From assembly GCA_934661005.1 (NCBI GenBank), contig CAKUIK010000003.1, positions 998 to 64,997 on the forward strand: a stretch of 64,000 nt of DNA, in the 5' to 3' direction. The position numbers were made by a program, and so were the translations under genes. Shown here piece after piece: positions 1 through 64,000 of this stretch. The notes under the pieces were generated by a model. That model was not told the origin of the DNA. It saw nothing but the letters and a program-made list of their open reading frames with translations, and did not search any database. Within the stretch, counting starts at the first letter, position 1. Every line of letters starts with the position of its first letter. Source of the DNA: an uncultured Slackia sp. Lineage in GTDB: Bacteria; Actinomycetota; Coriobacteriia; Coriobacteriales; Eggerthellaceae.

Positions 1-1612
1 AGTTCTTATCTTCGTCGATGGCGTCTTCGCCGCCCCAAACTTCCTTGGCGATCTCGCGCTTCTTCTCGATAGGCAAGCCGCAGCCCTGGAAGTTAACGGC
101 GGAGTGAATCATGTCGTCGCGGTTGAACATCATGTTGTACACGCCGCCAACCTGGCCGAAGCACTCGATCGAGTGGTGCACGGGCCAGCCGCGGTAGTTG
201 ATCAGCTGGCTCGCAGTGGTGTCGAACCAGGTCATGTCGTCCCAGCGCTTGCACCAAACAATGGGGCCGTGCGCGATGTAGCTCATCTCGTTGTCGTTCT
301 GCGCGATATGACGCAGGATTTTCGGCATGATGGATGGGTCGTTGTTCTTAAACGCGTCCCAATCGAACATGTTGTACTCGTCTTCGGGAAGCACGCGCTT
401 GAAGACGCCGGCTGAGATGCAATGCGCGAGGTCGCGGTAGAGCTGCGCGTAGTTGCACCACAAGCCCAAATCGTCCACCGTGGAGCCGATGACCTGGTTC
501 CAAATAACGCCGTCCTCGGAGTTGTTCACCACGCCGCCTGCCTGATCCTTCAGAATAGGAATCATATACAGGTACGGGAAGTTCGGCACGCAGGTGTTGC
601 CCGTGATTTCAAAGCCTCCATGCTCGGCAGAGCCGGGAATGCGCATGTCGGAATAGCAGTGAATCGGGCAGCTGTGGCAGCCGTTCATCTTAATGGTGTA
701 TTTCTCGGCGTCGGGGCCGTCGTCTTTGGTGGACTTCATGCAGCGATAGCCAACGGTGTTGAGCTCGCCAGGCTTCGGCTCGCCGGTCTCGACAGCGCCG
801 CCTTCTGCCTGAGCCCAGTACAGGCCCTTGCGAGCGGTCCAGCGGCTGCCCTTGTCGTAGTACTCAGCCCATTCCTGCTGGGTGGAAGGCACGACGTGGT
901 TGTTGTTGGAACCCACGATGTCGGAAATCATGTAGTCGGAAAGCTCGGCGATGGCTTTCGGGTCGGCGACATTCACGCTGCCGTCGCCCTCGATGGCGAT
1001 TGCCTTGCATTTCTTAGAGCCCAGAATGGAACCCAGGCCAGCGCCTGCCGAGTGGTTGCGCGAGTTGATGACGCACGCATACGGCACCAGATTCTCGCCA
1101 GCGGGGCCAATGGCGGCCACGCAGAACTTGTTGCCGTCTTTGCGGCAAATGCCCTCGGTGGTGGCGCGGGTGCCCATGCCCCAAACGAACGAAGCATCTT
1201 CGATGGTGATCTTGTCGTTGAGGATCTTGATGTAGACGGGCTTGTCGGATGCGCCTTCAATAATAAGGGCGTCCCAACCGGCTAGCTTAAGCTTCGCGCC
1301 AATCATGCCGCCGCAGTGGGAGTCGACGACCAAGTGGTCGGTGGTGAAGGTGGACAGGTGCGAGAATGTGGTGCGGCCTGCCAAAGGCGTGCCCGATGCG
1401 GTGAGCGGGCCTACCGCCATAACCACTTTGCTCTCGGGGCTGAATGGATCGGTGCCCTCGGGAACTTCGTCATACATAATTTTGTTAGCGAGGCCCATGC
1501 CGCCCAGGAAATACTTGTACGGGTCGGTGGACTGGGTGGTGATTTCTCCCGTGGTCAGGTTCACTCGGGCGATCTTGCCCTGCCAACCATAGGAGACATT
1601 TTCAGTTGCCAT
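1..1612 (-). CDS. Aldehyde:ferredoxin oxidoreductase (AOR) family pterin enzyme, YdhV-like. N-terminal ~537 codons only; the C-terminus runs off the window start.
   Basis: Absent from the ORF track because there is no stop inside the window. My reverse-strand translation from ATG at 1612 reads MATENVSYGWQGKIARVNLTTGEITTQSTDPYKYFLGGMGLANKIMYDEVP..., a typical AOR N-terminal domain start. The frame stays open to position 1. Plus-strand ORFs 104-415 and 422-1285 are its antisense shadows. Confidence 0.8.
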   Translation of the reverse strand, partial: MATENVSYGWQGKIARVNLTTGEITTQSTDPYKYFLGGMGLANKIMYDEVPEGTDPFSPESKVVMAVGPLTASGTPLAGRTTFSHLSTFTTDHLVVDSHCGGMIGAKLKLAGWDALIIEGASDKPVYIKILNDKITIEDASFVWGMGTRATTEGICRKDGNKFCVAAIGPAGENLVPYACVINSRNHSAGAGLGSILGSKKCKAIAIEGDGSVNVADPKAIAELSDYMISDIVGSNNNHVVPSTQQEWAEYYDKGSRWTARKGLYWAQAEGGAVETGEPKPGELNTVGYRCMKSTKDDGPDAEKYTIKMNGCHSCPIHCYSDMRIPGSAEHGGFEITGNTCVPNFPYLYMIPILKDQAGGVVNNSEDGVIWNQVIGSTVDDLGLWCNYAQLYRDLAHCISAGVFKRVLPEDEYNMFDWDAFKNNDPSIMPKILRHIAQNDNEMSYIAHGPIVWCKRWDDMTWFDTTASQLINYRGWPVHHSIECFGQVGGVYNMMFNRDDMIHSAVNFQGCGLPIEKKREIAKEVWGGEDAIDEDKN

Positions 1613-1874
1613 GTCTTTCTCCAAGTCTTTGCTGTGACATTGAAGCGTGCGTGCGAGGACATGTGTGCGATTGACCCCCTTTTCGTGGTCGAATGTAGTG
1701 TGCGTCAAGCTTTGCCCTGCTTGTACCCTGTTGCAGGGTATTGTGCCCTTACCTGGCTTTTTATCCCCCTTCAGGGGACAGGGCATAAACGGCATCGCTC
1801 AATATACGGTACGTGCGAAGCGTGCAAGGAATCGTGCGTCAATCGAAGAGAAGTGCAAGAAGGAGGAACTCTCG

Positions 1875-2591
1875 ATGGACGAGAAGAAGGGGGAAGCGAT
1901 CCTGCCTGAAGAGCCGCAGACCGAAACTGCAGCTAAGGAATCGCCCAAGGGCTTCACTCGCCGCCAGGTAGTCGCCGGAGGCATTGGCGTTGGTCTTGTT
2001 GGCCTTATCGCCGGCGGCGCGTTGGCGAAATGGGGCGTCATCGAAGACACAATCGCGAGCGGCCGCGTGGCCGTGAACGTCACACCTACTAAGCTTATTG
2101 TTACCGACCGCGCCCGTTGCTCGGGCTGCCAGCGTTGCGAAATGATGTGCTCGCTGCGCAATGACGGTCGCGTATGCCAAACCACGGCGCGCGTGCGCGT
2201 GTGGCCGAACTATAACTTCGGCGAGGGCTCGAATGGCCCCGACGGCATCTATCGCAACTGCCAGTTCACCGTTGAGCATTGCAAGCAGTGCAAAGATGCA
2301 GCCTGCATGAAGAACTGCCCGGTGCATGCCATTTACGCTGACCCCGAGACCGGCGCGCGCGTTGTTGACACCGACAAGTGCATCGGCTGCGGATTGTGCC
2401 ACGAGGCTTGCCCGTGGAACATGCCACAAATCGATCCGGTTATCGGCAAGTCCACGAAGTGTATCGCGTGCGGCCGCTGCGCCGTGCAGTGCCCCAACGG
2501 GGCCATCAAGTTCGTCGATTGGCAAGACATCGCCCAAGAGGCGATCGACAAGGGCATCGTTCGTACGTCGACCTTGTTCCCCGAGGCTTAA
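1875..2591 (+). CDS. Tat-signal/membrane-anchored multi-[4Fe-4S] ferredoxin-type electron-transfer protein (YdhX/DmsB-like)
   Basis: AGGAGG at 1861-1866 precedes ATG 1875 inside ORF 1647..2591. FTRRQVVAGGIGVGLVGLIAGGAL is a twin-arginine signal or anchor. Cys clusters: CSGCQRCEMMC, CIGCGLCHEACP, CIACGRCAVQCP. Confidence 0.75.
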   Translation: MDEKKGEAILPEEPQTETAAKESPKGFTRRQVVAGGIGVGLVGLIAGGALAKWGVIEDTIASGRVAVNVTPTKLIVTDRARCSGCQRCEMMCSLRNDGRVCQTTARVRVWPNYNFGEGSNGPDGIYRNCQFTVEHCKQCKDAACMKNCPVHAIYADPETGARVVDTDKCIGCGLCHEACPWNMPQIDPVIGKSTKCIACGRCAVQCPNGAIKFVDWQDIAQEAIDKGIVRTSTLFPEA

Positions 2592-2630
2592 ACCTCGTGA
2601 CCAATTGACTTGCTTGAGAAAGGACACATC

Positions 2631-4793
2631 ATGGAGAGCATGATGACGAGGCGAGGATTCCTCGCCGCGGGTGCCAGCTGTGCGGCATTGGCCGCGATTG
2701 GCACCTCGACGGGTTGTTCTTCCTCGCAAACTGAGCCCCTAAGCTCAGATGCCTCTGTTACGTACACCAAAGCGACTCTGTGCGCTGGCTGTGCGAATAA
2801 ATGCGGCATCGAAGCTTGGGTGCGCGGTGGAAAATTGTGGCGCTTTATGGGCGCCGAGGGCCATCCGCATGCTGGTGGATACATGTGTGGCCGTGGTCAG
2901 GGCCTGCCTTCGCTCACGACTTCCGAAGATCGCGTGACCGAGCCCATGAAGGGTGACGGCAAAGGCGGCTTCACGAAGGTGAGCTGGGATGACGCTCTTT
3001 CCGATATCGCCAGCCACATTACGGGCGCAGGCAGCAAGGTGGCGCTGTTCCAAGATGGACGCGCAACCGACGCCTGGTATGCGAAGCGCTTTATGGCTTC
3101 TGTCGGTTCGCCGAACTACTATGACGACTCTGCGCTTACCAATGTCAATATCGATGCCGCGTACGAGGCCCTTTTGGGCACGACGCCGGTGTTCGACACG
3201 GCCAACGCCGAATACATCGTGCTGCTCGACGCGAGCGGCGATGAAACGGTGCGCCCGGTCGAGGTCAAGGAGTTCCAGAAGGTTCGCGAAAACGGTGGCT
3301 ATGTGATGGCCGTCGACCCGCGCAACGCTGGCGCCGATATGCTCGCCGACGAGTGGGTCGCCGTTCGTCCTGGCTATGAGCTGGCATTTTTGCTGGGTAT
3401 CATGGGCGATATCGCCAAGAAGCTCGACTTCGACGCGAGCTTCGTCGAGCAATACGGCGAGGGCTTCGAGGAATTCCGCACCGCGATGCTCCAATATACG
3501 CCCGAATGGGCTGCCGAGAAGTGCGGCGTGTCGCTTGACGCGATTTATTCTGCGGAGCGAGGCCTTGTGAAAGCGGCCCCGCATTGTCATGTCGATGTTC
3601 GTCCGGGCGCGCTGCTTGGCTGCGGCTACTCAACGAGCTTCGAGACCGTTCGTTGCGCGGTTCTGCTCAACGCCATGCTCGGTGCGGTGAACCAGGCGGG
3701 CGGCATGTTCCTGGCGAAGGTTCCCGCTGTTGACGAGAACGTTTTCGAGAACGCGCCGTTCACGAAGGTCTCCGCTTCCGGCGACGGCATCGCCGAGGCT
3801 GGCGAGCTGGGCGTTGCGAGCTGCCAGGAAGCTTTGGGCGCTGCTGCCAAGGGCGGAGCCGACGTGGCGCTGTTCGTTGAGTGTGACCCCGCTGCCGATT
3901 GGGCCGATTCCGCCAAGGTCGAAGAAAACCTGTCCGGCATTGGTTTCAAGGTCGTCATCGATTCGGTTCTTACCGAAACGGCGCAGAAGGCCGACTACGT
4001 GCTTCCTGCTGCGACCTATCTTGAAGTCGAAAGCGTGGTTGCCCCCGTTGCCGCTGAATGGTCGGTTGCCGAAAAGCGCAACCAGGCCGTGGCTCCTGCG
4101 GGTGAGGCTCGCGCCGTCTACCAGATCTTCACCGATCTGGCGAAGGCGTGCGGAAAGGGCGACGATTTCGCATTCGAACTCGACGACGTCAACGAAGCCT
4201 TCTGCAAGGCATACGGCATTACGCTCGACGGCTTGAACGACACCGCGTGCTGCGCCATCCCCGGCGCTTCGGTGCTCGCGGGCGATGCTCCCGCGATTGG
4301 CACTGGGTCGGGCAAGATTCCGTTTGCAGGCGACGCGTTCGAGAAGGCCGGATTGGCGCGCACCCCGCAATACGCCGATCCCACGGTTGCGCCGAACGAC
4401 CACATGCCGCGCCTTATCACGGGCGCCCAGAGCCTGCAGACGCGCACCTATACCGCCGATGCCGATAAGATCGCCGCGCTTGCGAAAGATTCCGGTGCTG
4501 AGCGCGCATGGCTCAATCCGCAAACGGCGGCCAACTTTGGCATTGCCGACGGCGATGAGGCAGAGCTTTCTACCTCCACGGGCAAAATCCGCGTGAAGGT
4601 ACGCGTGACGAGCCTTATTAGCCCGGAAGCGGTGTACGTGCCGCCTCATTATGGCGTTGAATCGAAGGAAATGGCGCAGGCTGCCGGCTATGGCGTAAGC
4701 GTGTGGGACATCGTGCCTCGCGCGAGCGACGCTGCGACCGGCGCGGGCATGGTATGCGAGGTGCCCGTCGAGATCAGGAAGGTCGGTGCATAA
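2631..4793 (+). CDS. Molybdopterin (bis-PGD) oxidoreductase catalytic subunit, Tat-exported, PsrA/PhsA-like size class
   Basis: GAAAGGA RBS before ATG 2631. MTRRGFLAAGASCAALAAIG is a Tat signal. An N-terminal C-x2-C-x3-C...C cluster motif is present (LCAGCANKCG...YMCGRGQG). ~720 aa. Confidence 0.85.
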   Translation: MESMMTRRGFLAAGASCAALAAIGTSTGCSSSQTEPLSSDASVTYTKATLCAGCANKCGIEAWVRGGKLWRFMGAEGHPHAGGYMCGRGQGLPSLTTSEDRVTEPMKGDGKGGFTKVSWDDALSDIASHITGAGSKVALFQDGRATDAWYAKRFMASVGSPNYYDDSALTNVNIDAAYEALLGTTPVFDTANAEYIVLLDASGDETVRPVEVKEFQKVRENGGYVMAVDPRNAGADMLADEWVAVRPGYELAFLLGIMGDIAKKLDFDASFVEQYGEGFEEFRTAMLQYTPEWAAEKCGVSLDAIYSAERGLVKAAPHCHVDVRPGALLGCGYSTSFETVRCAVLLNAMLGAVNQAGGMFLAKVPAVDENVFENAPFTKVSASGDGIAEAGELGVASCQEALGAAAKGGADVALFVECDPAADWADSAKVEENLSGIGFKVVIDSVLTETAQKADYVLPAATYLEVESVVAPVAAEWSVAEKRNQAVAPAGEARAVYQIFTDLAKACGKGDDFAFELDDVNEAFCKAYGITLDGLNDTACCAIPGASVLAGDAPAIGTGSGKIPFAGDAFEKAGLARTPQYADPTVAPNDHMPRLITGAQSLQTRTYTADADKIAALAKDSGAERAWLNPQTAANFGIADGDEAELSTSTGKIRVKVRVTSLISPEAVYVPPHYGVESKEMAQAAGYGVSVWDIVPRASDAATGAGMVCEVPVEIRKVGA

Positions 4794-4796
4794 GCT

Positions 4797-5336
4797 ATGG
4801 CCCGATACGGAATGGTGATCGACACGACCAAGTGCATCGGCTGCGGCGCCTGTCGCTTGGCGTGTCAGAATCAGAACGATTTGCTTTCGAGCATGCCGTT
4901 CGTGAAATTTTCCGAAGTCGAAACGGGCGTATACCCGACGGCTTCTTTGCAGGTGGTTCCTTCGCAGTGCATGCATTGCGAAGATGCGCCGTGCCAGGCG
5001 GTTTGCCCCACCGGCGCGACGTATACCAACGAAGATGGCATCGTGTGCATCGATCATGGTCGCTGCATCGGCTGCAAATACTGCATGGCCGCGTGCCCTT
5101 ACCAGGCACGTGTGGTCGACGAGCGCACGGGCGCGGTCGACAAATGCCGTTTCTGCACCGTGAGCGCTCTGAACGGTACCGAGATGTCGACTTGCGTGAC
5201 CGCGTGCCCTGCGGGCGTGCGTGTGTTCGGCGATTTGGACGACCTGAATTCGGAAGTGTCCAAGGTTCTTGCCGCAACGCATGCGACTCCGCTTCTGGGC
5301 GATGCGACCAAGTCCAAGATTTTCTACGTAAGGTAG
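4797..5336 (+). CDS. 4Fe-4S ferredoxin-type subunit (PsrB/NrfC/DmsB-like)
   Basis: Four Cys clusters (KCIGCGACRLAC, QCMHCEDAPCQAVCP, RCIGCKYCMAACP, KCRFC...CVTACP). Starts 4 nt after the catalytic-subunit stop. Confidence 0.85.
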   Translation: MARYGMVIDTTKCIGCGACRLACQNQNDLLSSMPFVKFSEVETGVYPTASLQVVPSQCMHCEDAPCQAVCPTGATYTNEDGIVCIDHGRCIGCKYCMAACPYQARVVDERTGAVDKCRFCTVSALNGTEMSTCVTACPAGVRVFGDLDDLNSEVSKVLAATHATPLLGDATKSKIFYVR

Positions 5337-5346
5337 GTGGGCGAAC

Positions 5347-6228
5347 ATGTCTTTTGAACCAGTTTGGGGCGCACCTATTGCGTGGTACCTCTTCCTTGCA
5401 GGCTTGGGCGGCGGCGCCTTCATCACTTCGGCGTTTTTGCGCTGGAAGCATCCTGAGGCGCACGGCATGCGCTTCGCGGGCCATATCATTGCCCCCGTGG
5501 TTGTTATCATCGGTTTGTTCTTGCTGATGTTCGACGCTGAGGCCGGCCTGCACAACCCGCTGCGCTTCGCGCTGCTTCTGCATAACCCGTGCTCGGTTAT
5601 GACCTGGGGCGTTGTGTTCCTGGCAGCGTTCGTGGTAATTGCGCTTATCACGCTTTTGCTCGATTGCTTGAAGAAGCAGGTTCCCGCGTGGCTTGAAATC
5701 GCGGGCTCGGTGTTCGCGGTGTGCGTGGGCGCATACACGGGCGCGCTGCTCGGCGTGTGCCAGACGTTCCCTCTGTGGAACAACGCGCTGCTGCCGATTC
5801 TGTTCTTGGTTTCGGCGGTTTCCACGGGCATGTCTTCGGTGCTGCTTGTGGGCGGCCTGAAGTTCCCCAAGGAATTCGACAGCGTGGGCGTGCTGAAGAA
5901 GTTCCACTATTGCTTCCCGATTGTCGAGCTTGTGTTGGTGGCTTCGCTGTGCTTCATCACGAGCTACAACTCCGTTGCCGGTTTCGACTCGGTGATGAGT
6001 CTCGTGTGCGGTAACTGGGCGATTTTGTTCTGGCTTGGCTTTATCGTGGTTGGCTTGGTTGCGCCTACCGCGGTTGAGACGTGGCTTCTGTTCGCGTCGA
6101 AGCCTGGCTTCGAGGAGACCCCCAAGGCGCACTGCATCGGCGCTGCCGCCGATGCAGGCGTGCTTATCGGCGGCTTCCTGCTGCGCTTCCTCATTGTTGT
6201 GGCGGCGCTGCCGGTGGCGCTGGTGTAA
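5347..6228 (+). CDS. NrfD/PsrC-type polytopic membrane anchor subunit
   Basis: 293 aa with about 8 hydrophobic helices. Sits directly after the FeS subunit, which is the classic PsrABC/PhsABC order. Confidence 0.8.
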   Translation: MSFEPVWGAPIAWYLFLAGLGGGAFITSAFLRWKHPEAHGMRFAGHIIAPVVVIIGLFLLMFDAEAGLHNPLRFALLLHNPCSVMTWGVVFLAAFVVIALITLLLDCLKKQVPAWLEIAGSVFAVCVGAYTGALLGVCQTFPLWNNALLPILFLVSAVSTGMSSVLLVGGLKFPKEFDSVGVLKKFHYCFPIVELVLVASLCFITSYNSVAGFDSVMSLVCGNWAILFWLGFIVVGLVAPTAVETWLLFASKPGFEETPKAHCIGAAADAGVLIGGFLLRFLIVVAALPVALV

Positions 6229-6280
6229 GAGGTTTTGCCGTTCTGGCGAACAGTAAACGAGGTTTTCGCTCTGTGCGAAT

Positions 6281-6314
6281 GGGGCGCTCGCTTTAAAGGC
6301 GAGCGCCCTTTTTT
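6281..6314 (+). terminator. Rho-independent terminator of the reductase operon
   Basis: GGGGCGCTCGC-tttaaa-GGCGAGCGCCC followed by TTTTTTG. Confidence 0.75.
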
Positions 6315-6374
6315 GTTTCACCTGTTAAATGCTCGTAGCGTTTAACGGGTTTGAGGCAACTAAGCTAACGCTCG

Positions 6375-6990
6375 CCGAGAAGACGTCTGATCAAAGCCGC
6401 CCATTTCAGTCTGAGATAAGCCCCCGACGAACTTCGGTGGCAAGCATTCGGCGCATTGCCTGCGATACGGGCAAGCCCTGAGGGAGCGCCGATCAGACGT
6501 CTTCGGATGGGCGTCTGTCTCTGCTCCGAAGAGAGCCCGGGGTGTAGCCTCCAAAGGCGCTCACTGCTCCGAATGGCCGATAGGAAGCTGCCGGACGCGG
6601 ATGCCACGGCCTTCCTTGAACCCTTCGGAGCCTTTCCTGTGACGGCGTCGCTTCGCGGACCTTCTGCCTGGCAGAATATCGCGCGGAAGGGTCGCGAAAT
6701 CGCCCTCGAATGGGGTTTGCGGGTTTCCGAGGGTCATTCTTACTTGAAAGTGCAGCTCGCTGGTCGCGACGAGAGTCCCTGAACTGGGGTTTTGCAAATC
6801 TCGACTCGATCGCTCGGGAATAGTCGTCGTGCTTTGTGAGGGGCGGCAGGATATGCGTCCCTCGGGACGCATATCCTGCCAGCAGAAGGAGATTTGCGCG
6901 ATTTCGCGACCCTTGGGCGCAATATTCTGCCATGTCCGAGAAGGGCGCGTTTGGCGCGCCGTCTGCGATAGGGGCAAACTCCGAGGAGCT
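6375..6990. repeat. Nested inverted and direct repeats in a ~0.9-kb non-coding stretch
   Basis: Inverted repeat 6375-6392 / 6491-6506. ~35-bp inverted repeats 6668-6703 / 6898-6932. Perfect 16-bp-arm hairpin 6845-6880. Direct repeat CTGCGATA(C/G)GGGCAA... at 6459-6486 and 6962-6988. Confidence 0.65.
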
Positions 6991-7246
6991 ACCGACCGGG
7001 CAAAAGCAATCCGCCCCGCTCTAAAGCAGCAGATTTCAGGGCATGAGCGCTGTCTGCGTCGCGGTAGTAACGAATGCGTACTTTCGGGCGCGGGTGGAGT
7101 TTTCGCGATCTGGGGCCGCTGGGTGGTAAAATCGCGGCAATCATTTGCTGCGGGCGGCAGGCGGGGTGGCCTGTACGCTGCAATCGGGCGGTTCTGCGCG
7201 AGCCCTCATCGCGCGCCCGGGAGCCTATTCGAAAGAACAACTGAAC

Positions 7247-7816
7247 ATGAGCATCGTAGAGATCGTCCTTCTGGGCGTTGCGTTGTCTATGGACGCCTTC
7301 GCCGTCACTATCTCGAACGTTTTCTGCTATCCGAACGCCTCGCGCGCACGTTTGCTCGCGTTGCCGGTTGCATTCGGCGTTTTCCAGGCGGGGATGCCGC
7401 TGCTCGGCTATTTCTTGGGCGGCATCGTGGGCGACTTCATCGAAACCTACGCGGGCATCGTCACGCTCGTTATTCTTGGCTTCATCGGCGGAAATATGAT
7501 TAAAGAAGGCGTGCAGGCGCTGCGCGGCGGCGACGATGGGGAAGAGGAAGTTTCCGAAGACGCGAACGCGCTGACGCTCAAGGTGATTTTGGTGCAGGCT
7601 GTTGCGACGAGCATCGACGCGTTTGCTGTGGGCGTGAGCCTGCGCGCGGTGAGCGTTGCCGTGGCTCCGGCTGTGAGCGTTATCGGAATCACGACGCTCC
7701 TTTGCTGCATCGTGGCGCTGGCCATTGGCAAGCGATTTGGGCATCTGCTGGGCGATCGCGCGCAAATCGTCGGTGGCGTGGTGCTTGTGCTTATCGGCAT
7801 CAAGGCGATGTTTTAA
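7247..7816 (+). CDS. mntP: Manganese efflux pump MntP (DUF204)
   Basis: MSIVEIVLLGVALSMDAFAVTISN... and a second SIDAFAVGVS repeat, giving the two-domain MntP architecture. Confidence 0.85.
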   Translation: MSIVEIVLLGVALSMDAFAVTISNVFCYPNASRARLLALPVAFGVFQAGMPLLGYFLGGIVGDFIETYAGIVTLVILGFIGGNMIKEGVQALRGGDDGEEEVSEDANALTLKVILVQAVATSIDAFAVGVSLRAVSVAVAPAVSVIGITTLLCCIVALAIGKRFGHLLGDRAQIVGGVVLVLIGIKAMF

Positions 7817-7946
7817 GGGGCTCCACGTTGACGCGACGTTGCGCGATTGTGCGACCGCGGGCCTGCAAGGCTGCCGAATTAGGGCGATACTTTCGGGTCG
7901 ACCCTGTACAATGCCTTGCAATAGAGGGTGCAGAAAGGGAAACGCC

Positions 7947-8162
7947 ATGGCAAATACAAATGTTACGATTCGTATGGATGAAGAGTTGAAAAACCAAGCG
8001 GACGAACTTTTTGAGAGCTTGGGTATGAGCTTCACGACCGCCGTGAATGTATTCGTGCGGCAAGCGCTTCGAGAGGGGGGCATTCCTTTTCGTGTGACGC
8101 AGGGGCCTAAAAGCGACCCCAATATAGATTATGGAATAGTTGGCATAAAGGATGAAAAATAA
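7947..8162 (+). CDS. RelB/DinJ-family type II antitoxin (ribbon-helix-helix); no cognate toxin is adjacent
   Basis: MANTNVTIRMDEELKNQADELFESLGMSFTTAVNVFVRQALREGGIPF. AGAAAGGGA RBS before ATG 7947. Confidence 0.75.
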   Translation: MANTNVTIRMDEELKNQADELFESLGMSFTTAVNVFVRQALREGGIPFRVTQGPKSDPNIDYGIVGIKDEK

Positions 8163-8184
8163 ACGCTCATGTTGGTTCTATAGT

Positions 8185-8220
8185 AGTATAAATGCACATA
8201 AAATTATGTGCATTTATACT
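8185..8220. promoter_or_regulatory. Perfect 17-bp-arm palindrome overlapping TATACTATAAT; candidate hicAB operator/promoter, or terminator of the upstream antitoxin gene
   Basis: AGTATAAATGCACATAA-aa-TTATGTGCATTTATACT, in an AT-rich spacer. Confidence 0.5.
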
Positions 8221-8295
8221 ATAATGGCATCGTAAACGAAAGTTTTGCCTTTACTAATGCTTACGCAAGCGTTAGTATTAATTAAGGAGAACAAG

Positions 8296-8481
8296 ATGCC
8301 GCCGAAGCCGCCTGAAATTTATCGTTGGGCAATAAAGAACGGTTGGGACGACAAAGGCGGCAGGGGCTCTCATCGCAAGCTAGAGAAGAACGGCAAAGTG
8401 GTTATCGTTCCCTACCATCGCCAAGAATTGGCACGAGGAACGTGGCTGCGTATCAAGCGCGATTTGGGCTATCCCGATTAA
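8296..8481 (+). CDS. hicA: HicA toxin (mRNA interferase)
   Basis: MPPKPPEIYRWAIKNGWDDKGGRGSHRKLEKNGKVVIVPYH. AAGGAGA RBS before ATG 8296. Confidence 0.85.
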   Translation: MPPKPPEIYRWAIKNGWDDKGGRGSHRKLEKNGKVVIVPYHRQELARGTWLRIKRDLGYPD

Positions 8482-8495
8482 GGCGGTGAGTCGTT

Positions 8496-8942
8496 ATGCG
8501 CTATACCTATCCATTGGTGTTCGAAAAAAACGAGCTGGGCGGCTACAGCGTGTGGGCGATAGATTTGCCCGAGTGCTATACCGATGGCGATTCGTTTGAA
8601 GATGCAATCAGCATGGCGGGCGAGGCGATGGAACTCGTGATTGAATCGTATATCGATAATGCCCGAACGCTCCCGAGCCCGTCGTTGGAATATGAACCAA
8701 AAAAAGGCGAGCGCGTCGCGTTCGTTTCCTGCAATATCGATGAAGAAAATCGTCTCGTAAACTCTCATTCTGCGGCGTCGCTTCTTGGCGTGAGCGACGC
8801 GCGCGTTCGTCAACTTATTCGAAGTGGTCAGCTCGAATCGAAAAAACAAGGGCGCGACAATTACGTCTATCTGTGGAGTGTGCGCGACAGACTCAACGCG
8901 CCGCGATCGGCGGGTCGGCCGATTTCATCTGTAACTGCATAG
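8496..8942 (+). CDS. hicB: HicB antitoxin with C-terminal HTH DNA-binding domain
   Basis: MRYTYPLVFEKNELGGYSVWAIDLPECYTDGDSFEDAI is a HicB N-domain. The C-terminal part LLGVSDARVRQLIRSGQL is an HTH. Confidence 0.8.
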   Translation: MRYTYPLVFEKNELGGYSVWAIDLPECYTDGDSFEDAISMAGEAMELVIESYIDNARTLPSPSLEYEPKKGERVAFVSCNIDEENRLVNSHSAASLLGVSDARVRQLIRSGQLESKKQGRDNYVYLWSVRDRLNAPRSAGRPISSVTA

Positions 8943-9043
8943 CGTTCTCTGTTCGCGTTCTTGCGGTCTTCCGGTGAATGCGCGTGAATTGGGGTACAAT
9001 TCTAGGTTGCCTATATGAATCAATCGGCCGAAAGGATTGCGCC

Positions 9044-9394
9044 ATGAGCGAAGAGCTGTATGTTGACGGACTGGGGCTGGCCCCCGGAGTCATGGAGACC
9101 ATCGTCGCGATCGCGGCCAAAGAGGTTGAGGGCGTTGCCAGCGTTGGCTCGTCTACGTTCACGGGCCTGCGTTCCCGCTTCGCCGCAAAGCCGGCTGGCC
9201 AGGGCATCGATGTGAGCATGAACGAAGAGCAGGGCGTCGATGTCGCCGTGCATATCGACGTGTTCTACGGCAAGCCCATTCCGCAGGTTGCCGAAGCCGT
9301 TCGCCAAACCGTCGCCGATGCCGTGGCAACGCAGGTCGGCTTCACCGTGTCGTCGGTCGATGTCTATGTCGACGGCATTCGTTTCAACAACTAG
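9044..9394 (+). CDS. Asp23/Gls24 family envelope stress protein
   Basis: LAPGVMETIVAIAAKEVEGVASVG...VDVYVDGI. Conserved position upstream of nusB. Confidence 0.85.
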   Translation: MSEELYVDGLGLAPGVMETIVAIAAKEVEGVASVGSSTFTGLRSRFAAKPAGQGIDVSMNEEQGVDVAVHIDVFYGKPIPQVAEAVRQTVADAVATQVGFTVSSVDVYVDGIRFNN

Positions 9395-9415
9395 TTAGCA
9401 AGGGTTCCAATTCGC

Positions 9416-9982
9416 ATGAGCAACGTATCTAAACGAATTCTTGCACGTCGCGCTGCGGTGCAGATTCTGTATCAAAGCGAAATCACCGGCGTGCCCGCCG
9501 ACAAGCTGGTCGAAGAAGGCCTGGTTCCTGAAGAGGCCAAGGCCAACGACTACGCGCGCGAATTGGTGTGCGGCGTTTCCGCCCATCGCGCCGAGCTCGA
9601 CCGCGCGATTGGCGAAAGCTCGCAAAACTGGGCTATCGACCGCATGCCCGTGGTTGATCGCTCCATTCTGCGCCTCGCCGTTTACGAGATGCGCTATGTC
9701 GACGATGTTCCGCAGTCCGTCGCCATTAACGAGGCTGTCGAACTCGCCAAGGCGTTTGGCGGCGAAGACGATTCCCATCGCTTTGTGAACGGCATCTTGG
9801 GCCGCCTGGCTCGCTTGGGCGAGGCCGAGCAGGGTGCCGCCGCAGAATCGACGACCGCGGAGGCTTCGACCGAGGAAGCCCTCGAGACTTCCGCTGAAGC
9901 TGCGCCCGCCGACATTCCCACGATGGGTATTCTTTCCGACTTCAAGCCCGCAGAAGCCGATTCTGCTGAAAGCGCCGAGTAA
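9416..9982 (+). CDS. nusB: Transcription antitermination factor NusB with acidic/Ala-rich C-terminal extension
   Basis: RRAAVQILYQSEI...IDRMPVVDRSILRLAVYEM...VAINEAVELAKAFG...FVNGILG. Confidence 0.9.
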   Translation: MSNVSKRILARRAAVQILYQSEITGVPADKLVEEGLVPEEAKANDYARELVCGVSAHRAELDRAIGESSQNWAIDRMPVVDRSILRLAVYEMRYVDDVPQSVAINEAVELAKAFGGEDDSHRFVNGILGRLARLGEAEQGAAAESTTAEASTEEALETSAEAAPADIPTMGILSDFKPAEADSAESAE

Positions 9983-9990
9983 GGCTCGCC

Positions 9991-10209
9991 ATGGGCTTGG
10001 AATCGCTCGACCGCGAGGCGTTCACGCAGATTCGCGATCGCCTCGATGAAATCGCGACGCAGGTGCGTGGCGACGATATGCCACTCGACGCGGCGCTCGA
10101 TTTGTACGACGAGGCCGTGAAGCTGGGCATGAAGGCGACCGAGTTGCTCGAAACGCTCGACGCTTCCGATAACGATGCGCCCTTTTCGGAGGGCTCGCCG
10201 CAGCGCTAG
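9991..10209 (+). CDS. xseB: Exodeoxyribonuclease VII small subunit
   Basis: 72 aa, helical. FTQIRDRLDEIATQVRGDDMPLDAALDLYDEAVKLGMKATELLE fits the XseB pattern. Sits upstream of dxs as in Firmicutes/Actinobacteria. Confidence 0.7.
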   Translation: MGLESLDREAFTQIRDRLDEIATQVRGDDMPLDAALDLYDEAVKLGMKATELLETLDASDNDAPFSEGSPQR

Positions 10210-10263
10210 TCGCAAGGCATCCGCGAGGTGCCGAATTCGAATACGGAGATTGGGAGTTCCTTA

Positions 10264-12156
10264 ATGGAGAGCCATCGCATTCTCGATATGATTTCGTCCC
10301 CCGCGGACTTAAAGCTCCTCACCAACGAGGAGCTTTCCATACTCGCGTCGGAAATTCGCGAGCAAATCATTATGACCACGTCGAAGACGGGCGGCCATGT
10401 GGCGCCGAGCCTTGGCGTGGTCGAACTTATTCTGGCATGCCATAGCGTGCTCGATTGCCCGCATGACAAGTTGCTTTTCGATGTGGGGCACCAGTCGTAT
10501 GCCCACAAGCTCGTAACGGGCCGCCTGGGCGAATTCGACACCTTGCGCCAGTTCGGCGGTATGTCGGGTTTCCCGAAAGCGAGCGAAAGCGAATACGACG
10601 TGCACCCTTCCGGCCATGCATCCGATTCGGTTTCGGTGGCGCTGGGCCTTGCCATGGCGCGCGATTTGAATGGCGGCGATGAGAAAATCGTCACCATCAT
10701 CGGCGACGCGTCGCTTTCGGGCGGCATGGCGTTTGAAGCTCTCAATCAGCTGGGTCAGTTGCAAACGCCCATGGTTATTATTCTGAACGACAACGAGATG
10801 TCGATTTCGCGCAACGTGGGTGCGTTCGCTCGTTATTTGGGCGAAAAGCGCGCGAGTCGCGAATACACGCGTACGCGCGATTCGGTACAAAGTGCGCTCG
10901 AGGCAAGCGGTCCGCTTGGCCGCGGCCTGGTCGATTTGGGCCGCAACGCGAAAGATTCTTTCAAGCAAATGGTCATTCCGGGTGAAATGCTCTTCGAAAA
11001 GCTCGGCATCACGTGCACGGCGCCCATTCCCGGCCACGATATCGCTGCGCTCAAGCGTGCGCTGCGCGTGTGCCTCGAAGCCGACGGCCCCACGCTTCTG
11101 CATGTGGTTACCAAAAAGGGCAAGGGTTACGGTCCCGCAGAAGAGAACCCCAGCAAGTTCCACGGCATTGGGCCATATGACATCGCGACGGGCGAAGTGA
11201 AGAAGGGCTCAAGTACGGCGCCGAAATATACGAGCGTGTTCTCGAAAGCCATCGTTGCTGAAGCTGAGGCGAATCACGATATCGTCGCTATCACAGCTGC
11301 CATGAAAGACGGTACGGGTCTTGCCGAGTTCGCCGAGAAGTTCCCGAAGCGCTTCATCGATACGGGTATCGCTGAAGAACACGCGGTGGCACTTGCGAGC
11401 GGTTTGGCGCTTGGCGGGAAAAAGCCCGTCGTGTGCATTTACTCGACATTCATGCAGCGCGCGTTTGACCAGCTCGTAATTAATAACGCTCTTGCGAACA
11501 CGAATGTGGTGTTCTGCCTCGATCGCGCAGGGCTCGTGGGCGACGATGGCCCTACGCACCACGGCGTGTTCGATATTGCGTATGGCCGCATGGTGCCTGG
11601 CGTTCGCATGATGGCTCCTTCCGACGAGGTCGAGCTTGTGCATATGCTGCATACGGCATTGACGCTCGAAGGCCCCGTCATGCTTCGTTGGCCGCGCGGT
11701 GAGGCTCGTGGCGTCGAGCTTCCTGCCGAGCCCCAGGTGCTCGAAGAGGGCAAATCGCGCACGACGCGCGAGGGCAGCGATGTGGCGATTCTTGCGTTCG
11801 GCCGCATGGTGCAAGAGGCGGAAGGCGCTGCCGACATGCTTGCCGAACAGGGGATTTCTGTGCGCGTTGTGGATATGCGCTGGGTGAAGCCGTTTGACGA
11901 GGAAGCGGTTCGCAAGGCCGCGGTCGAATGCAAGCTTGTGTGCACGGCAGAAGAGGGCGCCATTGAGGGCGGCATTGGCGAGGGCATTCTCGAGGCGCTC
12001 GCTGCAGACCCGCCGGCTCAGGTTCCTCCCGTGCTCACGTTCGGCATTCCCGACGAATTCGTTGAGCAGGGCAAGGTGTCGCAGTTGCATCATATGCTTG
12101 GCATCGATGCTGAGGGCATGGCGGCTCGCATTCGCGAGAAATATGCGGAGCTGTAG
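10264..12156 (+). CDS. dxs: 1-deoxy-D-xylulose-5-phosphate synthase
   Basis: MESHRILDMISSPADLKLLTNEELSILASEIR...GGHVAPSLGVVELILACH...GDASLSGGMAFEALN. GGGAG RBS before ATG 10264. The track ORF starts at 10228. Confidence 0.93.
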   Translation: MESHRILDMISSPADLKLLTNEELSILASEIREQIIMTTSKTGGHVAPSLGVVELILACHSVLDCPHDKLLFDVGHQSYAHKLVTGRLGEFDTLRQFGGMSGFPKASESEYDVHPSGHASDSVSVALGLAMARDLNGGDEKIVTIIGDASLSGGMAFEALNQLGQLQTPMVIILNDNEMSISRNVGAFARYLGEKRASREYTRTRDSVQSALEASGPLGRGLVDLGRNAKDSFKQMVIPGEMLFEKLGITCTAPIPGHDIAALKRALRVCLEADGPTLLHVVTKKGKGYGPAEENPSKFHGIGPYDIATGEVKKGSSTAPKYTSVFSKAIVAEAEANHDIVAITAAMKDGTGLAEFAEKFPKRFIDTGIAEEHAVALASGLALGGKKPVVCIYSTFMQRAFDQLVINNALANTNVVFCLDRAGLVGDDGPTHHGVFDIAYGRMVPGVRMMAPSDEVELVHMLHTALTLEGPVMLRWPRGEARGVELPAEPQVLEEGKSRTTREGSDVAILAFGRMVQEAEGAADMLAEQGISVRVVDMRWVKPFDEEAVRKAAVECKLVCTAEEGAIEGGIGEGILEALAADPPAQVPPVLTFGIPDEFVEQGKVSQLHHMLGIDAEGMAARIREKYAEL

Positions 12157-12158
12157 GC

Positions 12159-12941
12159 GTGGCGATGAAAACTGCGCAGCCGGGTTCGCCTCGGCCGAAG
12201 AAGCCGAAACAGAAGAAGATTCGTTTGGACGATTTGCTCGTTGAGCGCGGCTATTTCGCCGATAGGGGCGAAGCGTTGCGCGCGGTTCTCGCACATGAGG
12301 TGCGCGCGAATGACGTGTATCCCACAAGCGCCGCGGTATTGGTGAACCCCGATGCCGATGTGTTCGTGCGCAATCGTCGTGCTTATGTGAGCCGTGGCGG
12401 GCATAAGCTCCAAGGGGCGCTCGATGCGTTTGCCCAAGATGTGCGCGGAGCGCGCTGCATCGATGTTGGTTCGTCGACGGGCGGTTTTACCGACTGTCTG
12501 CTTCAGGCGGGCGCCGCTGAAGTCGCGTGTGTCGACGTGAACTACGGACAACTCGCGTGGAAGCTTCGCGAAGATGAACGCGTGCGCGTGTTCGAGCGCA
12601 CGAATATCAAAACGGCCGTTCCTGCCGAGCTTGGCGCGCCGTTCGATATCGTCGTGGCCGATTTGTCGTTCATTGGCCTGGCCGGATTGGCCGACGTATT
12701 CGCTGCACTGTGCGCGCCTGGCACGGTATGTCTGTTGCTCGTGAAACCCCAGTTCGAAAGCGCCCATGACGAAACCGACCGCGGAATCGTGCGCGACGAA
12801 TCGGTTCGACTGCGCGTTGTGAAAGAAGTTTCTGACGCTTTCGCTGCTGTGGGCTTCTCGATTGAGGGTGCGGTGGAAAGCCCCATCAAGGGCGCCGAGG
12901 GCAACGTAGAATACCTGGTGAAGGCCGTATATCAGGCATAG
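12159..12941 (+). CDS. tlyA: TlyA-family rRNA 2'-O-methyltransferase (S4 domain plus FtsJ-like methyltransferase)
   Basis: IRLDDLLVERGYF...YVSRGGHKLQGALDAF...CIDVGSSTGGFTDCLLQ. Confidence 0.88.
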   Translation: MAMKTAQPGSPRPKKPKQKKIRLDDLLVERGYFADRGEALRAVLAHEVRANDVYPTSAAVLVNPDADVFVRNRRAYVSRGGHKLQGALDAFAQDVRGARCIDVGSSTGGFTDCLLQAGAAEVACVDVNYGQLAWKLREDERVRVFERTNIKTAVPAELGAPFDIVVADLSFIGLAGLADVFAALCAPGTVCLLLVKPQFESAHDETDRGIVRDESVRLRVVKEVSDAFAAVGFSIEGAVESPIKGAEGNVEYLVKAVYQA

Positions 12942-13190
12942 GCCACACGCTGCGAGTCCAAGGCACGATGCGCGCGACGAAGCGAACGTCGCATGCGTTG
13001 TCGAGGCGTCGTTCGCGTCATTCGGGCGTTGATTCGCGCGCGGCTGCGCCGTTCGGGTGCCGTTGTTGTTTAGTTGCCGCCGTTGCCACTTACGTATCGC
13101 TGTGCCACTTGAATGCGCCGCCTGATGACACGCAATCGGGTCTAGAACGCTTCTTTCGAATTCGTCTTTCAGGCAATCCATACAGAAAAG

Positions 13191-13218
13191 GACCGCCATA
13201 AAGGGCGGTTTTCTTTTG
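13191..13218 (+). terminator. Short GC stem plus T-tract, ~250 nt downstream of tlyA
   Basis: GACCGCC-ataaag-GGCGGTT followed by TTCTTTTG. Confidence 0.5.
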
Positions 13219-13340
13219 CCGTTTCGCCCCATCTAAAATTAACGATATTAATTCCTAATTAGTATTCCATTTTGCTCACTTTCGTTTTAATATGATACCC
13301 AACAGGTAACATATCGGCAACGATACAAGGGGGTTTGGAA

Positions 13341-14786
13341 ATGGACGCATTGTTCGACGTGGCATTACTTTCGCGAATTCAGTTCGCGGTCACGGTGGCC
13401 TACCATTTCATATTCGTTCCGCTTTCGATAGGCTTGGGCCTTATCACGGCGATTTTTGCGACGAAGTACTATCGAAGCCGCGATGAAAAAGATGGCGCAG
13501 CCATGCATTTCTGGGTGCGCATCTTTACGGCGACGTTCGCCATTGGTGTTGCGACGGGCATCACCATGGAGTTCTCTTTTGGAACCAACTGGGCCGATTA
13601 CTCGCGCTTCGTAGGCGATATTTTCGGCGCGCCGCTTGCTGCCGAAGCTCTGTTCGCCTTCTTCTTGGAATCGGTCTTCCTTGGCGTTTTGCTCTTTGGG
13701 GAAAAGAAGGTGTCGCCTAAGTTCTATACCGTGTCGGCTTGGCTCGTGTGGGCTGGATCGTGTTTGAGCGCGCTGTGGATTCTTATCGCTAACTCTTGGA
13801 TGCAAACGCCGGCCGGCGCGGCGCTCGCGAGCGATGGCTCGAAGGCCGTTATCACCGATTTTCTCGCAGCGGCTTTCAATCCTTCGACCCTGCCGCGCTA
13901 CACGCACGTGATTGTGGCGCTGCTTATTTTGGGTGCGTTCGTGTCTATGGCGGTTGGAGCGTGGTACCTGCTGAAAGGCAAGCATGCCGATTTCGCGATG
14001 AAAACCGTGCGCATCGGCGCTGTTGTGGGCATTGTCGCCTCGTGCGCGATGATTGTGACGGCTCACGCTTCGGCAGTGGAGGTATCGGAAGAACAGCCCA
14101 CGAAGCTCGCCATGATGGAGGGTATGTATAACGACGAAGTGCCGCCGCTGTACGCTTTCGGCTGGGTCGATGAGGAAAGCCAGCGGGTCATCACGCCGTT
14201 CGCGATTCCCGGTGGCACGAGCTTCCTAGCGACGGGCACGTGGGATACCGAATACGCCGGCCTTAATTCGCTCGCCGAAACCGAGAAGTATGGCGAAATG
14301 GATGTCGCAGACATGCCGGTTAATTTGGTATTCCAGTCGTATCACCTGATGGTTGCGATGTATGGACTCATTATGCTCACTGCGATTCTCGCGATTGTGT
14401 TCTCACTGCGCGGTGGGCGCATCGCGAATATGCGTTGGCTGCAGAAGCTCCTTGTTATATCGCCCCTATTTCCGTTTATCGCCATCCAGGTTGGTTGGAT
14501 TACCGCCGAGGTCGGCCGTCAGCCGTGGGTGGTGTATCCATCGACGTCGGGGCCCGATGGCGTGAGCCTTCTCACGAATAATGCCATTTCGCAGGCGGTA
14601 TCGGCTCCCGAGCTGCTGCTTACGCTGGCCCTGTTCGCGGTGGTGTACGTGTTCTTGTTCATTGGTTGGGTGCGTGTGATTTCGCACTTCATTAAGCGCG
14701 GTCCCGTCGATGATGTCATGGTCGCCGAAAGCGCCCCGGTGGCCGAGCCTGCCGCGAAGGCTTGCAATGCGAAGGATGGTGAATAG
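13341..14786 (+). CDS. cydA: Cytochrome bd oxidase subunit I
   Basis: LLSRIQFAVTVAYHFIFVPLSIGL...GWITAEVGRQPWVVY. AAGGGGG RBS before ATG 13341. Confidence 0.93.
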   Translation: MDALFDVALLSRIQFAVTVAYHFIFVPLSIGLGLITAIFATKYYRSRDEKDGAAMHFWVRIFTATFAIGVATGITMEFSFGTNWADYSRFVGDIFGAPLAAEALFAFFLESVFLGVLLFGEKKVSPKFYTVSAWLVWAGSCLSALWILIANSWMQTPAGAALASDGSKAVITDFLAAAFNPSTLPRYTHVIVALLILGAFVSMAVGAWYLLKGKHADFAMKTVRIGAVVGIVASCAMIVTAHASAVEVSEEQPTKLAMMEGMYNDEVPPLYAFGWVDEESQRVITPFAIPGGTSFLATGTWDTEYAGLNSLAETEKYGEMDVADMPVNLVFQSYHLMVAMYGLIMLTAILAIVFSLRGGRIANMRWLQKLLVISPLFPFIAIQVGWITAEVGRQPWVVYPSTSGPDGVSLLTNNAISQAVSAPELLLTLALFAVVYVFLFIGWVRVISHFIKRGPVDDVMVAESAPVAEPAAKACNAKDGE

Positions 14787-14788
14787 CG

Positions 14789-15811
14789 ATGAGCGTTCTT
14801 GCTGTGCTGTGGTTCTTCTTGATATTCGTGCTTATTGCGGGCTATTTCGTGCTCGATGGGTTCGATTTGGGCGTGGGCGTGCTCTACCGTGCGCTCGCGA
14901 AAACCGATTCTGAGCGCGCTCTTGTGCGCCGCAGCATCGGACCTGTGTGGGATGGCAATGAGGTGTGGCTGCTCACGGCGGGCGGCGCGCTGTTCGCCGC
15001 GTTTCCCGCGGCGTATGCCACGACGTTCTCGGGGTTCTATTTGGCCGTTATGCTCGTGCTTTTCGGCCTTATCGTTCGCGCGGTGTCGCTCGAGTTCGGC
15101 GCGCACGATCCCAAATGGAGCCGCGTGTGGGATGCGTGTTTCACGGTTGGGTCGTTTTTGCCGGCGCTCCTGCTGGGCGTAGCGCTTGGCAACGTGATTG
15201 CTGGCGTGCCGCTCGCGGTAAACGGCGACTATGCGGGCGTGCCGCTGCTTGGCTTGCTATCGCCGTTTACGCTTGTCGTTGGCGCGCTGGGGTTTGCGAT
15301 GTGCATGGAGGCGGGCGCCGCATGGGTGTCGCTTAAGACTGAGCGGGCGAGTGCGGTGCATGCGCGTGCGGAAAAGCACCGCCGCGTGTGGCAAATTGCG
15401 GCTCTCGCGTTGTTTGCGGTGGCGACCGTGCTTGCATTTGCCGTGGTGAAGCCGCAGTTTGCTCCGGGTATGTTTGGTGTGGGCGTGATTTTCGCCGTAG
15501 CGTTCGTCGCATGCATCGCGTTGTCGATCGTACAGGCGAAGAAGGGCAACGACCTGGTCGCCTTCGTGCTGCAATCGGCTGCGGCGGTGTGTTTGGTGGC
15601 GTTGGCGGCGGTGTCTTTGTTCCCGAATTTGGTGGTTGCAACGCCGGGGAGCGTGGGTGAATCCATTACCCTTATGAGCGCGGCGTCTTCCGACACCTCG
15701 CTTGCATGGATGACGGGCATTGCGTGCATTGGCGTGCCGTTGGTACTGGTGTACCACGTGATTGCCTACCGGATTTTCAGCGGGCGCCTCGCCGAAGAGG
15801 ACGTGGCATAA
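14789..15811 (+). CDS. cydB: Cytochrome bd oxidase subunit II
   Basis: LWFFLIFVLIAGYFVLDGFDLGVGVLY...WDGNEVWLLTAGGALFAAFP. Confidence 0.93.
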   Translation: MSVLAVLWFFLIFVLIAGYFVLDGFDLGVGVLYRALAKTDSERALVRRSIGPVWDGNEVWLLTAGGALFAAFPAAYATTFSGFYLAVMLVLFGLIVRAVSLEFGAHDPKWSRVWDACFTVGSFLPALLLGVALGNVIAGVPLAVNGDYAGVPLLGLLSPFTLVVGALGFAMCMEAGAAWVSLKTERASAVHARAEKHRRVWQIAALALFAVATVLAFAVVKPQFAPGMFGVGVIFAVAFVACIALSIVQAKKGNDLVAFVLQSAAAVCLVALAAVSLFPNLVVATPGSVGESITLMSAASSDTSLAWMTGIACIGVPLVLVYHVIAYRIFSGRLAEEDVA

Positions 15812-16087
15812 ATGAGCGGCATAAAGAACATGAGGGGCGTTGCTCAAGGGCGCAGGAGCGTTGGTGAAGAGCGGGGAAGCGCCGCCGATGGGCAAAGGGG
15901 TGCATCGGAAAAACGCCTCTACGAGAAGTGGCTGTCGGTGCTCTGCGCAGGTATGGCGATCTTTGGCGTTGGCGTGATGCTCGTGGGCTATAAATCTCCG
16001 ACGGTTGGCTTGGTCGCGACCGTGGCGCTGCTGGTAATCGCATCGTCGCTTCTGGCAATGAAGGCAAAGGCGAACGTGAGGGAATAG
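15812..16087 (+). CDS. Small two-helix membrane protein abutting cydB (function unknown)
   Basis: The ATG directly follows the cydB TAA. The C-terminal half, WLSVLCAGMAIFGVGVMLVGY...LVATVALLVIASSLLAM, is two hydrophobic helices. GAAGAGGA lies upstream. Confidence 0.4.
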   Translation: MSGIKNMRGVAQGRRSVGEERGSAADGQRGASEKRLYEKWLSVLCAGMAIFGVGVMLVGYKSPTVGLVATVALLVIASSLLAMKAKANVRE

Positions 16088-16154
16088 GATTCTGCATTGA
16101 TGGGCGGCTATTCGAACCGCGGTTGGCGTTGCAGCCGATTCCTTTGCAGAAAAG

Positions 16155-16189
16155 AATAGGGCGAGTCGTATCGAGCGGCTCGCCCTATT
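16155..16189. terminator. Stem-loop between convergent cyd and ABC operons (bidirectional terminator candidate)
   Basis: AATAGGGCGAG-13 nt-CTCGCCCTATT. Confidence 0.6.
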
Positions 16190-16239
16190 GCGTTTGGGTC
16201 GGAAACGAGGAAAGCGATGCTTTAGCCGGATGGGCCGGT

Positions 16240-16914
16240 CTACAGGTCTTTCCGCTGGTAAATCGACGTGCTTATAGCGCAGCTGGCAGCGAAGAGCGCA
16301 AGCGATACGACGGTCAACATGGTGAACAAAAAACTTAAGTGGGAATCGGCCCAGACTCCGAAACGTTCAAGGAGCAGGGGATCGATTGCTTGCTCCGCAA
16401 TTGCGAAACAGATGCAACCAGCGAGAACGGCGAAGCACATAAGATAGCGTACGCCTTTCGTGGCGCCGAATTTGATGAGGGGCGGTTCACCAATGGCTAC
16501 CATGATGATGACCGAGAAGGTCGCAGTGAATGACCCTGCGGCTATCTCAATTGTCGGCATCGTTTCGAAATCGTGGATGAACGAAGGCAAAATGGCATTG
16601 AGTGCAATGCCAAGTACTGCCGCGCATGCGGCGGTAGCGAGGGATGCAAGAAGAATCGAGCCATATCGTGCAGCAATGACATCGCGGCGCGAGAAGGGCA
16701 GCGATGCGCGATAACGCCCCCATCCGTTTTGATCGTCATATGAGGCGAGCGAGAGCGTGAGAATCATGGGAACCATGGCGCTTACGCAAGCGGCGGCCGA
16801 AATACAATTGCCTATGGCGAACGTCATAATGGCGCAAATGGGCACGAGTATCACGGCGAACGCCGGCATGAAGGTGCTCAAGATGGCAAATTCCGATTTC
16901 AATGCCGCTTTCAT
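16240..16914 (-). CDS. ABC-2 type transporter permease
   Basis: 224 aa with about 6 TM helices. Its start overlaps the upstream ATPase stop by 4 nt. Confidence 0.75.
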   Translation of the reverse strand: MKAALKSEFAILSTFMPAFAVILVPICAIMTFAIGNCISAAACVSAMVPMILTLSLASYDDQNGWGRYRASLPFSRRDVIAARYGSILLASLATAACAAVLGIALNAILPSFIHDFETMPTIEIAAGSFTATFSVIIMVAIGEPPLIKFGATKGVRYLMCFAVLAGCICFAIAEQAIDPLLLERFGVWADSHLSFLFTMLTVVSLALFAASCAISTSIYQRKDL

Positions 16915-17792
16915 TGCGCAGCTCCTTTCAGCATAAAACGCAGGTAGTCTTCTATGGAGGCGTGGTCGCAGGGGATTTCGGGGAATGCTTCGGCGAATTC
17001 GAATCGATTAGGAACAAGCACGTCGCAGTTGAATTCGCGGTGCTCGGCGCGTGCTTCCTCGACGCATGCAAGAATCGCACGGGCCTGCTCTGCAGTGCAA
17101 TGAGCGATGCCTGCCATGTCGGTAATTTCCTCGCGAGGCATATCGAAAATGATGCGGCCGCCATCGATGCCCACAACGCGATCGGCGATGCGGTCCAAAT
17201 CGCTTGTGATGTGGCTTGACAGCAGCACGCCGCGATTGTCCTGGACGGTGAATTCGCGCAAAATGGTGAGCGTTTCATCGCGAGCGATGGGGTCGAGCCC
17301 CGCAGTGGCTTCGTCGAGCACGAGCAAATCGGCCTTATGCGAAAGCGCCACGGCGAGTTGCAGCTTCATGCCCATGCCGCGGGAGAGGTCCTTCACTTTC
17401 GCCTTGCGCGCGAGTGAAAAGCGTTCGGCGAGGTGCCAGAACTGTGCTCTATCCCAGGCGGGAAAGGCGAGCGCGAGGCAGCGCTCCACCTGTGCAATAG
17501 TGAATTCCGTCGGATAGGGGCACGTGTCGAACACCACTCCGATGCGCGAGCGCACGCGGCGCTGTGCGCTGTCGGGCACGTTCGGGCCGAAGGGCTCGCC
17601 GAGCAGGCGCACCTCGCCGGCGTCAAGTTTCATGAGCCCCAACGCGGCTCGAATGGTTGTGGTTTTGCCCGCGCCGTTTGCGCCGACGAAACCGACGACC
17701 TCGCCTGGCGCTACGGCAAGGTTCACGTTGCACAGCGCGAAGCTGTCACCAATCTTGCGCTGTGCATCTTTGATTTCCAAAAGGTTCGTCAT
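16911..17792 (-). CDS. ABC transporter ATP-binding protein
   Basis: Walker A GANGAGKTT, signature LSRGMGMKLQ, Walker B LLVLDEAT. Confidence 0.9.
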   Translation of the reverse strand: MTNLLEIKDAQRKIGDSFALCNVNLAVAPGEVVGFVGANGAGKTTTIRAALGLMKLDAGEVRLLGEPFGPNVPDSAQRRVRSRIGVVFDTCPYPTEFTIAQVERCLALAFPAWDRAQFWHLAERFSLARKAKVKDLSRGMGMKLQLAVALSHKADLLVLDEATAGLDPIARDETLTILREFTVQDNRGVLLSSHITSDLDRIADRVVGIDGGRIIFDMPREEITDMAGIAHCTAEQARAILACVEEARAEHREFNCDVLVPNRFEFAEAFPEIPCDHASIEDYLRFMLKGAAQ

Positions 17793-17804
17793 GATGCCGC
17801 CTTT

Positions 17805-18185
17805 CTATTCCAGCGTTTCGGGGGCTACGAGGTCGAGCGCCTTGTGCATATCGGCGCGGGTGACGCCGAGCGTTTCGGCGAGCGCCGCCGCTTGTGCGAG
17901 CAGTGCCTCCATGCGCCGCAACTCCTCTTCGCGCAGAAGTCCCTGATTGCCCGCTGCGACGAAGCAGCCCTTGCCCTGCACGGTTTCGATGAAGCCCGCT
18001 TCCTCCAAATCGGAGTAGGCGCGCTTGGTGGTAATGACGCTTACGCCGAGGCCGTTTGCAAGCGCGCGGATCGATGGCAGCTTCTCGCCGCTCACCAACG
18101 TGCCCGCCAAAATATGCGCTCGAATCTGCGACGCGATTTGCTCGTAGATGGGCTTGTCGCTCGAGTTGGATAGGATGATGTCCAC
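17805..18185 (-). CDS. GntR-family (YtrA-type, short) transcriptional regulator
   Basis: PIYEQIASQIRAHILAGTLVSGEKLPSIRALANGLGVSVITTKRAYSDLEEAGFI. AAAGGA RBS before GTG at 18185. The longer track ORF (to 18272) has no RBS. Confidence 0.85.
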   Translation of the reverse strand: MDIILSNSSDKPIYEQIASQIRAHILAGTLVSGEKLPSIRALANGLGVSVITTKRAYSDLEEAGFIETVQGKGCFVAAGNQGLLREEELRRMEALLAQAAALAETLGVTRADMHKALDLVAPETLE

Positions 18186-18199
18186 GATGGTTCCTTTAC

Positions 18200-18233
18200 G
18201 TGTATATAACCGGTAAGCACAGTATATATACAC
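18200..18233. promoter_or_regulatory. Inverted repeat GTGTATATA-N16-TATATACAC; candidate YtrA-type operator
   Basis: Located 15-48 nt upstream of the GntR start on the coding strand. Confidence 0.5.
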
Positions 18234-18489
18234 TATGCACAGTTGCGCAAGGGGGCGTTTTGCTTTTTTCAATCGGGCTGGTGCGGTGCGTGCAAAGGCT
18301 TTCGCTTCGCGATTTCTCGGCTTGGATAAATTGCGAGTGTATCGTGGGCGATATGCGGGAATATTGCTCGAGGCTGAGGGAGAATTCTTTACGCCGTAAA
18401 AAGAAACAACCCAGCAAGCCGAGCATCACGTGCCTTTGCGGGGCTGTCTTCGAAACACGGTGGGTGTTAGTGTGGGGTTTGGAGCGCGC

Positions 18490-19377
18490 CTAACGATTTA
18501 CTCGTTTCGTGTGGAGCGCATCGATGACCTTGTCGGCGCTTGCGTCGATAAGAATCGATTGGTGTTCGATTTCGACAGGCGCCACCGCTTCGCCGAGATT
18601 CACGCAGGCGTACGTGGCATGTTGGTTTTCGGCGGCCATTTGCCAAAACGGATACTTGATGATGCCGGGCGTGTTGCCGCCGACGCCGAATTCCAAAAAG
18701 AGCGTTCGCATGCCTTTGTGTCGATGAAGGAAATCGCGGTATCGATTGGCGGCGGCGTGCCAGCCTTCGTCTTCGACGAAGGTGCCATCGGAGCGAAGGT
18801 TCATTGTTGCGTGTGATCCACAATGGGGGCAATAGGGCACAAGCTCGCTTGGTATACGCATGTTGTCTTGTTGATCCACCATGGCTAGAACGCTCTCCTC
18901 GTTGCTCCAGGTTTTTTGGCAGCACGGGCGGCTGCATTGGAAGAGGCCGTAATCGCCTTGCGTATAGAACAGGCGATGCTTGTCGAACCCCGCGCGTTGG
19001 AAGCAGTGATCGACGTTGGTGGTGAGCACGAAGTAATCGCGGCCGCGCATGAGTTCGAGCAGCTGCTCATAGACAGGCTTTGGAATTGGGTCGAAACGGT
19101 TGCACGCGATGTATCGGCTCCAAAACGCCCAATACTATTCAAAAGTTTTATAGGGATAGAATCCGCCTGCATACATATCGGTAAAGCCATATTTCGCGGC
19201 GAAATCGCCAAAAAGGCGCTCGAAACGTTCGCCTGCATATGTGTAGCCCGCTGCGGTGGAAAGTCCTGCGCCCGCGCCTATTACAACGGCGTCTGCCGAC
19301 TCAATCGCGTTTTGCAGTTTATCGATTTGTTCCGAGAAGCTCTTGGTAGATTGCTTCGTTAGACGGGAGAAATACAT
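18490..19377 (-). pseudogene. SIR2-family protein of the macrodomain-linked SirTM type, interrupted by one in-frame TAG (19135-19137)
   Basis: Track ORFs 19135..19377 (AVVIGAGAGLSTAAGYTY...YPYKTFE*) and 18490..19050 (DYFVLTTNVDHCFQRAGF...TQGDYGLFQCSRPCC...CPHCGS) are in the same frame. The 28 codons between them (YWAFWSRYIACNRFDPIPKPVYEQLLEL) are open. Confidence 0.8.
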
Positions 19378-20104
19378 CGAATATCACCTTGAGATGGGGG
19401 TCGTTTTCCTGTAGGTAGCCAGTGACGGTATCGAGGGCGATGCGCGCTGCGTCGCGTTGGGGATAGCCGAACACGCCTGTTGATATGCAGCAGAATGCGA
19501 TGGTGCCCAAATGGCGCTCGGTTGCCGCGGTAAGGCATCGCTCATAGCACTGGCGAAGCAGCAGCTCATCGGTATTGCTTGGGCGGGCGTTTGCGACGAT
19601 GGGACCCACGGTGTGGAACACGAAGCGGCTCGGCAAGTTGAATGCGGGCGTGACTTTCACGCGGCCTGTTGGTTCGGGGTGCCCCTGGGAGCACATGAAC
19701 TTGGCGCACGCGATGCGCAGTTGCATGCCGGCGAAAGTGTGAATAGCGTTATCGATGCAATGGTGTCCGGGCGCGAAGCACCCGAGCATCTGATCATTCG
19801 CGGCGCTGACGATGGCATCTGCGGCAAGAAGCGTGATATCTCCGCGCCAGAGGGCAATGCGGCCGCGATAATCGAGCGTTTGTGCGCTTGTCGCGCCTCC
19901 GCGCTCAATAAGGCGTCGTTGCAGGTAAGCGTCTTGGACGGCGAGCATATCGGGCATTAGGGCTTCTGGCATGCGCGTATTCATGAGCGCCCGCAGCAGT
20001 TCTCGCTGTTTTGTTTCTTCCTCGGGGATTTTCGCCAAGGAAGATTCTCCGCGTTCCTCGAGAAGAGCCCTGATTAAAAAGAGCCTGCGTTGCGCCTGAT
20101 TCAT
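19319..20104 (-). CDS. Macrodomain protein (protein-ADP-ribose hydrolase type)
   Basis: RIALWRGDITLLAADAIVSAANDQMLGCFAPGHHCIDNAIH...VFHTVGPIV. ATG 20104 shares one base with the rSAM stop (TGATG). Confidence 0.85.
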   Translation of the reverse strand: MNQAQRRLFLIRALLEERGESSLAKIPEEETKQRELLRALMNTRMPEALMPDMLAVQDAYLQRRLIERGGATSAQTLDYRGRIALWRGDITLLAADAIVSAANDQMLGCFAPGHHCIDNAIHTFAGMQLRIACAKFMCSQGHPEPTGRVKVTPAFNLPSRFVFHTVGPIVANARPSNTDELLLRQCYERCLTAATERHLGTIAFCCISTGVFGYPQRDAARIALDTVTGYLQENDPHLKVIFDVFLPSNEAIYQELLGTNR

Positions 20105-21150
20105 CAGCCTAGATCCTTCCAACATTGCGGGTCGGCATCGTACATGTCGCCCGTGTAGCCAAACGTGACGGCGGGGCATCCGCGACACCAGTCGAACAAC
20201 TCGCACGTTGAGCATTTTTTGAATTTCTTGAATTCGCGCTTGGCTTCCATCGCAGGCGAGAAGAACAGACTTTCGAGCGTGTTCTCTGCTACATTTCCGA
20301 TCTTGCTTTCCATGCGGCGGCAGGCGTACACGTCGCCCGTGGGCAGCACGGTCATGTGGCCCGTTCCGCAGTGACATCCGTCGTATATCATGCCCGGTTT
20401 GGCGTCTTTAGGAATGGCGAAGCGTCCCTGTTCCCATAAAAGCAACGTCCATAGATGGTCTTTGAGCTGGAAGAACGTTTTGCAACCACGTGATTGGTGA
20501 TAATCTATGCGCTCTTGCGCCGCAAGGAGTACGTTGCGATATTCCAGGGGTTCCATATGGAACTCGTCGCGCGCCTGGCCCGAGGTGGGGCAGTAGCGCC
20601 CGAAGGCGAACACATCGACCTCGAGGCTTGCCACCAAATCGATGAGCTTCGGAAGCTCGTGCGCGTTCGTGCTCGAAACGGTATTCATGATGGCGACCCA
20701 AATGCCTGCGCGCTTGAGGCATTCAATGGCGCGCAGCGTATCGGCGAACGAGCCGGGCTTACGGAAATAATCGTGCGTAGCATCGAGCCCGTCGAGTGAG
20801 AGCTGGTATTTGCGGCAGCCGAGTTCTTTCATGCGACGGCAGGTTTCGTCGTCCAAATGGAAGGGATTGCCCATGACGCACCACATGAAACCACGTTCAT
20901 GCAAAAGCTCCGCTAGCCGCCAGAAGTCGGGGTGCAAGATGGGGTCGCCACCAGTCACGTAGAAATAGGGCTGTCGATTGAGCTTTTCGCAAAGCTCCTC
21001 GGCTTGATCGACGACTTCCTCCATTTGGCTCCACGGCATGCGCGTGAATCCAGCGCAGTCGCCGTTGGCGAAAATGTAGCAATGCTTGCAGCGCTGGTCG
21101 CATTCATCGGTGATGTGCCATTGAAATGCAAATGCGGGCTTGGGGGCCAT
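20104..21150 (-). CDS. Radical SAM enzyme with C-terminal SPASM domain; no N-terminal RRE domain
   Basis: CDQRCKHC (C-x3-C-x2-C) at residues 17-24. SPASM Cys pattern CHCGTGHMTVLPTGDVYAC...CSTCELFDWCRGC...QCW. 348 aa. GAAAGGA RBS. Confidence 0.9.
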   Translation of the reverse strand: MAPKPAFAFQWHITDECDQRCKHCYIFANGDCAGFTRMPWSQMEEVVDQAEELCEKLNRQPYFYVTGGDPILHPDFWRLAELLHERGFMWCVMGNPFHLDDETCRRMKELGCRKYQLSLDGLDATHDYFRKPGSFADTLRAIECLKRAGIWVAIMNTVSSTNAHELPKLIDLVASLEVDVFAFGRYCPTSGQARDEFHMEPLEYRNVLLAAQERIDYHQSRGCKTFFQLKDHLWTLLLWEQGRFAIPKDAKPGMIYDGCHCGTGHMTVLPTGDVYACRRMESKIGNVAENTLESLFFSPAMEAKREFKKFKKCSTCELFDWCRGCPAVTFGYTGDMYDADPQCWKDLG

Positions 21151-21213
21151 GGGTAATCCTTTCTATAAAGGAGGGTTTTATGAGTTTGGGGCGCGGGTGT
21201 TGAGCGGGCGTTG

Positions 21214-21825
21214 TTAGAGGCGCTCGATGGCGTCGGCGGGGCAGTTTTCGGCGCACGAGCCGCAGTGCAAGCAATGATTCTGTTGGATGCGGTACATATC
21301 TCCAGGCGTGATGCACTTTTGAGGACAGTGCTTCAAGCATGTGCCGCAGCCAATGCAGTCATCGGTTATTCGGTAGCCTTTGGCGGAAGGGGGCGTGCCG
21401 TCGAGCATATACACCGCACGCTCGATGGGATGGGTTCCGAGGTTGAAGTAATCGATTGCGATGTTGCTCACCTTGAAGATGATGCCGATATCGCGCGTGT
21501 CACCTGGATATACGTTGGAGAGGTAGGGCTGTTCGGAAAAAATTACGTCAATCCACTTTTTCTGCTCATTTTGCGGCGCGGGTTTGGTTGCGCCGCTCAT
21601 GCGAATCATTTCGTTGAAGCGCGTGTGCACGAGCGTTTGGATTCTGCCGTCCGCCAAAAGCTGCTGAGTCATTTCTTTGCCACGAGCAGTAAAGAAATAG
21701 ATGGCATCGGGCTCGTAATGAACGGCGCTCACGCAGCGAATTTGAGGGGCGCCGGTTGCGTCGGTCGTTGCGAGCGAAAGCGTTCCAGCGAGTTTCATTT
21801 TTGCGAGACAGGTTTGCGCGTCCAT
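21214..21825 (-). CDS. PNPOx-like FMN-binding split-barrel domain fused to a 2x[4Fe-4S] ferredoxin domain
   Basis: The N-terminal ~140 aa are PNPOx-like (LSLATTDATGAPQIRCVSAV...IYFFTARGKEM). The C-terminus has CIGCGTCLKHCP and CLHCGSCAENCP. AGAAAGGG RBS. Confidence 0.7.
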   Translation of the reverse strand: MDAQTCLAKMKLAGTLSLATTDATGAPQIRCVSAVHYEPDAIYFFTARGKEMTQQLLADGRIQTLVHTRFNEMIRMSGATKPAPQNEQKKWIDVIFSEQPYLSNVYPGDTRDIGIIFKVSNIAIDYFNLGTHPIERAVYMLDGTPPSAKGYRITDDCIGCGTCLKHCPQKCITPGDMYRIQQNHCLHCGSCAENCPADAIERL

Positions 21826-21850
21826 TACGAGCCCTTTCTACGAGGATTGA

Positions 21851-22078
21851 TTACTGAGCGTCGGCGGTGCCGCAGGCGGGCGCAGCCTTCGGGTCGGCGG
21901 TGCCGCAGGCGGGCGCAGGGTCAGCGGAGCCGCAGGCGGGTGCGGCCTTCGGATCGGCGGTGCCGCAGGCGGGCGCAGGCTCGGCGGTGCCACATGCGGT
22001 GCCGCAAGCAGGAGCCGCTTTGGGGTCGGCGGTGCCGCAAGCGGCGAAGGCGGCGACGTTGGAGAGGTTCTCGGACAT
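21851..22078 (-). CDS. 75-aa Cys/Asp-repeat peptide; candidate RiPP precursor (ranthipeptide-like, six C-x3-[D/E] motifs)
   Basis: MSENLSNVAAFAACGTADPKAAPACGTACGTAEPAPACGTADPKAAPACGSADPAPACGTADPKAAPACGTADAQ. GAAAGGA RBS 6 nt before ATG 22078. First gene of the rSAM array. Embedded in track ORF 21851..22171. Confidence 0.7.
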   Translation of the reverse strand: MSENLSNVAAFAACGTADPKAAPACGTACGTAEPAPACGTADPKAAPACGSADPAPACGTADPKAAPACGTADAQ

Positions 22079-22330
22079 GGTGATTCCTTTCGACGTGACG
22101 CATCGGAGGAGGCGTCGTGATGAAGCGCGTTTTCGCGCATGGCTATCATCCGAAAAAGTGAATTCATGCAAAAGAAGGCACTAAACTATTACCCGCTTAC
22201 CAAAAGGTAAGTAGGTGCAATTTCGTTAGCGGCTGCGATAATGGAATCGCTTCGTGGGCAGGTGCGATTTGGCCGCGCGAAAAGCCTCGCCCAATAATGT
22301 GGTGCCGCGAATATGCGAGAAAGGATTGGC

Positions 22331-22663
22331 ATGCTTACCAAGGAAGAACTGCCCCCGTGCCCTGTTGCCACGTGCTTTCAGCTGTTCGGCAACAAATGGA
22401 AGATTTATATCATTCAGCAGCTCATAGACCAGCCGTATGGCTTCAATGCCTTGCAGCGGGCCATTCCTGGCATCAGCCAAAAGGTACTCTCGTCCAATCT
22501 CAAAGAAATGGAGTCGGCGGGCCTTGTCACTCGTACGGTGATTCCCGAAACGCCCATTCGTACGGAATATGCGCTTTCTGACGTTGGTAAGAGCCTTCTG
22601 CCCCTGATAGATTCCATGGTCGAATGGGGAACGGGGTACCAGCGGCTTGTGCTTGAGGCATAA
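22331..22663 (+). CDS. HxlR-family (MarR-like winged helix) transcriptional regulator, divergent from the peptide/rSAM array
   Basis: [22 protein letters not shown]...[42 protein letters not shown] before ATG 22331. Confidence 0.85.
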
Positions 22664-22676
22664 AGGAGGCTTCATT

Positions 22677-23507
22677 ATGCTCACTGTTGGATGCCACTTG
22701 TCTACTTCGAAGGGCTTTGCCGCCATGGGGCGCACGGCGCTTTCCCTTGGCGCGAATACGTTCGCATTTTTCACGCGCAACCCTCGTGGCGGCTCGGCCA
22801 AGGCAATTGATGCGGCCGATGCCGCGGCATTGCGCGAGCTCATGGCTGAACACGACTTTGGCCCGTTGGTGGCGCATGCCCCCTATACGCTCAACCCTTG
22901 CTCGGCCAAGCCCGAGGCGCGCGAATTCGCTCGCATGTGCATGGCCGACGATTTGGTGCGTATGGAAGCCGTTCCGCACAGCTACTACAATTTCCACCCG
23001 GGCAGCCACGTGAAACAGGGCACAGAATGCGGCATTGAGCTCATTGCGGGCCTGCTCAACGAGGTGCTCGCGCCCGAACAAACCACTACGGTGTTGCTCG
23101 AAACCATGGCGGGCAAGGGTACTGAAGTGGGTCGCACGTTCGAGGAGCTTGCGGCGATCATCGAGCGCGTTGAACGCGCCGATCACGTGGGCGTGTGCCT
23201 CGATACCTGCCATGTATGGGACGGTGGCTACGATATCGTGGGCGACCTCGACGGCGTGTTGGAGGAATTCGATTGCGTGGTGGGGTTGCCGCGCTTGCGC
23301 GCAGTGCATATCAACGATTCGAAAAACTCATGTGGCGCGCACAAAGATCGCCACGAGAAAATCGGCCAAGGCTTCATCGGCGTAGAAGCATTCGAGCGCA
23401 TCGTGAACCACCCTGCGCTGCGCGAGTTGCCGTTCATTCTGGAAACCCCCAATGAACTGCCTGGCTATGCCGAGGAAATCGCTTTGCTGCGCAGCCTTGC
23501 CGAATAG
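22677..23507 (+). CDS. nfo: Endonuclease IV (deoxyribonuclease IV)
   Basis: MLTVGCHLS...[10 protein letters not shown]...NFHPGSH...[12 protein letters not shown]...[13 protein letters not shown]...HINDSK...[22 protein letters not shown]. Confidence 0.9.
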
Positions 23508-23593
23508 ACTTTAATAATAATCGAACGTATGTTTGGTATAATAAAGGAGGAGACTATTAGCAACGCTTGACGTTATTAACGCGAGGAGTTACT

Positions 23594-23875
23594 ATGATTG
23601 CATCGTTCGGGGATAAAGACACCGAAAAGCTCGCGCGAGGCATAAGGGTTCGACGTTTCGTTTCCTTCGAGAGAGTTGCCCTTCGCAAATTACGACAGCT
23701 TCAGGTTTCGGTATCTTTGGACGATTTGCGCATTCCTCCAGGAAATCGCCTTGAATCGTTGAAGGGCAATCTTGAGGGCTGGCACAGCATTCGAATCAAT
23801 GACCAGTTCAGAATCATTTTTCAATGGCAAGATGGAAATGCTGAACATGTGCAAATAGTTGACTACCATAGCTAA
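23594..23875 (+). CDS. higB: HigB toxin (RelE/ParE superfamily)
   Basis: MIASFGDKDTEKLARG...RKLRQLQVSVSLDDLRIPPGNRLESLKGNLEGWHSIRINDQFRIIFQW. Confidence 0.8.
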   Translation: MIASFGDKDTEKLARGIRVRRFVSFERVALRKLRQLQVSVSLDDLRIPPGNRLESLKGNLEGWHSIRINDQFRIIFQWQDGNAEHVQIVDYHS

Positions 23876-23888
23876 GGGGTGAAGCGAT

Positions 23889-24194
23889 ATGTCAGATTTT
23901 CTTGGCCCTGTGACTCCGGGCGAACTTTTGAAAGAGGAGTTTTTGGAGCCGATGGGCATTTCTCAATATCGCCTCGCGAAAGAAATCGGCGTGCCCGCGC
24001 AACGCATCGGCCAAATAGTTCTTGGCAAGCGTTCCATTACGGCCGATACCGATTTGCGCTTGTGCGCATTCTTCGGGCTGTCCGATGGCTATTGGCTGCG
24101 CGCGCAGGCTGCATACGATATCGAGATTGCTCGAAGGAAGATTGCTCCTGAGCTTAAGAAAATTCGTCCGTGGAATGCGGTGGCTGTGTTGTAG
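23889..24194 (+). CDS. higA: HigA antitoxin (XRE-family HTH)
   Basis: PGELLKEEFLEPMGISQYRLAKEIGVPAQRIGQIVLGKRSITADTDLRLCAFFG. Confidence 0.85.
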   Translation: MSDFLGPVTPGELLKEEFLEPMGISQYRLAKEIGVPAQRIGQIVLGKRSITADTDLRLCAFFGLSDGYWLRAQAAYDIEIARRKIAPELKKIRPWNAVAVL

Positions 24195-24240
24195 CCACTG
24201 TGCGTCGAATAGTTTTGCGCCAATTGATAGAAAGTCGCGT

Positions 24241-24277
24241 GAAGGGCTGCCATTGTGACGGCCCTTCGTTCGTTTCT
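24241..24277 (+). terminator. Stem-loop after higA
   Basis: GAAGGGC-13 nt-GCCCTTC followed by GTTCGTTTCT. Confidence 0.4.
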
Positions 24278-24317
24278 GCGCGATAATGGCCGCATTCATT
24301 TCGAAGGGGGACGTGTT

Positions 24318-26801
24318 ATGACGCCTATCAACGATAATTCTGCGCGCGCGATGCGCGCTGTGCGCTGCGACGAAAACATGGCAGCCGTGCTGCGCGGTGA
24401 GCGTTTTTTGGTATTCGACGGCGCGATGGGAACCATGCTGCAGCAGGCGGGGCTTGAGGCAGGCGAGCTTCCGGAGCTTTTATGCCTTACGAACCCCGAG
24501 GAAATCACGGGCATCCATGCTCAATATGTGGAGGCGGGAAGCGAAGTTGTGAGCGCCAACACCTTCGGCGCGAATCGCCGCAAGCTTGGCGATGCCGCCA
24601 GCGTGGCCGATGTGTTCGCGGCGGCCATCGCATGCGGCAAGGCATCGGGCGCGAAATACGTTGCAGCCGATATTGGCCCTACGGGCGCGCTGCTCGAGCC
24701 GCTTGGCACCATGCCCTTCGATGAAGCATACGAGCTGTTCGCCGAGCAGGTGCGCGCGGCCGACGCGACTGGCGCCGATTTGTTCATCATTGAAACCATG
24801 GCCGACCTTCTTGAGATGAAGGCAGCCATTCTTGCCGCGAAGGAAAACTCCGATCTGCCCATTTTCGCGACCATGACCTTCGGCGAAGACGGTCGCACGT
24901 TCTTGGGCACGAGCCCGCAAATCGCGGCCATCGTGCTTTCGTCGCTCGGCGTCGATGTGCTGGGCGTGAACTGCTCGCTTGGTCCCAACGATTTGCGCCC
25001 CATGGTAAGCGAAATGCTCAAGGCGTCCACGGTTCCCGTTATGGTGCAGGCCAACGCGGGCTTGCCGAGCATCGTCGATGGCAAGACCGTATTCTCGGTG
25101 ACGCCCGATGAATACATTGAAGCCGTGGCGGCGATGGTCAGTGAGGGCGTGACGGTCGTGGGCGGCTGTTGCGGCACGAACCCCGCCTATATCGCGAAAG
25201 AGGCGGCGCTCGTGGCGGGCCGCGTGCCGGTTGCGCGCGATGTGGCTTTCGCCTGTGGCATTACGTCGGCAAGCCACGCCACGCTTCTAACTGGTCGCGA
25301 CGTTGCCACTATTGGCGAGCGCATCAATCCCACGGGCAAGAAGAAACTCAAGGCCGCGTTTCGCGAGGGCAACCTCGACTACGTGCTGGGCGAGGCGATT
25401 TCCCAAACGGAAGCGGGCGTCGATGCGCTCGACGTGAACGCCGGCTTGCCCGAGATTGATGAGGCGGCGACGCTCGTGTCGCTCGTGGGCAAAATCCAGG
25501 GCGTATCGCCCTTGCCCCTGCAAATCGACTCGTCCGACCCGGTTGCCGTGGAGGCCGCCGTGCGCGTGTATTCCGGCAAGCCGATCATCAACTCCGTGAA
25601 CGGCAAGCAAGAAAGCCTCGATGCCGTGCTGCCCATTGTCAAACATTATGGCTGCGCGGTTGTGGGCCTCGCGCTCGATGAGCAGGGCATACCTCCTACC
25701 GCTGAAGGCCGCTTCGCTGTTGCGCAGCGCATCGTGGAAGAGGCCGACAAATACGGCATTCCGCGCAGCGATATCTTCATCGACTGTCTGGTTATGGCCG
25801 CGTCGACCAACCAAGCCGAAGTCGTCGAGATTCTGCGCGCTATCACAATGGTGAAAGAGCGCCTGGGCGTGCGCACGGTGCTCGGCGTGTCGAATGTGAG
25901 CTTTGGTTTGCCTTTGCGCGAAATCGTGAATGCCACCTTCTTGGCGGCGGCGTTTTCGGCGGGCCTCGACATGCCTATTCTGAACCCGCTTTCCGCGCGC
26001 TATCGCGAAATCGTCGATACGTGGCGCGTGCTGTGCGGGCAAGACGTCTCGGCGCAGGGCTATATTTCCGAATACGCGAACAAAAGCATGTCGGCCGTGG
26101 CCGGTGCTCCTGGGGCGACAACGGGGCAGGGGAATGCCTCTGCGCCTGCGCCCGCAGCGGGCGACGCCTTCGACGATGCGTCCGACTTCGGTCTGCGCCG
26201 CTTTGTGGTCACGGGCCGCAAGGCGAACATGCCCGAAGCGGTTTCGAAATTGCTCGAAACGTGCGACGCCATGGAGGTCATCAATGGCCACCTGATTCCC
26301 GCCCTCGACGATGTGGGCGAGCGTTTCGAGAAGGACAAATTCTTCCTGCCCCAGCTCATGGCTTCGGCTGAAGCGGCGAAGGCGGGCTTCGACGTGATTA
26401 AAGAGCAGGGTGGAAGCGGCGCCGTCGCCGACAAGGGCTCGGTCGCCATTGCCACGGTGAAAGGCGACATCCACGACATTGGCAAGAATATCGTGCGCAT
26501 GCTGCTCGAAAACTATGGCTACACGGTATACGACTTGGGCCGTGACGTGGATCCGCAGGTCGTGCTCGATTGCGTGCGCGAGCACGACATCAAGCTCGTG
26601 GGCCTCTCGGCGCTCATGACCACAACCGTGCGCGGCATGGAAGACACCATCGCGCTTCTGCGCGAGCAGGCGCCCGATGTGAAGGTGTTCGTGGGTGGCG
26701 CCGTTATCACGCCTGAATATGCCGAAATGGTTGGCGCCGACTACTACTGCAAAGATGCCGCCGAAAGCGCGAAGGTCTGTGCCGAGGTGCTGAGCGCGTA
26801 G
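24318..26801 (+). CDS. metH: Cobalamin-dependent methionine synthase, short form (Hcy-, pterin- and B12-binding modules; no AdoMet reactivation domain)
   Basis: FLVFDGAMGTMLQ...ANTFGAN (Hcy S-methyltransferase). GVSNVSFGLP (pterin-binding). ATVKGDIHDIGKNIV (B12 D-x-H-x2-G). Ends ~827 aa. Confidence 0.85.
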   Translation: MTPINDNSARAMRAVRCDENMAAVLRGERFLVFDGAMGTMLQQAGLEAGELPELLCLTNPEEITGIHAQYVEAGSEVVSANTFGANRRKLGDAASVADVFAAAIACGKASGAKYVAADIGPTGALLEPLGTMPFDEAYELFAEQVRAADATGADLFIIETMADLLEMKAAILAAKENSDLPIFATMTFGEDGRTFLGTSPQIAAIVLSSLGVDVLGVNCSLGPNDLRPMVSEMLKASTVPVMVQANAGLPSIVDGKTVFSVTPDEYIEAVAAMVSEGVTVVGGCCGTNPAYIAKEAALVAGRVPVARDVAFACGITSASHATLLTGRDVATIGERINPTGKKKLKAAFREGNLDYVLGEAISQTEAGVDALDVNAGLPEIDEAATLVSLVGKIQGVSPLPLQIDSSDPVAVEAAVRVYSGKPIINSVNGKQESLDAVLPIVKHYGCAVVGLALDEQGIPPTAEGRFAVAQRIVEEADKYGIPRSDIFIDCLVMAASTNQAEVVEILRAITMVKERLGVRTVLGVSNVSFGLPLREIVNATFLAAAFSAGLDMPILNPLSARYREIVDTWRVLCGQDVSAQGYISEYANKSMSAVAGAPGATTGQGNASAPAPAAGDAFDDASDFGLRRFVVTGRKANMPEAVSKLLETCDAMEVINGHLIPALDDVGERFEKDKFFLPQLMASAEAAKAGFDVIKEQGGSGAVADKGSVAIATVKGDIHDIGKNIVRMLLENYGYTVYDLGRDVDPQVVLDCVREHDIKLVGLSALMTTTVRGMEDTIALLREQAPDVKVFVGGAVITPEYAEMVGADYYCKDAAESAKVCAEVLSA

Positions 26802-26895
26802 GGTTTTTCAGGGCGATGCGCGACCAGCTCGTTGCCCTTGCGTTTGTGAGGGGAACTTGAGACCTTGATGTTACACGTGTAAACCTTTTGCAAGA

Positions 26896-26934
26896 AAGCC
26901 GCCGGGGGATTATTGCCCTCGGCGGCTTGTTCTA
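26896..26934 (+). terminator. Terminator after metH
   Basis: AAGCCGCCGGGGG-attattg-CCCTCGGCGGCTT followed by GTTCT. Confidence 0.6.
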
Positions 26935-27048
26935 TAATCCACTCCTTCAGAAAGCGGAATGCAGGGTGGCGGTGCGCGCGGTGGAATGCTGAAGGCGATT
27001 CCCGAACGCGCCCGTTTGCCTTGCCTAGAGAAGAAGGGGTGCGAAGGC

Positions 27049-28251
27049 GTGGCATCGAATGCTGGGAAAATAACGGCTCGCGAATGGGCGGCGATTATCT
27101 CGGTTGCGGCAACGGCGTTCATATTCAATACGTCGGAATTCATGCCTATTGGCCTGCTCGTTGACATTTCGGCCGATTTTGGCGTGAACGAGGCAACGGG
27201 CGGCATTCTTATCACGGTCTATGCATGGGCAGTGTGCTTGCTGTCGGTGCCTCTCATGGTGGCGACGTCGCGTTTCAGTTTCAGGCCTTTGTTGCTGTGC
27301 GTGGTCGCGGTGTTCGGTTTGGGACAGCTCTGCTCAGCGCTTGCCCCTGGCTATTTCCCGCTTATGGGCGCCCGCCTCATCGTCGCGTGCGCGCACGCGA
27401 TCTTCTGGTCTATCGCGCCTTCCATCGCGGCGCGCGCTGTCTCGCTTGAGCATCGCTCGATTGCGCTTTCCGCCATCGTTACGGGTTCTTCAATCGCCCA
27501 GATTCTCGGTCTGCCCTTAGGGCGCGTCATCGGTTTGGCGCTCGGCTGGCGCATGACGTTCGCGTGCATCGCGGTGTTCACGGCCGCGCTGCTCGTGGTG
27601 CTCTTCTTCGCCGTGCCGAAAATGAGCGCGGGCGAGCCGTTTAAGATAAGCCAGCTTCCCAGTCTGGTGAAAAACCCGGTGCTGCTGTCGCTATTTGTGG
27701 GCACGGCTGCCATCGCCACGGCGTATTACACGGGTTACAGCTATGTGGAACCCTATCTGCAGCAAATCGGCGGGCTTTCTGACGAGGCCATTACCACCTC
27801 GCTCATGATGTTCGGCGTGGCGGGTGTTATCGGCAGCTTCCTGTTCGCGCGCTTCTACGTGGGCCAGCGCCGGCGCTATTGGTACATTCGCGTCTCGCTC
27901 ACCGGCGTGGCGCTCGCGCTCGCGCTTATGATGCCTGCTGCGCTCGGCGGCATGGGCTCGGTGCTTGTGGTGTTCGTGCTGTGGGGCATTTGCGGCGTGT
28001 CGTTCAACGTGGCCTACCAGTCTGAGATATTGCGCTTCGCGCCCCCGCATGCGGCGGCGGTCGCCACGGCCATTTACTCGGGCATCTTCAACTTGGGAAT
28101 CGGCGGTGGCTCGGCGGTGGGCGGCGCGGTGAGCACCGCTTTCGGCATGGAGTCGGTGTGCTTCGCGGGCGCGCTCATCGGCGCTGCGGCGGTCGCGATC
28201 GCCTGCGTGTTCCTCATCCCCTCCATGCACCGCACCAAGCCTGTCGAATAG
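27049..28251 (+). CDS. MFS transporter, SotB/YdeA-like sugar or drug efflux family
   Basis: REWAAIISVAATAFIFNTSEFMPIGLLVDISADFG, 12 TM. The start is uncertain (GTG 27049 preferred; the track ORF starts at 26959). Confidence 0.8.
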   Translation: MASNAGKITAREWAAIISVAATAFIFNTSEFMPIGLLVDISADFGVNEATGGILITVYAWAVCLLSVPLMVATSRFSFRPLLLCVVAVFGLGQLCSALAPGYFPLMGARLIVACAHAIFWSIAPSIAARAVSLEHRSIALSAIVTGSSIAQILGLPLGRVIGLALGWRMTFACIAVFTAALLVVLFFAVPKMSAGEPFKISQLPSLVKNPVLLSLFVGTAAIATAYYTGYSYVEPYLQQIGGLSDEAITTSLMMFGVAGVIGSFLFARFYVGQRRRYWYIRVSLTGVALALALMMPAALGGMGSVLVVFVLWGICGVSFNVAYQSEILRFAPPHAAAVATAIYSGIFNLGIGGGSAVGGAVSTAFGMESVCFAGALIGAAAVAIACVFLIPSMHRTKPVE

Positions 28252-28540
28252 CGCGAAAGCAGGGGAGGGCGCATGCGTGATTTTGCCGGATTGAGCAAAG
28301 AAAAACGCTTCGGCAAAGACCAGCACGCCATGTATCGCCTGAGCCTGTAAAGCATCGTCTTGCATAAAAATTCGCCCGATGGTTGTAATTTCGTGTATGC
28401 TATCGGGCGTTTAGCATATGTGCGCTCGCGATTCGGCCATGCTTGCGGCCGTCGCAATGGGCGCTGCGCCGTTTTTGCGCATGCGGCAATCGCGTTGCGC
28501 AATCGCCTTATATATAGGTAAGAAATCGGGAGGACTCGCT

Positions 28541-31096
28541 TTGAAGCTCGTCGTTACTGAGAAGAATATCGCCGCCCAGAAAATCGCCGATTTGCTGGGC
28601 ATCAAAAAGCCGAAGGCCGACAAGGTCTACAACACGCCCGTCTATCGATTCGAGCTTGATGGCGAAGAATGGGTGACCATCGGTTTGCGCGGCCACATTC
28701 TCGAGCCCGATTTCGTACCCCAAATCGTGTACAAGAAAACGAAGGGCTGGCAGGGCGTGACCGCCGATGGGGAAGTCGTGCCTGCTGACATCCCCGATTT
28801 CCTTGCGAAGCCACCGTATAAAACGAAGCGCAAGCCGTTTTTGGCCGATGGCGTTGCCATGGGCGCGTGGAAGATGGATGCGCTGCCGTATCTTGCGTAT
28901 GCGCCCATCGAGAAGCTGCCGAAGGAAAAAGACATCATCCGCAGCTTGAAGAACTTGGCCAAGAAGGCCGATGAAATCATCATCGCGACCGACTTCGACC
29001 GTGAAGGCGAGCTTATCGGCTCCGATGCGCTTGGCCAAATCCAGCAGGTCAACGATACCGCGCCGGTGTTCCGCGCGCGCTATTCGGCCATCACGAAAGA
29101 AGAAATCACGCATGCCTTCACGAACCTCGTGAAGCTCGATGAAGACTTGGCTGCGGCGGGCGAGAGCCGCCAGGAAATCGACCTTATTTGGGGCGCTGTG
29201 CTCACGCGCTATCTCACCATCGTGAAATTCGCCGGCTACGGCAACGTGCGCAGCTCGGGCCGCGTGCAAACCCCGACGCTCGCGCTTATCGTCGCTCGCG
29301 AGCGCGAGCGCATGGCGTTCGTCCCCGAAGATTATTGGGTAATCAAGGGCGATTTCCAGCACGACGCCGACGAGTTTAGCGCGCCGCATGCCACGGCTCG
29401 CTTCAAGAGCGAAGATGCTGCGAACGCCGTTATGGCCCACGTCGAAGGCCGAACCGTAGGCACGGTTTCCACCATCGAGAAAAAGAAGCGCACGCAGGCT
29501 GCCCCCGTGCCGTTCAATACCACGTCGCTTATGGCTGCGGCTGCAAGCGAGGGCCTTTCTCCCGCGCGCACCATGCGCCTGGCCGAAAGCCTGTACATGG
29601 ATGGCTATATTTCTTACCCGCGTGTCGACAACACGGTGTATCCCGAATCGCTCGACCTTGAGGGAACGGTGAAAAAGCTCTCGGACGTCGCGGCCTATCG
29701 CCCCTATTGCCAGGAGCTCCTGAAGCGCGGCAAGCTTGTTGCCACGCGCGGCAAGAAGGAAACCACCGACCATCCGCCCATTCACCCCACGGCCGCCGCC
29801 GACCCCGATAAACTCGGCGCGCCCGAGTGGAAGCTCTACAACCTTATCGCGCGCCGTTTCTTGGCGACCCTTTCCGATGCCGCGGTTATCGAGGGCACGA
29901 AGGTGACCATCGAAGTGAACGCCGAGCCGTTCGCCGTGCGCGGCGATGTCGTGGTGAAGCCGGGCTTCCGCGCCATTTACCCCTACGGCATGAAGAAGGA
30001 AGAGCAGTTGCCCGCCCTTGCCGAAGGCCAAACGGTCGATTTCAAGGGCGCCGTGTGCGCCAAGAAGCAGACCGAGCCGCCGGCGCGCTACAGCCAGGGC
30101 AAGCTCATTCAGGAAATGGAGCGCCTGGGCTTGGGTACCAAGGCCACGCGTCATGCGATTATCGAGCGCCTCTACACGGTGAAATACGTGCAGAACGATC
30201 CTATCGAGCCGAGCCAGCTCGGCATTGCGGTATGCGACGCGCTTGGCCAGTTCGCACCGCAAATCACGAGCCCCGACATGACGGCGACGCTTGAAGAAGA
30301 CATGAACCAGATTGCCGCCGGCAACAAGACCCAAAAAGACGTCGTCGATTTGTCGCGCGACATCTTAAACGACGTGCTCAACGAGCTTTTGCCGCACCAA
30401 GAGCAAATCAAAGACGCACTGGCCGACGCTGTGGCTGCTGACGCATATGTGGGACCGTGCCCGAAGTGCGGCAAAGACCTGCAGCTGCGCGCGAGCCAGA
30501 AAACGCGCTCGATGTTCATCGGCTGTTCTGGTTGGCCTGAGTGCGATGTGACCTACCCGTTGCCGAAGGGCAAAATCGAAGCGGTCGAGGAAAAGTGCCC
30601 CGAGTGCGGTATGCCCCAAATCAAGGTGACCGCATTCCGCAGCAAGCCGCGCATCCAGTGCATCGATCCTAATTGCCCCACGAATCATGAGCCCGATATC
30701 GTGGTGGGGAAGTGCCCGACGTGCGCCGCGAAGGGCCTCGACAAACAACTCATCGCCTCGAAGAACCCGCGCACGCTTAAACGCTTCATTCGCTGCGAGA
30801 ACTATGAGGAATGCGAAACGAGCTATCCACTTCCGCAATACGGCAAGCTCACCGCGACCGAGGAAACGTGCCCCGACTGCGGCGCTCCTATGGTGATTGT
30901 GACCACCGCTCGCGGCCCGTGGAAGCTGTGCCCGAACTTCAATTGCCCGAGCAAAGAGCGCGAAGCCGCCGAAAAAGCCGCGAAGGCCGAGGCGAAGAAG
31001 GCCGAAAAGGCCGCAAAGCCTGCCGCGAAGAAGGCTCCCGCCAAAAAGGCGGCCGCCAAGAAAACGACGGCCAAGAAGGCCGCCGCGAAGGAATAA
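28541..31096 (+). CDS. topA: Type IA DNA topoisomerase (topoisomerase I) with multiple C4 zinc ribbons and a Lys/Ala-rich tail
   Basis: LKLVVTEKNIAAQKIADLL is a Toprim start (GGGAGGA RBS before TTG 28541). SYPRVDN contains the active-site Tyr. Repeated CPxCG...C motifs. Tail KAAKAEAKKAEKAAKPAAKKAPAKKAAAKK. Confidence 0.9.
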   Translation: MKLVVTEKNIAAQKIADLLGIKKPKADKVYNTPVYRFELDGEEWVTIGLRGHILEPDFVPQIVYKKTKGWQGVTADGEVVPADIPDFLAKPPYKTKRKPFLADGVAMGAWKMDALPYLAYAPIEKLPKEKDIIRSLKNLAKKADEIIIATDFDREGELIGSDALGQIQQVNDTAPVFRARYSAITKEEITHAFTNLVKLDEDLAAAGESRQEIDLIWGAVLTRYLTIVKFAGYGNVRSSGRVQTPTLALIVARERERMAFVPEDYWVIKGDFQHDADEFSAPHATARFKSEDAANAVMAHVEGRTVGTVSTIEKKKRTQAAPVPFNTTSLMAAAASEGLSPARTMRLAESLYMDGYISYPRVDNTVYPESLDLEGTVKKLSDVAAYRPYCQELLKRGKLVATRGKKETTDHPPIHPTAAADPDKLGAPEWKLYNLIARRFLATLSDAAVIEGTKVTIEVNAEPFAVRGDVVVKPGFRAIYPYGMKKEEQLPALAEGQTVDFKGAVCAKKQTEPPARYSQGKLIQEMERLGLGTKATRHAIIERLYTVKYVQNDPIEPSQLGIAVCDALGQFAPQITSPDMTATLEEDMNQIAAGNKTQKDVVDLSRDILNDVLNELLPHQEQIKDALADAVAADAYVGPCPKCGKDLQLRASQKTRSMFIGCSGWPECDVTYPLPKGKIEAVEEKCPECGMPQIKVTAFRSKPRIQCIDPNCPTNHEPDIVVGKCPTCAAKGLDKQLIASKNPRTLKRFIRCENYEECETSYPLPQYGKLTATEETCPDCGAPMVIVTTARGPWKLCPNFNCPSKEREAAEKAAKAEAKKAEKAAKPAAKKAPAKKAAAKKTTAKKAAAKE

Positions 31097-31166
31097 CGCA
31101 TCTTGTATCGGTCTCGTGCGTGCCGGGGGCATGCCCGAGACCGACGCGGCAAAGGGTCTGGAATCA

Positions 31167-31328
31167 CGCGAACCGACAGTGACTGCGCGCATGCCTCTCG
31201 GCCCTCTGCGTTAAAGCTTGCTTTCATTTTTAAATGAAACGCAGCGAGGTGAGCGCATAGCGAGGCGAAGCCGAGCGGTAGCGAACCGTGGCCGAAGGGC
31301 ATGTGTCCACTCGCTGTCGGTCCGTGCG
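31167..31328 (+). repeat. Structured intergenic element, copy A (imperfect ~37-nt inverted arms, inner hairpin, conserved core)
   Basis: Arms 31167-31203 / 31290-31328. Inner hairpin CTGCGTT...AACGCAG. Core GAGCGCATAGCGAGGCGAAGCCGAGCGGTAGCGAACCGTGG is shared with copies at 40147-40295 and 45181-45337. Confidence 0.6.
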
Positions 31329-31376
31329 ATTCCGCAGGTCATCGAACGTGCGAATTTTGTGAACTTCGCTTTCATA

Positions 31377-31405
31377 TTCCCATTTCTCTTCCAACTCTTT
31401 ATAAT
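31377..31405 (+). promoter_or_regulatory. Candidate promoter for rplB and downstream genes
   Basis: TTCCCA-17 nt-TATAAT, ~170 nt upstream of the rplB ATG. Confidence 0.3.
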
Positions 31406-31578
31406 TCTGCAGTTGCGTCCCGCTGTGTATGGATACACCCGGGCGCGTGGGAACGGAGTCGAGGGCGTGCACTCCAATAAGCGCCTCATTCGGCAATCGT
31501 TCCCGAAATGTAAGTGGAACGCCTGGTACGTGCATGGAGTGGCACGCGAGCAGGCTTCCAAGGAAGAAAGGTTGTTTG

Positions 31579-32409
31579 ATGGGAATCAAGCAATACAAGC
31601 CGACCAGCGCTGGTCGCCGCTTCCAGACGGTTTCGGACTTCGCCGAAATCACCTGCACGAAGCCCGAGAAGTCGCTGCTTGCGCCGCTGCCTAAGAAGGC
31701 CGGCCGCAACAACAAGGGTCGCATCACCACCCGTCATCAGGGCGGCGGCGTGAAGCGTCGTTACCGTATCATCGACTTCAAGCGCAACAAGGACGGCATC
31801 CCCGCCAAGGTCGCTACCATCGAGTACGATCCGAACCGTTCCGCCCGTATCGCTCTTCTCCATTACGTTGATGGCGAGAAGCGCTACATCCTTCACCCCA
31901 AGGGCCTGAAGGTTGGCGACATGGTCATGTCTGGCTCCGAGGCCGACATCAAGCCCGGCAACTCGCTTGCTCTGGCTGACATCCCTGTTGGTACCCTCAT
32001 CCATGCAGTTGAGCTGCAGCCCGGCAAGGGTGCTGCGCTGGCTCGCTCCGCTGGCACTTCTATCCAGCTCATGGGTAAGGAAGGCAAGTACGCCATTCTG
32101 CGCATGCCCTCTTCCGAGATGCGCCGCGTGCTGCTCACCTGCCGCGCGACTGTTGGCGAAGTCGGCAACGCCGAGCATGCCAACATCAAGATCGGCAAAG
32201 CTGGCCGTAACCGCTGGAAGGGCATCCGCCCGACCGTCCGTGGTACGGTTATGAACCCGGTCGACCACCCGCACGGTGGTGGCGAAGGCAAGAACAAGTC
32301 TTCGGGACGTCATCCTGTGTCTCCGTGGGGCAAGCCCACCAAGGGCCATCGCACCCGCAACCCGAAGAAGGCTTCGAGCCGCCTGATCATCCGTCGTCGC
32401 AAGAAGTAG
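31579..32409 (+). CDS. rplB: 50S ribosomal protein L2
   Basis: [21 protein letters not shown]...[23 protein letters not shown]. Confidence 0.97.
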
Positions 32410-32436
32410 CGCGAGCTAGAACGCTAAGGAGAAACC

Positions 32437-32706
32437 GTGAGCAGAAGTTTGAAGAAGGGTCCTTTCGTCGAGCCGCGTCTTCTCGGCCGCATTGCCGCGA
32501 TGAACGAAGCTGGCGAAAAGCACGTCATCAAGACGTGGTCGCGCTCCTCGACCATCTTCCCCGACATGGTGGGTCACACCATTGCCGTGCACGATGGTCG
32601 CAAGCACGTGCCCGTATACGTTACCGAATCCATGGTCGGTCACAAGCTCGGCGAATTTGCGCCTACGCGCACGTTCAAGGGCCACGCCGACAAGAGCAAG
32701 AAATAA
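32437..32706 (+). CDS. rpsS: 30S ribosomal protein S19
   Basis: [16 protein letters not shown]...[11 protein letters not shown]. Confidence 0.97.
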
Positions 32707-32725
32707 GTAAGGAGGCAGACCGCAC

Positions 32726-33064
32726 ATGGAAGCTAAGGCAGTCGCCAAGTATGTGCGCGTGAGCCCCCGCAAGGCTCGCGTCGTCATCGACCAAGTCCGC
32801 GGCAAGGACGTCGTCCGCGCCCGCGAAATCCTGCGCTTCTCGGAGCGCGCTATCGCCGAGACCATTGAGAAGGTTCTCAACTCGGCTGTGGCAAATGCCG
32901 AGAACAACCATGGCATGTCCACCGACAACCTGGTCGTGAAGGCCGCGTTCGTCGACGAAGGCCCCACGTTCAAGCGCATTCGTCCTCGTGCAAAGGGCTC
33001 TGCCGCTCGCATCCGCAAGCGCACCAGCCACATCACGATCATCGTTGCGCCGAAGGAGGCATAA
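32726..33064 (+). CDS. rplV: 50S ribosomal protein L22
   Basis: [27 protein letters not shown]. Confidence 0.96.
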
Positions 33065-33067
33065 AGC

Positions 33068-33787
33068 ATGGGTCAGAAAGTTATGCCCACCGGCTTCCGT
33101 CTCGGCATCACCGAGGATTGGCGTAGCCGTTGGTATTCCGACAAGGACTACGCGAAGAACCTCGCTAACGACATGGAGATTCGCAAGTTCCTGGACAAGT
33201 ATCTCGCCAAGGCCGCTGTTGCCAAGGTCGAGATCGAGCGCGCTGGCGACAAGGTGAAGGTCATCATCACCACCGCTCGCCCGGGCGTTGTCATTGGCAA
33301 GAAGGGCTCCGAGATTGAGCAGCTCCGCAAGGAACTCGCCAAGATCGTTGGCGGCCCGGTGAACATCGAGGTCATCGAGGTCAAGCGCCCCGAGCTCGAC
33401 GCCAACCTGGTTGCCCAGTCCATCGCCGAGCAGCTCGAAGGCCGTGTCGCGTTCCGTCGCGCCATGCGCAAGGCTGTTCAGTCCGCCCGCAAGTCTGGCG
33501 CTCTGGGCATCCGTATTCAGTGCTCCGGCCGTCTCGGTGGCGCTGAGATGAGCCGCCGCGAGTGGTATCGCGAAGGCCGCGTGCCTCTGCACACCCTGCG
33601 TGCGAAGATCGACTACGGCTTCTGCACCGCTGCTACCACGATGGGCTCCATCGGCATCAAAGTGTGGATCTACCACGGCGAAAAGCTCCCCGGTGGCAAG
33701 ACTCCGCAGCCTGCTCTCGAGGGCAACTCTCGTCCGTCGCGCGGCCGTCGCGACCGCAATGATCGCAACGAAAGGGGTGCTAAATAA
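33068..33787 (+). CDS. rpsC: 30S ribosomal protein S3
   Basis: [23 protein letters not shown]...[26 protein letters not shown]. Confidence 0.97.
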
Positions 33788-34209
33788 TGCTAGCTCCTAA
33801 GCGCATTCGCCACCGCAAGGTGCAACGCGGCTCTATGAAGGGCAAGGCCAAGGGCTACACCCAGCTGCATCACGGCGAGTACGGCATCCAGGCTCTCGAG
33901 GCTCACTGGATCACCAACCGCCAGATCGAGGCCGCTCGTATCGCTATGACTCGTTACATGAAGCGTGGCGGTAAAGTTTGGATCACCATCTTCCCCGACA
34001 AGCCCATCACCCAGAAGCCGGCTGAAACCCGCATGGGTTCTGGTAAGGGTAACCCGGAAGCTTGGGTTGCTGTCGTCAAGCCCGGCCGTATCATGTTCGA
34101 GATCGGCGGCGTCGACGAGGCTACCGCTAAAGAGGCCCTGCGTCTCGCCATTCAGAAGCTTCCTATCAAGTGCAAGATCGTTACCAAGGAATCGGAGGTG
34201 GCTGAATAA
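33787..34209 (+). CDS. rplP: 50S ribosomal protein L16
   Basis: [21 protein letters not shown]...ETRMGSGKG. Confidence 0.97.
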
Positions 34210-34418
34210 TGAAGGCCGTCGAGATTCGCGAGCTCTCTTCTGACGATCTTACCGTCAAGCTGAAGGAAGCCCGTGCTGAGCTGTTCAACCTGCGCTTCCA
34301 GATGGCTACCAGCCAGCTGGACAACACCGCTCGTGTGAAGCAGGTCAAGAAGGACATCGCGCGTATTCAGACCGAAATGCGCGCCCGCGAGATCGCCGCT
34401 GCCGGCGCATTGAAATAA
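34209..34418 (+). CDS. rpmC: 50S ribosomal protein L29
   Basis: [31 protein letters not shown]. Confidence 0.95.
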   Translation: MKAVEIRELSSDDLTVKLKEARAELFNLRFQMATSQLDNTARVKQVKKDIARIQTEMRAREIAAAGALK

Positions 34419-34436
34419 GGATTTGGTGGGATAAAC

Positions 34437-34700
34437 ATGAGTGAAGAAACCCGTAGCTCCCGCAAGGTCCGTCAGGGCGTCGTTGTTTCCGCGGCGAACG
34501 ACAAGACCATTGTGGTTGAGATCAAGGAGCGCAAGCCTCATCCTGTCTATGGCAAGATGATGACGAGCACCAAGAAGTTCCACGCTCACGACGAGAACAA
34601 CGAGGCTGGCCTCGGTGACACCGTCACCATTATGGAGACCCGCCCCATGTCCAAGATGAAGCGTTGGCGCCTCCTCGAGATCGTGGAAAAGGCCAAATAG
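34437..34700 (+). CDS. rpsQ: 30S ribosomal protein S17
   Basis: [32 protein letters not shown]. Confidence 0.95.
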
Positions 34701-34740
34701 CCCAAGCGTTGCGTAACTAAACTATCGGAAGGATTGCACA

Positions 34741-35109
34741 ATGATTCAGATGCAAACCATGCTGAACGTTGCCGACAACTCCGGCGCGCGCAAGGTGCAG
34801 TGCATCAAGGTCCTCGGCGGCTCCAAGCGCCGCTATGCAGGCCTTGGCGACGTCATCATCTGCAGCGTCAAGGAGGCAGCTCCCAACGGCAGCGTCAAGA
34901 AGGGCGACGTTGTCCGTTGCGTCATCGTTCGCGTGAAGAAGGAAGTCCGTCGCAAGGACGGTTCTTACATCCGCTTCGACCAGAACGCCGCCGTGCTGAT
35001 CGACAACTCCGGTGCTCCCAAGGGCACCCGCATCTTCGGCCCCGTGGCTCGCGAGCTGCGTGACAAGAAGTACATGAAGATCGTGTCTCTGGCACCTGAG
35101 ACGCTCTAA
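34741..35109 (+). CDS. rplN: 50S ribosomal protein L14
   Basis: [28 protein letters not shown]. Confidence 0.97.
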
Positions 35110-35125
35110 GGGAGGTGCACGAAAC

Positions 35126-35446
35126 ATGAACAGCATGAAGGTCAAAAAGGGCGACAAGGTTCAGGTCATCGCTGGTAAGGACAAGGGCAAGCAGGGCACC
35201 ATTCTGCGCTCCGTTCCTACCCGCAACCGTGTTGTCGTCGAAGGCTGCGGCATCGTGAAGAAGGCCGTTCGCCCCACCCAGCAGAACCCGCAGGGCGGCA
35301 TCATCTCCATGGAAGCCCCCATTCACGTTTCCAACGTGATGCTGGTCTGCCCCTCTTGTGGCAAGCCGGTTCGCACTGGCAAGCGCATCAACGACGAGGG
35401 CAAAAAGGTCCGCGTCTGCAAGAAGTGCGGCAAAGACATCGACTAG
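35126..35446 (+). CDS. rplX: 50S ribosomal protein L24 (C-terminal CxxC...CxxC variant)
   Basis: [23 protein letters not shown]...[19 protein letters not shown]...VCKKCGKDI. Confidence 0.95.
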
Positions 35447-35480
35447 AAATGGTCCACCGGTTGAATAACCAGTGAATTTT

Positions 35481-35517
35481 AAGGCGCATCCTGCGGATTT
35501 TCTGTGGGATGCGCCTT
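35481..35517 (+). promoter_or_regulatory. 11-bp perfect stem-loop in the unusually long rplX-rplE spacer
   Basis: AAGGCGCATCC-15 nt-GGATGCGCCTT. Weak T-tract. A second hairpin ACGCAGG-9 nt-CCTGCGT lies downstream. Confidence 0.4.
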
Positions 35518-35613
35518 ATGCCGTGTAGAATATGACCCTGGCTGCCTTAGGCGGGCAGGGACGCAGGGTCGGTAATCCTGCGTTTAATTCATCGACAAAG
35601 GAGAAACTTACCT

Positions 35614-36159
35614 ATGGCTACTCCTCGCCTGAAAGAACTGTACAAATCTGAAATCGTCTCCAAGCTGGAGAGCGAGCTTTCTATCGACAACATCAACAAG
35701 GTTCCGCGCCTTGAGAAGATCGTTGTGAACATGGGCGTCGGCGAAGCCGCGTCTGACTCCAAGCAGCTCGACGCAGCTATGAACGATATGCGCATCATCA
35801 CGGGCCAGCAGCCCTGCGTCACCCGCGCCAAGAAGTCCATCGCAGGCTTCCACATCCGCGAGGGCCAGGCTATTGGCTGCAAGGTTACCCTGCGTGGCGA
35901 CCGCATGTGGGAGTTCCTGGACCGCCTGCTGTCCATGGCTCTGCCTCGCGTTCGCGACTTCCGTGGCATCTCCCCGAAGAGCTTCGACGGCCGTGGCAAC
36001 TACACCCTCGGCATCACCGAGCAGCTCATCTTCCCCGAGATTGAATACGACAAGATCGATCGTACCCGCGGCATGGACATCACCTTTGTCACCACTGCCG
36101 AAAACAACGAACAGGCCAAGGCTCTTCTCGACGCTTTGGGCTTCCCGTTCAAGAAATAG
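35614..36159 (+). CDS. rplE: 50S ribosomal protein L5
   Basis: [19 protein letters not shown]...NMGVGEA. Confidence 0.97.
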
Positions 36160-36207
36160 TAATTCATTCGGCAAAATCCGAGTGGAGATAGAGGAAAGAA
36201 GGAAAGC

Positions 36208-36393
36208 ATGGCAAAAAAATCGATGATCGCCAAGGCTAATCGCGAGCCGAAGTTCTCGACTCGTGCCTACACCCGCTGCACCCGCTGCGGCCGTCCGCGT
36301 TCTGTGTATCGCAAGTTCGGTCTGTGCCGCGTGTGCCTGCGCGAGTTGGCTAGCAAGGGCGAACTCCCCGGCGTGACCAAGGCTTCCTGGTAG
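36208..36393 (+). CDS. rpsN: 30S ribosomal protein S14, type Z (zinc-binding, 61 aa)
   Basis: [46 protein letters not shown]. Confidence 0.96.
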
Positions 36394-36485
36394 GCCCACG
36401 CTAGGTGCTTGCCGGTAAGGCGCACACGCCACGGGCGTCATTGCGTACCTCCGGCTGAGCTCATCACGAACCAAAGGAGAATCAA

Positions 36486-36884
36486 ATGACCATTAACGAC
36501 CCCATCGCAGATATGCTTACGCGCGTGCGTAACGCCAACTCTGCGGGCAAGGCGACGGTCTCGATGCCGTCTTCGAAGAAGCTCGTCGAAATCGCTCGCA
36601 TCATGACCGAAGAGGGCTATGTCCAGGGCTACGAGATCATTGAGAACTCGCCCCGCGACATTCTCGAGATCACGATGAAGTACGGCGAGAAGAAGGCGAA
36701 GACCATTCGCGGCATCAAGCGTATTTCCAAGCCCGGCCTGCGTATTTACGCTGGCAAGGACGAACTGCCCCGCGTTCTCGGCGGCTTGGGCACGGCTATC
36801 GTGTCCACCTCCAAGGGCGTCATGGCAGACCGCGACGCTCGCAAGGCTGGCGTCGGCGGCGAAGTTATCGCATACATCTGGTAA
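36486..36884 (+). CDS. rpsH: 30S ribosomal protein S8
   Basis: [20 protein letters not shown]. Confidence 0.97.
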
Positions 36885-36904
36885 GGAAAGGATAGGAGCT
36901 TACT

Positions 36905-37450
36905 ATGTCTCGTATCGGCAAACAGCCCATTCCGGTTCCTGCCGGAGTTACCGTTACCATCGAGGGTAACAAAATCACCACGAAGGGCCCCAAGGGCGAA
37001 CTCTCCTACGAGTTCAACCCCATGATGTCCATCGCTCAGGAAGGCGAGGAGCTCATCGTTTCTCGTCCTGACGATTCCCGTGAGGCCAAGGCATTCCACG
37101 GCCTTACCCGTTCGCTCGTCAACAACATGGTCGTTGGCGTCCACGAGGGCTACGAGAAGAAGCTCGAGCTCGTTGGCGTTGGCTACCGTGCTGCTCTGAA
37201 GGGCAACAGCCTGGATCTTTCTCTCGGCTATTCTCATCCGGTTGTCGTTGAGGCCCCCGAGGGCATCACCTTCACCGTGCCCGATCAGACGCACATCATC
37301 GTTTCCGGTGCCGACAAGCAGGCTGTTGGCCAGACTGCTGCCGTCATCCGTAAATGGCGTGCTCCCGAGCCTTACAAGGGCAAGGGCATTCGTTACGAGG
37401 GCGAGCAAGTTCGTCGCAAGCTTGGCAAGGCTGCCAAGGGCGACAAGTAG
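36905..37450 (+). CDS. rplF: 50S ribosomal protein L6
   Basis: [31 protein letters not shown]. Confidence 0.97.
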
Positions 37451-37473
37451 CTTAAGGTCTGAAGGGATATAAG

Positions 37474-37842
37474 ATGAAGAAACTCCAGAAGAAGCAGGCC
37501 GGGCTGGCTCGTCGCCACCGTCGCGTCCGCGGCAAGATTTCTGGCACCGCCGCTCGTCCGCGCCTTTGCGTTACCCGTTCCAACTCGAACCTGTACGTGC
37601 AGTTCATCGACGATGTCGCTCATGTGACCATCTGCGGCGAGAGCACCCTGGGCGAGGCTTTCAAGGCTACCGGCAAGTCCGGTGCCAACGTTGAAGGCGC
37701 TGCCGCCATGGGCGAAATCGCTGGCAAGAAGGCCGTCGAAGCCGGCATCACCGAGGTCGTTTTCGACCGCGGCGGTAACCTGTACCACGGCCGCATCAAG
37801 GCTCTGGCCGATGGCGCTCGCGCCGCTGGCCTGAAGTTCTAG
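37474..37842 (+). CDS. rplR: 50S ribosomal protein L18
   Basis: [35 protein letters not shown]. Confidence 0.96.
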
Positions 37843-37856
37843 GAAAGGGTTTGGAT

Positions 37857-38396
37857 ATGACTCCTCGCAAAGAAGAAAAGAAGCAGTCCGCCGTTCCTGA
37901 GCTTCAGGAGCGCGTGGTCTACATCAACCGCGTTTCCAAGGTCGTCAAGGGCGGCCGCCGCTTCGGTCTGACGGCTCTCGTTGTCGTTGGCGACGGCGAA
38001 GGCCATGTCGGCGTTGGCATGGGCAAGTCTCAGGAAGTGCCTATCGCCATCAAGAAGGGCATCGAAGACGCCAAGAAGAATATGTTCGAAGTTCCTATGA
38101 ACGAAGATCGTACGCTTCCGCATGATATCATGGGCGAGTTTGGCGCGGGCCGCGTCTACCTCAAGCCTGCTGCCCCTGGTACCGGTATCATCGCCGGTGG
38201 CCCGGTTCGTGCTCTGCTCGAGCTTGCTGGCTTCAAGAACGTGTTCGGCAAGTCCCTGGGCTCCTCCAACGCGATGAACATCGTGAAGGCTGCCGCCGAG
38301 GGCCTCAAGGAGCTTTCCGCTCCCACTGAGGTTGCTGAGCGCCGCAACATGACTGTTGGCCAGATCTATGGCTGGTCCGAGAAGAAGGAGGCGTAA
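37857..38396 (+). CDS. rpsE: 30S ribosomal protein S5
   Basis: [40 protein letters not shown] 37857 follows an AGGAAAGGG RBS. The track uses TTG 37851. Confidence 0.96.
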
Positions 38397-38398
38397 TC

Positions 38399-38587
38399 AT
38401 GGCTGAAGCGAAGACTCTTCACATCACCCAGGTTCGCTCCCAGATCGGCCGTCCGGCCGACCAGGGCAAAACCCTGAAGGCTCTGGGCCTTGGCAAGATT
38501 GGCCGCACGGTTGACCAGGCTGATACGCCGTCCATCCGTGGCATGATCTTCAAGGTCAAGCACCTCGTCGAGGTTGTTGAGGACTAA
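38399..38587 (+). CDS. rpmD: 50S ribosomal protein L30
   Basis: [29 protein letters not shown]. Confidence 0.95.
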
Positions 38588-38611
38588 ATCCTCTTCGATT
38601 TTCGAATTTTT

Positions 38612-38640
38612 AAAGCCCGCTGTTCGCAGCGGGCTTTTTT
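38612..38640 (+). terminator. Rho-independent terminator after rpmD
   Basis: AAAGCCCGCTG-ttcg-CAGCGGGCTTT followed by TTT. Confidence 0.85.
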
Positions 38641-38728
38641 ATGTTCATGTTTCGAAATTGTTTCGCTTGCCGACGGTAAACGGTTGTGAATAGGGGGCGG
38701 ACGCTCAATAGACTACAATCCAGTGTGC

Positions 38729-38775
38729 ATTGATGCGCCCTCGCCTCATATCTCATGGAGCGAGGACGCATCAAT
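38729..38775 (+). promoter_or_regulatory. Long imperfect hairpin in the symporter 5' leader
   Basis: ATTGATGCG(C)CCTCGC...GCGAGG(A)CGCATCAAT, ~30 nt upstream of the start codon. Confidence 0.3.
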
Positions 38776-38807
38776 CGATTCTGTTCCTGCATTGAAAGGG
38801 GAGACCG

Positions 38808-40115
38808 GTGTCGCAATTGAGCGATCTTGGCAAGGAAGCCAAGCATGACTTCGACGAAGTGTCCGAATCGAAGAAAGATTTGCCCTGGTACAAGCGACTT
38901 TCGCTCACCACGTGGATTTTCATCGCATTGGCCTTGGGCGTTGTGGCCGGCATTGCGCTTCAGGGCAATGCTGAGTTTGCCACGACGTATATCAAGCCGC
39001 TCGGCACCATTTTCTTGAACCTCATCAAGATGATCGTTGTGCCGTTGGTCATTTTTACCATGACCGCTGGCGTCATCTCGCTGTCTGATATCAAGCGCGT
39101 TGGCGCTATCGGCGGCAAGACGATTGTCTACTACCTCGCCACCACGGCGTTTGCCATCATCATCGGTTTGGTTATGGCGAATATTCTCAACGTTGGCGGC
39201 GGATACAGCCTGCCCGCCGAGGAGCTTTCGTATGAAGCGAAGGAAGCGCCTTCGTTCATCGATACGATTGTGAACATTTTCCCCGCGAACGTCATTCAGC
39301 CTATGGCCGACGCCACGATGCTCCAGGTTATCGTGATTGCCCTCGTCTTCGGCTTCGGCATTATGGCCGCCGGCAAGAAGGCCCAGCCTGTTGCTGACCT
39401 CGTGAATAGCATGAGCGAAGTATGCATCAAAATCATGCACGGCATCATCTGCTTTGCGCCCTTTGGCGTCTTCGGCCTTATCACGCCTGTTATTGCGAGC
39501 AACGGCCCCGATATTTTGCTGCCGCTGCTGAAGCTGATTGTGGTTGCATACCTCGCCATGATTCTGCATATGGTGGTCGTCTACTCCGGCCTGGTGAAGA
39601 TTCTTGCCAACGTGAGCCCCATCCGCTTCTTTAAAGAGCAAATGTCGGCCATGGTGTTCGCGTTCGCTTCCGCTTCTTCGGTAGGCACGCTGCCTGTGAA
39701 CATGCAGTGCTCCAAGAAGCTCGGCGTTTCCAATGAGGTTTCGAGCTTCGTTTTGCCGCTGGGTGCCACCATCAACATGGATGGCACCTCAATTTACATG
39801 GGTGTGTGCTCCATCTTTATCGCCCAGGTGTTCGGCATCGATTTGACCATTAGCCAGCAGTTCACCATCGTGCTTACCGCCGTGCTTGCCTCCATCGGCA
39901 CCGCCGGTGTTCCCGGTTCGGGCATGATCATGCTTGCTATGGTGCTCCAGTCGGTTGGCTTGCCGGTCGAGGGCATTGCCCTTGTCGCGGGTGTCGACCG
40001 TATCCTCGATATGATGCGCACCACCGTCAACATCACTGGCGACCAGAGCTGCGCCGTATGCGTTGATGCCATGGAGCGCCGCAAGGCCGAGCGCAAGGCC
40101 GCGAAGGCGGCATAG
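38808..40115 (+). CDS. Dicarboxylate/amino acid:cation (Na+/H+) symporter family transporter (DAACS)
   Basis: FLNLIKMIVVPLVIFTMTAGV...SASSVGTLPV...GATINMDGTSIYMG...RTTVNITGD. Confidence 0.88.
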   Translation: MSQLSDLGKEAKHDFDEVSESKKDLPWYKRLSLTTWIFIALALGVVAGIALQGNAEFATTYIKPLGTIFLNLIKMIVVPLVIFTMTAGVISLSDIKRVGAIGGKTIVYYLATTAFAIIIGLVMANILNVGGGYSLPAEELSYEAKEAPSFIDTIVNIFPANVIQPMADATMLQVIVIALVFGFGIMAAGKKAQPVADLVNSMSEVCIKIMHGIICFAPFGVFGLITPVIASNGPDILLPLLKLIVVAYLAMILHMVVVYSGLVKILANVSPIRFFKEQMSAMVFAFASASSVGTLPVNMQCSKKLGVSNEVSSFVLPLGATINMDGTSIYMGVCSIFIAQVFGIDLTISQQFTIVLTAVLASIGTAGVPGSGMIMLAMVLQSVGLPVEGIALVAGVDRILDMMRTTVNITGDQSCAVCVDAMERRKAERKAAKAA

Positions 40116-40146
40116 TGCTCCCTTGTTTGCTTCAGATACGAGAGAA

Positions 40147-40295
40147 GGGGCCGTTTGGGGCGGGGCAGTCTATGACCCTCTGAGCTTCAAATATGCTCTT
40201 CTTTCTTAGATGAAGCGAAGGAGCGAGGCGCATAGCGAGCCGAAGGTGAGCGGTAGCCGAGCGCGGTCAAAGACGGTCCTGTCCCAAACGGCCCC
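40147..40295 (+). repeat. Structured intergenic element, copy B
   Basis: Perfect 13-nt inverted arms GGGGCCGTTTGGG (40147-40159) and CCCAAACGGCCCC (40283-40295). Core GAGGCGCATAGCGAGCCGAAGGTGAGCGGTAGCCGAG. Confidence 0.6.
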
Positions 40296-40350
40296 GGCTG
40301 GCCGCTGTCCTCCATGTGGTTGCTTCGCAGGGTGCAGAACCTATGAATTG

Positions 40351-40386
40351 AAGACCCGTCTGACTTGTGCAGACGGGTCTTTTCTT
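40351..40386 (+). terminator. Rho-independent terminator after the symporter
   Basis: AAGACCCGTCTG-acttgtg-CAGACGGGTCTT followed by TTCTTG. Confidence 0.85.
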
Positions 40387-40508
40387 GTATTCTTTGAAAG
40401 CTTGCGTTTTGGGCGAATTGTGCCCGCAAGCGGTAATGTAGTTGGCCGGCGAGCGAGCTGCCGGCGAAGGTGGGGAAGCATCCCACCCGAAAAGCGAAAG
40501 GATCCATC

Positions 40509-40958
40509 ATGGAGATTAAAGACCTGGTGCCCGCAGAGGGCTCTACCAAAAACCGCAAGCGCGTTGGCCGCGGCCCCGCTTCTGGTCATGGCAAAACTGC
40601 CGGCCGTGGTATGAATGGCCAGCTGTCCCGCTCCGGCGGCGGCAAGCGCCCCGGCTTCGAGGGTGGCCAGACTCCGCTGGCTATGCGCCTCCCGAAGCTC
40701 CCTGGCTTCCGCAACTTCAACCGCGTTGAGTACGCTCCTGTCAACGTTTCTCGTCTCGAGCGCAAGTTTGAGGCTGGCGACGTCGTCGACGCCGAGTCGC
40801 TGAAGGCCAAGGGCATCATCAAGAAGCTCGACACCCCCGTCAAGGTTCTTGCTGATGGCGAAATCACCAAGCCGCTCACCATCAAGGTTGACAAAATTTC
40901 TGCTGCTGCTGTCGCCAAGATCGAGGCGGCCGGAGGAAAGGTCGAGCAGTCTTGCTAA
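40509..40958 (+). CDS. rplO: 50S ribosomal protein L15
   Basis: [44 protein letters not shown]. Confidence 0.96.
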
Positions 40959-42232
40959 CGTCCATCATTGATGCATTCAAGGTGCCGGAGCTTCGCAAGA
41001 AGATTCTGTTCACCTTGGGCATCTTGGCGCTGTACCGCTTCGGCGCGTACGTGCCGGTGCCTGGCATCCCCTTTAAAGAGTTCTCAGACGCTTTTGCTGC
41101 GAGCGGCGTGAGCATGACCATGCTCGACCTGTTCACGGGCGGCGCGCTGTCGAACTTCTCGGTGTTCTCGCTGGGCATCATGCCTTACATCACGGCATCC
41201 ATCATCATGCAGCTGATGCAAGGCGTTATTCCCGCTGTGGGTCGCTGGGCCAAAGAGGGAGAAACCGGTCGCCGCAAAATCACCCAGGTCACGCGTTTCC
41301 TGACGCTGGGCCTTGGCCTGATTAACGCTGTCGGCTACCTCTTCCTGTTCAAGAGCTCCGCCTACGGCGTGGTGTTCACGAGCGAGGTCCCCGAGATTCT
41401 CACCGACATCATCGTCGTCTTCACGCTGGTTGCGGGCACTGCGTTCATCATGTGGATGGGCGAGCTTATCACCCAGCGCGGCATTGGCAACGGCATGTCG
41501 CTCATCATCTTCGTGTCCATTGTCTCTCGCGTTCCCGCCGCTATCTTCAGCAGCGTGAACCTCACGGGCGACACGGGCATGGGCATTGCGGTCACGCTGC
41601 TCATCGTGCTTGTCGTGCTGCTGTGCATCCCCGCGATTATCTTCGTGGAGCGCGCGCAGCGCCGCATCCCGGTGAACTACGCCAAGCGCGTGCAGGGTCG
41701 CAAGATGATGGGTGGCCAGTCCACCTACATTCCCTTGAAGGTGAATGCGGCGGGCGTTATCCCGATTATCTTCGCGAGCTGCTTGATTTACTTCCCGGCT
41801 CAGATCGCTGCCCTGTTCAACATCGGCTGGCTCACCGCGGTGGCCGACGCCATGTCGACGGGCTGGATCAACTGGCTGCTTACGCTGGCGCTCATCGTGT
41901 TCTTCGCGTACTTCTACACCTCTATGGTGTTCAATCCCGAAGAAACGAGTGACAACCTGCGCAAGCAGGGCGGCTTCATTCCGGGCGTGCGTCCGGGTAG
42001 CGCTACCACGCAGTACATCAAGAACGTCATCAATCGCGTGACGTTGCCCGGTGGCCTGTTCATTGCGCTTATCGCGGTTGTTCCGTCGATCCTGTTCTAC
42101 TTCACCGGCAACCAGCTTATTCAGGCGTTTGGCGGCACTTCGATCCTCATTATGATCGGCGTTGCGCTTGACACCATGAGCAAGCTCGAGAGCCAGCTGA
42201 AGATGTACAACTACGACGGCTTCTTCAAGTAA
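40952..42232 (+). CDS. secY: Preprotein translocase subunit SecY
   Basis: [27 protein letters not shown]...[20 protein letters not shown] start overlaps the rplO stop. Confidence 0.96.
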
Positions 42233-42235
42233 TTG

Positions 42236-42266
42236 AAAATGCGGGTCTTTATGGCCCGCATTTTTT
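42236..42266 (+). terminator. Rho-independent terminator after secY
   Basis: AAAATGCGGG-9 nt-CCCGCATTTT followed by TT. A second weaker hairpin plus T-tract lies at 42280-42305. Confidence 0.85.
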
Positions 42267-42428
42267 GTTGCCGAATATCAAGCTCCCTTCACGGGGGCTT
42301 TTTTACTATGAAATCACGTAGAAATTAGGTGGGGAAACGTGAGGAAATTGCAATTCTCGAATGGCATATGCGCGCGCTGACTTTCATAATGCTGGGCTTG
42401 TTGGGCTATGCGAGGAAAGGAGCGCGGC

Positions 42429-43328
42429 GTGATTGAGTCGAATGCCCGTGTCGGTTTCGTTGGCGCAGGCAAGGTAGGCGTGGCGCTCGGGGAGCTGTTC
42501 CGGGGCTGCGGTATCGCGGTTTCTGGATACGCCTCGTTGCTGGCGTGCGATGCTCAGTCGGCGGCAAAGAAGACGTCATCTGTTGCTTTTGACAATGCTG
42601 CCGATGTAATTGAAGCGTCCGACGTGATTTTCTTCACGGTGCCCGATGGCGAGATTTCAAACGCATGGAACAGCCTCGTGGCTTCATATGGGGCTGCGGC
42701 GGCCGATGCGTTGTTCGGCAAAATCGTGTGCCATTGCTCGGGAACTTTGCCCGCTGCCGCATTAACTGACGCGGCGGAATATGGCGCGCATGCCGCTTCG
42801 GTGCATCCGCTTTTCGCCATCTCGGGCGGGGGAAGCGCCCAGGCGAAAATCGGTTCCGCGCTCTTCACGCTCGAGGGCGACGCGTCGGCTCTTGCGGCGG
42901 TGTCGACCCTGCTCGATGCATGCGAGGTTCGCCATAGGCAGATCGCTTCGTGCGATAAGCCGCTCTATCATGCGGCGGCGGTGTGCGCGAGCAATTTGGC
43001 TGTGGGGCTTTTCGCGAGTGCGCAGACGATGCTCGAGCGATGCGGCTTCGATGCCGACGAGGCTCGCGGTGCGCTGCGCCCGCTGTTTGTGGGCAATTGC
43101 GAATCTATTGCCGAGCGAGGCCCCGTCGATGCCCTTACGGGTCCCATCGAGCGCAACGACAGCGAAACCGTGATGGGCCACTTGCTGGCGTTTCGCGAAG
43201 ATCCGACGCTGCTGAAAGAACGCGACGCTTATACCGCTCTTTCGCGCGTCGTGGTCGAAATTGCCGCCGCGAAGCACCCCGAGCGGGATTACTCGCAGCT
43301 CGCAGAGATTCTGAGGGCCGCTCGATAA
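42429..43328 (+). CDS. Rossmann-fold plus DUF2520-type oxidoreductase, putative ketopantoate reductase (PanG-like)
   Basis: [15 protein letters not shown] dinucleotide fold. C-terminal helical domain. Sits immediately upstream of panB-panC. AGGAAAGGAG RBS before GTG 42429. Confidence 0.55.
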
Positions 43329-43399
43329 GCGCTGAAAACGACAAGAGGGAAGGAAGGGCCAGGGCGCGTGTCCCGACCCGAATAAGGAAGGCGAATATC

Positions 43400-44227
43400 A
43401 TGAAGAATACTGCCGCAACGTTTGCCGCCGCCAAGGCGAAAGGCGAAAAGCTCTCGATGCTCACCGCATATGACTATTCTACGGCGAAACTCGAAGACGA
43501 GTCGGGCATCAACGGCATTCTGGTTGGCGACTCGCTGGGCAACGTTGTGCTTGGCTATGAGGATACCGTTTCGGTAACCATGGAAGACATGATTCACCAC
43601 GGCGCAGCTGTTGCTCGTGGCGCGAAAAACGCTCTTGTCGTTGTCGATATGCCTTTCATGAGCTACGAAGTGACCGTCGAGGAAGCCGTGCGCAATGCGG
43701 GTCGTCTTATGAAAGAGGGCCGCGCGGGTGCCGTGAAACTCGAGGGCGGTGTGCGCGTTGCTGAGCAGATTCGCGCCATCGTGAAGGCCGGCATTCCCGT
43801 TATGGGCCATATTGGCCTTACGCCTCAGTCGATTAACGTTTTCGGCGGCTTCAAAGTGCAGGGTAAAAGCGAGGAGGCCGCCCGCGCTCTGCTCGCCGAT
43901 GCTAAGGCGGTTGAGGAAGCCGGTGCATTCGCCGTTGTAATTGAGGCGGTTCCCGCCGCCCTTGCCCAAATGATTACCGACGCCGTTTCGATTCCGACCA
44001 TCGGCATTGGTGCGGGCGCTGGTTGCGACGGCCAGATTCTCGTTTATCAGGATATGCTCGGCATGTTCAGCGACTTCACCCCGAAATTCGTGAAGCGCTA
44101 CGCAAATGTGGGCGAAGTCATGCGTGAGGCGTTTGCGAATTACGCAGCCGAGGTCGCATCGGGCGCATTCCCCACTGAAGAGCACACCTATAAAATCAAG
44201 GACGACGTGCTCGAGAAGCTGTACTAA
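43400..44227 (+). CDS. panB: 3-methyl-2-oxobutanoate hydroxymethyltransferase
   Basis: [15 protein letters not shown]...[17 protein letters not shown]...[10 protein letters not shown]...VKLEGG. Confidence 0.93.
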
Positions 44228-44325
44228 AGAAAACGGCGCAGTGGCCCGAAGGAAAGCGTGTCGCTGCGATTTGATAGATTGCCAGGAGCGCGCATGCGCT
44301 CAAACATCCCGAAGAAAGAAGAACG

Positions 44326-45171
44326 ATGAACATCGCTTATACCGTGGAAGACGTGAAGTCGCAGGTTCGCGAATGGAAGAAGGAAGGCCTTACCGTTGGC
44401 CTCGTGCCCACCATGGGTTATTTGCACGAAGGCCACGAGAGCTTGATCAAGCGTGCCGTCGCGGAAAACGATCGCGTCGTGGTGAGCGTGTTTTTGAACC
44501 CCACGCAATTTGCCCCCAACGAAGACCTCGCGAGCTATCCTCGCGATTTCGAAGCCGATACGAAACTGTGCGAAGGGGCTGGCGCGGCTCTGGTTTTCCA
44601 TCCCGAGCCGTCTGAGATGTACGCGGAGGACGCGTGTACGTTCGTCGACATGAACGCCGTCACCAAGGAACTGTGCGGAAAGAGCCGTCCGATTCACTTC
44701 CGCGGCGTGTGCACCGTTGTGAACAAGCTCATGAATATTTCCATGGCCGATCGCGCGTACTTCGGCCAGAAAGACGCGCAGCAGCTCGCCGTTATTCGTC
44801 GCATGGTTCGCGATTTGAATATGAACGTTGAAGTTGTGGGCTGCCCCATCATTCGCGAGGCTGACGGTTTGGCGAAAAGCTCGCGCAACACCTACCTTTC
44901 CGAAGAAGAGCGTAAGGCGGGTCTGGTTTTGTCGCAGGCCGTGAAGTTGGGCCAGAAGCTTGTCGCCGAAGGCGAGAAGTCTGCTGCTGCGGTCACCGGC
45001 GCTATGAGCGAGCTCATTTCTGCGGAACCTCTCGCAAAGATTGACTACGTCTCTATGGTATCGTGGGATTCCATCGAGCCCGTCGAAACCATTGAAGGCC
45101 CTGTGCTCGTTGCCATGGCGGTCTACATTGGCAAAACCCGCCTGATTGACAACTTCATTTACGAAGGATAA
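44326..45171 (+). CDS. panC: Pantoate--beta-alanine ligase
   Basis: VGLVPTMGYLHEGHESLIKRA...VSVFLNPTQFAPNEDL...FGQKDAQQLAVIRRMV. Confidence 0.93.
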   Translation: MNIAYTVEDVKSQVREWKKEGLTVGLVPTMGYLHEGHESLIKRAVAENDRVVVSVFLNPTQFAPNEDLASYPRDFEADTKLCEGAGAALVFHPEPSEMYAEDACTFVDMNAVTKELCGKSRPIHFRGVCTVVNKLMNISMADRAYFGQKDAQQLAVIRRMVRDLNMNVEVVGCPIIREADGLAKSSRNTYLSEEERKAGLVLSQAVKLGQKLVAEGEKSAAAVTGAMSELISAEPLAKIDYVSMVSWDSIEPVETIEGPVLVAMAVYIGKTRLIDNFIYEG

Positions 45172-45180
45172 TCTTTAGAT

Positions 45181-45337
45181 TTCGCTCGGAACGCGCCGAG
45201 CGGCTCCGCTTGGAGCCACGGCTCGCTACCGTTCGCTTCGCTTACTATGCGCTCGCCTGGCTGCGCTTAGCTTTGGACTAAAGCAAATTTGAGCGCAGAC
45301 GGCTCCAATCAGAGCCGCCCGGCGCGTTCCGAGCGAA
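45181..45337 (-). repeat. Structured intergenic element, copy C (opposite orientation)
   Basis: 26-nt inverted arms 45181-45206 / 45312-45337 (25/26). On the minus strand it has inner hairpin CTGCGC...GCGCAG and core GAGCGCATAGTAAGCGAAGCGAACGGTAGCGAGCCGTGG. Confidence 0.6.
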
Positions 45338-45534
45338 GCATTCCCGAACTTGTAAAAAACGATTCGGTTCGAATAGATGTCAGCGAGCGGAATCGTGGTG
45401 TGCCGAATCGGCGTGAAGCCAAGCCGCCGCGTATTGAAAATACGCAAGGTGAAGGCTGAACGTCGAGGCGGCCGCCACAATTCCGCGCAGCGTCGAGCCG
45501 TATCGTTTGCCGAAAGGCAAACGAAAGGATACTA

Positions 45535-45927
45535 ATGCAACTCAATATGCTCAAGGGAAAAATTCACCGTGCTACCGTTGTTCAGGCCGAGCTTGACTAC
45601 GTGGGCAGCATCACCATCGATGAAGACCTCATGGAGGCTTCGGGCATTCTGGAATACGAGAAGGTCCAAATCGTCGATGTGAACAACGGCCAGCGCTTCG
45701 AGACGTATGTCATTGCCGGTGAAGCCGGTTCTGGCATGATTTGCCTGAACGGCGCTGCGGCGCGCAACGTTTCAGTGGGCGACAAGGTCATCATCATGTG
45801 CTATTGCCAGATGTCTCCCGAGGAAGTGTCCTCCAATCCGCCGCGCGTCGTGTTCGTCGACGACGACAATAAGATCGCGCGTGTGACGCGTTACGAAAAA
45901 CATGGTCTTCTGAAAGACATGGAATAG
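45535..45927 (+). CDS. panD: Aspartate 1-decarboxylase
   Basis: [29 protein letters not shown]...NGAAAR. Confidence 0.93.
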
Positions 45928-46000
45928 CAGACGGGCCGCGAAAGCGGCCTTCGTTGTTTATAATGCAGTGGTTTGAAAGAGTCGAATGGGGGAGTTCGAT

Positions 46001-46687
46001 ATGGTGAATCGCCAGCGCGATTTGGAGGGCAAGCGGGTTTTGGTAACCGCGGGTCCCACGCAGGAGGCCATTGATCCGGTGCGCTTTATTTCCAATCACT
46101 CTACGGGCCGCATGGGCTACGCCATCGCTGAAGTGGCGCGCGACCGCGGCGCGCAGGTGGTGCTTGTAAGCGGACCTGTTTCGCTCGAGGCGCCCGAAGG
46201 CGTCGAGCTCGTGAACATCGTGAGCGCGCAAGACCTTTTCGATGCCGTGAGTTCTCGCTATCTCGAATGCGACGCCGTTATCGCCGCTGCTGCGGTGGCC
46301 GACTATCGCCCGAAAACGGTTGCCGATAATAAGATGAAGAAAAAAGACGGCGACCTGTCTATCGAACTCGAGCGCACGCCCGATACGCTTTCCTGGCTTG
46401 GCGCACATCGCGTGGCCGAGCAGCGTTTGTGCGGCTTCTCGATGGAAACGTGCAATGTACTCGAAAACTCGCGCGGCAAACTTACGCGCAAGAATGTCGA
46501 TATGATTTGCGCGAACAGCTTGCGCGAGGAAGGCGCTGGCTTCGGCACGGCGACGAATCATCTTACGCTCATCTCTCGAGAGCGCGAGGTCGACCTGCCC
46601 ATGCTTTCGAAGGCCGATGCGGCAGACGCGCTTTTGACGGAGCTGTTCTCGCTTGAGCCGCTTCCTGCATCGACGGAAGGGGAGTAG
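46001..46687 (+). CDS. coaB: Phosphopantothenate--cysteine ligase, stand-alone CoaB domain (no CoaC domain)
   Basis: GKRVLVTAGPTQEAIDPVRFISNHSTGRMGYAIAEVA...DYRP....KIKK pattern. 228 aa. Confidence 0.85.
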   Translation: MVNRQRDLEGKRVLVTAGPTQEAIDPVRFISNHSTGRMGYAIAEVARDRGAQVVLVSGPVSLEAPEGVELVNIVSAQDLFDAVSSRYLECDAVIAAAAVADYRPKTVADNKMKKKDGDLSIELERTPDTLSWLGAHRVAEQRLCGFSMETCNVLENSRGKLTRKNVDMICANSLREEGAGFGTATNHLTLISREREVDLPMLSKADAADALLTELFSLEPLPASTEGE

Positions 46688-46689
46688 TC

Positions 46690-47457
46690 ATGCTGCTTAC
46701 GGTTGATATTGGCAACACCAATGTGGTGATGGGCCTTATGCCTACGCGCGGCGAGCTTGCAAGCCAACTGCGTTTTCCCACCGACAAACGTCGCACGGTG
46801 CGCGAATTCATGGATGGCTTCGAGGCGCTCGTTGCCATGCACGGCTTCGATTTCTCCGATGTGACCGGCGCTGTTGTCTCTTCCGTCGTGCCAGAGCTCA
46901 CGGAATCGGTTGTAGCTTCGGTTCGCGCGAAAACGAACCTCGAGCCGCTTGTGGTGAACTACCAAATGAATTTGGGGTTCTCCATCGACATGGACACGCC
47001 CGAGCGTTTGGGCGTCGACATGATCGCCGATGCGGCGGGCGCCGTGAACGATTACGACGGCGCGCTCGCGATTTTCGACATGGGCACGGCCACCACGTGC
47101 TCGGTGCTCACGAGCGATCGCACGTATATCGGCTCCATCATTTATCCTGGCGTGGTTATTTCGCAGGACGCGCTCACTGCTCAGTGTTCGCAGTTGCCGT
47201 TTATCAAGTTTGAAAAGCCGAAAGGCCTTATTGGCAAGAACACCGTCGAGTGCATGTATTCGGGTGTGCTGTATTCCAATGCGGCCACCATCGATGGCCT
47301 GATCGACCGCATTGCCGATGAACTGGGCGAGCCGGTGACCGCCATTGCGACGGGCGGTGTGAGCCGCATGATCGTTCCCGCATGCCGCCGCGAAATCGTG
47401 CATGACCCGAACCTGTTGCTGAAGGGGCTCTGGGACCTCTATAAGTTGAATGCCTAA
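46690..47457 (+). CDS. coaX: Type III pantothenate kinase
   Basis: MLLTVDIGNTNVVMGL...GVDMIADAAGA...IFDMGTATT...ATGG. Confidence 0.9.
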   Translation: MLLTVDIGNTNVVMGLMPTRGELASQLRFPTDKRRTVREFMDGFEALVAMHGFDFSDVTGAVVSSVVPELTESVVASVRAKTNLEPLVVNYQMNLGFSIDMDTPERLGVDMIADAAGAVNDYDGALAIFDMGTATTCSVLTSDRTYIGSIIYPGVVISQDALTAQCSQLPFIKFEKPKGLIGKNTVECMYSGVLYSNAATIDGLIDRIADELGEPVTAIATGGVSRMIVPACRREIVHDPNLLLKGLWDLYKLNA

Positions 47458-47621
47458 GCTCTTCTCGAAAGTCGTTAAAAGCGCCATGCATCCAGAACTC
47501 GGGCGGAAATCGGTGCTCATCGGTCGTTGGTGGCGAGATTCCGCGCATTGTCTGGGTTTTCTTCACGTGCGTGCGCAAGCTGATACAATGGGGCCACTGC
47601 ATAAGTTGAAAGGACTTACGA

Positions 47622-48248
47622 ATGAATATCGTGTTGTTGGGCGCCCCGGGCGCCGGCAAGGGTACGCAGGCCGCCAAGCTGGTTGAGGAATTCGCCACGC
47701 CTCACATTTCCACGGGCGACATTCTGCGCGCCGCGGTGAAGAACCAGACCGAGCTCGGCAAGAAGGCCAAGGGCTACATGGATGCGGGCGATCTGGTTCC
47801 CGATAGCCTGATCATCGACCTCATGGACGAGCGCCTGCGCGAGCCCGACTGCGAGAAGGGCTTCATTCTCGACGGCTTCCCGCGCACCACGGCTCAGGCT
47901 GTGGCCCTCGACGACATGCTGGCCCGCCTCGAGTGCCCGCTCGACGCAGCGCTGCTCGTCGACGTTGACCCTGAGGTTATCATCAAGCGCCTCACCGAGC
48001 GTCGCTGCTGCAAAGAATGCGGCTACATCGGCACCGCTGCCGATGCCACCTGCCCGAAATGCGACGGCGAGATGTATCAGCGCGACGACGACAACGAGGC
48101 CACGGTTCGCAATCGCCTCGACGTCTACGCCAAGAGCACGAGTCCGCTTATCGACTATTACAAGGGCAAGGGCCTGCTGAAGAGCGTCGACGGCGATCGC
48201 CCGGTCGATACCGTCTACGCCGACGTGAAAGCTCTGCTCGGCCTGTAA
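47622..48248 (+). CDS. adk: Adenylate kinase (zinc-lid type)
   Basis: MNIVLLGAPGAGKGTQA...ISTGDILRAAV...GFILDGFPRT...C-x2-C...C-x2-C lid. Confidence 0.96.
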   Translation: MNIVLLGAPGAGKGTQAAKLVEEFATPHISTGDILRAAVKNQTELGKKAKGYMDAGDLVPDSLIIDLMDERLREPDCEKGFILDGFPRTTAQAVALDDMLARLECPLDAALLVDVDPEVIIKRLTERRCCKECGYIGTAADATCPKCDGEMYQRDDDNEATVRNRLDVYAKSTSPLIDYYKGKGLLKSVDGDRPVDTVYADVKALLGL

Positions 48249-48300
48249 TTCGACTGCTAAACAAAACTGGGACAGTTTCCTCGTAAGTAACTGTCCCACC

Positions 48301-48326
48301 GCGCCTCCTTCGGGAGGCGCTTTTTA
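48301..48326 (+). terminator. Rho-independent terminator after adk
   Basis: GCGCCTCC-ttcg-GGAGGCGC followed by TTTTTA. Confidence 0.85.
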
Positions 48327-48351
48327 TGATTCGAACGAATTGACGAAAACC

Positions 48352-48615
48352 CTAATCGCCGCTGCGATCCATATCATTTTTTAAGTTGTCAATCGAAGCG
48401 ATAATCTCTTTTCCTGCAGCATAAAGGAGCCTTCCATCTTCGGTCGGCTCAATTCTCCCATTTCGTCGTAGGACGAGAGTGGCATTGGTTGTTTTCTCTA
48501 GCGATCTTACGGCTTTCGATATGCCTTCGGGACTCATGTAATGCTTGTCTGCAGCCGCGGCATAGCTGCCCTCGTCAATCGCCGAAATAAAGAAACGTAC
48601 ATGGTCGGTGTTCAA
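48352..48615 (-). pseudogene. LysR-family regulator fragment (N-terminal HTH domain only, 87 aa)
   Basis: VRFFISAIDEGSYAAAADKHYMSPEGISKAVRSLEKTTNATLVLR is a LysR HTH. No effector-binding domain is present. The gene ends 26 nt from the island edge. Confidence 0.6.
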
Positions 48616-48814
48616 TAGGGCCTCCTAAAGTTGATTTTGACATGGCCCATGCGACTCTTCGATTATAGAAGAGTCGCCTGTATCGATGGATTGAATTCGG
48701 CGCATGGCTCATATGCTGTTCGAACGGTTCGCCTTTGCGTTTCTCCAAACGGTTTGTCCGTTCGCCCAAACGTTTGGTTCGCTTCGTAGAACGATTTCTG
48801 CCTTTATGATTCTT

Positions 48815-48844
48815 GTAGGGAAATCGCCATGGAGATTTCCCTAC
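48815..48844. promoter_or_regulatory. 11-bp-arm inverted repeat upstream of the secreted-protein gene
   Basis: GTAGGGAAATC-gccatgga-GATTTCCCTAC. Confidence 0.4.
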
Positions 48845-48871
48845 CGCATGGTTAACAAGAAAGGGGTTACG

Positions 48872-49294
48872 ATGACACAATTGAAGAGGCGGGCTATGGG
48901 TTTTGTTCTTTGCGCTGGTTTTGTTCTTGCGGCATTGCCCGCAACTATTGCCTATGCAGGCAATAGCGCCGATACGCCTTACATTTTTAACTTAGCATAC
49001 AATGCAAGTGCCGATACCGAGTGGAGGGCGAAGTACGACCCCACTTCATCCTATATTAACTGCCAGAGTAACACTGGCGTGACATATGTCCAATCAAACG
49101 GCGCTCAAAAGGGTTCCGTCTACACATGGGGTCCGACGTATCCTGTTGGAATTGGGTCTCAATACCTTATTAATTATGTCTGGGAAAATCGTCCCGAGAA
49201 AGATGTGTCGGCATACTGCTTCCTTCGTTTTCATAATTATGACTACAACAAAGTTGTGAGGACCCAGGGTCTATGGAGTCCCGATAGCGTTTAG
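48872..49294 (+). CDS. Small secreted protein of unknown function (signal peptide, 2 Cys)
   Basis: MTQLKRRAMGFVLCAGFVLAALPATIAYAGNS is a signal peptide. AGAAAGGGG RBS. Confidence 0.6.
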   Translation: MTQLKRRAMGFVLCAGFVLAALPATIAYAGNSADTPYIFNLAYNASADTEWRAKYDPTSSYINCQSNTGVTYVQSNGAQKGSVYTWGPTYPVGIGSQYLINYVWENRPEKDVSAYCFLRFHNYDYNKVVRTQGLWSPDSV

Positions 49295-49350
49295 GCTATT
49301 GGTGCGGGCGTGGGCCACCGCGCCCGCTCGTTTGAAGAACGGGGTGAAGC

Positions 49351-50013
49351 GTGGTATCGGATAGAAAGAGAAAAACAGGGCTGAGAATTCTCCTTCTCGT
49401 CGTCATTCTTGTGTTCTTTTTCGCTTCGGCGGGAAGGATTAAAGGGGTAAACGAGTCAGTGTCGTCTTTGGATTCAGTCGCGGTTTCTGGAAGCTATGAA
49501 GCTGGGCTCGATTTGAAAGAGTATGTTGAGGACGAGAAGATCTCCCTGTCTGGCATGACCGTCGACGCGCAGCTTATTCCCGAAGGAATAACGTATCTTG
49601 TATCTAACGCGCGCATCGAGTCGGAGTCTGACGCTATGGAGGACCATCCGGGGTGGACGGGCGTAACGTATAGCTCAGAATACTTGAAATACGATGAGCC
49701 ACTTTTCTTGTTGGTCGACATAACTATAGAGAACAATACTGGAGATGCGTATCAGCCCGTTTGGCTTAATTTGGAGGCTGGGTCGTGGTCTACGGTGCGT
49801 TATCCCGACCTTATGCTTTTGGAAAACAACGCCAAGGACAAAGCGGATTTTATCGTTGCGGCGGGCGAAACCAGGGTGTTTACGATTCCTTATGAACTGT
49901 GGGAGCCAACTTTTTCTAAAACGCAATGGACCCATGTTTACGCTTTGGACTATTCGCTGACCTGTTTGGACTATCCACGTAAAGTCTTGGTTCATCTTGC
50001 GGTGGGTGATTGA
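49351..50013 (+). CDS. N-terminally membrane-anchored protein with beta-rich extracytoplasmic domain, unknown function
   Basis: RILLLVVILVFFFASAG is the anchor. Its stop overlaps the next gene start. Confidence 0.55.
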   Translation: MVSDRKRKTGLRILLLVVILVFFFASAGRIKGVNESVSSLDSVAVSGSYEAGLDLKEYVEDEKISLSGMTVDAQLIPEGITYLVSNARIESESDAMEDHPGWTGVTYSSEYLKYDEPLFLLVDITIENNTGDAYQPVWLNLEAGSWSTVRYPDLMLLENNAKDKADFIVAAGETRVFTIPYELWEPTFSKTQWTHVYALDYSLTCLDYPRKVLVHLAVGD

Positions 50014-50852
50014 CGTTGCTTATTTTAGCGGTACTTAAAGAGGAATTGCATCGGGCTTTCTGCAATTGGAGGCTTATTGTAGCTTTGCTTGCCGGAATCT
50101 TGATTGTAGGGCTTCATATAATTACGTGCGTCATTCCCGAAGCCAGCAATCAGGAACTATATTTAACGACGACTGGGTACCCCCTGTCCGTTCACAATCG
50201 CTGGATTGGGGGATGGGGCGGGTCGATATTTCCAATGCTTTTCTTCTCGCTTTTGCCGCTTATTGTGTGCATCCCTTTTTCCGATTCCCTTTATATGGAC
50301 TGTCGAAGCGGATATGTGGCGCAGGTCGTGTCGCGCGCATCGAGGTTGAGCTATATTGGAGCAAAATACTTCGCGAGCTTTGCGATTGGCATCGTGGCTT
50401 CGCTCGCCCCCTTGCTTTTTGATTTTTATCTAACGGCTCTTTGGCTGCCATTGACCGCCCCCGATTCCTCGGCTGGTGTATACCCAATTTTTGCATACTC
50501 ACTCTTTAGTGATTTGTTTTATGACAATATTGTGCAATATTATGCAATTTATGCGGCCGTTATTGGCGTGACTTCTGGTCTCCTCGCATGCTTCCCCTTG
50601 GCTCTTGGCTTTGTTTTGCCGAATCGAGGATTGGTTACATGCTCGTCGTTCATGATATGCCTTATTCTGTACTTCATATTTGGTTCGGGCGATTCTGCTT
50701 GGCTTGTCCCTGCGATATTCATGAGGCCTGATCAGCCTGTATGGGGGTATTCCTTCGCACAGATATTGTGTTTTTTAGGCGGGCTGAGTCTAATGGAAGG
50801 GGTCATGCTTGTTATCGAGGGCAGACGGCTCGGACTGAAGGCTTCAGAATGA
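50010..50852 (+). CDS. Polytopic membrane protein, ABC-2-type permease-like
   Basis: 280 aa with about 6 TM helices. ATGA overlap with the next gene. Confidence 0.6.
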   Translation: MTLLILAVLKEELHRAFCNWRLIVALLAGILIVGLHIITCVIPEASNQELYLTTTGYPLSVHNRWIGGWGGSIFPMLFFSLLPLIVCIPFSDSLYMDCRSGYVAQVVSRASRLSYIGAKYFASFAIGIVASLAPLLFDFYLTALWLPLTAPDSSAGVYPIFAYSLFSDLFYDNIVQYYAIYAAVIGVTSGLLACFPLALGFVLPNRGLVTCSSFMICLILYFIFGSGDSAWLVPAIFMRPDQPVWGYSFAQILCFLGGLSLMEGVMLVIEGRRLGLKASE

Positions 50853-52279
50853 CGAGGTTGCGAGATTCGCTCTCCAGCGATTTTTTCCCCGAACAGCGTT
50901 TTGTTCGAATGGTGAGTGCTTCGTTCGCGGTGATCGTCGTCTCGTGCGCGATTAATTCGAGATTAATAGATGGCCTGTTTCGCGGTATCGGAATCAGGGT
51001 GACGCTGTTGGATTATTTGCTTTTCTCGACAGTTCCTCCTTTTGGGTGCATCCCGATCGCTTGGTTTGTCTTGGGGCCGATTGCAATCTTGCTGTTTAAT
51101 TATTCAACGCGATACCTGTACTCAATTCAGGGACGCATTCGTTTTTGTCGCACGACTTGTCGCGAAATGGCTATTTTCACTATTGCGTACGGAGTAATAC
51201 TGCTTGTTGTCGTCGAATTCTTCGTTGCGGCAATGTTTGTGGCGGCATGGCGACGTTATTCATTGCATGGATTCTTTCGAGACGATTCCTTCATGGGATC
51301 TTACTGTCCTTCTGCAGCTGAACACTCGTGGGTGTTCGTCACTATGGTTTTTGTAGCGGATGCGATATGTATTGTTGCTTTGCAGCTCATAGCATTTTTG
51401 GGGTTTAGGCATCTTTTTAAAAAGCCGACAGTGGGATTTACTCTTTGTATAGGCGCGGATTTTGTTATCTGCTACTTGATGCAAATGTTCGGCACGTATT
51501 GCAGCGGCTATGAGGCTGTTGCGTCTGGTTCGGGCGCAATTCTATTTTTTATTGAGGTGCTAGGTGTGGGGTTGCTCTGCCGCGCAGGCTTCTCTGCGTG
51601 TCGCTTTATGAAGAGTGCGGAGGGATTGTCTATGGCGAAAGTCGAAATAAAAGAGCTATCGAAGATAAAACGTGGTAAAGCGTTGCTGCGAGATATCAAT
51701 GCAACATTTGATAGCGGCAAATGTTATGAGCTTCGTGGCGCGAACGGGTCTGGTAAAACAATGCTTCTCTGCGCAATTGCGGGGTTGCTGAAGCCGACAA
51801 CGGGATGTGTGGTGATTGACGGCGAGATTCTTGGGCGTGATATTGAATTTCCTCAGAGCGTGGGAATGCTTATTGAGAAGCCAGGTTTCATCCCGTCTTA
51901 CACCGGCTTCGATAATCTAAAATTACTAGCCTCGATAAGGGGGGCTGCCGGCGGCGAGGACATACGAGACGCGATGCGCAAGGTTGGGCTTAATCCGGAT
52001 GATGAAAGGAAGTACAAGGCTTATTCGCTGGGTATGAAACAGCGTCTAGGCATTGCGTGCGCCATTATGGAAAAGCCCCAAATTGTGTTGCTGGATGAGC
52101 CGCTTAATGCCCTTGACGAGGCGGGCCCGGGTATTGTCTGCGACGTTATCGAGAGATGCAAACGAAATGGGGCGGTTGTGGTTGTCGCAAACCATGAGAA
52201 AGGTGCGCTCGACTCAGTAGTTGATGAGGCAATGCTAATGCGCGAGGGGCAAATATGTCCGGTCGATGGGAGCGACTGA
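50849..52279 (+). CDS. Fusion of N-terminal polytopic membrane domain and C-terminal ABC ATPase
   Basis: ~260 aa of TM helices, then GANGSGKT (Walker A), SLGMKQRLG (signature), IVLLDEP (Walker B), all in one open frame. An internal start at MAKVEIKEL cannot be excluded. Confidence 0.7.
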   Translation: MTRLRDSLSSDFFPEQRFVRMVSASFAVIVVSCAINSRLIDGLFRGIGIRVTLLDYLLFSTVPPFGCIPIAWFVLGPIAILLFNYSTRYLYSIQGRIRFCRTTCREMAIFTIAYGVILLVVVEFFVAAMFVAAWRRYSLHGFFRDDSFMGSYCPSAAEHSWVFVTMVFVADAICIVALQLIAFLGFRHLFKKPTVGFTLCIGADFVICYLMQMFGTYCSGYEAVASGSGAILFFIEVLGVGLLCRAGFSACRFMKSAEGLSMAKVEIKELSKIKRGKALLRDINATFDSGKCYELRGANGSGKTMLLCAIAGLLKPTTGCVVIDGEILGRDIEFPQSVGMLIEKPGFIPSYTGFDNLKLLASIRGAAGGEDIRDAMRKVGLNPDDERKYKAYSLGMKQRLGIACAIMEKPQIVLLDEPLNALDEAGPGIVCDVIERCKRNGAVVVVANHEKGALDSVVDEAMLMREGQICPVDGSD

Positions 52280-53124
52280 TGGTGAAGCGTGGCGTCGTAC
52301 GGTGCTTGGGTCGCATCGTCTGGTACGACGTATGCCGAAGCATTCCCCAATGCATCCCGCTATATTGCGTTTCGTTTGCCGTTCTTGCGGTTCTTGCTGC
52401 ACGATATGATGCAAATGTCGAGCTTATAGGTCTTGCCCCGTCTCCCTCAGAGGTGCTGGCATCGTTTCTTTTGGGATCGAACCCGTTTGACCCAGACGCC
52501 GGAAGCGTTTTTGTCGTGCCGCCCACATGGTTTGCTCTTAATGTCTCCGTTGCTTGCCTCGTTGGTTTTTATCCTTGTTCTGATTATCGCGCGAGCGGAT
52601 GCCAAGTCATTTCTCGATGTCGTTCGACGCAACTTTGGTTTTTGGGCAAAGAGATATGGGCTATGCTGGTTGTATTTATCCTGTATGGCGGATTGCTGAT
52701 TCTATGTGCTGTTTTTGGCGCCGGTAACGGAGGCCTGGATTCAGAAGTCCGTATGAATGTGGTCGCTTTTGACTGGAATGGTGAATCTGTTGATTTAAAC
52801 GTGCTCGAAGCGCTGTGTGTGCAAATAAGCGTTTCGATTGCTCTGAGTATAGTTCAAGTGGCGATCTCGTTGTTGACGGGACCGCCTGTTGCCATGGGCG
52901 TTATCGTTGCGTATTTCATTGCTTCGTGCTTCTTCGGGGGCATTCCGTTTGTTGCCGATTGCGGAATGATTCTACGGTCGTCTTTTTGCGCTCCCAATGG
53001 ATATGATTTCTTGTCGTGTTTGTCGATGTGCCTGTTATCCGCAGCCGTGATAATAGTTACATCGGCAATCGTCCTGCGTAACGTTGATTTTGGGCTGAAT
53101 CTGAAAAACGTCGATACCGAGTGA
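52279..53124 (+). CDS. Polytopic membrane protein, ABC-2-type permease-like
   Basis: 281 aa, multi-TM. TGATG junction with the upstream ATPase gene. Confidence 0.55.
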   Translation: MVKRGVVRCLGRIVWYDVCRSIPQCIPLYCVSFAVLAVLAARYDANVELIGLAPSPSEVLASFLLGSNPFDPDAGSVFVVPPTWFALNVSVACLVGFYPCSDYRASGCQVISRCRSTQLWFLGKEIWAMLVVFILYGGLLILCAVFGAGNGGLDSEVRMNVVAFDWNGESVDLNVLEALCVQISVSIALSIVQVAISLLTGPPVAMGVIVAYFIASCFFGGIPFVADCGMILRSSFCAPNGYDFLSCLSMCLLSAAVIIVTSAIVLRNVDFGLNLKNVDTE

Positions 53125-53155
53125 GTGGATTGTTCCTTTCGGGAGGCGCTTTTTT

Positions 53156-55399
53156 GTGGTGCGCATGGGGGCGCGGGCTCGAGCGTTCATTCGGCGCGTG
53201 ACCTTGGGTATAATGCGCTCCATGCATGCTTTCTTTACATTACTTGGCGAGTTCATCGCCACTCATCACGCGCGGTTGCGACACTTCGCGAAGGTTGCCT
53301 GCGTTATTTTGCTGTGCGCCGCGGCGCTTGAAGTCGTGGTGTTCAACTTCAACCATTGGCGCAGCCTCACCTGGCAGTCCATCACGGTGAACGAGCAGTC
53401 GAACCTGCAGGAAACCGCCGATGAGCGCCTGCGTATCTCGGCCATCGACAACACCATCGAGTTCGATTACGTCGGCGTGCCCGTGCATAATATCAAGCTC
53501 GATTTCTCGGGGAACCAGTCGGCGCAAAACGTGCCCGTGAAAATCTGGTTCACCGACGACGCGCACTCGACGTATTTCGACGATGACGAATACACGGCAG
53601 GCGTGCCGGTGACGTATGTCTCCACCAACAACGACGAGAGCAAATACCTCAACATCAATGCGTCGGGCTCGGTGTACAAGCTGCGCATTCAGGTGGGCGT
53701 CGACGACGGGGAAACGAAGGTCACCTACCCGCTGTATGTGTCGAAAATCGTGCTCAATGCGCCTGAGCCGTTCCATTTCAGCAATGAGCGCTTTGTGTTC
53801 GCGGCGTGCATCATGGCCCTCATATACGCGTTTCGCCCCAAGTCGAGCCTGTATCGCACGCAGTTGCGCGAGCACCCGCGCCGCACGAAGATCGCCGTCA
53901 TTGGCGTGGCTGCGGTCGAGATTTGGGTGGGCGCGTCGTTTCTGCTGTTCGGCACGAACCTCGTGGGCGTTGCCACACAGCATTACAACTCGGGCTCGTG
54001 GGATGGCGTGAGCGTTATCAACGTGTTCGAATGCGGCGGCGAAAATGCGCAGCAATACGCCGAGCTCGCAAAATCCATGACGCAGGGCAAGCTGTATTTG
54101 GAAGAAGAACCGCCCAACTGGTTGCAGAATATGGACGACCCGTACGATCGCGGCGCCCGTGACCAGCTGGTGAAAGAAACCGGCGAGAACTACTTGTGGG
54201 ATACCGCCTATTACGAGGGCCATTACTACGTGTACTTCGGCGTGGTGCCGGTATTGCTGTTCTACCTGCCGTTCTACCTTGCTACGGGAGCGAATTTCCC
54301 CACGGCGATTGGCGTGCTCATCGGCATGGTGTTTTTCATCGCGGGCCTCTCGGCGCTGCTCGACCGCTTCGCCCGCTACCACTTCAAGCGCATGACGACC
54401 GGCGTGTTCCTGCTACTGCAAATCGCGATTGTGACGTGCTGCGGCATGCCGTATTTGCTGAAGTTCCCCACGTTCTATTCGCTGCCCATTATGCTGGCGC
54501 TCGCGTTTTCGGTATGGGGCTTGTATTTCTGGATGGTGGGCCGCAGCCATAAACGCCCCGAGGGCTTCTATTTGGCGGGCTCGCTTTGCATGGCGCTCGT
54601 GGTGGGGTGCCGCCCGCAGCTCGTGTTGCTGAGCTTCTTGGCGTTTCCGCTGTTCTGGCGCATGTACATCACCGAAGGCCGCATTCGCACCGCGGCGGGC
54701 GCTCGTCAGTTCGCGTGCCTTATCGCACCCTATATCGTGGTGTGCGCGGGCATCATGTGGTACAACAAGGCGCGCTTTGGCAGCCTGTTCGATTTCGGCG
54801 CGAACTACAACCTCACGGTAAACGACATGACGAAGCGCGGCATGGCGGTGGGCCGCATTGCGCCTGCGTTGTTCGCATATTTGTTCCAAACCCCCGCGAC
54901 CACGGGCGTGTTCCCTTATTTGCAGGCCGTCACGTTCGACACCACGTATTTGGGACAAACGGTGAAGGAAGTCACGTTCGGCGGCATTTTCGCCGTGCTT
55001 CCCATTTTGTGGGTGTTGCCGTTTGCCCGCCGCATTCTGCAAATGCGCATTAGCCAGCGCAAGACGCGCACGGTGGCAGGCGTAATCGGCGTGCTCATCG
55101 GCATCGGCGTGCTCATCGCTGTGGCCGATGCGGAAATGGCGGGCATTCTTCAGCGCTACTTCGCCGACTTCAGCATCATGTTCCTTATGGCGGCGGTGTT
55201 GCTGCTGTTCATTGTGAACGAAAACATCGAAAACGGCTCGAAGGCCCACGCGGTGTTCGTGCGCGTGCTGCCGGTTGCGGTTGCGGTTGGCGTGGCCTAT
55301 ACGGTGCTCTTGTGCATTACGGCGGAAACTGGATGGGTTTCGGATGCCTACCCGTGGGCATACCAGGGGTTGTTGGAAACGTTCCAGTTTTGGACGTAA
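53156..55399 (+). CDS. Large polytopic membrane protein with N-terminal extracytoplasmic domain; tentatively a GT-C-fold glycosyltransferase
   Basis: ~747 aa with more than 10 TM helices. WDTAYYEGHYYVYFGVVPVLLFYLP is a PMT/ArnT-like loop region. A GtrA gene follows. The start is uncertain (ATG 53213 is an alternative). Confidence 0.5.
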   Translation: MVRMGARARAFIRRVTLGIMRSMHAFFTLLGEFIATHHARLRHFAKVACVILLCAAALEVVVFNFNHWRSLTWQSITVNEQSNLQETADERLRISAIDNTIEFDYVGVPVHNIKLDFSGNQSAQNVPVKIWFTDDAHSTYFDDDEYTAGVPVTYVSTNNDESKYLNINASGSVYKLRIQVGVDDGETKVTYPLYVSKIVLNAPEPFHFSNERFVFAACIMALIYAFRPKSSLYRTQLREHPRRTKIAVIGVAAVEIWVGASFLLFGTNLVGVATQHYNSGSWDGVSVINVFECGGENAQQYAELAKSMTQGKLYLEEEPPNWLQNMDDPYDRGARDQLVKETGENYLWDTAYYEGHYYVYFGVVPVLLFYLPFYLATGANFPTAIGVLIGMVFFIAGLSALLDRFARYHFKRMTTGVFLLLQIAIVTCCGMPYLLKFPTFYSLPIMLALAFSVWGLYFWMVGRSHKRPEGFYLAGSLCMALVVGCRPQLVLLSFLAFPLFWRMYITEGRIRTAAGARQFACLIAPYIVVCAGIMWYNKARFGSLFDFGANYNLTVNDMTKRGMAVGRIAPALFAYLFQTPATTGVFPYLQAVTFDTTYLGQTVKEVTFGGIFAVLPILWVLPFARRILQMRISQRKTRTVAGVIGVLIGIGVLIAVADAEMAGILQRYFADFSIMFLMAAVLLLFIVNENIENGSKAHAVFVRVLPVAVAVGVAYTVLLCITAETGWVSDAYPWAYQGLLETFQFWT

Positions 55400-55657
55400 A
55401 GGACCTTTCGGAGTCTGGGCGGGTGATATGCTTCTTGCTCAAACGGCCCCGCCTCGCGCAAGCGGTGCATTAGGAGCTGTTTGGCTGCGCGGAACCGTGC
55501 GGAAGCGCGCCATTTGCCCAGACGTTTTGCGATGCTTTATTGAGTGTTTTGCGGAAGGTTCGGTACGCGAGGTGAAGGCCGAACCTGAAATGCGCTGCCG
55601 GATTGCCGCGAAGCGCCGGCGACTGCTGGCGACGGTAGGGCCGGCGGAAGGAGATAT

Positions 55658-56056
55658 ATGCAGAAACTTTTAGCCCAAATTGCAAAATTCGGCGTGGTAG
55701 GCGTTATCGCTTTCGTTATTGACTACGGCTTGCTCGCATTGCTCACCGAGGCGTTCGGCGTGAACTACTTGGTATCGGCCACCATTTCGTTCACGGTGTC
55801 GGTTGTGTTCAACTATGTGGCATCGATGCGCTATGTGTTCACGCACAAAGAAGGCATGAGCCGCCGCCGCGAGTTCATCATTTTCGTGGTGCTTTCGGTG
55901 ATTGGCCTTATCATCAACAACGTGTGCATGTGGGCGGGCGTTGAGCTGCTGCATATTCACTATCTCATTACGAAGATCGGCGCCACGGCAATTGTTATGG
56001 TGTGGAACTTCGTCACGCGCAAGAAATTTCTTGATGCGGGGAATGAAGGAAAGTAA
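55658..56056 (+). CDS. GtrA-family membrane protein (polyprenyl-phosphate-sugar handling)
   Basis: FGVVGVIAFVIDYGLLALLTE...FNYVASMRYVF...VWNFVTRKKFLD, 4 TM. Confidence 0.85.
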   Translation: MQKLLAQIAKFGVVGVIAFVIDYGLLALLTEAFGVNYLVSATISFTVSVVFNYVASMRYVFTHKEGMSRRREFIIFVVLSVIGLIINNVCMWAGVELLHIHYLITKIGATAIVMVWNFVTRKKFLDAGNEGK

Positions 56057-56066
56057 TCAGGCCTGC

Positions 56067-56185
56067 GTTTGGGCGGACGGACATGCGCTTCCGCTTCGGT
56101 CAAGTCCTGGCTCGCACGAACAGCACATTAAGTGCTGTTCGGCTCGTGCGGAATCTATCGGAATCGCACGTCCGGCCGCCCAAAC
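56067..56185. repeat. Nested inverted repeat element between gtrA-like gene and the phosphomutase gene
   Basis: Outer arms GTTTGGGCGGACGGACATGCG and CGCACGTCCGGCCGCCCAAAC (19/21). Inner palindrome around CAGCACATTAAGTGCTG. Confidence 0.5.
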
Positions 56186-56235
56186 GGTTTATCTTTGCAA
56201 GCGAACGAGGCCTTTGGGTGGTTAGGAGATGCAAA

Positions 56236-57945
56236 ATGGAAAATCGCGATGTGTGTGCTGAATTGGAGCGCTGGATTGCCAACGTTTCCGACGCGGAGCT
56301 TTCGGCCGAGCTGGTCGAGATGAAGAAAGCGGCCGATGCGGGCGACGATTCTGCTGCGGTGGACGCATTCTTCCAAGATTTGGCTTTCGGCACGGCGGGT
56401 TTGCGCGGCACGCTGGGCGCCGGCACGAATCGTATGAACATCTATACCGTCGGCCGCGCCACGCAAGGTTTCGCCGACTACCTGAATGCGAATTTTGAGA
56501 ACCCGAGCGTTGCGATTGCGCGCGACTCGCGCAATAAGGGCGAGTTGTTCGTGCAAGTCACGGCTGCCATCTTGGCCGCCAACGGCATCGTGGCGCATGT
56601 GTACCCGAAGATTTCCCCTGTGCCTACGCTTTCGTTCGCCGTGCGTGACCTGGGCTGTTCGGGCGGAATTTGCATGACGGCAAGCCACAACCCGGCTGCC
56701 TACAATGGCTATAAAGCCTACGGCCCCGATGGCTGCCAAATCACGAGCGCGGCTGCGAAAGCCATCTCTGCTTCTATCGCGAACACCGATGCATTCTCGG
56801 GCGTGAAGACGATGGACTTCGATGAAGCCGTGGCGTCGGGCATGGTGAAATGGATCGACGATGCGGTGCTCGAGCGCTATTACGATGCGGTTTTGTCCAA
56901 ATCGGTGAGCAGCCTTTCCGCCGATCAGGTCGCCGAAGCTCCTTTGAAACTCGTATACACGCCGCTCAATGGTACGGGTCTGATTCCTGTGACCACCGTG
57001 CTTGAGCGTGCGGGCATCGCCGATATCACGGTGGTTCCTGAGCAGCGCGAGCCCAATGGCGATTTCCCCACGTGTCCGTATCCGAACCCCGAAATTCGCG
57101 AGGCCATGCAGAAGGGCATCGACCTGTGCGAGGAAGTGCATCCCGACCTGCTGCTCGCGACCGACCCCGATGCCGACCGCGTGGGCGTTGCGTGCAAAGA
57201 CGGCGACGACTATACGCTGCTTACCGGCAACGAAATGGGCGTGCTTCTGCTCGATTACATCGCTCGCATGCGCAGCGAGCGTGGAGAGGATCTCTCCGAT
57301 AAGGTTGCGGTCACGACTATCGTGTCTTCCGCCATGGTTGACGCGCTTGCCTCGGAGTATGGCTTTGAGTTGCGCCGCTGCCTCACGGGCTTCAAATACA
57401 TCGGCGACATCATCACCGAGCTTTCCGATGCTGGCCAAGTTGACCGTTTCATTTTTGGCTTCGAAGAGAGCTATGGCTACCTGTCGGGCGACCATGTGCG
57501 CGACAAAGACGCCGTGAACGCGAGCTTGCTTATTTGCCAAATGGCGCAGGATTACAAGTTGCGCGGCATGAACCTGGCGCAGGCCATGCGTGCGCTCTAC
57601 GAAAAGCATGGCTGGTGGCTCAATCGCACCGCGTCGGTGTCGTTCCCGGGTGCTGCAGGCGCTGAAACCATGCGCGGCATTATGGCGAAGTTGCGCCAGC
57701 AGGCTCCGAGCGAACTTGCCGGTCGCGCGGTTGAAGCTGTGGTCGACTACGAGGGCGGCGTGAATGGCCTGCCTTCGGCGAACGTCGTTGAGTTTGACGT
57801 TGAGGGCGGCAACAAGGTTATTGTGCGCCCGAGCGGCACCGAGCCCAAAATCAAGCTCTACGTGTTCGCGAAAGATGCCGACCGCGCCGCGGCCGACGCG
57901 TTGCTCGATGCCCTTGAGGCCGCGGGCCGCGAATTGCTGAAATAA
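56236..57945 (+). CDS. Phosphoglucomutase/phosphomannomutase family phospho-sugar mutase
   Basis: FGTAGLRG...GGICMTASHNPAAYNGYK (active-site Ser loop)...ATDPDADRVG...GFEESYGY...RPSGTEPKIKLY. Confidence 0.9.
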   Translation: MENRDVCAELERWIANVSDAELSAELVEMKKAADAGDDSAAVDAFFQDLAFGTAGLRGTLGAGTNRMNIYTVGRATQGFADYLNANFENPSVAIARDSRNKGELFVQVTAAILAANGIVAHVYPKISPVPTLSFAVRDLGCSGGICMTASHNPAAYNGYKAYGPDGCQITSAAAKAISASIANTDAFSGVKTMDFDEAVASGMVKWIDDAVLERYYDAVLSKSVSSLSADQVAEAPLKLVYTPLNGTGLIPVTTVLERAGIADITVVPEQREPNGDFPTCPYPNPEIREAMQKGIDLCEEVHPDLLLATDPDADRVGVACKDGDDYTLLTGNEMGVLLLDYIARMRSERGEDLSDKVAVTTIVSSAMVDALASEYGFELRRCLTGFKYIGDIITELSDAGQVDRFIFGFEESYGYLSGDHVRDKDAVNASLLICQMAQDYKLRGMNLAQAMRALYEKHGWWLNRTASVSFPGAAGAETMRGIMAKLRQQAPSELAGRAVEAVVDYEGGVNGLPSANVVEFDVEGGNKVIVRPSGTEPKIKLYVFAKDADRAAADALLDALEAAGRELLK

Positions 57946-58106
57946 AAATTCGTATCGGGTGGCTTTGGGGCCGCCCGTTATGCGTGGGGCATGTGCGGGC
58001 TTCGTGCAAAGGCGGGTTGTTCCAGGCTCCGTTGCAAGGCTCGTTATAATGGGTGTGCCGTGCGTCAATGCGCGGTTTTGGGATTCGCAACAAGGAAGGA
58101 CATCCC

Positions 58107-58556
58107 ATGATTTTCGGAAATATCGAAAGCACCGATTTGTCGACCATCGGCCACGAGGGCGTGCGCCGCGCGATTGAGTGGGCGCGTGAGCACGACCTAG
58201 GCACGTTGCCGTGCGGCCGCAACGATATCGACGGCGATGCGCTGTATGTGAACGTTGCCGAATACGATTCGAAGGCATTCGAAGATTGCAAGTTCGAAGC
58301 GCACAAGCGCTACATCGACGTACAGGTTGTGGCTTCGGGCATTGAACGCATCGACTCCCAGGTGATCGCCAAGTGCGATGCCGGCGAATTCGACGAAGAG
58401 GGCGACTTCATGCTGCTTGAAGGCGAGGCCGCCACGCAGGTGGTTCTTGAGCCCGGCAGCTTCGCGGCGTATTTCCCCGACGATGCCCACAAGCCGGGCA
58501 TTGCCGTCGACGGCGCTTCCCATAACAAGAAGTGCGTCTTCAAGGTTCTGGTGTAG
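58107..58556 (+). CDS. YhcH/YjgK/YiaL family protein (DUF386, beta-sandwich)
   Basis: MIFGNIES...HKRYIDVQVVASGIERI...AYFPDDAHKPG...KKCVFKV. Confidence 0.8.
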   Translation: MIFGNIESTDLSTIGHEGVRRAIEWAREHDLGTLPCGRNDIDGDALYVNVAEYDSKAFEDCKFEAHKRYIDVQVVASGIERIDSQVIAKCDAGEFDEEGDFMLLEGEAATQVVLEPGSFAAYFPDDAHKPGIAVDGASHNKKCVFKVLV

Positions 58557-58657
58557 CGGGGTTCGGGCGTAGGTTAGTATGCTCCAACTATCAGCGGCGC
58601 TCGAACTTAAGAGGCTGGGATTTCAATAAGTAACGGCGGGCGACGCCGGTAACGCTT

Positions 58658-58697
58658 GGGAGCGGCTAGGATTTAATCCAGCCGCTCCTCTTCTTTT
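58658..58697 (+). terminator. Terminator after the YhcH-family gene
   Basis: GGAGCGGCT-aggatttaatcc-AGCCGCTCC followed by TCTTCTTTTCC. Confidence 0.7.
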
Positions 58698-58892
58698 CCG
58701 AGGTTTTTCGCGCTCCCGATACGGCAAGTTGGATGATTCCTGCGAAGAGCGATGGAACGGAGCAAGCTCTTGCAACAAGGGAGGGATATCCATGGAGCCC
58801 TCCCTCGAATCTAAGATTGAAGGCGCCAACCGCCAGACGTTGAAACCTGCTAAATGCTCTGAGCGTTTGGCAGGTTTCGGTTTCTGGGCGTG

Positions 58893-59525
58893 CTATTGAG
58901 AGCGGAAATAGTGCCTTTTCAGAAGCGCCCATACGATGGCAGCTCCAATGGCTGCGGCGCAGGTGTCGACGAGCCAATCCATGGGGTCGCAGCTTCGACT
59001 GGGCGTAAAAATCTGGTGGAACTCGTCGCTTACGCCATAAAGGCTCGAGAAAATGAGCGCGACGAGCGGGGTGGGGAAGTCTCCGAGCATGCCTGCGGGG
59101 TGCGCGACGGCGTTTTTCTCGAACGCGGTCCACGACGTGAAGCGCAGCGCGTTTGCAAGCGCCGCGCCGAGCAGCAAATATTCCGTGAAGTGTCCAACGG
59201 GCGAGACGTCGACCTCGTGGCCGAAGAGCGCCGTAGCGCCCACGGCCAGAAGATTCTTGATGACCGAGATAATGCCCGAGTGGTTATCGAGGTCGTTGCC
59301 CGTTTTCGCGCTCATAAAGAAAATGAAGACGAGCATAATCGCGACGGCGGCCCAGGAAAGAAGCGCGCATGCGCGCCGAGAGGGGCGAGGGCGATTCGAG
59401 GTTTCGCGCCTTTCTCTAAGCGCGGCGTTTTCTGCACCAATGCCGCGCGCATTGTCGATGGCGGGCGCATCTATGTTTTGGGTTGTGGCGTGAGATTGCG
59501 TTTTCATGGTTTGCGATTCTATCAA
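58893..59525 (-). CDS. VanZ-family membrane protein
   Basis: HFTEYLLLGAALANAL...SDEFHQIFTPSRSCDPMDWLVDTCAAAIGA. Confidence 0.8.
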   Translation of the reverse strand: MIESQTMKTQSHATTQNIDAPAIDNARGIGAENAALRERRETSNRPRPSRRACALLSWAAVAIMLVFIFFMSAKTGNDLDNHSGIISVIKNLLAVGATALFGHEVDVSPVGHFTEYLLLGAALANALRFTSWTAFEKNAVAHPAGMLGDFPTPLVALIFSSLYGVSDEFHQIFTPSRSCDPMDWLVDTCAAAIGAAIVWALLKRHYFRSQ

Positions 59526-59620
59526 ATCGGTGGGTTACCGTCGCAACAGCCGCGGTTTTCGATAACATGAATAGGTTACGTTCACGCGTGCGACAGATTC
59601 ATATTCGGAAAGGCGCATCC

Positions 59621-60826
59621 ATGGCCGAAGACCACACGAACCAGCAACCCCAGCAGCCGCCGCAGCCCGCGGCGCCGCAAGGTTTTGACGCGCAGCAAAG
59701 CCAGGCATATGCCCAAGGCCAGGCGCAGCCCTTTACTCAGGCCCAGGCGTATGGCCAGCCTCAGGCGCAGCAGCCGTATGGCCAGCCTGGCGCTCAACAA
59801 TACGCTCAGCCTGGATATGGCCAGCAAGGTTACTCCCAGTCGTACAATGCGCCTGCGTCTCAGCCCGCCTATGCTGCTTCCGTGCCGAAGAAAAAGAACA
59901 TGGCGCCTTGGATCGTGCTCGGTGTGATTCTGTTTGCCGTTGTGTTCTGCTTCACCATTGGGGCAATGTCGTGTTCGAGCGCGGTTCGCTCCCTTTCGGG
60001 CTTTGGTTTGGGCGCCATCGAGGAAGAGTTTACCGACGGGCCTACGGTTGCGGTCATCGACATTTCGGGAACCATCCAATACGACGGCACGGCCTGTTCT
60101 CCCGAAGGTCTTTCGTCGCTTTTAGCTCAGGCGGAAGAAAACGACGATATTCAGGCCGTGGTTTTGCGCGTCGATTCCGGCGGCGGTACGGCAACGGCGG
60201 GCGAGGAAATGGCTGAATACGTGAAGCGTTTCAGCAAGCCCGTGGTGGTGTCGAGCGCGTCGATGAATTGCAGCGCGGCGTATGAGATTTCCAGCCAAGC
60301 CGACTTGATCTACGTGAACAAGACCACCGATATCGGCGCCATTGGCACGGTGATGCAGGTGACCGACCTTTCGGAGCTGCTTGATAAGCTGGGAATCAAG
60401 GTCGACAATATCGCGTCGGCGGAATCGAAAGATTCAAGCTACGGCACGCGTCCTTTGACCGACGAGGAACGCGCCTACTACCAGGAGCTCATCGATGTGA
60501 CGAACGAAGTCTTCGTCGAAAATGTGGCTGAGGGGCGCTCCATGAGCCTCGATGCGGCCCGTGCGCTTGCGACGGGCCTTCCGTTCACCGGCGAGCAGGC
60601 CGTTGAAAATGGCCTTGCCGATGAGGTGGGCGTTTTCGATGACGCAATCGAAGCCGCCGCGCAACTTGCGAACCTCGGCTCAGACTACAATGTGATTACG
60701 CTGACCCAATCGAGCGATTTGGGTTCGCTTATGGATTTGCTTTCCGAAAGCGACAGCGACTCGGCTACGCAGGCCGCAGCCGCGAAACTGATTGAACTTT
60801 TGAAGAACGAGGGGGTTCTTTCGTGA
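59621..60826 (+). CDS. sppA: Signal peptide peptidase SppA (36K type) with Gln/Pro-rich N-terminal tail and one TM
   Basis: VAVIDISGTI...AVVLRVDSGGGTATAGEEM...VVSSASMNCSAAYEIS...ESKDS. Confidence 0.85.
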   Translation: MAEDHTNQQPQQPPQPAAPQGFDAQQSQAYAQGQAQPFTQAQAYGQPQAQQPYGQPGAQQYAQPGYGQQGYSQSYNAPASQPAYAASVPKKKNMAPWIVLGVILFAVVFCFTIGAMSCSSAVRSLSGFGLGAIEEEFTDGPTVAVIDISGTIQYDGTACSPEGLSSLLAQAEENDDIQAVVLRVDSGGGTATAGEEMAEYVKRFSKPVVVSSASMNCSAAYEISSQADLIYVNKTTDIGAIGTVMQVTDLSELLDKLGIKVDNIASAESKDSSYGTRPLTDEERAYYQELIDVTNEVFVENVAEGRSMSLDAARALATGLPFTGEQAVENGLADEVGVFDDAIEAAAQLANLGSDYNVITLTQSSDLGSLMDLLSESDSDSATQAAAAKLIELLKNEGVLS

Positions 60827-62838
60827 GCTACACAAGCGAATTGACCTGGCCTGCGCGCGCGGTTGTGACCGCCGGCATGCCGTATGGCAACAAAAAGCTG
60901 CATTTCGGCCACGTTGCGGGCGTGTTCGTGCCCGCCGATGCCTATGCGCGCTTCCTTCGCGACCGCATTGGCGAGCAGAACGTGCTGTTCGTTTCCGGCA
61001 CCGATTGCTTCGGCTCGCCCATTCAGGAGGGCTACCGCAAAGCTTGCGAGAACGAAGGCTTCGAGGGCACCATCGTCGACTACGTGCAGCGCAACCACGA
61101 TGCGCAGAAGGCGACGCTTGATGCTTATGACATCTCGCTTTCCATCTACGAAGGCTCGGGCATCGGCCGCGCGGGCGAAGTGCACCAGCGCGTGACGAAC
61201 GATTTGCTCGAAAAGCTGCACGAAAACGGCCACTTGCGCCTTATGGAAACGCTGCAGTTCTACGATCCCGAGGCGGGTCAGTTCCTTAACGGCCGCCAGG
61301 TGCACGGCTATTGCCCCGTGCAGGGCTGCAAATCGGAAAAGGCCTATGCCGACGAATGCGACTTGGGTCACCAGTTCGACCCGGCCGATCTTATCAAGCC
61401 CACGTCGTCGCTCACGGGGTGCGTGCCCGAGCTTCGTCCCGTGCGCAACTGGTATTTCGACCTGCCGAATTTCCGCGAGCAGCTTGCCGAGGTCGCCGAA
61501 AACCTTGAGGCCGACCCTGAGGTGCGCCCCGTGGTGTCGCAAACGGCCAAGGAATTCCTCGTGCCGCCCGTCATCTATATCAAAAACGAGCTTGAGGCCG
61601 ATTACCGCGCCATCGAGTCGAAGCTGCCCGCGCACGAGTTCCATGCCGCCGAGGGCAACAAGCAAAGCTTCGAGCTCGAGTTCGCCAACATCGAATCGCG
61701 CGATGCCGCCCGCGACGAGCTCACCGCTGCCGGAATTCGCTTCCGCACGGGCAAGGCGCTTGTGCCGTTCCGCATTTCTGGCAATGTGGAATGGGGCGTG
61801 AAGGTGCCCGAGATGGAGGGCGTGGACGACCTCACGGTGTGGTGTTGGCCCGAAAGCCTGTGGGCGCCTGTGAGCTTCTCGGCCACGGCTCTCGAGGCTC
61901 GCGGCGAAGAGCTGAGCGCGGTGCGCGACTGGTGGTGCAGCCCCGATGCACGCGTGTATCAGTTCATCGGCCAAGACAACCTGTATTTCTACGGCGTTGC
62001 CCAGCCCGCGCTGTGGATGGCGCTCGAGAACGGCAATGCCGAGGCCGCGTATCCGCAGCCGGGCGATTTGCAGCAAACGAGTCTCATCGCGAACCACCAC
62101 ATTCTGTTCGGCAAGGTGAAGGCGTCGTCTTCGGGCGCGGTGAAGCCTCCTTCGGCCGACCAACTGCTCGAGCATTATACGGTTGACCAGCTGCGCGCCC
62201 ACTGGCTTGGCCTGGGCCTTGATGTGAAATCGGTGGGCTTCAAGCCAAAGCCGTTCGAGGCCGACGAGGCGAAGCGCAACGACCCCCGCGTGGCCGACCC
62301 CGTGCTCAAGGAAGGCGCGTTGCTCACGAACGTGTTCAACCGCTTGGCGCGCAGCTGCTTCTACGAGGCGCAGAAGAACTTCGAGGGCTTCATGCCCCTT
62401 GGCGCTCCCGCGGCCGATGTGGTGGCGCGCTGCCATAAGGCGTTGGCGGAATACGAGGCCATCATGCACAAGGCCGAGCTGCATTCGGTTATGACGCTCA
62501 TGGATGACTTCATTCGTTGGGCGCAGAAGCACTGGGCCGACGGCATCAAGGCCGCCGAGGGTGCCGACGATGCCGACATGCGCCGCCAGATTCTGGTCGA
62601 CAGTTTCTTCACGCTGCGCGTCGCCACGCTGCTCATGCACCCTGTGGCACCCGATGGCTGCGAGAAAATCGTGGAGCATTTGGGCCTGCCCGCCGAGCGC
62701 GTGTTCAGCTGGAACGCGCCGTTCGAGGGCATGGCCGAGCTGTGCGACGCCGCCGACGTTGAGGCGGGTCGCCACGCCATCGTGGAGCTTCCGCCGCGCA
62801 CCGACTTCTTCGCGAAGCACGAATCGCAGTTCAAATAA
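60823..62838 (+). CDS. metG: Methionine--tRNA ligase (divergent KMSKS loop)
   Basis: VVTAGMPYGNKKLHFGHVAGVFVPADAYARFLR (HIGH=HFGH). GYCPVQGCKSEKAYADECDLGHQFDPADLIKPTS. WYFDLPNF. K-A-S-S-S at 62119-62133. GTG start overlaps the sppA stop. Confidence 0.85.
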   Translation: MSYTSELTWPARAVVTAGMPYGNKKLHFGHVAGVFVPADAYARFLRDRIGEQNVLFVSGTDCFGSPIQEGYRKACENEGFEGTIVDYVQRNHDAQKATLDAYDISLSIYEGSGIGRAGEVHQRVTNDLLEKLHENGHLRLMETLQFYDPEAGQFLNGRQVHGYCPVQGCKSEKAYADECDLGHQFDPADLIKPTSSLTGCVPELRPVRNWYFDLPNFREQLAEVAENLEADPEVRPVVSQTAKEFLVPPVIYIKNELEADYRAIESKLPAHEFHAAEGNKQSFELEFANIESRDAARDELTAAGIRFRTGKALVPFRISGNVEWGVKVPEMEGVDDLTVWCWPESLWAPVSFSATALEARGEELSAVRDWWCSPDARVYQFIGQDNLYFYGVAQPALWMALENGNAEAAYPQPGDLQQTSLIANHHILFGKVKASSSGAVKPPSADQLLEHYTVDQLRAHWLGLGLDVKSVGFKPKPFEADEAKRNDPRVADPVLKEGALLTNVFNRLARSCFYEAQKNFEGFMPLGAPAADVVARCHKALAEYEAIMHKAELHSVMTLMDDFIRWAQKHWADGIKAAEGADDADMRRQILVDSFFTLRVATLLMHPVAPDGCEKIVEHLGLPAERVFSWNAPFEGMAELCDAADVEAGRHAIVELPPRTDFFAKHESQFK

Positions 62839-62864
62839 AACGTGAGTTGCGGGAAAGGACCCTC

Positions 62865-63434
62865 ATGAATAAGAAGAAAACGCTTGTACTGGTGGCGCAT
62901 CCTCATCTTGCCGACGGGTCGCGCGTGAATGCGCGATGGGCGCGCGAGCTTCAAAAGCACCCGGAATCGATCGAAGTGCGCGATTTGGCCGCCGAGATTG
63001 CCGCGAACGACGGAATCATCGATGCCGACGCGTGGCACGCGGCGCTCGAGGCCCATGATACGATCGTATTCCAATTCCCGGTGTACTGGTACAGCTGTCC
63101 TCCTGTGTTGCGCGCATGGGAAGACGAGGTGTATACGTTCGGCTGGTCGCATGGCGGCGAGCGAGTGTTGCCGGGCGAGCCGGGCAGGAAGATGGCTGGC
63201 AAGAAAATTGCCTATGCCGTGAGTGCGGGCGACGCCGAGGAACATTATGACGCGGCGGGCCCCGTTGGCTTCGGCGTGGCGCAGGTGCTCGCTCCGTTCC
63301 ATGCGACGGCGAACTACCTCGACGCGACGTATGTCGATGCGCCGTGGACACTCTTTGGCGCCGAGGCCGACTTGAGCGACGAGGAGCTTGACCGCAATGC
63401 CGAAGGCTATGCGGAATGGGTTTTGTCGCTGTAG
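62865..63434 (+). CDS. Flavodoxin-like fold NAD(P)H oxidoreductase (KefF/general stress protein 14 family)
   Basis: KKTLVLVAHPHLADGSRVN...HDTIVFQFPVYWYSCPPVLRAWEDEV. Confidence 0.8.
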   Translation: MNKKKTLVLVAHPHLADGSRVNARWARELQKHPESIEVRDLAAEIAANDGIIDADAWHAALEAHDTIVFQFPVYWYSCPPVLRAWEDEVYTFGWSHGGERVLPGEPGRKMAGKKIAYAVSAGDAEEHYDAAGPVGFGVAQVLAPFHATANYLDATYVDAPWTLFGAEADLSDEELDRNAEGYAEWVLSL

Positions 63435-63509
63435 CGCTCGGCTCGAATGGGGGACTCGCGAAAGCGCGTCTCGATTCCGTGAAACTCTCGAATCTTCACA
63501 GCTTCTCCC

Positions 63510-63540
63510 TTGCAATGCAGGGTAGGGGCTGTGGTATTAT
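63510..63540 (+). promoter_or_regulatory. Candidate promoter for rpmE
   Basis: TTGCAA-19 nt-TATTAT with TGn extended -10. Followed by hairpin CCTTGGT-cggaa-ACCAAGG in the leader. Confidence 0.3.
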
Positions 63541-63599
63541 TCGAGGGCTGTGTCCTGCCTTGGTCGGAAACCAAGGCACTCTGTCAAAGGAGAATACCA

Positions 63600-64000
63600 A
63601 TGAAGCAGGGAATTCATCCCGAATACGTTGAGTGCACCGTTAAGTGCACCTGCGGCAACGTCTTCACCACCCGCTCCACCAAGAGCGAGCTGAAGATTGA
63701 CATCTGCAACAAGTGCCATCCGTTCTTCACCGGCACCCAGAAGCTCATCGACACCGGTGGACGCGTCCAGCGCTTCGCCGACAAGTTCGGCTCTGCCGCC
63801 GACATGGTCGCTAAGGCCGAGGCCGAGAAGAAGGCCGCCAAGGCTGCGAAGGCTGCCGAGCTCGAGGCTGCCAAGAAGGCTGAGCGCGAAGCCAAGGCTG
63901 CCGAGAAGGCTAAGCGTGCTGCCGAGTACGCCAAGAAGGCTGAAGCTGAAGCTGCTAAGGCTGCCGCTGAGGCTCCTGCCGAGGAAGCTGCTCCCGCTGA
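63600..64000 (+). CDS. rpmE: 50S ribosomal protein L31 (Cys4 type) with long Ala/Lys/Glu-rich C-terminal extension; 3' end beyond the window
   Basis: Not in the track because there is no stop in the window. [75 protein letters not shown], then [39 protein letters not shown]... Confidence 0.9.

Follow-up and report, generated by a model that had tools for sequence, protein, structure and literature searches.

Organization and gene content of the locus

The locus lies in a 64,000-nt (64-kb) stretch of a contig from an uncultured Slackia sp., which is referred to here as the window. It contains a minus-strand operon in the order ACGX-repeat peptide, PNPOx-like/2x[4Fe-4S] protein, radical SAM (rSAM)/SPASM enzyme, Zn-Macro, and SirTM, with an HxlR-type regulator gene diverging from it. 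The features, given as window positions, are as follows.

22677..23507, plus strand: endonuclease IV gene, nfo (TIGR00587, 295 bits)
22313..22663, plus strand: HxlR-family (DUF24/MarR-type) regulator, divergent from the operon (PF01638, 92 bits)
22197..22210, strand '.': candidate HxlR operator, palindrome TTACCAAAAGGTAA, between hxlR and the peptide gene
21851..22078, minus strand: ACGX-repeat precursor peptide, 75 aa with 7 Cys (ORF and repeat units)
21214..21825, minus strand: PNPOx-like (split-barrel flavin) plus 2x[4Fe-4S] clostridial-type ferredoxin protein, 203 aa (Pfam PNPOx_N and Fer4)
20104..21150, minus strand: radical SAM/SPASM maturase of the ACGX system (TIGR04340; Pfam Radical_SAM and SPASM)
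19319..20104, minus strand: Zn-Macro, protein-ADP-ribose hydrolase (NF003163; PDB 8RSI)
18490..19377, minus strand: SirTM (class-M sirtuin) ADP-ribosyltransferase gene with an in-frame TAG (PDB 5A3A)

The rSAM TGA and the macrodomain ATG overlap in the sequence TGATG (20102-20106), and the sirtuin ATG at 19377 sits 59 nt inside the macrodomain ORF, so that the ORF coordinates bear out both junctions described in the original prediction. Comparable sirtuin/macrodomain overlaps of 35 to 56 nt occur in the relatives L049, L056, L065, and L072. The peptide ATG is preceded by AGGA, 6 nt upstream, and hxlR starts at ATG 22313 or 22331. The nfo gene lies 13 nt 3' of hxlR on the same strand, and the two are probably cotranscribed in Slackia; they also adjoin in the Slackia metagenome-assembled genome (MAG) L001, an arrangement that is not kept in other lineages. 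Promoter and terminator scans gave an outcome no better than chance.

The SirTM/Zn-Macro pair

Class M sirtuins are defined by QG in place of the HG motif, with Gln (Gln137 in SpySirTM) standing where the catalytic His would be (PMC4518038). The window sirtuin carries the motifs IGAGAGLS, VLTTNVDH, YTQGDYGLFQC, C-x4-CC...C-x2-C, and GVGGNTP, with QG in YTQGDYGLFQC, and this Gln is invariant in its alignment with SpySirTM (alignment A3). The equivalents of Asn118, Gln137, and Arg192 and the GVGx[NT]TP motif are invariant in the SirTM alignment, and TTNVD, MNLR, and GVGGNTP of the window protein correspond to the invariant columns N106, R180, and G217-P223 of A3. SpySirTM (PDB 5A3A) matches the window sirtuin over its full length (E=2.3e-73, residues 16-288). 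Judged by the class hallmarks in its sequence, the window sirtuin is a bona fide SirTM; the motifs, the 5A3A match, and the Zn-Macro neighbor all agree with its earlier assignment to the macrodomain-linked class. An identity as an anti-phage SIR2 defense protein was rejected, as PADLOC assigned the sirtuin, macrodomain, and PNPOx-ferredoxin proteins to no family, and its output at the locus consists of generic rSAM matches to pVip only.

One in-frame stop, TAG at 19135-19137 (codon 81), interrupts the window SirTM gene. The Slackia MAG L001, which is 95% identical, has GAG (Glu) at this codon, and therefore the TAG is specific to the window sequence; the ORF is intact in L001 and in all other relatives. 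Either the gene has recently acquired a nonsense mutation or the TAG is an error, and because of this codon, the ADP-ribosylation switch may be broken in the window sequence.

The macrodomain scores 314 bits against NF003163 (cutoff, 272) with residues 2-259 covered, and this family score above the cutoff indicates the N-terminal three-helix bundle and the MacroD-type fold. Its best PDB match is MorMacro (8RSI; E=3e-70), SauMacro (5KIV/8RSL) and SpyMacro (8RSM) match as well, and the alignment with MorMacro begins at residue 1, which supports the assigned start. Zn-Macros are defined by an 8-residue zinc loop, C-x4-H-x-C, which takes the place of the Gly-rich catalytic loop and precedes a Dx3H motif (PMC11490716). 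The window protein has CFAPGHHC and then IDNAIH, which align with CFIPMHNC and IDNIIH of MorMacro, and it is a Zn-Macro by these predicted features.

The ACGX peptide and its radical SAM maturase

The rSAM protein scores 524.9 bits (E=9e-158) against TIGR04340 ("ACGX system"; cutoff, 400) and has its CxxxCxxC motif at residues 17-24. The next-best family is SbtM (thio(seleno)oxazole maturase, TIGR04082), in which membership was rejected at 182 bits against a cutoff of 350, although SbtM is still the closest characterized family. Assignment as a PapB-type ranthipeptide maturase was also rejected (NF047865, 60 bits; cutoff, 340), and the resemblance to PapB is confined to the substrate, namely, the C-x3-D motif of the ACGX peptide.

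The peptide consists of a leader, MSENLSNVAAFA, followed by ACG[ST]A[DE]P/ACGT units, with seven ACGx units in the 75-aa ORF, and its gene contains tandem DNA repeats with a period of 33/60. A total of 74 distinct homologous peptides were found upstream of rSAM_ACGX genes; they have 3 to 12 Cys and a hypervariable repeat number, and C-x3-D-P is conserved among them, equally so in those from SirTM-less loci. No exporter or protease is conserved at ACGX loci. The sole NCBIfam match of the window peptide is TIGR04341, at 8.5 bits (12.6 to 19.3 in relatives), below the cutoff of 28, a score that is probably depressed by low-complexity sequence. The rSAM/peptide pair belongs to a catalogued, functionally uncharacterized family (TIGR04340/TIGR04341), a point that the earlier reader had missed, and no publication on the ACGX system was found in the literature searched.

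Conservation of the linkage

ACGX loci were counted only where both flanks were complete, giving 20 loci from Collinsella and 24 from other lineages. SirTM lies within 6.5 kb of ACGX in 20/20 and 19/24 of these, respectively (39/44 in total). HxlR, the PNPOx-ferredoxin protein, the macrodomain, and SirTM are all present in each of the 20 Collinsella loci, and in the 24 others, they are found in 21, 16, 14, and 19, respectively. The arrangement is far above chance and recurs in two phyla, spanning Coriobacteriia and Clostridia with at least 15 gene orders. SirTM adjoins ACGX in Slackia, Olsenella, Collinsella, Eggerthella, Senegalimassilia, Ellagibacter, Ruminococcus, Oscillospiraceae, and Lachnospiraceae. 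The macrodomain-SirTM pair is kept in 57 of the first 80 loci, SirTM directly overlaps or follows the rSAM gene in L041 and L167, and a colinear order, peptide-rSAM-nitroreductase-PNPOxFdx-(DUF1848)-macro-SirTM, occurs in Clostridia. The cooccurrence of the pair with the rSAM cluster extends far beyond the genome in which it was noticed. About 20% of the non-Collinsella ACGX loci have no SirTM, which indicates that SirTM is dispensable for peptide maturation.

Counted from the SirTM side, ACGX occurs in only 3 of 32 non-GcvH-L loci. A divergent HxlR homolog is present in 28 of these (88%) and a PNPOx-ferredoxin gene directly upstream of macro-sirTM in 20, and on these counts, the operon is a second kind of extended SirTM/Zn-Macro operon, one that is governed by HxlR and in which ACGX is one cargo, rare outside the module. 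What lies between hxlR and macro-sirTM differs greatly from module to module (MBL-like c13, small PNPOx, NAD(P)-binding protein, nitroreductase, or ACGX), with nitroreductase, glutaredoxin, MDR quinone-type reductase, and FMN reductase as recurrent members. Minimal modules in Methanobrevibacter, such as that of M. oralis, consist of HxlR-macro-SirTM only; in Methanobrevibacter sp. YE315, these three genes form a codirectional operon, and the published "lone pair" of M. oralis adjoins HxlR.

No column of the SirTM alignment separates ACGX-linked from ACGX-free loci, and SirTM identity is 65% between ACGX contexts and 66 to 70% within them. GcvH-L-type SirTMs form their own clade, with about 40% identity to the non-GcvH-L SirTMs. 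Since the latter do not sort by ACGX context, an acceptor common to all modules is favored over a peptide-specific one.

HxlR and a candidate operator

The nearest NCBIfam families of the HxlR protein are the redox transcription factors RrpB/RrpA. The window protein, its metagenomic relatives, and its archaeal homologs all have an N-terminal Cys in a CPV motif, and going by what is known of the family, this Cys is a putative redox sensor. HxlR is present in 41 of the 44 ACGX loci and absent from about 10% of loci overall. The hxlR intergenic region is marked by a palindrome with the consensus TTACC-N4-GGTAA, to which the window has only two matches, including 22197..22210 (0.17 expected). Matches at 9 or more of the 10 positions precede hxlR in 58% of the 112 related loci and occur in 0.6% of control windows, an approximately 100-fold enrichment that is seen in ACGX and ACGX-free modules alike. 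The palindrome is a candidate HxlR operator.

Comparison with known systems

[quoted passage not shown] There, the SirTM target is a lipoylated carrier, GcvH-L, whose lipoate is shielded from oxidation by the ADP-ribosylation (PMC12440151); GcvH-L is the sole known SirTM target, and the targets and role of the other SirTM/Zn-Macro systems are unknown (PMC11490716). The present operon resembles the classical one in its adjacent, often overlapping SirTM writer and Zn-Macro eraser, in its flavin oxidoreductases, and, as predicted, in a small, acidic, sulfur-bearing carrier that would require earlier posttranslational modification and in an oxidative-stress context. In contrast, the window lacks GcvH-L, LplA2, OYE, and LLM, and the companions are HxlR, a PNPOx-ferredoxin protein, nitroreductase, and, in some of the loci, a Cys-repeat peptide with its predicted rSAM maturase. 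In tblastn searches with four examples of each of the four classical proteins, taken from operons in L081-L089 and L112, nothing better than E=0.1 was found in the 64-kb window, and no match was found in 80 ACGX loci. The absence of GcvH-L and LplA2 reported in the original prediction is borne out, as are its other statements on the sequence.

SirTM/Zn-Macro pairs described as lone include those of M. oralis (MorMacro, 8RSI), Enterococcus faecalis, and Treponema pedis. The window macrodomain is closest to MorMacro, and the SirTMs fall in the same non-GcvH-L group; Zn-Macros from lone pairs do not demodify GcvH-L (PMC11490716). However, the pairs covered here do not stand alone: HxlR lies beside those of M. 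oralis and Methanobrevibacter sp. YE315, and the bacterial ones usually lie beside a PNPOx-ferredoxin gene and other redox cargo as well. In the literature searched, no paper ties SirTM to radical SAM, ACGX, or HxlR, in agreement with the original suggestion that the linkage had perhaps not been described.

With the bioinformatically defined ACGX system (TIGR04340 plus TIGR04341), the window shares the rSAM gene and, beside it, a candidate ACGX-repeat peptide gene that scores below the TIGR04341 cutoff; the family names cover this pair only, and what is added here is that HxlR, SirTM, Zn-Macro, and PNPOx-ferredoxin almost always accompany it. PapB makes Cys-to-Asp cross-links in CX3D motifs (PMC9413430), and SbtM forms a thiooxazole from Cys (PMC11002830). 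The PapB/PapA (freyrasin) and SbtM systems likewise have an rSAM/SPASM enzyme with repeated Cys motifs as targets, and the six CX3D motifs of PapA resemble the C-x3-D-P units of the ACGX peptide. Unlike theirs, the ACGX product is probably intracellular, with no leader protease or exporter, and its maturase is coupled to ADP-ribosylation enzymes.

Proposed function and alternative explanations

We put at roughly 35% the probability that this is an HxlR-governed operon in which SirTM ADP-ribosylates an acceptor belonging to the module, most likely the matured ACGX peptide in ACGX-bearing operons. The region would then be the distal half of a redox/electrophile-stress operon of a gut Slackia. 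As we infer the inducing signal, oxidant or electrophile stress would be sensed through the CPV thiol of HxlR, which would leave TTACC-N4-GGTAA and release the operon. The flavo-FeS protein may supply electrons to the rSAM enzyme, which would convert the Cys of C-x3-D-P into Cys-Asp thioethers (PapB-like) or thiooxazoles (SbtM-like). With no conserved protease or exporter and a repeat number free to vary, the product may stay inside the cell and act as a carrier with sulfur at many sites. SirTM, using NAD+, would mono-ADP-ribosylate an Asp/Glu or Cys acceptor in the module, and Zn-Macro would take the group off; in ACGX-bearing operons, the matured peptide would be the likeliest acceptor. It is one hypothesis among several, the candidates being the peptide, the flavo-FeS protein, HxlR, and a target encoded elsewhere. 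The analysis establishes the gene identities, the conserved linkage, the wider HxlR-cargo-Zn-Macro-SirTM module, and the operator-like palindrome, and these speak for the proposal together with the redox cargo, the nearness of HxlR to RrpA/B, the peptide features, and the published work cited above.

A fuller version of this reading is speculative and rather unlikely. The ACGX peptide would be a ribosomally made, multisite sulfur redox or metal carrier (thioether or aromatic thiol/thiooxazole) of strictly anaerobic hosts, with Cys- or Asp-derived sites to which SirTM would add ADP-ribose and from which Zn-Macro would take it off again, within an HxlR-SirTM stress module that is common to Bacteria and methanogenic Archaea and was not recognized before.

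Several observations weigh against the main proposal: ACGX in 3 of 32 SirTM loci, the minimal modules, SirTM sequences that are blind to context, ACGX loci without SirTM, a C-x3-D-P motif that is kept just as well in those loci, promoter and terminator scans at chance level, the TIGR04341 score below the cutoff, and the stop codon. The original prediction of a variant SirTM system is upheld in its recurrent ACGX linkage and its missing GcvH-L/LplA2. Its specific wiring to an rSAM-modified peptide is not, given the far more frequent HxlR and PNPOx-ferredoxin, the likeness of SirTMs with or without ACGX, and the SirTM-less ACGX loci.

A possible, if tentative, alternative is that the genes are only coregulated. 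The SirTM/Zn-Macro pair would be a generic member of the HxlR regulon with targets encoded elsewhere, such as thiols or carboxylates exposed in stress, and the ACGX cassette would be one of many induced cargo sets with no direct enzyme-substrate relation to it. The variable cargo, the three-gene modules of Methanobrevibacter, and the insensitivity of SirTM to context are consistent with this. However, the near confinement of ACGX to the module (39/44 with SirTM) would be unusual for a merely coregulated set, the rSAM gene is translationally coupled to the macrodomain or SirTM in several lineages, and in the sole system studied so far, the target gene lies in cis (PMC4518038).

Modification of HxlR itself, in which SirTM would act on the sensing Cys or a nearby acidic residue and Zn-Macro would reset it, is unlikely, although such a feedback loop could operate in all non-GcvH-L modules. 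Besides the macrodomain, HxlR is the only near-universal partner, present in 28/32 SirTM loci, in 41/44 ACGX loci, and in the minimal modules of archaea. Its CPV Cys is conserved, and no hydrolases other than Zn-Macros are known to cleave Cys-ADP-ribose (PMC11490716); the conservation of SirTM whatever the cargo would also be accounted for. On the other hand, a regulator is expected beside its own regulon without being a substrate, some loci lack HxlR, and no precedent for such a modification is known in HxlR-family proteins.

DraT/DraG provides a reversible mono-ADP-ribosylation on/off switch for the nitrogenase Fe protein in an oxygen-sensitive Fe-S system. By analogy only, as DraT/DraG belong to the ART/ARH families, which are unrelated to sirtuins and macrodomains, the PNPOx-ferredoxin or rSAM protein might be the acceptor, and ADP-ribosylation might switch off an oxygen-sensitive Fe-S chain under stress. 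The PNPOx-ferredoxin gene, whose PDB matches are ferredoxins and, for the N-terminal domain, 2HHZ, occupies the classical place of GcvH-L directly upstream of the macrodomain (20/32 SirTM and 36/44 ACGX loci), and the rSAM stop overlaps the macrodomain start in the window. Yet the PNPOx-ferredoxin gene is missing from about one-third of modules, including the ACGX-plus-SirTM loci L062, L079, L167, L169, and L170, and its products share only about 30% identity from one context to another, whereas SirTM stays at about 60%; this explanation is also improbable, to much the same degree as the preceding one.

Chance adjacency, or an anti-phage NADase-type defense unrelated to the rSAM cluster, is effectively refuted, since despite the SIR2 domains of several defense systems and the pseudogene-like window ORF, the linkage is kept across two phyla in at least 15 gene orders, PADLOC has no match for the sirtuin or macrodomain, the sirtuin has every SirTM hallmark, and the neighbors are redox genes rather than mobile or defense genes.

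Implications for SirTM systems and RiPPs

The "lone" SirTM/Zn-Macro pairs covered here are part of a conserved module in which HxlR and an operator-like site are joined to variable redox cargo, Zn-Macro, and SirTM, and which is found in gut Coriobacteriia, Clostridia, and Methanobrevibacter. For the RiPP field, the ACGX family gains a probable physiological setting, namely, redox stress inside the cell. If the matured peptide is indeed the acceptor, it would be the first RiPP-type peptide under ADP-ribosylation control and the second substrate known for SirTM, and it might also be the first physiological substrate from which Zn-Macros remove Cys-linked ADP-ribose. The predicted mass shifts are -2 Da per CX3D unit for a thioether and -4 Da per Cys for a thiooxazole. 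The shortlist of testable acceptors comprises the matured Cys-repeat peptide, the PNPOx-ferredoxin protein, and HxlR, and Collinsella aerofaciens ATCC 25986 (L042) is a culturable model with an intact system.

Gene content of the ACGX-SirTM operon

Five closely packed minus-strand genes extend from 22078 down to 18490, and a divergent regulator gene faces them:

21851-22078, minus strand: ACGX-repeat peptide, 75 aa, with the leader MSENLSNVAAFA and seven Cys residues in ACG[ST]A[DE]P/ACGT units
21214-21825, minus strand: PNPOx-like split-barrel protein with a C-terminal 2x[4Fe-4S] ferredoxin (PNPOx-Fdx), 203 aa, assigned by domain and structure matches
20104-21150, minus strand: radical SAM (rSAM)/SPASM enzyme, 348 aa, NCBIfam TIGR04340 ("radical SAM/SPASM domain protein, ACGX system"), 525 bits against a cutoff of 400
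19319-20104, minus strand: zinc macrodomain (Zn-Macro), 261 aa, NF003163 ("protein-ADP-ribose hydrolase"), 314 bits against a cutoff of 272
18490-19377, minus strand: class M sirtuin (SirTM), full-length match to SpySirTM (5A3A), E = 2e-73
22313-22663, plus strand: HxlR regulator

The DNA of the peptide gene is a 33/60-nt tandem repeat. As the original prediction held, the stop codon of the rSAM gene overlaps the macrodomain start codon in TGATG (20102-20106), and the sirtuin gene starts within the macrodomain ORF; the latter overlap is 59 nt. The runner-up families for the rSAM enzyme are the SbtM thio(seleno)oxazole maturases (182 bits), which are its closest characterized family, and PapB (60 bits), and membership in either is excluded by the family tests. 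The macrodomain aligns end to end with MorMacro (8RSI; E = 3e-70), SauMacro, and SpyMacro, with both the eight-residue zinc loop (CFAPGHHC) and the Dx3H motif aligned. The sirtuin contains every motif previously cited for it, and the marks of class M sirtuins, namely Gln for the catalytic His, Asn118, Arg192, and GVGx[NT]TP (Rack et al. 2015, PMC4518038), are all invariant columns in its alignment with SpySirTM. Judged by sequence, the sirtuin and the macrodomain belong to their respective families by all tests, and the component families (SirTM, Zn-Macro, TIGR04340, and HxlR) are all known already. L001, a Slackia MAG assembled from a Hadza gut metagenome, is the nearest genome, with a 99% identical rSAM protein.

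Conservation of the ACGX-SirTM linkage

With an rSAM protein alignment as the query, a search of one genome from each GTDB species yielded 80 loci, which were then searched with the window proteins, and seven independent metagenomic loci were added from more distant rSAM homologs. Loci were counted only if the rSAM gene had at least 4 kb of flanking sequence upstream and at least 4.5 kb downstream. Presence was called from tblastn with the window proteins and from precalled genes; greedy ORF clustering in high-GC loci gave many antisense artifacts. Because Collinsella dominates the genome sample, the other lineages, comprising Slackia, Olsenella, Eggerthella and other Eggerthellaceae, Senegalimassilia, Ruminococcus, Oscillospiraceae, Lachnospiraceae, and unclassified Clostridia, are reported separately.

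Table. Loci with each partner gene among the counted ACGX loci
Lineage; HxlR; SirTM; PNPOx-Fdx; macrodomain; nitroreductase
Collinsella (n = 20); 20; 20; 20; 20; 3
Other lineages (n = 24); 21; 19; 16; 14; 13

At least 15 gene orders occur among the ACGX loci, including the following:

Slackia and Olsenella: peptide-PNPOxFdx-rSAM-macro-SirTM
Collinsella: SirTM and macrodomain beyond hxlR, on its far side
Eggerthella: rSAM-SirTM-macro
Senegalimassilia, some Eggerthellaceae, and the related locus L167: SirTM directly after or overlapping rSAM, without a macrodomain
Clostridia: peptide-rSAM-nitroreductase-PNPOxFdx-(DUF1848)-macro-SirTM

The co-occurrence, on whose recurrence the original prediction depended, is therefore not peculiar to this genome, and the linkage recurs across two phyla. 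Its retention through such rearrangement is a classical signature of functional coupling, and a conserved functional linkage between the ACGX system and SirTM is very likely.

In clostridial ACGX operons, a DUF1848 protein (~310 aa) repeatedly separates the macrodomain from PNPOx-Fdx/nitroreductase (L049:12286-13221, L166:8704-9639, L168:10761-11879, and others). A Clostridia-type ACGX/SirTM cassette, 60% identical to the Oscillospiraceae versions, is present in a MAG labeled Alistipes senegalensis (L075, JAMPEF010000054.1); binning contamination is the likely explanation, not carriage by a member of the Bacteroidota.

Extended SirTM/Zn-Macro operons of a second type

GcvH-L, LplA2, OYE, and LLM were not found across the whole window and the 80 related loci, in agreement with the earlier remark that the first two are lacking, and the window locus fails the membership tests for the classical GcvH-L operon. 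Metagenome contigs were scanned with a SirTM alignment having SpySirTM as its first sequence. In this sample, which is biased by the search patterns TTNVDH[QC]F and LE[LI]GVG, ten SirTM loci carried the classical operon (OYE/LLM-GcvH-L-Macro-SirTM-LplA2), and the nonclassical loci with at least 5 kb upstream (n = 32) contained a macrodomain in 31 cases, HxlR in 28, PNPOx-ferredoxin in 20, and the ACGX rSAM in only 3. The PNPOx-ferredoxin in those 20 has the same architecture as in the window and lies directly upstream of the macrodomain, and variable redox genes (MBL-like protein, small PNPOx, NAD(P)-binding protein, and nitroreductase) occupy the interval from hxlR to the macrodomain. On gene content, these loci form a second type of extended SirTM/Zn-Macro operon, distinct from that with GcvH-L: HxlR is joined by variable redox cargo, Zn-Macro, SirTM, and usually a PNPOx-ferredoxin. 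One cargo of this module is the ACGX peptide with its rSAM enzyme, the association being asymmetric: 39 of 44 ACGX loci lie inside the module, whereas 29 of 32 module loci lack ACGX.

A minimal hxlR/macro-sirTM module is found in Methanobrevibacter oralis, whose macrodomain (8RSI) was crystallized as a "lone pair" representative, although an HxlR gene adjoins that pair. In Methanobrevibacter sp. YE315, the three genes are codirectional, and their neighbors encode a small PNPOx, an aldo-keto reductase, a flavodiiron protein, and a rubrerythrin; the Methanobrevibacter loci examined are L161:7512-9633 and L163:7005-9638. A neighbor-joining tree sets the GcvH-L-type SirTMs apart as a clade of their own (~40% identity), with ACGX-linked and ACGX-free SirTMs intermingled. 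PNPOx-Fdx identity is 50 to 75% within ACGX loci and ~30% elsewhere.

SirTM pairs have been described as lone pairs, as pairs extended with GcvH-L/LplA, or as fusions, and targets beyond the GcvH-L operon are stated to be unknown (PMC11490716). The open-access SirTM papers searched do not contain radical SAM, ACGX, or HxlR, in line with the earlier remark that the linkage was not known to have been described, and no relevant publication on ACGX, TIGR04340, or SirTM with radical SAM was found in the open-access literature searched, which is not proof of novelty.

Candidate HxlR operator and regulation

The intergenic region between hxlR and the operon contains a TTACC-N4-GGTAA palindrome (22197-22210). 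Of 112 loci, 58% carry it ahead of hxlR with a match of at least 9/10, compared with 0.6% of control windows, in ACGX and ACGX-free modules alike. It is conserved across Coriobacteriia, Clostridia, and ACGX-free SirTM modules (e.g., L129:5603, L145:5597, and L164:5952) and is a plausible candidate HxlR operator. An N-terminal cysteine is the oxidant and electrophile sensor of HxlR/DUF24 regulators; it is kept here as CPV, and the cargo genes of the module (nitroreductase, flavin reductases, quinone-type MDR reductase, and glutaredoxin) are typical members of their regulons. The module is probably stress induced under HxlR control. A promoter/terminator scan of 18.2 to 22.7 kb gave counts not above those of shuffled sequence, the sole suggestive site being a weak hairpin past the sirtuin stop. 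An endonuclease IV gene (nfo; ATG at 22677, with an AGGAGG ribosome-binding site) follows 13 nt past hxlR (hxlR-nfo span, 22313-23507), which suggests a common transcript in Slackia; this pairing also occurs in L001 and is absent in other genera.

ACGX peptide and candidate acceptors of ADP-ribosylation

The ACGX repeat array is hypervariable. Two 95%-identical Slackia differ in repeat number (75 aa with 7 Cys in the window and 55 aa with 5 Cys in L001:9134-9301), and Collinsella peptides span 44 to 118 aa with 4 to 12 Cys, the overall range being 3 to 12 Cys. No conserved protease or exporter was found alongside ACGX, which, together with the freely varying repeat number, points to an intracellular capacity-type role, which would suit a thiol, redox, or metal carrier more than a secreted natural product.

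To the observed gene identities, conserved module, and operator-like site, we add a tentative module-level model in which the peptide is the favored acceptor in ACGX operons (probability of roughly 0.35). The rSAM enzyme, probably receiving electrons from PNPOx-Fdx, would modify Cys residues probably belonging to the conserved C-x3-D-P units, forming either a Cys-Asp thioether, as PapB does on CX3D motifs (PMC9413430), or a thiooxazole, as SbtM does from Cys (PMC11002830). SirTM would then mono-ADP-ribosylate the acceptor, and Zn-Macro would reverse the modification. Zn-Macros are the only hydrolases known for Cys-ADP-ribose as well as Asp/Glu-ADP-ribose (PMC11490716), and ADP-ribosylation in Staphylococcus aureus shields the GcvH-L lipoyl dithiol against oxidation (PMC12440151).

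The confinement of ACGX to the module, the translational coupling, the richness of the peptide in Cys and Asp, and the analogy with lipoyl-GcvH-L all favor the matured peptide as the acceptor, but most modules are ACGX free and the SirTM sequence is insensitive to context: no alignment column discriminates ACGX-linked from ACGX-free SirTMs, which weakens the idea of a peptide-specific SirTM. The matured peptide is a possible acceptor, at odds well short of even. Targets encoded elsewhere are possible at similarly modest odds, since the cargo is variable and minimal modules occur, although the target is encoded in cis in the one studied system. HxlR, the sole near-universal partner and the owner of a reactive Cys, is an improbable acceptor, a regulator being expected as a neighbor regardless. 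PNPOx-Fdx or the rSAM enzyme, which holds the position of GcvH-L but is absent from ~1/3 of modules, is unlikely to a comparable degree. A defense function was rejected, as PADLOC models gave no match to the sirtuin or macrodomain.

In-frame stop codon in the sirtuin gene

A single in-frame TAG interrupts the window sirtuin gene (19135-19137, minus strand, codon 81). The 95%-identical Slackia L001 has GAG (Glu) at this position, the remaining homologs are intact, and no decay is seen in the ORF outside the TAG. Either a base-call error or a recent nonsense mutation explains the codon, which is private to the window sequence, so that the writer here was recently inactivated or is miscalled. The SirTM of locus L165 is degenerate, and the DUF1848 ORF of L168 (10761-11879) continues into a C-terminal SirTM fragment, indicating that the writer decays in some lineages. 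Three sirtuin entries of 463 to 510 aa (P0128 to P0130), considered as Rosetta-stone fusions, turned out to be uninformative tandem or duplicated partial SirTMs, likely produced by frameshifts, which may have joined true tandem paralogs, or by misassembly.

Neighboring features

Downstream of the sirtuin gene (13335-18272) lie a GntR regulator, an ABC ATPase with an ABC-2 permease (nearest families, PmtR/PmtA), and cydA/cydB (cytochrome bd oxidase); in L001, the sirtuin gene and gntR are separated by ~3.7 kb of additional DNA. The GntR-ABC-2 transporter genes (16240-18272) were rejected as a peptide exporter, since they are confined to Slackia and Parolsenella loci and show no conservation with ACGX. 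Between nfo and a metH-like gene (24255-26801), two small genes at 23567-24194 resemble, judged from translations only, a toxin of the HigB type (102 aa) and an antitoxin of the HTH type (101 aa). The segment at 48001-52000 has a G+C content of 0.48 to 0.50, compared with ~0.58 to 0.60 elsewhere, and may have been horizontally acquired.

Follow-up and report, generated by a model that had tools for sequence, protein, structure and literature searches.

An unannotated ACGX-type repeat-peptide gene beside radical-SAM, redox-stress and SirTM/zinc-macrodomain genes in an uncultured Slackia sp.

The peptide gene and its operon

The window analysed here is a 64,000-nucleotide stretch of DNA from an uncultured Slackia sp. 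It contains a minus-strand operon that begins with a short repeat-peptide gene and faces a divergent regulator gene. The features of the locus are as follows.

18409..18424, minus strand: terminator-like hairpin followed by a T-run, after the last operon gene (consensus match only)
18490..19377, minus strand: class-M sirtuin (SirTM, ADP-ribosyltransferase) with the class QG motif, interrupted by a TAG at 19135-19137
19319..20104, minus strand: zinc-containing macrodomain (protein-ADP-ribose hydrolase), its start overlapping the radical-SAM stop codon by 1 nt
20104..21150, minus strand: radical-SAM/SPASM enzyme of the ACGX system, 348 aa (TIGR04340; Pfam Radical_SAM and SPASM; CX3CX2C at residues 17-24)
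21214..21825, minus strand: FMN-binding PNPOx-like domain fused to a 2x[4Fe-4S] ferredoxin, 203 aa, between the peptide and radical-SAM genes
21851..22078, minus strand: ACGX-repeat precursor peptide, 75 aa, ATG at 22078 and stop at 21851-21853, full translation MSENLSNVAAFAACGTADPKAAPACGTACGTAEPAPACGTADPKAAPACGSADPAPACGTADPKAAPACGTADAQ
Within the peptide: conserved N-terminal segment of 13 residues, MSENLSNVAAFAA, followed by five single units A-C-G-[T/S]-A-D-[P/A] and one double unit ACGT-ACGTAEP
21860..21999, no strand: tandem DNA repeats coding for the peptide units (Tandem Repeats Finder, period 33/60 nt)
22085..22091, minus strand: ribosome-binding site GAAAGGA, 6 nt before the ATG, conserved in an alignment of nine intergenic regions
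22197..22210, no strand: palindrome TTACCAAAAGGTAA, a candidate operator, between the divergent HxlR gene and the peptide operon
22313..22663, plus strand: HxlR-family (DUF24/MarR-type) transcription factor, divergent from the operon (Pfam HxlR, 92.1 bits)

The peptide frame, its ribosome-binding site and its cysteine motifs had been proposed in an initial annotation of this DNA, and all of them were re-derived from the sequence. The seven cysteines lie at residues 14, 25, 29, 38, 49, 58 and 69, and six of them belong to C-x3-[D/E] motifs, the exception being Cys25, which has Cys29 at +4. In 200,000 shuffles of the peptide that kept its composition, six such motifs were never reached, the maximum being 5. 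The window has 1168 stop-to-stop segments of 30 aa or more, and the peptide segment alone among them has more than one ACG[STA], with 7. Synonymous codons (TGC/TGT, GCT/GCC/GCA, GAC/GAT and CCC/CCG/CCT) separate the repeat units.

The region is 75% G+C, its frames are open on both strands and the public gene calls carry no annotation here, as would be expected if the locus were a GC-rich DNA repeat without this gene, from which the 105-aa antisense frame, the 109-aa alternative frame or nothing at all is expressed. Besides these two frames, a 106-aa TTG-extended ORF and a 290-aa plus-strand ORF compete at the peptide locus. Against the absence of a gene, conservation is limited to the peptide frame, and the pairwise differences among 30 distinct leader sequences number 628, 173 and 2721 at codon positions 1, 2 and 3. 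The same frame is kept in about 76 of 80 related Coriobacteriia loci, with substitutions mostly at the third codon position; units are always gained and lost in frame among the relatives; relatives at 53–57% G+C encode the same amino-acid motif with different codons; and the ribosome-binding site is conserved. The idea that there is no gene is contradicted by data already in hand and is vanishingly improbable: the 75-residue ORF is a real, unannotated gene. The initial annotation had regarded it as an overlooked gene whose relatives should vary without loss of frame, and they do.

All homologues of the peptide start at MSENL and the sequence further upstream is unrelated between genera; the 75-aa frame and its ATG start are therefore correct. 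This agrees with the choice made in the initial annotation, which had described the gene as hidden inside the 106-aa ORF and in competition with an antisense ORF, and the short segment that it had pointed out before the first motif is also conserved. Homologue starts, frame conservation and codon-position bias exclude three other candidates for the true gene, namely the antisense ORF, the 109-aa frame and the 106-aa form that starts at TTG. A Pfam search of the peptide gave no match in a release without PF27855; PF27855 is precomputed on some of the peptide homologues. The exact window peptide was absent from the protein collection searched, where its relatives carry no source names, and an Rfam search of 18000-23000 returned no RNA family.

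Along with the gene and its frame, the family of each neighbour, the layout of the operon and the conservation of the neighbourhood are established directly. The macrodomain scores 313.5 bits on NF003163 (cutoff 272) and matches the Zn-Macro of Methanobrevibacter oralis (PDB 8rsi) with E 2.8e-70 and PDB 5kiv with E 4.1e-58. An intact Slackia copy of the SirTM matches the Streptococcus pyogenes SirTM (PDB 5a3a) with E 2.9e-74, its QGDYGL aligning with QGEYGL; QG replaces the catalytic His and the zinc macrodomain adjoins. The window SirTM shows a single G-to-T difference from two related loci (L001 and L002). Since it carries a stop codon, SirTM cannot be essential to the function of the peptide.

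Membership in the ACGX family

The radical-SAM/SPASM enzyme matches the TIGR04340 model "rSAM_ACGX" with 524.9 bits (cutoff 400) over model positions 2-340 of 341. It has 3466 homologues at E ≤ 1e-20, and among the 120 matches listed several are named "ACGX system" in their source. Pfam finds Radical_SAM and SPASM only, and because CX3CX2C already stands at residues 17-24, the enzyme has no N-terminal recognition domain. The closest solved structures, SkfB, BlsE and CteB, are not close (E 1e-9 to 1e-10).

Multiple A-C-G-X repeats with X = A, S or T define the peptides of the ACGX system, and A-C-G-[T/S] holds at all seven cysteines of the window peptide. The curated peptide model TIGR04341 gives it 8.5 bits (E 3.2), below the cutoff of 28, and gives its Collinsella homologue 19.3 bits. 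The model is passed, with 28–82 bits, by peptides beside more distant members of the enzyme family, some of which share the ..VAAF leader. Because of this low score, we place the window peptide in a divergent sub-family with short leaders, which escapes the curated model; ACGX peptides are routinely missed or mis-called by gene finders as well as by that model.

Apart from its score under the TIGR04341 cutoff, the window peptide departs from the model type in its leader, which has 13 aa and is of the MSENLxxVAAF type (20–35 aa and "..SAQGY.." in the model type), and in consisting mainly of single ACGxADP units, whereas the model type has ACGSACGAGD doublets. The window also has the PNPOx-ferredoxin gene between peptide and enzyme. 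The likeness lies in the above-cutoff enzyme, in the A-C-G-X repeats (X = T or S) and in the position of the peptide gene on the same strand, just upstream of the enzyme. In the window one gene lies between the two. A repeat peptide occupies this position at 76 of 80 genome loci and at most of 85 metagenome loci, confirming the expectation of the initial annotation that such peptides would be found beside orthologues of the enzyme.

By these sequence comparisons the peptide is not a new class or an unrecognised kind of precursor; it belongs to the already-named ACGX system (TIGR04340/TIGR04341). The overall interpretation in the initial annotation is upheld as far as the peptide gene is concerned, and it had missed that the system was already named. 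The neighbouring radical-SAM/SPASM enzyme almost certainly has the peptide as its substrate, and we hold it highly probable, from family membership and gene order, that the ORF codes for the peptide substrate in an ACGX-type system. That family was defined by computation, with no experimentally known product or function. A literature search found no experimental work on any ACGX system, on TIGR04340/TIGR04341 or on the peptide motif strings, and modification of the peptide is therefore inferred from gene linkage. Were this ordinary reading alone true, the locus would add one further member to an uncharacterised RiPP-like family.

The repeat unit and its candidate chemistry

Among 278 C-G sites across the family, 181 are C-x3-D/E, 87 are C-x3-C followed by C-x3-D/E, and 10 are of other kinds (6 of these being C-x2-D); one peptide sub-family has the acid at +3. 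The Cys is preceded at −1 by a near-invariant small residue, Ala at about 93% of the sites, and is always followed at +1 by Gly, which suggests that the backbone around the Cys matters. C-x3-D/E in the core peptide, one of the marks of ranthipeptides of the PapB type, occurs six times in the window peptide, and the family-wide conservation of this motif supports a ranthipeptide-like reading. The MSENLxxVAAF segment is probably the handle by which the enzyme recognises the peptide. The remainder would be a variable-length string of units, either A-C-G-x-x-[D/E]-P or the doubled A-C-G-x-A-C-G-x-x-[D/E], on which the enzyme may act once per unit, on the Cys or next to it. The product would be a chain of small rings with 2 Da lost per unit.

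The window system resembles PapA/PapB (freyrasin) and QhpC/QhpD in having several C-x3-D/E motifs of small residues in a short peptide and an adjoining radical-SAM/SPASM enzyme. PapB forms thioethers in six C-x3-D/E motifs and needs neither Ala at −1 nor Gly at +1 (PMC9413430), whereas the window family keeps the Gly, and the Ala almost always. The window enzyme scores 60.2 bits on the PapB model NF047865, far below the cutoff of 340, and, unlike the PapB system, it has no recognition domain and its locus has no export or protease context. The low PapB score, set against 182 bits for SbtM, speaks against a thioether, as do the sub-family with the acid at +3 and the "ACGSACGxxD" doublets found family-wide, in which the first Cys has no acid partner. 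A Cys-to-Asp thioether in the ACGX peptide is thus only an analogy.

Bufferins are exported, oxygen-dependent thiooxazole metallophores, and the ACGX peptide might be their counterpart in anaerobes. With the same gene and enzyme, each Cys would lose four hydrogens and form a 5-thiooxazole with the preceding carbonyl, and the units would serve as metal sites. ACGX aside, no characterised family scores nearly as well on the enzyme as SbtM (TIGR04082, 182 bits, E 1.8e-53, positions 198-515 of 516). SbtM also acts on the Cys of a small peptide, and it turns Cys or Sec into a thio(seleno)oxazole with the loss of four hydrogens (PMC11002830). Peptides of the thiooxazole type are known metal binders. 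The Ala at −1 and the invariant Gly at +1 would fit a cyclisation that involves the backbone, and all cysteines would be used, including the first of each doublet. The enzyme score, however, is half of the SbtM cutoff (350), and the N-terminal part of the SbtM model, about 200 residues, is missing from the enzyme. Thiooxazole formation alone leaves the near-invariant acid at +4 unexplained, and the window peptide differs from an SbtM substrate in this obligatory acid, in its repetitive structure and in having no selenocysteine codon. The genes around it encode enzymes of redox and electrophile stress rather than functions in metal homeostasis, and it has no signal peptide, in contrast to the exported bufferins. 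We consider a thiooxazole possible but unlikely. The acid is as conserved as the ACG core, which offers a way to separate these two known radical-SAM chemistries.

Neighbourhood, regulation and candidate cellular role

ORF clustering of 92 diverse loci yielded recurrent clusters of HxlR (57 loci), Qor-like reductase (44), SirTM (34), nitroreductase (31), PNPOx-ferredoxin (25) and Zn-Macro (20). Wherever the contig extends far enough, Coriobacteriia loci all carry the PNPOx-ferredoxin. At least one of the recurrent oxidoreductases (flavin or NAD(P)H) is found in 32 of the 33 dereplicated loci with at least 3 kb downstream, and HxlR in 32 of the 40 whose upstream flank is 1.5 kb or longer. Of the 13 dereplicated loci with 5 kb or more on both sides, 9 carry SirTM or Zn-Macro; SirTM or Zn-Macro is missing from roughly a third to a half of informative loci. 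In Collinsella the macrodomain–SirTM pair is relocated behind HxlR, and the same intergenic region is still shared, a linkage that has outlasted this rearrangement. The initial annotation had correctly described a cluster without transporter or peptidase, and had missed the zinc macrodomain and SirTM beyond the radical-SAM gene and the divergent HxlR gene.

The NCBIfam model nearest to the HxlR protein is that of the redox regulator RrpB, and its N-terminal "CPV" Cys is conserved. The palindrome is unique in the window and was matched in 0 of 100 shuffles; it lies within a conserved intergenic block and was recovered by an inverted-repeat search. Most of the 37 Coriobacteriia loci that match, and several distant loci, have an exact copy between the HxlR and peptide genes. 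A sigma-70 scan gave no more matches than in shuffles, and promoter positions were therefore assigned from conservation only. HxlR/DUF24 regulators of the YodB, HypR and QorR type control thiol-stress regulons. These have in common with the present locus a divergent HxlR gene whose product has an N-terminal Cys, quinone-reductase or nitroreductase genes, and a palindrome in the shared intergenic region; they differ in that the first gene under presumed control here is a repeat peptide with its radical-SAM enzyme. The peptide operon would be read from a region that carries the conserved palindrome beside a cysteine-bearing HxlR-type regulator, which may control it. The flavin/ferredoxin fusion, presumably co-transcribed with the peptide, might supply electrons to the radical-SAM enzyme or cycle the modified peptide, and the SirTM ADP-ribosyltransferase and its zinc-macrodomain eraser are likely to belong to the same transcript.

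About 150 related loci show no recurrent transporter or peptidase, which makes an intracellular role, as favoured in the initial annotation, likelier than that of a secreted antimicrobial. The product is probably not exported and would remain in the cytoplasm, where it would contribute to the response to thiol or redox stress. The peptide could instead be an antimicrobial ranthipeptide, its leader cut by a protease and its product exported through a transporter encoded elsewhere, as the resemblance of C-x3-D/E to freyrasin and the ABC ATPase and permease about 0.7 kb beyond the operon (16240-17792) might suggest. The ABC/GntR module is not conserved beside the system (GntR in 1 of 85 loci) and is therefore left outside it. 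Moreover, the 92 diverse loci have no recurrent cluster for a transporter or peptidase and no recurrent PqqD-like gene near the enzyme, which itself lacks a recognition (RRE) domain. Typical bacteriocins differ from the peptide, which is acidic and free to vary in its number of repeats, and its conserved partners are cytoplasmic stress enzymes. Secretion as an antimicrobial is, on this evidence, quite improbable.

In the PqqA/PqqE and MftA/MftC pairs a radical-SAM/SPASM enzyme acts on a small peptide beside dehydrogenase genes, and the same pattern, together with the oxidoreductase that follows the radical-SAM gene in 32 of 33 informative loci, could mean that the ACGX peptide is the precursor of a small redox cofactor, its units being modified, cut out and used by the adjacent Qor-like, nitroreductase or PNPOx enzymes. 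Several identical units per precursor would then raise the yield. No peptidase or other tailoring enzyme stands in the neighbourhood, however, the partner oxidoreductase varies in family (Qor, nitroreductase or PNPOx), and the MftC model scores only 87 bits on the enzyme; a cofactor precursor is very improbable. The best explanation as a whole, which we favour with moderate confidence, is an ACGX substrate peptide, modified once per unit, with a cytoplasmic role in thiol or redox stress and read from the HxlR region. Shared regulation alone may account for the position beside stress genes.

SirTM and Zn-Macro are reported to act in oxidative stress on a sulfur-bearing carrier that is modified at an Asp (PMC4518038). 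A 2024 study names GcvH-L as the sole known SirTM target and describes the targets of other SirTM/Zn-Macro systems as elusive (PMC11490716). The extended SirTM operon of Staphylococcus and Streptococcus comprises GcvH-L, LplA2, SirTM, Zn-Macro and flavin oxidoreductases, and its own features are an Asp as ADP-ribose acceptor and a role in oxidative stress. The present locus is similar in combining the SirTM and Zn-Macro pair with a small sulfur-bearing acidic polypeptide, an enzyme that would modify this polypeptide post-translationally, and flavin oxidoreductases. It differs in that the candidate carrier is a ribosomal Cys/Asp repeat peptide and not a lipoyl protein, and the modifying enzyme is of the radical-SAM type and not a lipoate ligase. 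The window macrodomain most resembles the type found in the "minimal operon" (M. oralis), a type that is inactive on GcvH-L. No gene for a GcvH-L carrier or an LplA2 ligase lies at 18.4-23.5 kb of the window, and neither is among the recurrent clusters, of which the larger were identified by Pfam and the rest judged by eye.

These parallels lead us to speculate that the radical-SAM-modified ACGX peptide is the physiological partner of "minimal" SirTM/Zn-macrodomain pairs, in a role like that of lipoyl-GcvH-L. ADP-ribose would be attached reversibly to its invariant Asp (or its Cys), and in strictly anaerobic bacteria of the gut a thiol-stress sensor of the HxlR type would turn the whole module on. 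We offer this proposal, which is drawn by analogy, as tentative and rather doubtful; the repeated physical linkage nominates the ACGX peptide as a candidate target of SirTM/Zn-Macro. A SirTM homology search gave at least 120 matches, near-identical sequences of Collinsella or Slackia type that do not form an independent sample. Our literature searches found nothing that links SirTM with radical SAM, and no paper describing the ACGX system or its SirTM/Zn-Macro link.

The ACGX system is present across common human-gut Coriobacteriia, including Collinsella aerofaciens (ATCC 25986 among them), Slackia, Eggerthella and Olsenella, and in many Clostridia. Across these gut anaerobes it travels with redox-stress genes and the SirTM/Zn-Macro pair.

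The peptide gene, its frame and its start

Five closely spaced genes on the minus strand encode a repeat peptide, a PNPOx-ferredoxin, a radical-SAM enzyme, a zinc macrodomain (Zn-Macro) and a class-M sirtuin (SirTM), with a regulator gene diverging from them.

Features of the operon in the window
22313-22663, plus strand: HxlR-family regulator, upstream and divergent
22197-22210: palindrome TTACCAAAAGGTAA, TTACC-N4-GGTAA, in the HxlR-peptide intergenic region
22085-22091, minus strand: GAAAGGA ribosome-binding site, 6 bases 5' of the ATG
22078 (ATG) to 21851, minus strand: ACGX-repeat peptide, 75 codons, product MSENLSNVAAFAACGTADPKAAPACGTACGTAEPAPACGTADPKAAPACGSADPAPACGTADPKAAPACGTADAQ
21825-21214, minus strand: PNPOx-like FMN domain fused to a 2x[4Fe-4S] ferredoxin
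21150-20104, minus strand: radical-SAM enzyme
20104-19319, minus strand: zinc macrodomain, its start overlapping the stop codon of the radical-SAM gene
19377-18490, minus strand: SirTM
18424-18409, minus strand: terminator-like hairpin after SirTM

The initial annotation had read the peptide from this ATG, with the ribosome-binding site at 6-nt spacing, and had counted seven Cys, six of them in C-x3-[D/E] motifs. All of this is borne out in the sequence: Asp or Glu stands at +4 from six of the seven Cys, and the +4 residue of Cys25 is itself Cys. The number of motifs is beyond chance, because six were never reached in 200,000 shuffles of the same composition (the best shuffle gave 5). The window contains 1168 stop-to-stop segments of 30 aa or longer, and this peptide, with seven, is alone among them in having more than one ACG[S/T/A]. 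At the DNA level its units correspond to tandem repeats (21860-21999, period 33/60 nt) whose copies differ through synonymous codons. The competing ORFs that had been pointed out are likewise present (106-aa TTG-extended, 109-aa in an alternative frame, 105-aa antisense and 290-aa on the plus strand).

A genome scan with the radical-SAM protein as query, limited to one genome per species, yielded 80 loci. The top locus (99% enzyme identity) belongs to an uncultured Slackia sp. sampled from a Hadza gut, which places the window probably in Slackia or in another closely related member of the Eggerthellaceae; the majority of the others belong to Collinsella, including C. aerofaciens ATCC 25986. 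The initial annotation would have been contradicted by orthologous enzymes without a repeat-peptide ORF beside them or by substitutions that do not preserve the frame; the opposite was found in both respects. A peptide starting MSENLxxVAAF[A/S]xCG lies about 900 nt upstream of the enzyme, on the same strand, in 76 of the 80 loci; contig ends truncate three of the other four, and the last (L079) shows the MSENL start in the intergenic alignment, overlooked by the screen. Pairwise differences among 30 distinct leader sequences number 628, 173 and 2721 at codon positions 1, 2 and 3, and identical residues are encoded by different codons in relatives of 53-57% G+C. There is no relatedness between genera 5' of MSENL, and the ribosome-binding site is kept. 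Judged by these comparisons, the window peptide is encoded by a real gene, in the frame and from the start originally proposed.

The number of Cys per peptide varies from 4 to 12 across relatives, the full range occurring within Collinsella, and unit changes are always in frame. Even near-identical Slackia genomes (the window and loci L001, from 3134, and L002, from 727; enzymes 97-99% identical) encode peptides of 55, 75 and 84 aa with 5, 7 and 8 Cys, a spread to which repeat collapse in short-read assemblies could add. Public gene calls for this type of peptide (locus L081, 3675-3923 and 3569-3889; proteins P0121, P0127 and others) are often erroneous: the 82-aa gene called in L081 is in the wrong frame across the repeat, an N-terminal extension without conservation (MVLRKNARTNRR...) has been added in many Collinsella calls, and several listed homologues are frameshifted read-throughs. 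Some homologues (P0121, P0127-P0131, P0143 and others) bear the precomputed Pfam accession PF27855.1.

Membership of the ACGX system and the repeated unit

The enzyme (348 aa) scores 524.9 bits, at a cutoff of 400, against TIGR04340, 'radical SAM/SPASM domain protein, ACGX system', and public sources give the 'ACGX system' name to several enzyme homologues among the matches listed. The peptide fails TIGR04341, 'ACGX-repeat peptide' (8.5 bits, E 3.2, cutoff 28); the Collinsella type reaches 19.3 bits, and peptides neighbouring more distant enzymes of the family reach 28-82 bits. All seven Cys of the window peptide stand in an A-C-G-[T/S] context. By partner enzyme, motif and position it is thus an ACGX peptide although it lies outside the model's cutoff; it belongs to a divergent sub-family below the reach of the curated model, and having been missed by that model it is unannotated. 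The system is therefore an already named kind, of which the window peptide is a new divergent member; a literature search on the ACGX system found no paper. The peptide would operate like a RiPP precursor with a radical-SAM maturase, and the enzyme failed the membership tests for both ranthipeptides (PapB type) and SbtM-type systems, so that the window system cannot be filed under either.

Together, 14 distinct peptides of the Coriobacteriia type and 31 distant ones supplied 278 C-G sites. All of these have Gly at +1; the -1 residue is Ala at 259 sites (nearly all the rest being Ser or Gly), and +2 is occupied by Ser, Thr or Ala. The +4 residue is Asp or Glu at 181 sites and a second Cys at 87, whose own +4 is then Asp or Glu; six of the 10 non-fitting sites come from an 'ACGSD' sub-family, in which the acid stands at +3. 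The near-universal acid thus belongs to the unit as much as ACG does, and the unit reads (ACGx)1-2-x-[D/E]-[P/K]. The doublet ACGSACGAGD prevails in distant peptides, with an N-terminal part of 20-35 aa in which SAQGY is common, and single units with a 13-aa leader prevail in the clade of the window peptide. In locus L143 (367-621) the units read ACGSDV or ACGSDI, with the acid at +3 rather than +4 and no Pro or Lys after it.

Conserved neighbourhood and regulator

A metagenome scan added 80 loci with 51-64% enzyme identity to the window's, and ORFs were clustered across 92 diverse loci.

Gene families recurring near the enzyme (loci of 92)
HxlR: 57
Qor-like zinc-ADH-fold reductase: 44
SirTM: 34
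Nitroreductase: 31
PNPOx-ferredoxin: 25
Zn-Macro: 20
DUF1848: 12
FMN reductase: 7

Flavodoxin, SDR and aldo-keto-reductase genes recur in small numbers, and no recurrent transporter or peptidase was found among the ORF clusters of these loci. Dereplication at 90% enzyme identity left 61 groups, and as many metagenome contigs are short, the denominators for co-occurrence are small: at least one of Qor, nitroreductase and PNPOx-ferredoxin occurs in 32 of the 33 loci that extend 3 kb or more downstream, HxlR in 32 of the 40 that extend 1.5 kb or more upstream, and SirTM or Zn-Macro in 9 of the 13 with 5 kb or more on each side. By our estimate, chance would place a single-copy gene no more than 10 kb from a given gene in less than 1% of genomes of 2-3 Mb. 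The gene order in Slackia and Eggerthella is HxlR <> peptide-PNPOx-rSAM-Macro-SirTM. In Collinsella (L006-L078, for example L078, 778-2902) it is SirTM-Macro-HxlR <> peptide-PNPOx-rSAM, with Zn-Macro and SirTM behind HxlR on the opposite strand and not after the radical-SAM gene; both transcription units therefore still diverge from one intergenic region. The SirTM/Macro linkage thus survives rearrangement. Throughout, the genomic context is suggestive of a cytoplasmic location and of redox stress. DUF1848 (12 loci) and DUF5131 (4 loci) adjoin ACGX enzymes, often between oxidoreductase and SirTM/macrodomain genes (for example L082, 3495-4424; L084, 5704-6639; L081, 6936-7790).

The TTACC-N4-GGTAA palindrome occurs once in the window and in 0 of 100 shuffles. 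It is conserved in Slackia, Collinsella, Eggerthella and some distant loci; exact copies are found in 37 Coriobacteriia loci, mostly between the HxlR and peptide genes, and in several distant loci. A longer conserved block (about 22170-22245; CATTATCGCAG ... TAATAGTTTAGTGCCTTCTTTTG) encloses it and is the probable site of both divergent promoters. An N-terminal 'CPV' cysteine is retained in the HxlR copies examined; in the thiol-stress regulators YodB, HypR and QorR this cysteine is the sensing residue.

Possible chemistry and the SirTM/Zn-Macro pair

From gene linkage and sequence motifs, we infer that the enzyme modifies each unit, that the modified peptide would remain inside the cell, and that the module may respond through HxlR to thiol, oxidant or electrophile stress. 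The enzyme has a CX3CX2C motif at residues 17-24 and no N-terminal recognition domain, so the short leader must be recognised directly. The PNPOx-ferredoxin could serve as electron donor for the radical-SAM cluster or could cycle the product. Other lineages that lack it have a Qor-like reductase or nitroreductase as the adjoining oxidoreductase, although all these families often occur together. As hydride-transfer enzymes of this kind are unable to reduce iron-sulfur clusters, their target would rather be the product or some small electrophile.

The chemistry initially proposed, a thioether from Cys sulfur to the beta-carbon of Asp (gamma-carbon of Glu), is ranked first, at somewhat less than an even chance, because the acid itself is invariant, the spacing to it is fixed, and PapB forms just such thioethers in six C-x3-D/E motifs (PMC9413430). 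The spacing is not absolutely fixed, given the acid at +3 in the ACGSD sub-family. Oxidation of Cys alone to a thiooxazole, as by SbtM (PMC11002830), is somewhat less likely and comes a close second: SbtM represents by far the nearest characterised enzyme family (182 bits versus 60 bits for PapB), the first Cys of doublets lacks an acid partner, and the backbone context (-1 Ala at most sites, +1 Gly) is conserved, whereas PapB has no such need.

The window macrodomain scores 313.5 bits against NF003163 (cutoff 272), and among solved structures the nearest to it is that of Methanobrevibacter oralis Zn-Macro (8rsi, E 2.8e-70); Streptococcus pyogenes SirTM (5a3a) matches an intact Slackia sirtuin copy with E 2.9e-74 and the class QG motif aligned. 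In Staphylococcus and Streptococcus, SirTM ADP-ribosylates the sulfur-bearing carrier lipoyl-GcvH-L, likely at Asp27 and solely after lipoylation, and the Zn-Macro of the same operon undoes the modification; this extended operon, which is responsive to oxidative stress, also encodes flavin oxidoreductases (PMC4518038). The window operon resembles it closely in having a small acidic sulfur-rich polypeptide, a modifying enzyme, flavin oxidoreductases, SirTM and Zn-Macro. A parallel between the ACGX peptide and lipoyl-GcvH-L is a hypothesis that we consider rather unlikely. The pair is missing from a third to half of the informative loci, SirTM is broken in the window, and shared regulation alone could account for the linkage. 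The window macrodomain is closest to the 'minimal operon' type of M. oralis, which is unable to demodify GcvH-L (PMC11490716). The interest lies in an acid residue that is part of the unit and in a context directed at the cytoplasm and redox stress. According to a 2024 study, GcvH-L is the sole known SirTM target, those of other SirTM/Zn-Macro systems having remained elusive (PMC11490716), and the linkage makes this question addressable with three proteins; a literature search pairing SirTM with radical SAM found no paper.

SirTM is broken in the window by an in-frame TAG (19135-19137); in two Slackia relatives this codon is GAG, one G-to-T substitution away. Either the ADP-ribosyltransferase gene is a pseudogene in this genome or the TAG is a read or assembly error, and the Zn-Macro gene beside it is intact. 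Directly past the operon terminator lie a GntR-type regulator, an ABC ATPase and a permease (16240-18272, minus strand), a module that other genomes do not keep beside the ACGX system and that is probably unconnected with it. Two small adjacent ORFs of 102 and 101 aa (23567-24194, plus strand) resemble, by eye, a HigB-type toxin and a HigA-type helix-turn-helix antitoxin.

Follow-up and report, generated by a model that had tools for sequence, protein, structure and literature searches.

A recombinase-free gene island of foreign composition inserted in the adk terminator of a human-gut Slackia species

Results

Gene content of the island downstream of adk

The DNA analyzed here (referred to as the window, 64 kb in total) comes from a human-gut Slackia species (Eggerthellaceae) close to S. 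isoflavoniconvertens. The locus adjoins the ribosomal protein cluster, in a region where the GC skew is unidirectional, and no tRNA gene was found within the 64-kb window. The adk gene is followed by an intrinsic terminator that was the top-ranked terminator-like site of our scan and whose hairpin is predicted to fold stably (-18 kcal/mol, z score of -3.07). Downstream of it lies a 4.8-kb block, and then a gene encoding a polytopic membrane protein of 747 amino acids (Table 1), for which neither profile searches nor sequence searches of the PDB returned a match. This gene harbors a TATAAT box of its own (positions 53209 to 53214), and the same TATAAT-plus-ATG layout was seen again in relatives.

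The block is markedly lower in GC (0.487, compared to 0.585 elsewhere in the window), with local values of 0.45 to 0.53 inside and 0.57 to 0.63 outside. The same holds true for codon usage, GC3 being 0.48 to 0.54 in all six island genes but 0.68 to 0.83 in a set of twelve host genes that includes four membrane protein genes. A previous reading of this DNA, made from the sequence alone (here, the sequence-only reading), had proposed an AT-richer island inserted in the adk terminator and carrying a truncated LysR gene, a secreted protein, an anchored protein and an ABC system. Both its composition and its gene content were borne out: the island consists of a cut LysR gene and a five-gene operon and is cargo only. 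Pfam and NCBIfam scans detected no integration or transfer gene among the six island products, and neither the island nor those large ORFs of the window that were scanned contained an integrase, a transposase or a relaxase, in line with the absence of a recombinase noted earlier.

Table 1. Features of the adk locus and of the island (positions counted from the first nucleotide of the window).
Feature	Position	Strand	Evidence
adk (adenylate kinase), whose terminator is the insertion target	47622..48248	+	Pfam ADK, E = 1.7e-57
adk intrinsic terminator, intact: GCGCCTCC-TTCG-GGAGGCGC (hairpin, 48301-48320), then T5	48301..48325	+	Terminator scan, folding
Left repeat copy, TCCTTCGGGAGGCGCTTTTT, same as the empty-site sequence	48306..48325	+	Sequence read, repeat search
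Inserted DNA proper, 4808 bp	48326..53133		GC, GC3, diversity, absence from relatives
LysR-family regulator, cut after 87 aa; stop 26 nt from left repeat	48352..48615	-	Pfam HTH_1, E = 8.9e-14
Putative divergent control region	48616..48871		Promoter scan, palindrome search
Predicted secreted DUF2712 protein, 140 aa	48872..49294	+	Pfam DUF2712, E = 2.1e-4
Predicted N-terminally anchored protein, DUF5028-related, 220 aa	49351..50013	+	Weak precomputed Pfam mark
Predicted polytopic permease, 280 aa	50010..50852	+	About six hydrophobic segments
Predicted membrane domain (~260 aa) fused to ABC ATPase, 476 aa	50849..52279	+	Pfam ABC_tran, E = 2.9e-27, residues 280-420
Predicted second polytopic permease, 281 aa, last island gene; stop 9 nt before right repeat	52279..53124	+	ORF, hydrophobicity
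Right repeat copy, TCCTTTCGGGAGGCGCTTTTTT, with one T more in the former loop and the 5' arm missing	53134..53155	+	Sequence read, repeat search, folding
Host polytopic membrane protein gene, 747-aa ORF, probable start ATG 53222	53156..55399	+	Ancestral neighbor downstream of adk

The LysR fragment retains the helix-turn-helix plus a portion of the linker helix, the substrate-binding domain being missing; NCBIfam LysR models align with it only over profile positions 1 to 86 of about 300. In spite of the HTH_1 match, a complete LysR-type regulator was rejected because the product ends at residue 87. The region separating this fragment from the operon contains a promoter-like TTGACA-18-GATTAT (positions 48637 to 48666) and two palindromes (48648 to 48680 and 48815 to 48844), which suggest a control function. 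It is not conserved among the related cassettes described below.

The operon is predicted to encode a secreted DUF2712 protein, a DUF5028-like anchored protein and an ABC-2/type V-like transporter with three membrane components. The secreted protein has a signal peptide, its hydrophobic N-terminal segment spanning residues 8 to 26, as well as two invariant cysteines and an invariant C-terminal W-S-P-D-S motif. It clears the Pfam gathering score of DUF2712 only marginally (22.3 bits for a cutoff of 22), and its relatives, 58% to 70% identical, bear the precomputed PF10916 mark; its AlphaFold model was unusable (pLDDT of 50.8). The anchored protein has a transmembrane segment at residues 10 to 28 and is 37% to 41% identical to the DUF5028 proteins of three related cassettes (L089, L091, and L126); the DUF5028 mark itself is precomputed and weak, and our own hmmscan gave no significant match. 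A full-text literature search for the names DUF2712 and DUF5028 returned no paper.

The 280-aa permease shares 46% to 53% identity with its cassette counterparts in L089, L091, and L118, and the 281-aa permease is 24% to 28% identical to the last cassette gene of its relatives. A faint DUF2705 mark was seen on the L089 counterpart of the 280-aa permease. The fusion of a membrane domain to an ABC ATPase recurs in relatives of 471 to 473 aa. Its ATPase belongs to the ABCA/NosF-like class; the PDB sequence matches of the fusion protein were ABCA-type proteins, NosF and a 290-aa bacterial ABC ATPase (6xjh). The best NCBIfam model was the lantibiotic-protection ABC ATPase TIGR03740, and membership in the LanFEG-type family was rejected because the score stayed under the curated cutoff (137.5 versus 309.75 bits). 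Overall, the closest relatives of the island proteins are only 39% to 70% identical.

The island is flanked by a duplicated half-terminator

Both ends of the island carry the 3' part of the adk terminator, namely, TCC, the loop, the 3' arm and the T-run; the repeats span at most half of the target's terminator. If the TCC that precedes the loop is included, the left copy measures 20 nt and the right copy 21 nt, owing to one additional T in the loop. This extra T is the sole difference between the two copies and is found at the inner edge of the right one. The copies share an exact 17-mer, TTCGGGAGGCGCTTTTT (positions 48309 to 48325 and 53138 to 53154), which matched only twice in the 64 kb even when up to two mismatches were allowed; in shuffled sequences, the mean was 0.03 matches, and two matches were reached in 0 of 100 shuffles. 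The right copy showed no significant fold (z scores of 0.03 and +1.23) and was not called by the terminator scan, and its sequence is unchanged across all island-bearing contigs. The duplicated half-terminator, without a hairpin on the right, is real. No terminal inverted repeats were detected, the local alignment of the island ends scoring 7 compared to a shuffle mean of 7.9. Furthermore, coding sequence stops 26 nt from the left repeat and 9 nt from the right one.

As predicted by the sequence-only reading, an empty site, in which the adk terminator directly precedes the membrane protein gene, was found in relatives. In L009, a sister species with flanks about 90% identical, the exact empty site consists of the hairpin, T6, and GTGGTGCGCATGG. 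It reads ...CCCACTGCGCCTCCTTCGGGAGGCGCTTTTTTGTGGTGCGCATGGGG, which corresponds to the left flank of the window, one copy of the repeat and the right flank. The empty site of L034 reads the same, and the same adk hairpin was found at both sites. The island was present neither in L009, L010, L022, and L034 nor in any other Eggerthellaceae locus compared.

In about 70 Eggerthellaceae loci, the gene for the 747-aa membrane protein comes directly after adk, and this order is ancestral. Because of this, the lack of map-infA-rpmJ-rpsM after adk, which had been listed among the peculiarities of the island, holds true but is unrelated to it and reflects a family-wide order. None of the about 70 related loci contained an integrase-bearing element between adk and the downstream gene. 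In other lineages, a different recombinase-free cargo lies between these two genes. The core of the repeat matched three times in viral contigs, each time inside a complete, independent terminator, and no core-bearing element was found in the metagenome collection, from which the species itself is apparently absent.

None of the observations named beforehand as contradicting an insertion was made: the block is missing from relatives, empty sites do occur, and no hairpin is formed by the right repeat. The block is almost certainly a recent horizontal insertion.

Distribution and diversity within the species

Exact-protein look-ups with Adk, the membrane-ABC fusion, the 747-aa protein and SecY led to 24, 23, 23, and 23 contigs, respectively, and all contigs read carry the island at the same place and in no other context. 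These contigs are consensus sequences from metagenome assemblies, and look-ups of this kind may miss island-free strains with different alleles. Nucleotide diversity was 0.045% in the island and 0.77% to 0.79% in the flanks, hence about 17 times lower in the island. Likewise, the strain sequences compared had 6 segregating sites in the 4.8 kb of the island versus 18 to 70 per kb outside. The block of low diversity extends from about 47.5 to 54.5 kb. This low diversity suggests a recent sweep that would have proceeded by homologous recombination in the flanks. No sign of current mobility was seen, the island occupying one site in every sampled strain without a second copy.

Divergent cassettes in related bacteria

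A search for other copies had been recommended by the sequence-only reading. No second copy of the island was found, but related bacteria carry divergent versions of the cassette in at least four other chromosomal settings. At the protein level, identity is 24% to 70%, and every related cassette has a GC content below that of its host. No recombinase was found in or abutting them, except for an IS3 copy beside the L089 cassette. On either side of the L091 cassette lies a 153/154-nt copy of its own target sequence; this duplication takes in 61 nt of the 3' end of the neighboring gene, spans a bidirectional terminator and is unrelated in sequence to the adk repeat. This different length and sequence argue against a target duplication of fixed length and against a shared att core. 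LysR genes of 182 and 298 aa go with the L118 and L125 cassettes, and the related cassettes have sequence downstream of the operon that is absent from the island.

Discussion

We propose that the ancestor of one Slackia species acquired, on a single occasion, a foreign fragment in the spacer between adk and the membrane protein gene. This fragment would have comprised a LysR gene with one end broken off and the entire operon, cut 9 nt past its last stop codon. Host replication or repair, without an element-encoded recombinase, would have made both joints by an illegitimate, microhomology-based route, one at the apex of the terminator hairpin and the other at the T-tract. These staggered joints would have duplicated the 20 bp of target formed by TCC, the loop, the 3' arm and the T-run, which would have left adk with an intact terminator and the downstream gene with its own promoter. 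Later, the island may have spread within the species through ordinary homologous recombination of the core genes on both sides, i.e., as a gene-specific sweep, for which no mobility gene would be needed. For this account as a whole, the joining mechanism included, we see an even chance. The island represents a clean, if fairly ordinary, horizontal acquisition.

The ends of the island speak for this scenario. They give the impression of a cassette cut at arbitrary points, not of element termini, which favors a one-off illegitimate insertion over an att site and an integrase. Moreover, the extra T falls where a joint on a TCCTT microhomology would lie. The earlier suggestion of an att-type or target-site duplication is thus retained as far as the duplication of the target is concerned, whereas its att-type version is not preferred. 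On the other hand, site-specific integration at an att core would likewise give a 20-bp duplication next to an intact terminator, and we are not aware of any experiment in this group that directly showed an illegitimate insertion to duplicate 20 bp. The closest parallel is transformation in Acinetobacter baylyi, where foreign DNA is reportedly integrated by illegitimate or homology-facilitated illegitimate recombination. There too, an arbitrary fragment with cut end genes is integrated without an element enzyme and through joints at short matches, as we propose here, in a rare one-off event whose product can then spread by ordinary homologous recombination. Unlike that case, the present event is a natural one in an anaerobic gut actinobacterium, and 20 bp of the target were duplicated.

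A site-specific alternative is a CIME-like remnant. Cis-mobilizable elements (CIMEs) are defined by the loss of the genes for integration and transfer and by the retention of attL and attR (PMC5704250, PMC6323972); those of streptococci are catalogued in ICEberg 2.0 and have been reviewed together with IMEs (PMC6323972, PMC5704250). An ICE, an IME or a prophage might have been integrated at adk by a tyrosine recombinase, with the 20-bp terminator segment as attB core, and the integrase, the transfer module and the 3' part of the LysR gene might have been deleted later, the remaining attL and attR being usable in trans by a related element. Indeed, the island shares with CIMEs its position between direct repeats (20/21 bp) at the 3' end of a conserved housekeeping gene, the preservation of the target's function and terminator, and the lack of integrase, relaxase and conjugation genes. 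The two copies differ on the element-proximal side of the right one, as expected for an arm derived from attP, and the truncated LysR gene tells that something was lost or cut at the left edge. However, a cognate ICE or IME using this att core turned up neither at adk in the about 70 related loci nor in viral contigs, where the core lies only within complete terminators of their own, and the repeats are candidate att sites only. With coding sequence 26 and 9 nt from the repeats, there is no noncoding room for arm-type binding sites, and the deletion would have to end, by chance, within 26 nt of attL. Unlike in CIMEs, one end is a broken gene, and no excision, second site or island-free strain appeared among the contigs read. 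Besides, the other cassette copies have no recombinase in or next to them, the IS copy aside, and the one clear flanking repeat is the unrelated 153-nt one. We consider this explanation unlikely, if worth keeping in mind.

The structure is also formally that of a single-crossover product. A circularized fragment bearing the 21-nt TCCTTTCGGGAGGCGCTTTTT could have recombined with the identical part of the adk terminator, which would integrate the circle and duplicate the homology. The 153-nt target duplication around the L091 cassette resembles such an event on a longer homology, and the 20-mer is a generic strong-terminator sequence that arises independently in unrelated phage contigs. Still, the donor would have to carry half a terminator without its 5' arm, which is unnatural unless it stems from an earlier identical event, and 20 bp is at or below the usual minimal length for efficient RecA-dependent exchange. 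A Campbell-type integration hence appears quite unlikely. That the same 20-mer can emerge independently as a terminator would, in principle, also allow the right repeat to be the operon's own terminator, or the block to be ancestral and lost from relatives by precise deletion, as recombination between the repeats would yield exactly the empty site observed. But the right copy does not fold, every other lineage examined in the family is in the empty state, GC3 is far from that of the host, and island diversity is about 17 times under that of the flanks, which makes both versions of this idea extremely improbable. Hardly any more credible is a non-autonomous transposon served in trans by a transposase or a casposase-like enzyme. 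Direct repeats of the target do flank the insert; however, it lacks terminal inverted repeats and a transposase, one of its ends is a broken gene, and no further copies exist, all 23 contigs with the island's ABC protein having it at the same site. A 20-bp repeat also exceeds usual target duplications, let alone the 153 nt of L091.

One could finally imagine the cassette to be a recombinase-free mobile module with a preference for intrinsic-terminator hairpins, which an activity of the host or one acting in trans would recognize. Its insertion would duplicate target segments of varying length (20 bp at adk, 153 nt in L091), and an advantage in antagonism or immunity would fix it, a possibility that we judge very doubtful. 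The classical route by which an island dispenses with an enzyme of its own is that of IMEX elements and pdif modules, recombinase-free islands that are moved by the host XerCD. Like them, the island is recombinase free and lies between short repeats. In contrast to them, its repeat has no dif-like pair of inverted 11-bp arms around a 6- to 8-bp spacer, and the site, next to the ribosomal protein cluster, is not at a replication terminus. Only a 9/11 match to one XerC half-site follows the repeat and is presumably due to chance.

Regarding the cargo, weak family matches suggest that it most probably either makes and exports the secreted protein or protects the cell from it, similar to a bacteriocin-plus-immunity layout. 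The likeness to LanFEG-type exporters lies in the best model of the ATPase, and a lactococcin 972-type model was matched too, likewise under its curated cutoff. Further parallels with LanFEG-type and other ABC-2/type V exporters, and with Sec-dependent bacteriocin operons that have a dedicated ABC system, such as lactococcin 972, are the pair of polytopic permeases of about 280 aa and the small signal-peptide protein coming first, with an anchored accessory protein next. Unlike in these systems, the secreted and anchored proteins of the island are of the DUF2712 and DUF5028-like types, and its ATPase carries the additional N-terminal membrane domain.

A foreign block follows the adk terminator

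The block that separates adk from the gene of a 747-aa polytopic membrane protein is a horizontally acquired island that carries no mobility genes and has a short target duplication at its borders. The sequence-only reading had proposed such an island, and this overall reading is supported: the finding is real, and the layout of the region, with an adk terminator of which one half recurs beyond an AT-richer block, holds in both coordinates and sequence. The adk terminator was the top terminator-like site in our scan, with a fold of -18 kcal/mol (z -3.07). The two repeat copies have an exact 17-mer in common, and at up to two mismatches the repeat matches the 64-kb window only at these two places (shuffled sequences gave a mean of 0.03 matches, and two matches in 0 of 100 shuffles). 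We rejected the possibility that the right copy is a functional terminator in its own right, because it lacks the 5' arm, shows no more folding than its shuffles do (z 0.03 and +1.23) and was not called by the terminator scan.

The AT-richer composition was also confirmed. GC content is 0.45 to 0.53 between the repeat copies compared to 0.57 to 0.63 outside (0.487 versus 0.585 overall), and GC3 is 0.48 to 0.54 in all six island genes compared to 0.68 to 0.83 in twelve host genes. Since four of these host genes encode membrane proteins, the compositional break is not merely an effect of hydrophobic proteins.

Relatives carry the empty site

Using the 747-aa protein to scan species-representative genomes, we obtained 80 loci, nearly all from Eggerthellaceae, the best being from Slackia. 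As adk lies directly upstream of the membrane gene in about 70 of them, this order is ancestral for the Eggerthellaceae. The missing map-infA-rpmJ continuation after adk, previously considered together with the island, is thus unrelated to it. In a Slackia MAG about 90% identical in both flanks (L009), the spacer reads ...CCCACTGCGCCTCCTTCGGGAGGCGCTTTTTTGTGGTGCGCATGGGG, that is, the left flank of the window, one repeat copy and the right flank, exactly joined. A second locus, about 80% identical (L034), has the same empty junction. The suspected empty site was therefore found, and its exactness indicates that the block is an insertion that duplicated 20 bp of its target. The left repeat copy is identical to the empty-site sequence, and the right copy has one additional T at its inner edge. 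The island is also absent from S. isoflavoniconvertens DSM 22006 (L022) and from L010, where the spacer differs.

Eggerthellaceae-like adk/membrane gene loci also occurred in MAGs bearing other titles (L010, L034 and L081-L085, assigned to Subdoligranulum, Bacteroidaceae, Christensenellaceae, Succinivibrio, Prevotella, Sphaerochaetaceae or Dialister); these bins are probably mislabelled or contaminated.

The island encodes a broken regulator and a five-gene operon

The features of the locus and of related loci are listed in the table. NCBIfam LysR models, which span about 300 positions, align to the regulator fragment over positions 1-86 only, and 26 nt separate its stop codon from the left repeat. 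In the secreted 140-aa protein, two cysteines and a W-S-P-D-S tail are invariant. In line with the sequence-only reading, no integrase, transposase or relaxase was found in the island or in the scanned large ORFs of the window.

Short repeats containing CAAACG lie between the two near-perfect palindromes of the control region, the second of which lies 28 nt upstream of where the secreted-protein gene starts. These palindromes and repeats may be operator sites; they are not conserved in related cassettes, and the region upstream of the operon has no conserved motif in common with them. In a low-coverage Hadza contig (L114:17311-18691), the gene for the fusion of membrane domain and ABC ATPase (TM-ABC) was called as pieces of 342 and 137 aa, reflecting either a frameshift or an assembly error.

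Features of the adk locus and of related loci (window coordinates, except where a related locus or contig, L, is named)
Feature	Position	Strand	Description
adk	47622-48248		Pfam ADK, E 1.7e-57
adk terminator	48301-48325		GCGCCTCC-TTCG-GGAGGCGC then T5
Left repeat copy	48306-48325		TCCTTCGGGAGGCGCTTTTT
Island	48326-53133		4808-bp insert
LysR-type HTH fragment	48352-48615	-	E 8.9e-14; ends after 87 residues
Spacer after LysR fragment			256 nt; promoter-like site and two palindromes
First palindrome	48648-48680
Second palindrome	48815-48844		GTAGGGAAATCGCCA/TGGAGATTTCCCTAC
Operon gene 1		+	140-aa signal-peptide protein, barely at DUF2712 threshold
Operon gene 2		+	220-aa protein with an N-terminal anchor; DUF5028-related
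Operon gene 3		+	280-aa permease
Operon gene 4 (TM-ABC)		+	476-aa fusion, ~260-aa membrane domain and ABC ATPase
Operon gene 5		+	281-aa permease
Right repeat copy	53134-53155		TCCTTTCGGGAGGCGCTTTTTT
Membrane gene (listed ORF)	53156-55399	+	747-aa polytopic membrane protein
Cassette context 1	L089, L090, L091		Between DEAD-box helicase and EF-G-like genes, other Slackia
Cassette context 2	L118-L121		Near efp, with divergent 182-aa LysR gene
Cassette context 3	L116, L126		Beside hydrogenase/oxidoreductase genes
Cassette context 4	L125		Beside hipBA, rearranged, with full 298-aa LysR gene
Other cargo after adk	L026:3186-9970		Molybdopterin oxidoreductase, ferredoxin, chaperone, two-component system
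Other cargo after adk	L036:2926-9958		FAD reductase and LuxR gene
Other cargo after adk	L073:8173-9940		Uncharacterized 499-aa protein

Low diversity around the island points to a recent sweep

From exact-sequence look-ups with Adk, TM-ABC, the 747-aa protein and SecY, 24, 23, 23 and 23 contigs were read, respectively. These contigs are metagenome consensus sequences from Hadza gut and other samples (ERZ27... and MERR22 names). All contigs read carried the island at the adk site with identical junctions, and none in another context. No island-free strain of the species was found among the four exact-protein look-ups, which could miss such strains where they carry other alleles. Among distinct strain sequences, nucleotide diversity was 0.045% in the island versus 0.77 to 0.79% in the 5-10 kb on each side, with six segregating sites in the 4.8-kb island versus 18 to 70 per kb outside. 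The low-diversity block extends from about 47.5 to about 54.5 kb and thus comprises the island together with the greater part of adk and 1.1-1.4 kb at the start of the membrane gene. Housekeeping flanks more diverse than an accessory insert are a signature of recent arrival. From this pattern, the block at 47500-54500 looks like the product of a recent gene-specific sweep, in which homologous recombination in the flanks would have carried the insert onto different backgrounds. Such a sweep would explain how the island could spread without a mobility gene of its own.

The junction of a circularized island would read GTGGATTGTTCCTTTCGGGAGGCGCTTTTTATGATTCGAACG, and that of a restored empty site GCGCCTCCTTCGGGAGGCGCTTTTTTGTGGTGCG. 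JGI metagenome contigs contained neither the empty-site junction nor the right-end junction, by which a circular form would also be detected (0 matches in each scan). Because the right-end junction is found in every island-bearing strain, the species is apparently absent from the JGI set, and both scans are uninformative.

Related cassettes occupy other chromosomal sites

Neither a donor nor a near-identical copy of the island elsewhere was found in the protein collection searched. Outside its own cluster, TM-ABC is matched at best with 39% identity along its full length and with 56% in the ATPase domain taken by itself, the secreted protein is matched at best with 70%, and the LysR fragment has no word-sharing relative in any other cluster. 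An abundant 278-aa ATPase (56% identity) is unrelated to the cassette; its gene stands by itself in a spoVG-pth-mfd neighborhood, presumably in a Firmicute. The recurrent cassette order is secreted protein, anchored protein, permease, TM-ABC (fused or split) and permease, and the GC content of every cassette is below that of the adjacent DNA (0.43-0.57 versus 0.56-0.65). The LysR genes found with related cassettes indicate that this regulator is a repeated companion of the family, the island copy being broken. Except for an IS3 copy adjoining the L089 cassette, no recombinase was found in or directly beside related cassettes; in L091, an IS481-type transposase gene lies about 6 kb away.

A related cassette (L118:1-20, L119:1-20, L121:1-20, L120:94-113) ends at one and the same base in three independent assemblies, 13 nt past the 182-aa LysR gene. 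This suggests that a repeated sequence, for example an IS, adjoins that regulator gene and truncates it as well.

The L091 cassette lies between direct repeats of 153/154 nt that are 94% identical (3819-3971 and 9092-9245). Each copy is made up of the spacer downstream of the helicase gene, a bidirectional terminator and the 3'-terminal 61 nt of the convergent EF-G-like gene. Read from its sequence, L091 would be a second, independent target duplication in which, as at adk, a terminator region was doubled and both neighbors were left intact. Its repeat is unlike the adk repeat in both length and sequence, which argues against a fixed-length transposase footprint as well as a shared att core.

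Unrelated cargo without a recombinase occupies the spacer between adk and the membrane gene in other Eggerthellaceae (L026, L036 and L073), and no flanking repeats were detected around it. Insertions seem to land in this spacer repeatedly.

Mechanism of insertion

The island ends look like arbitrary cuts through a cassette. The left end breaks the regulator gene at residue 87, and the right end lies 9 nt past the last stop codon of the operon, without the downstream sequence seen in related cassettes. Together with the lack of inverted repeats at the ends, of a recombinase and of a second copy, this favors a single illegitimate insertion, mediated by the host and made with staggered joints, at the hairpin of the terminator, after which the island would have spread through flank homology. 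The sole difference between the repeat copies, which falls where a joint at TCCTT microhomology would be expected, argues in the same direction, as does the L091 event with its duplication of another length. We give this explanation about an even chance. The geometry also fits a CIME-like remnant of a decayed integrative element; CIMEs (cis-mobilizable elements) retain attL and attR after loss of the genes for integration and transfer (PMC5704250, PMC6323972). Such an origin is unlikely, as no cognate element was found and the deletion that removed the integrase would need to have ended within 26 nt of attL. Furthermore, as the ends lie in or near coding sequence, tyrosine recombinase arm sites would find no non-coding space there. 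Viral-contig matches to the repeat core were complete, independent terminators only, indicating that the 20-mer is generic terminator sequence. A single crossover of a circular fragment at 20 bp of chance homology is quite improbable, because the donor must have carried half a terminator.

A transposon was rejected (no inverted ends, no transposase, no other copies), as were tRNA-type integration (no tRNA gene in the window), a XerCD/dif-type island (architecture and position) and ancestral presence with later loss, which is contradicted by the empty-site, composition and diversity data. Directly after the right repeat, GGTGCGCATGG (53158-53168) matches at 9 of 11 positions the XerC-binding arm of E. 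coli dif; no second arm follows, and the match is probably due to chance.

The locus is an unusually clean natural record of a gut actinobacterium gaining an operon without mobile-element machinery, comprising an exact empty site, both joints, a short duplication that spared the neighbors and the signature of a recent species-wide sweep. Mobility-gene-free islands and recombination sweeps are both already known, and current views stand.

Possible function of the cargo

By analogy, we tentatively propose that the cargo might be a secreted antagonistic protein with its own export or self-protection system. The layout, a small Sec-dependent protein, an anchored accessory protein and an ABC-2/type V-like transporter, is consistent with this. 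The transporter ATPase is nearest to lantibiotic-protection ATPases, its best score being to a lantibiotic-protection ABC model, below the cutoff of that model; in the PDB, it resembles ABCA-type ATPases, NosF and a 290-aa bacterial ABC ATPase (6xjh). PADLOC gave generic ATPase matches only, PDB sequence searches with the secreted, anchored and 747-aa proteins gave nothing useful, and the predicted structure of the secreted protein (pLDDT 50.8) was too poor for use. Our literature search on DUF2712, DUF5028 and DUF2705 found no paper. This uncharacterized DUF2712/DUF5028-like/ABC cassette moves from one chromosomal site to another within the Eggerthellaceae, in each case with a foreign composition. 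Should it encode an antagonism and immunity pair, it would bear on strain competition in the human gut.

The downstream gene and the remainder of the window

Read-through of transcription from the operon into the membrane gene is probable, since the operon lacks its own terminator. The membrane gene has kept a TATAAT box of its own (53209-53214), which lies 7 nt ahead of an ATG (53222), and the same spacing recurs in seven related loci (L009, L010, L022, L026, L034, L036 and L060). This suggests that the transcript would be leaderless or near-leaderless, and the gene probably does not begin at the GTG (53156) given as its start.

Elsewhere in the window, topA lies directly upstream of rplB, and the ribosomal protein cluster is interrupted at 38808-40115 and 42408-47457. 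A sodium:dicarboxylate symporter family gene is located between rpmD and rplO, and pantothenate/CoA genes (ketopantoate reductase-like, panB, panC, panD, DFP-family and coaX) are located between secY and adk. The sole Rfam match in the window is an L31-Coriobacteria ribosomal protein leader (RF03128) at 63557-63592, with 44.7 bits.
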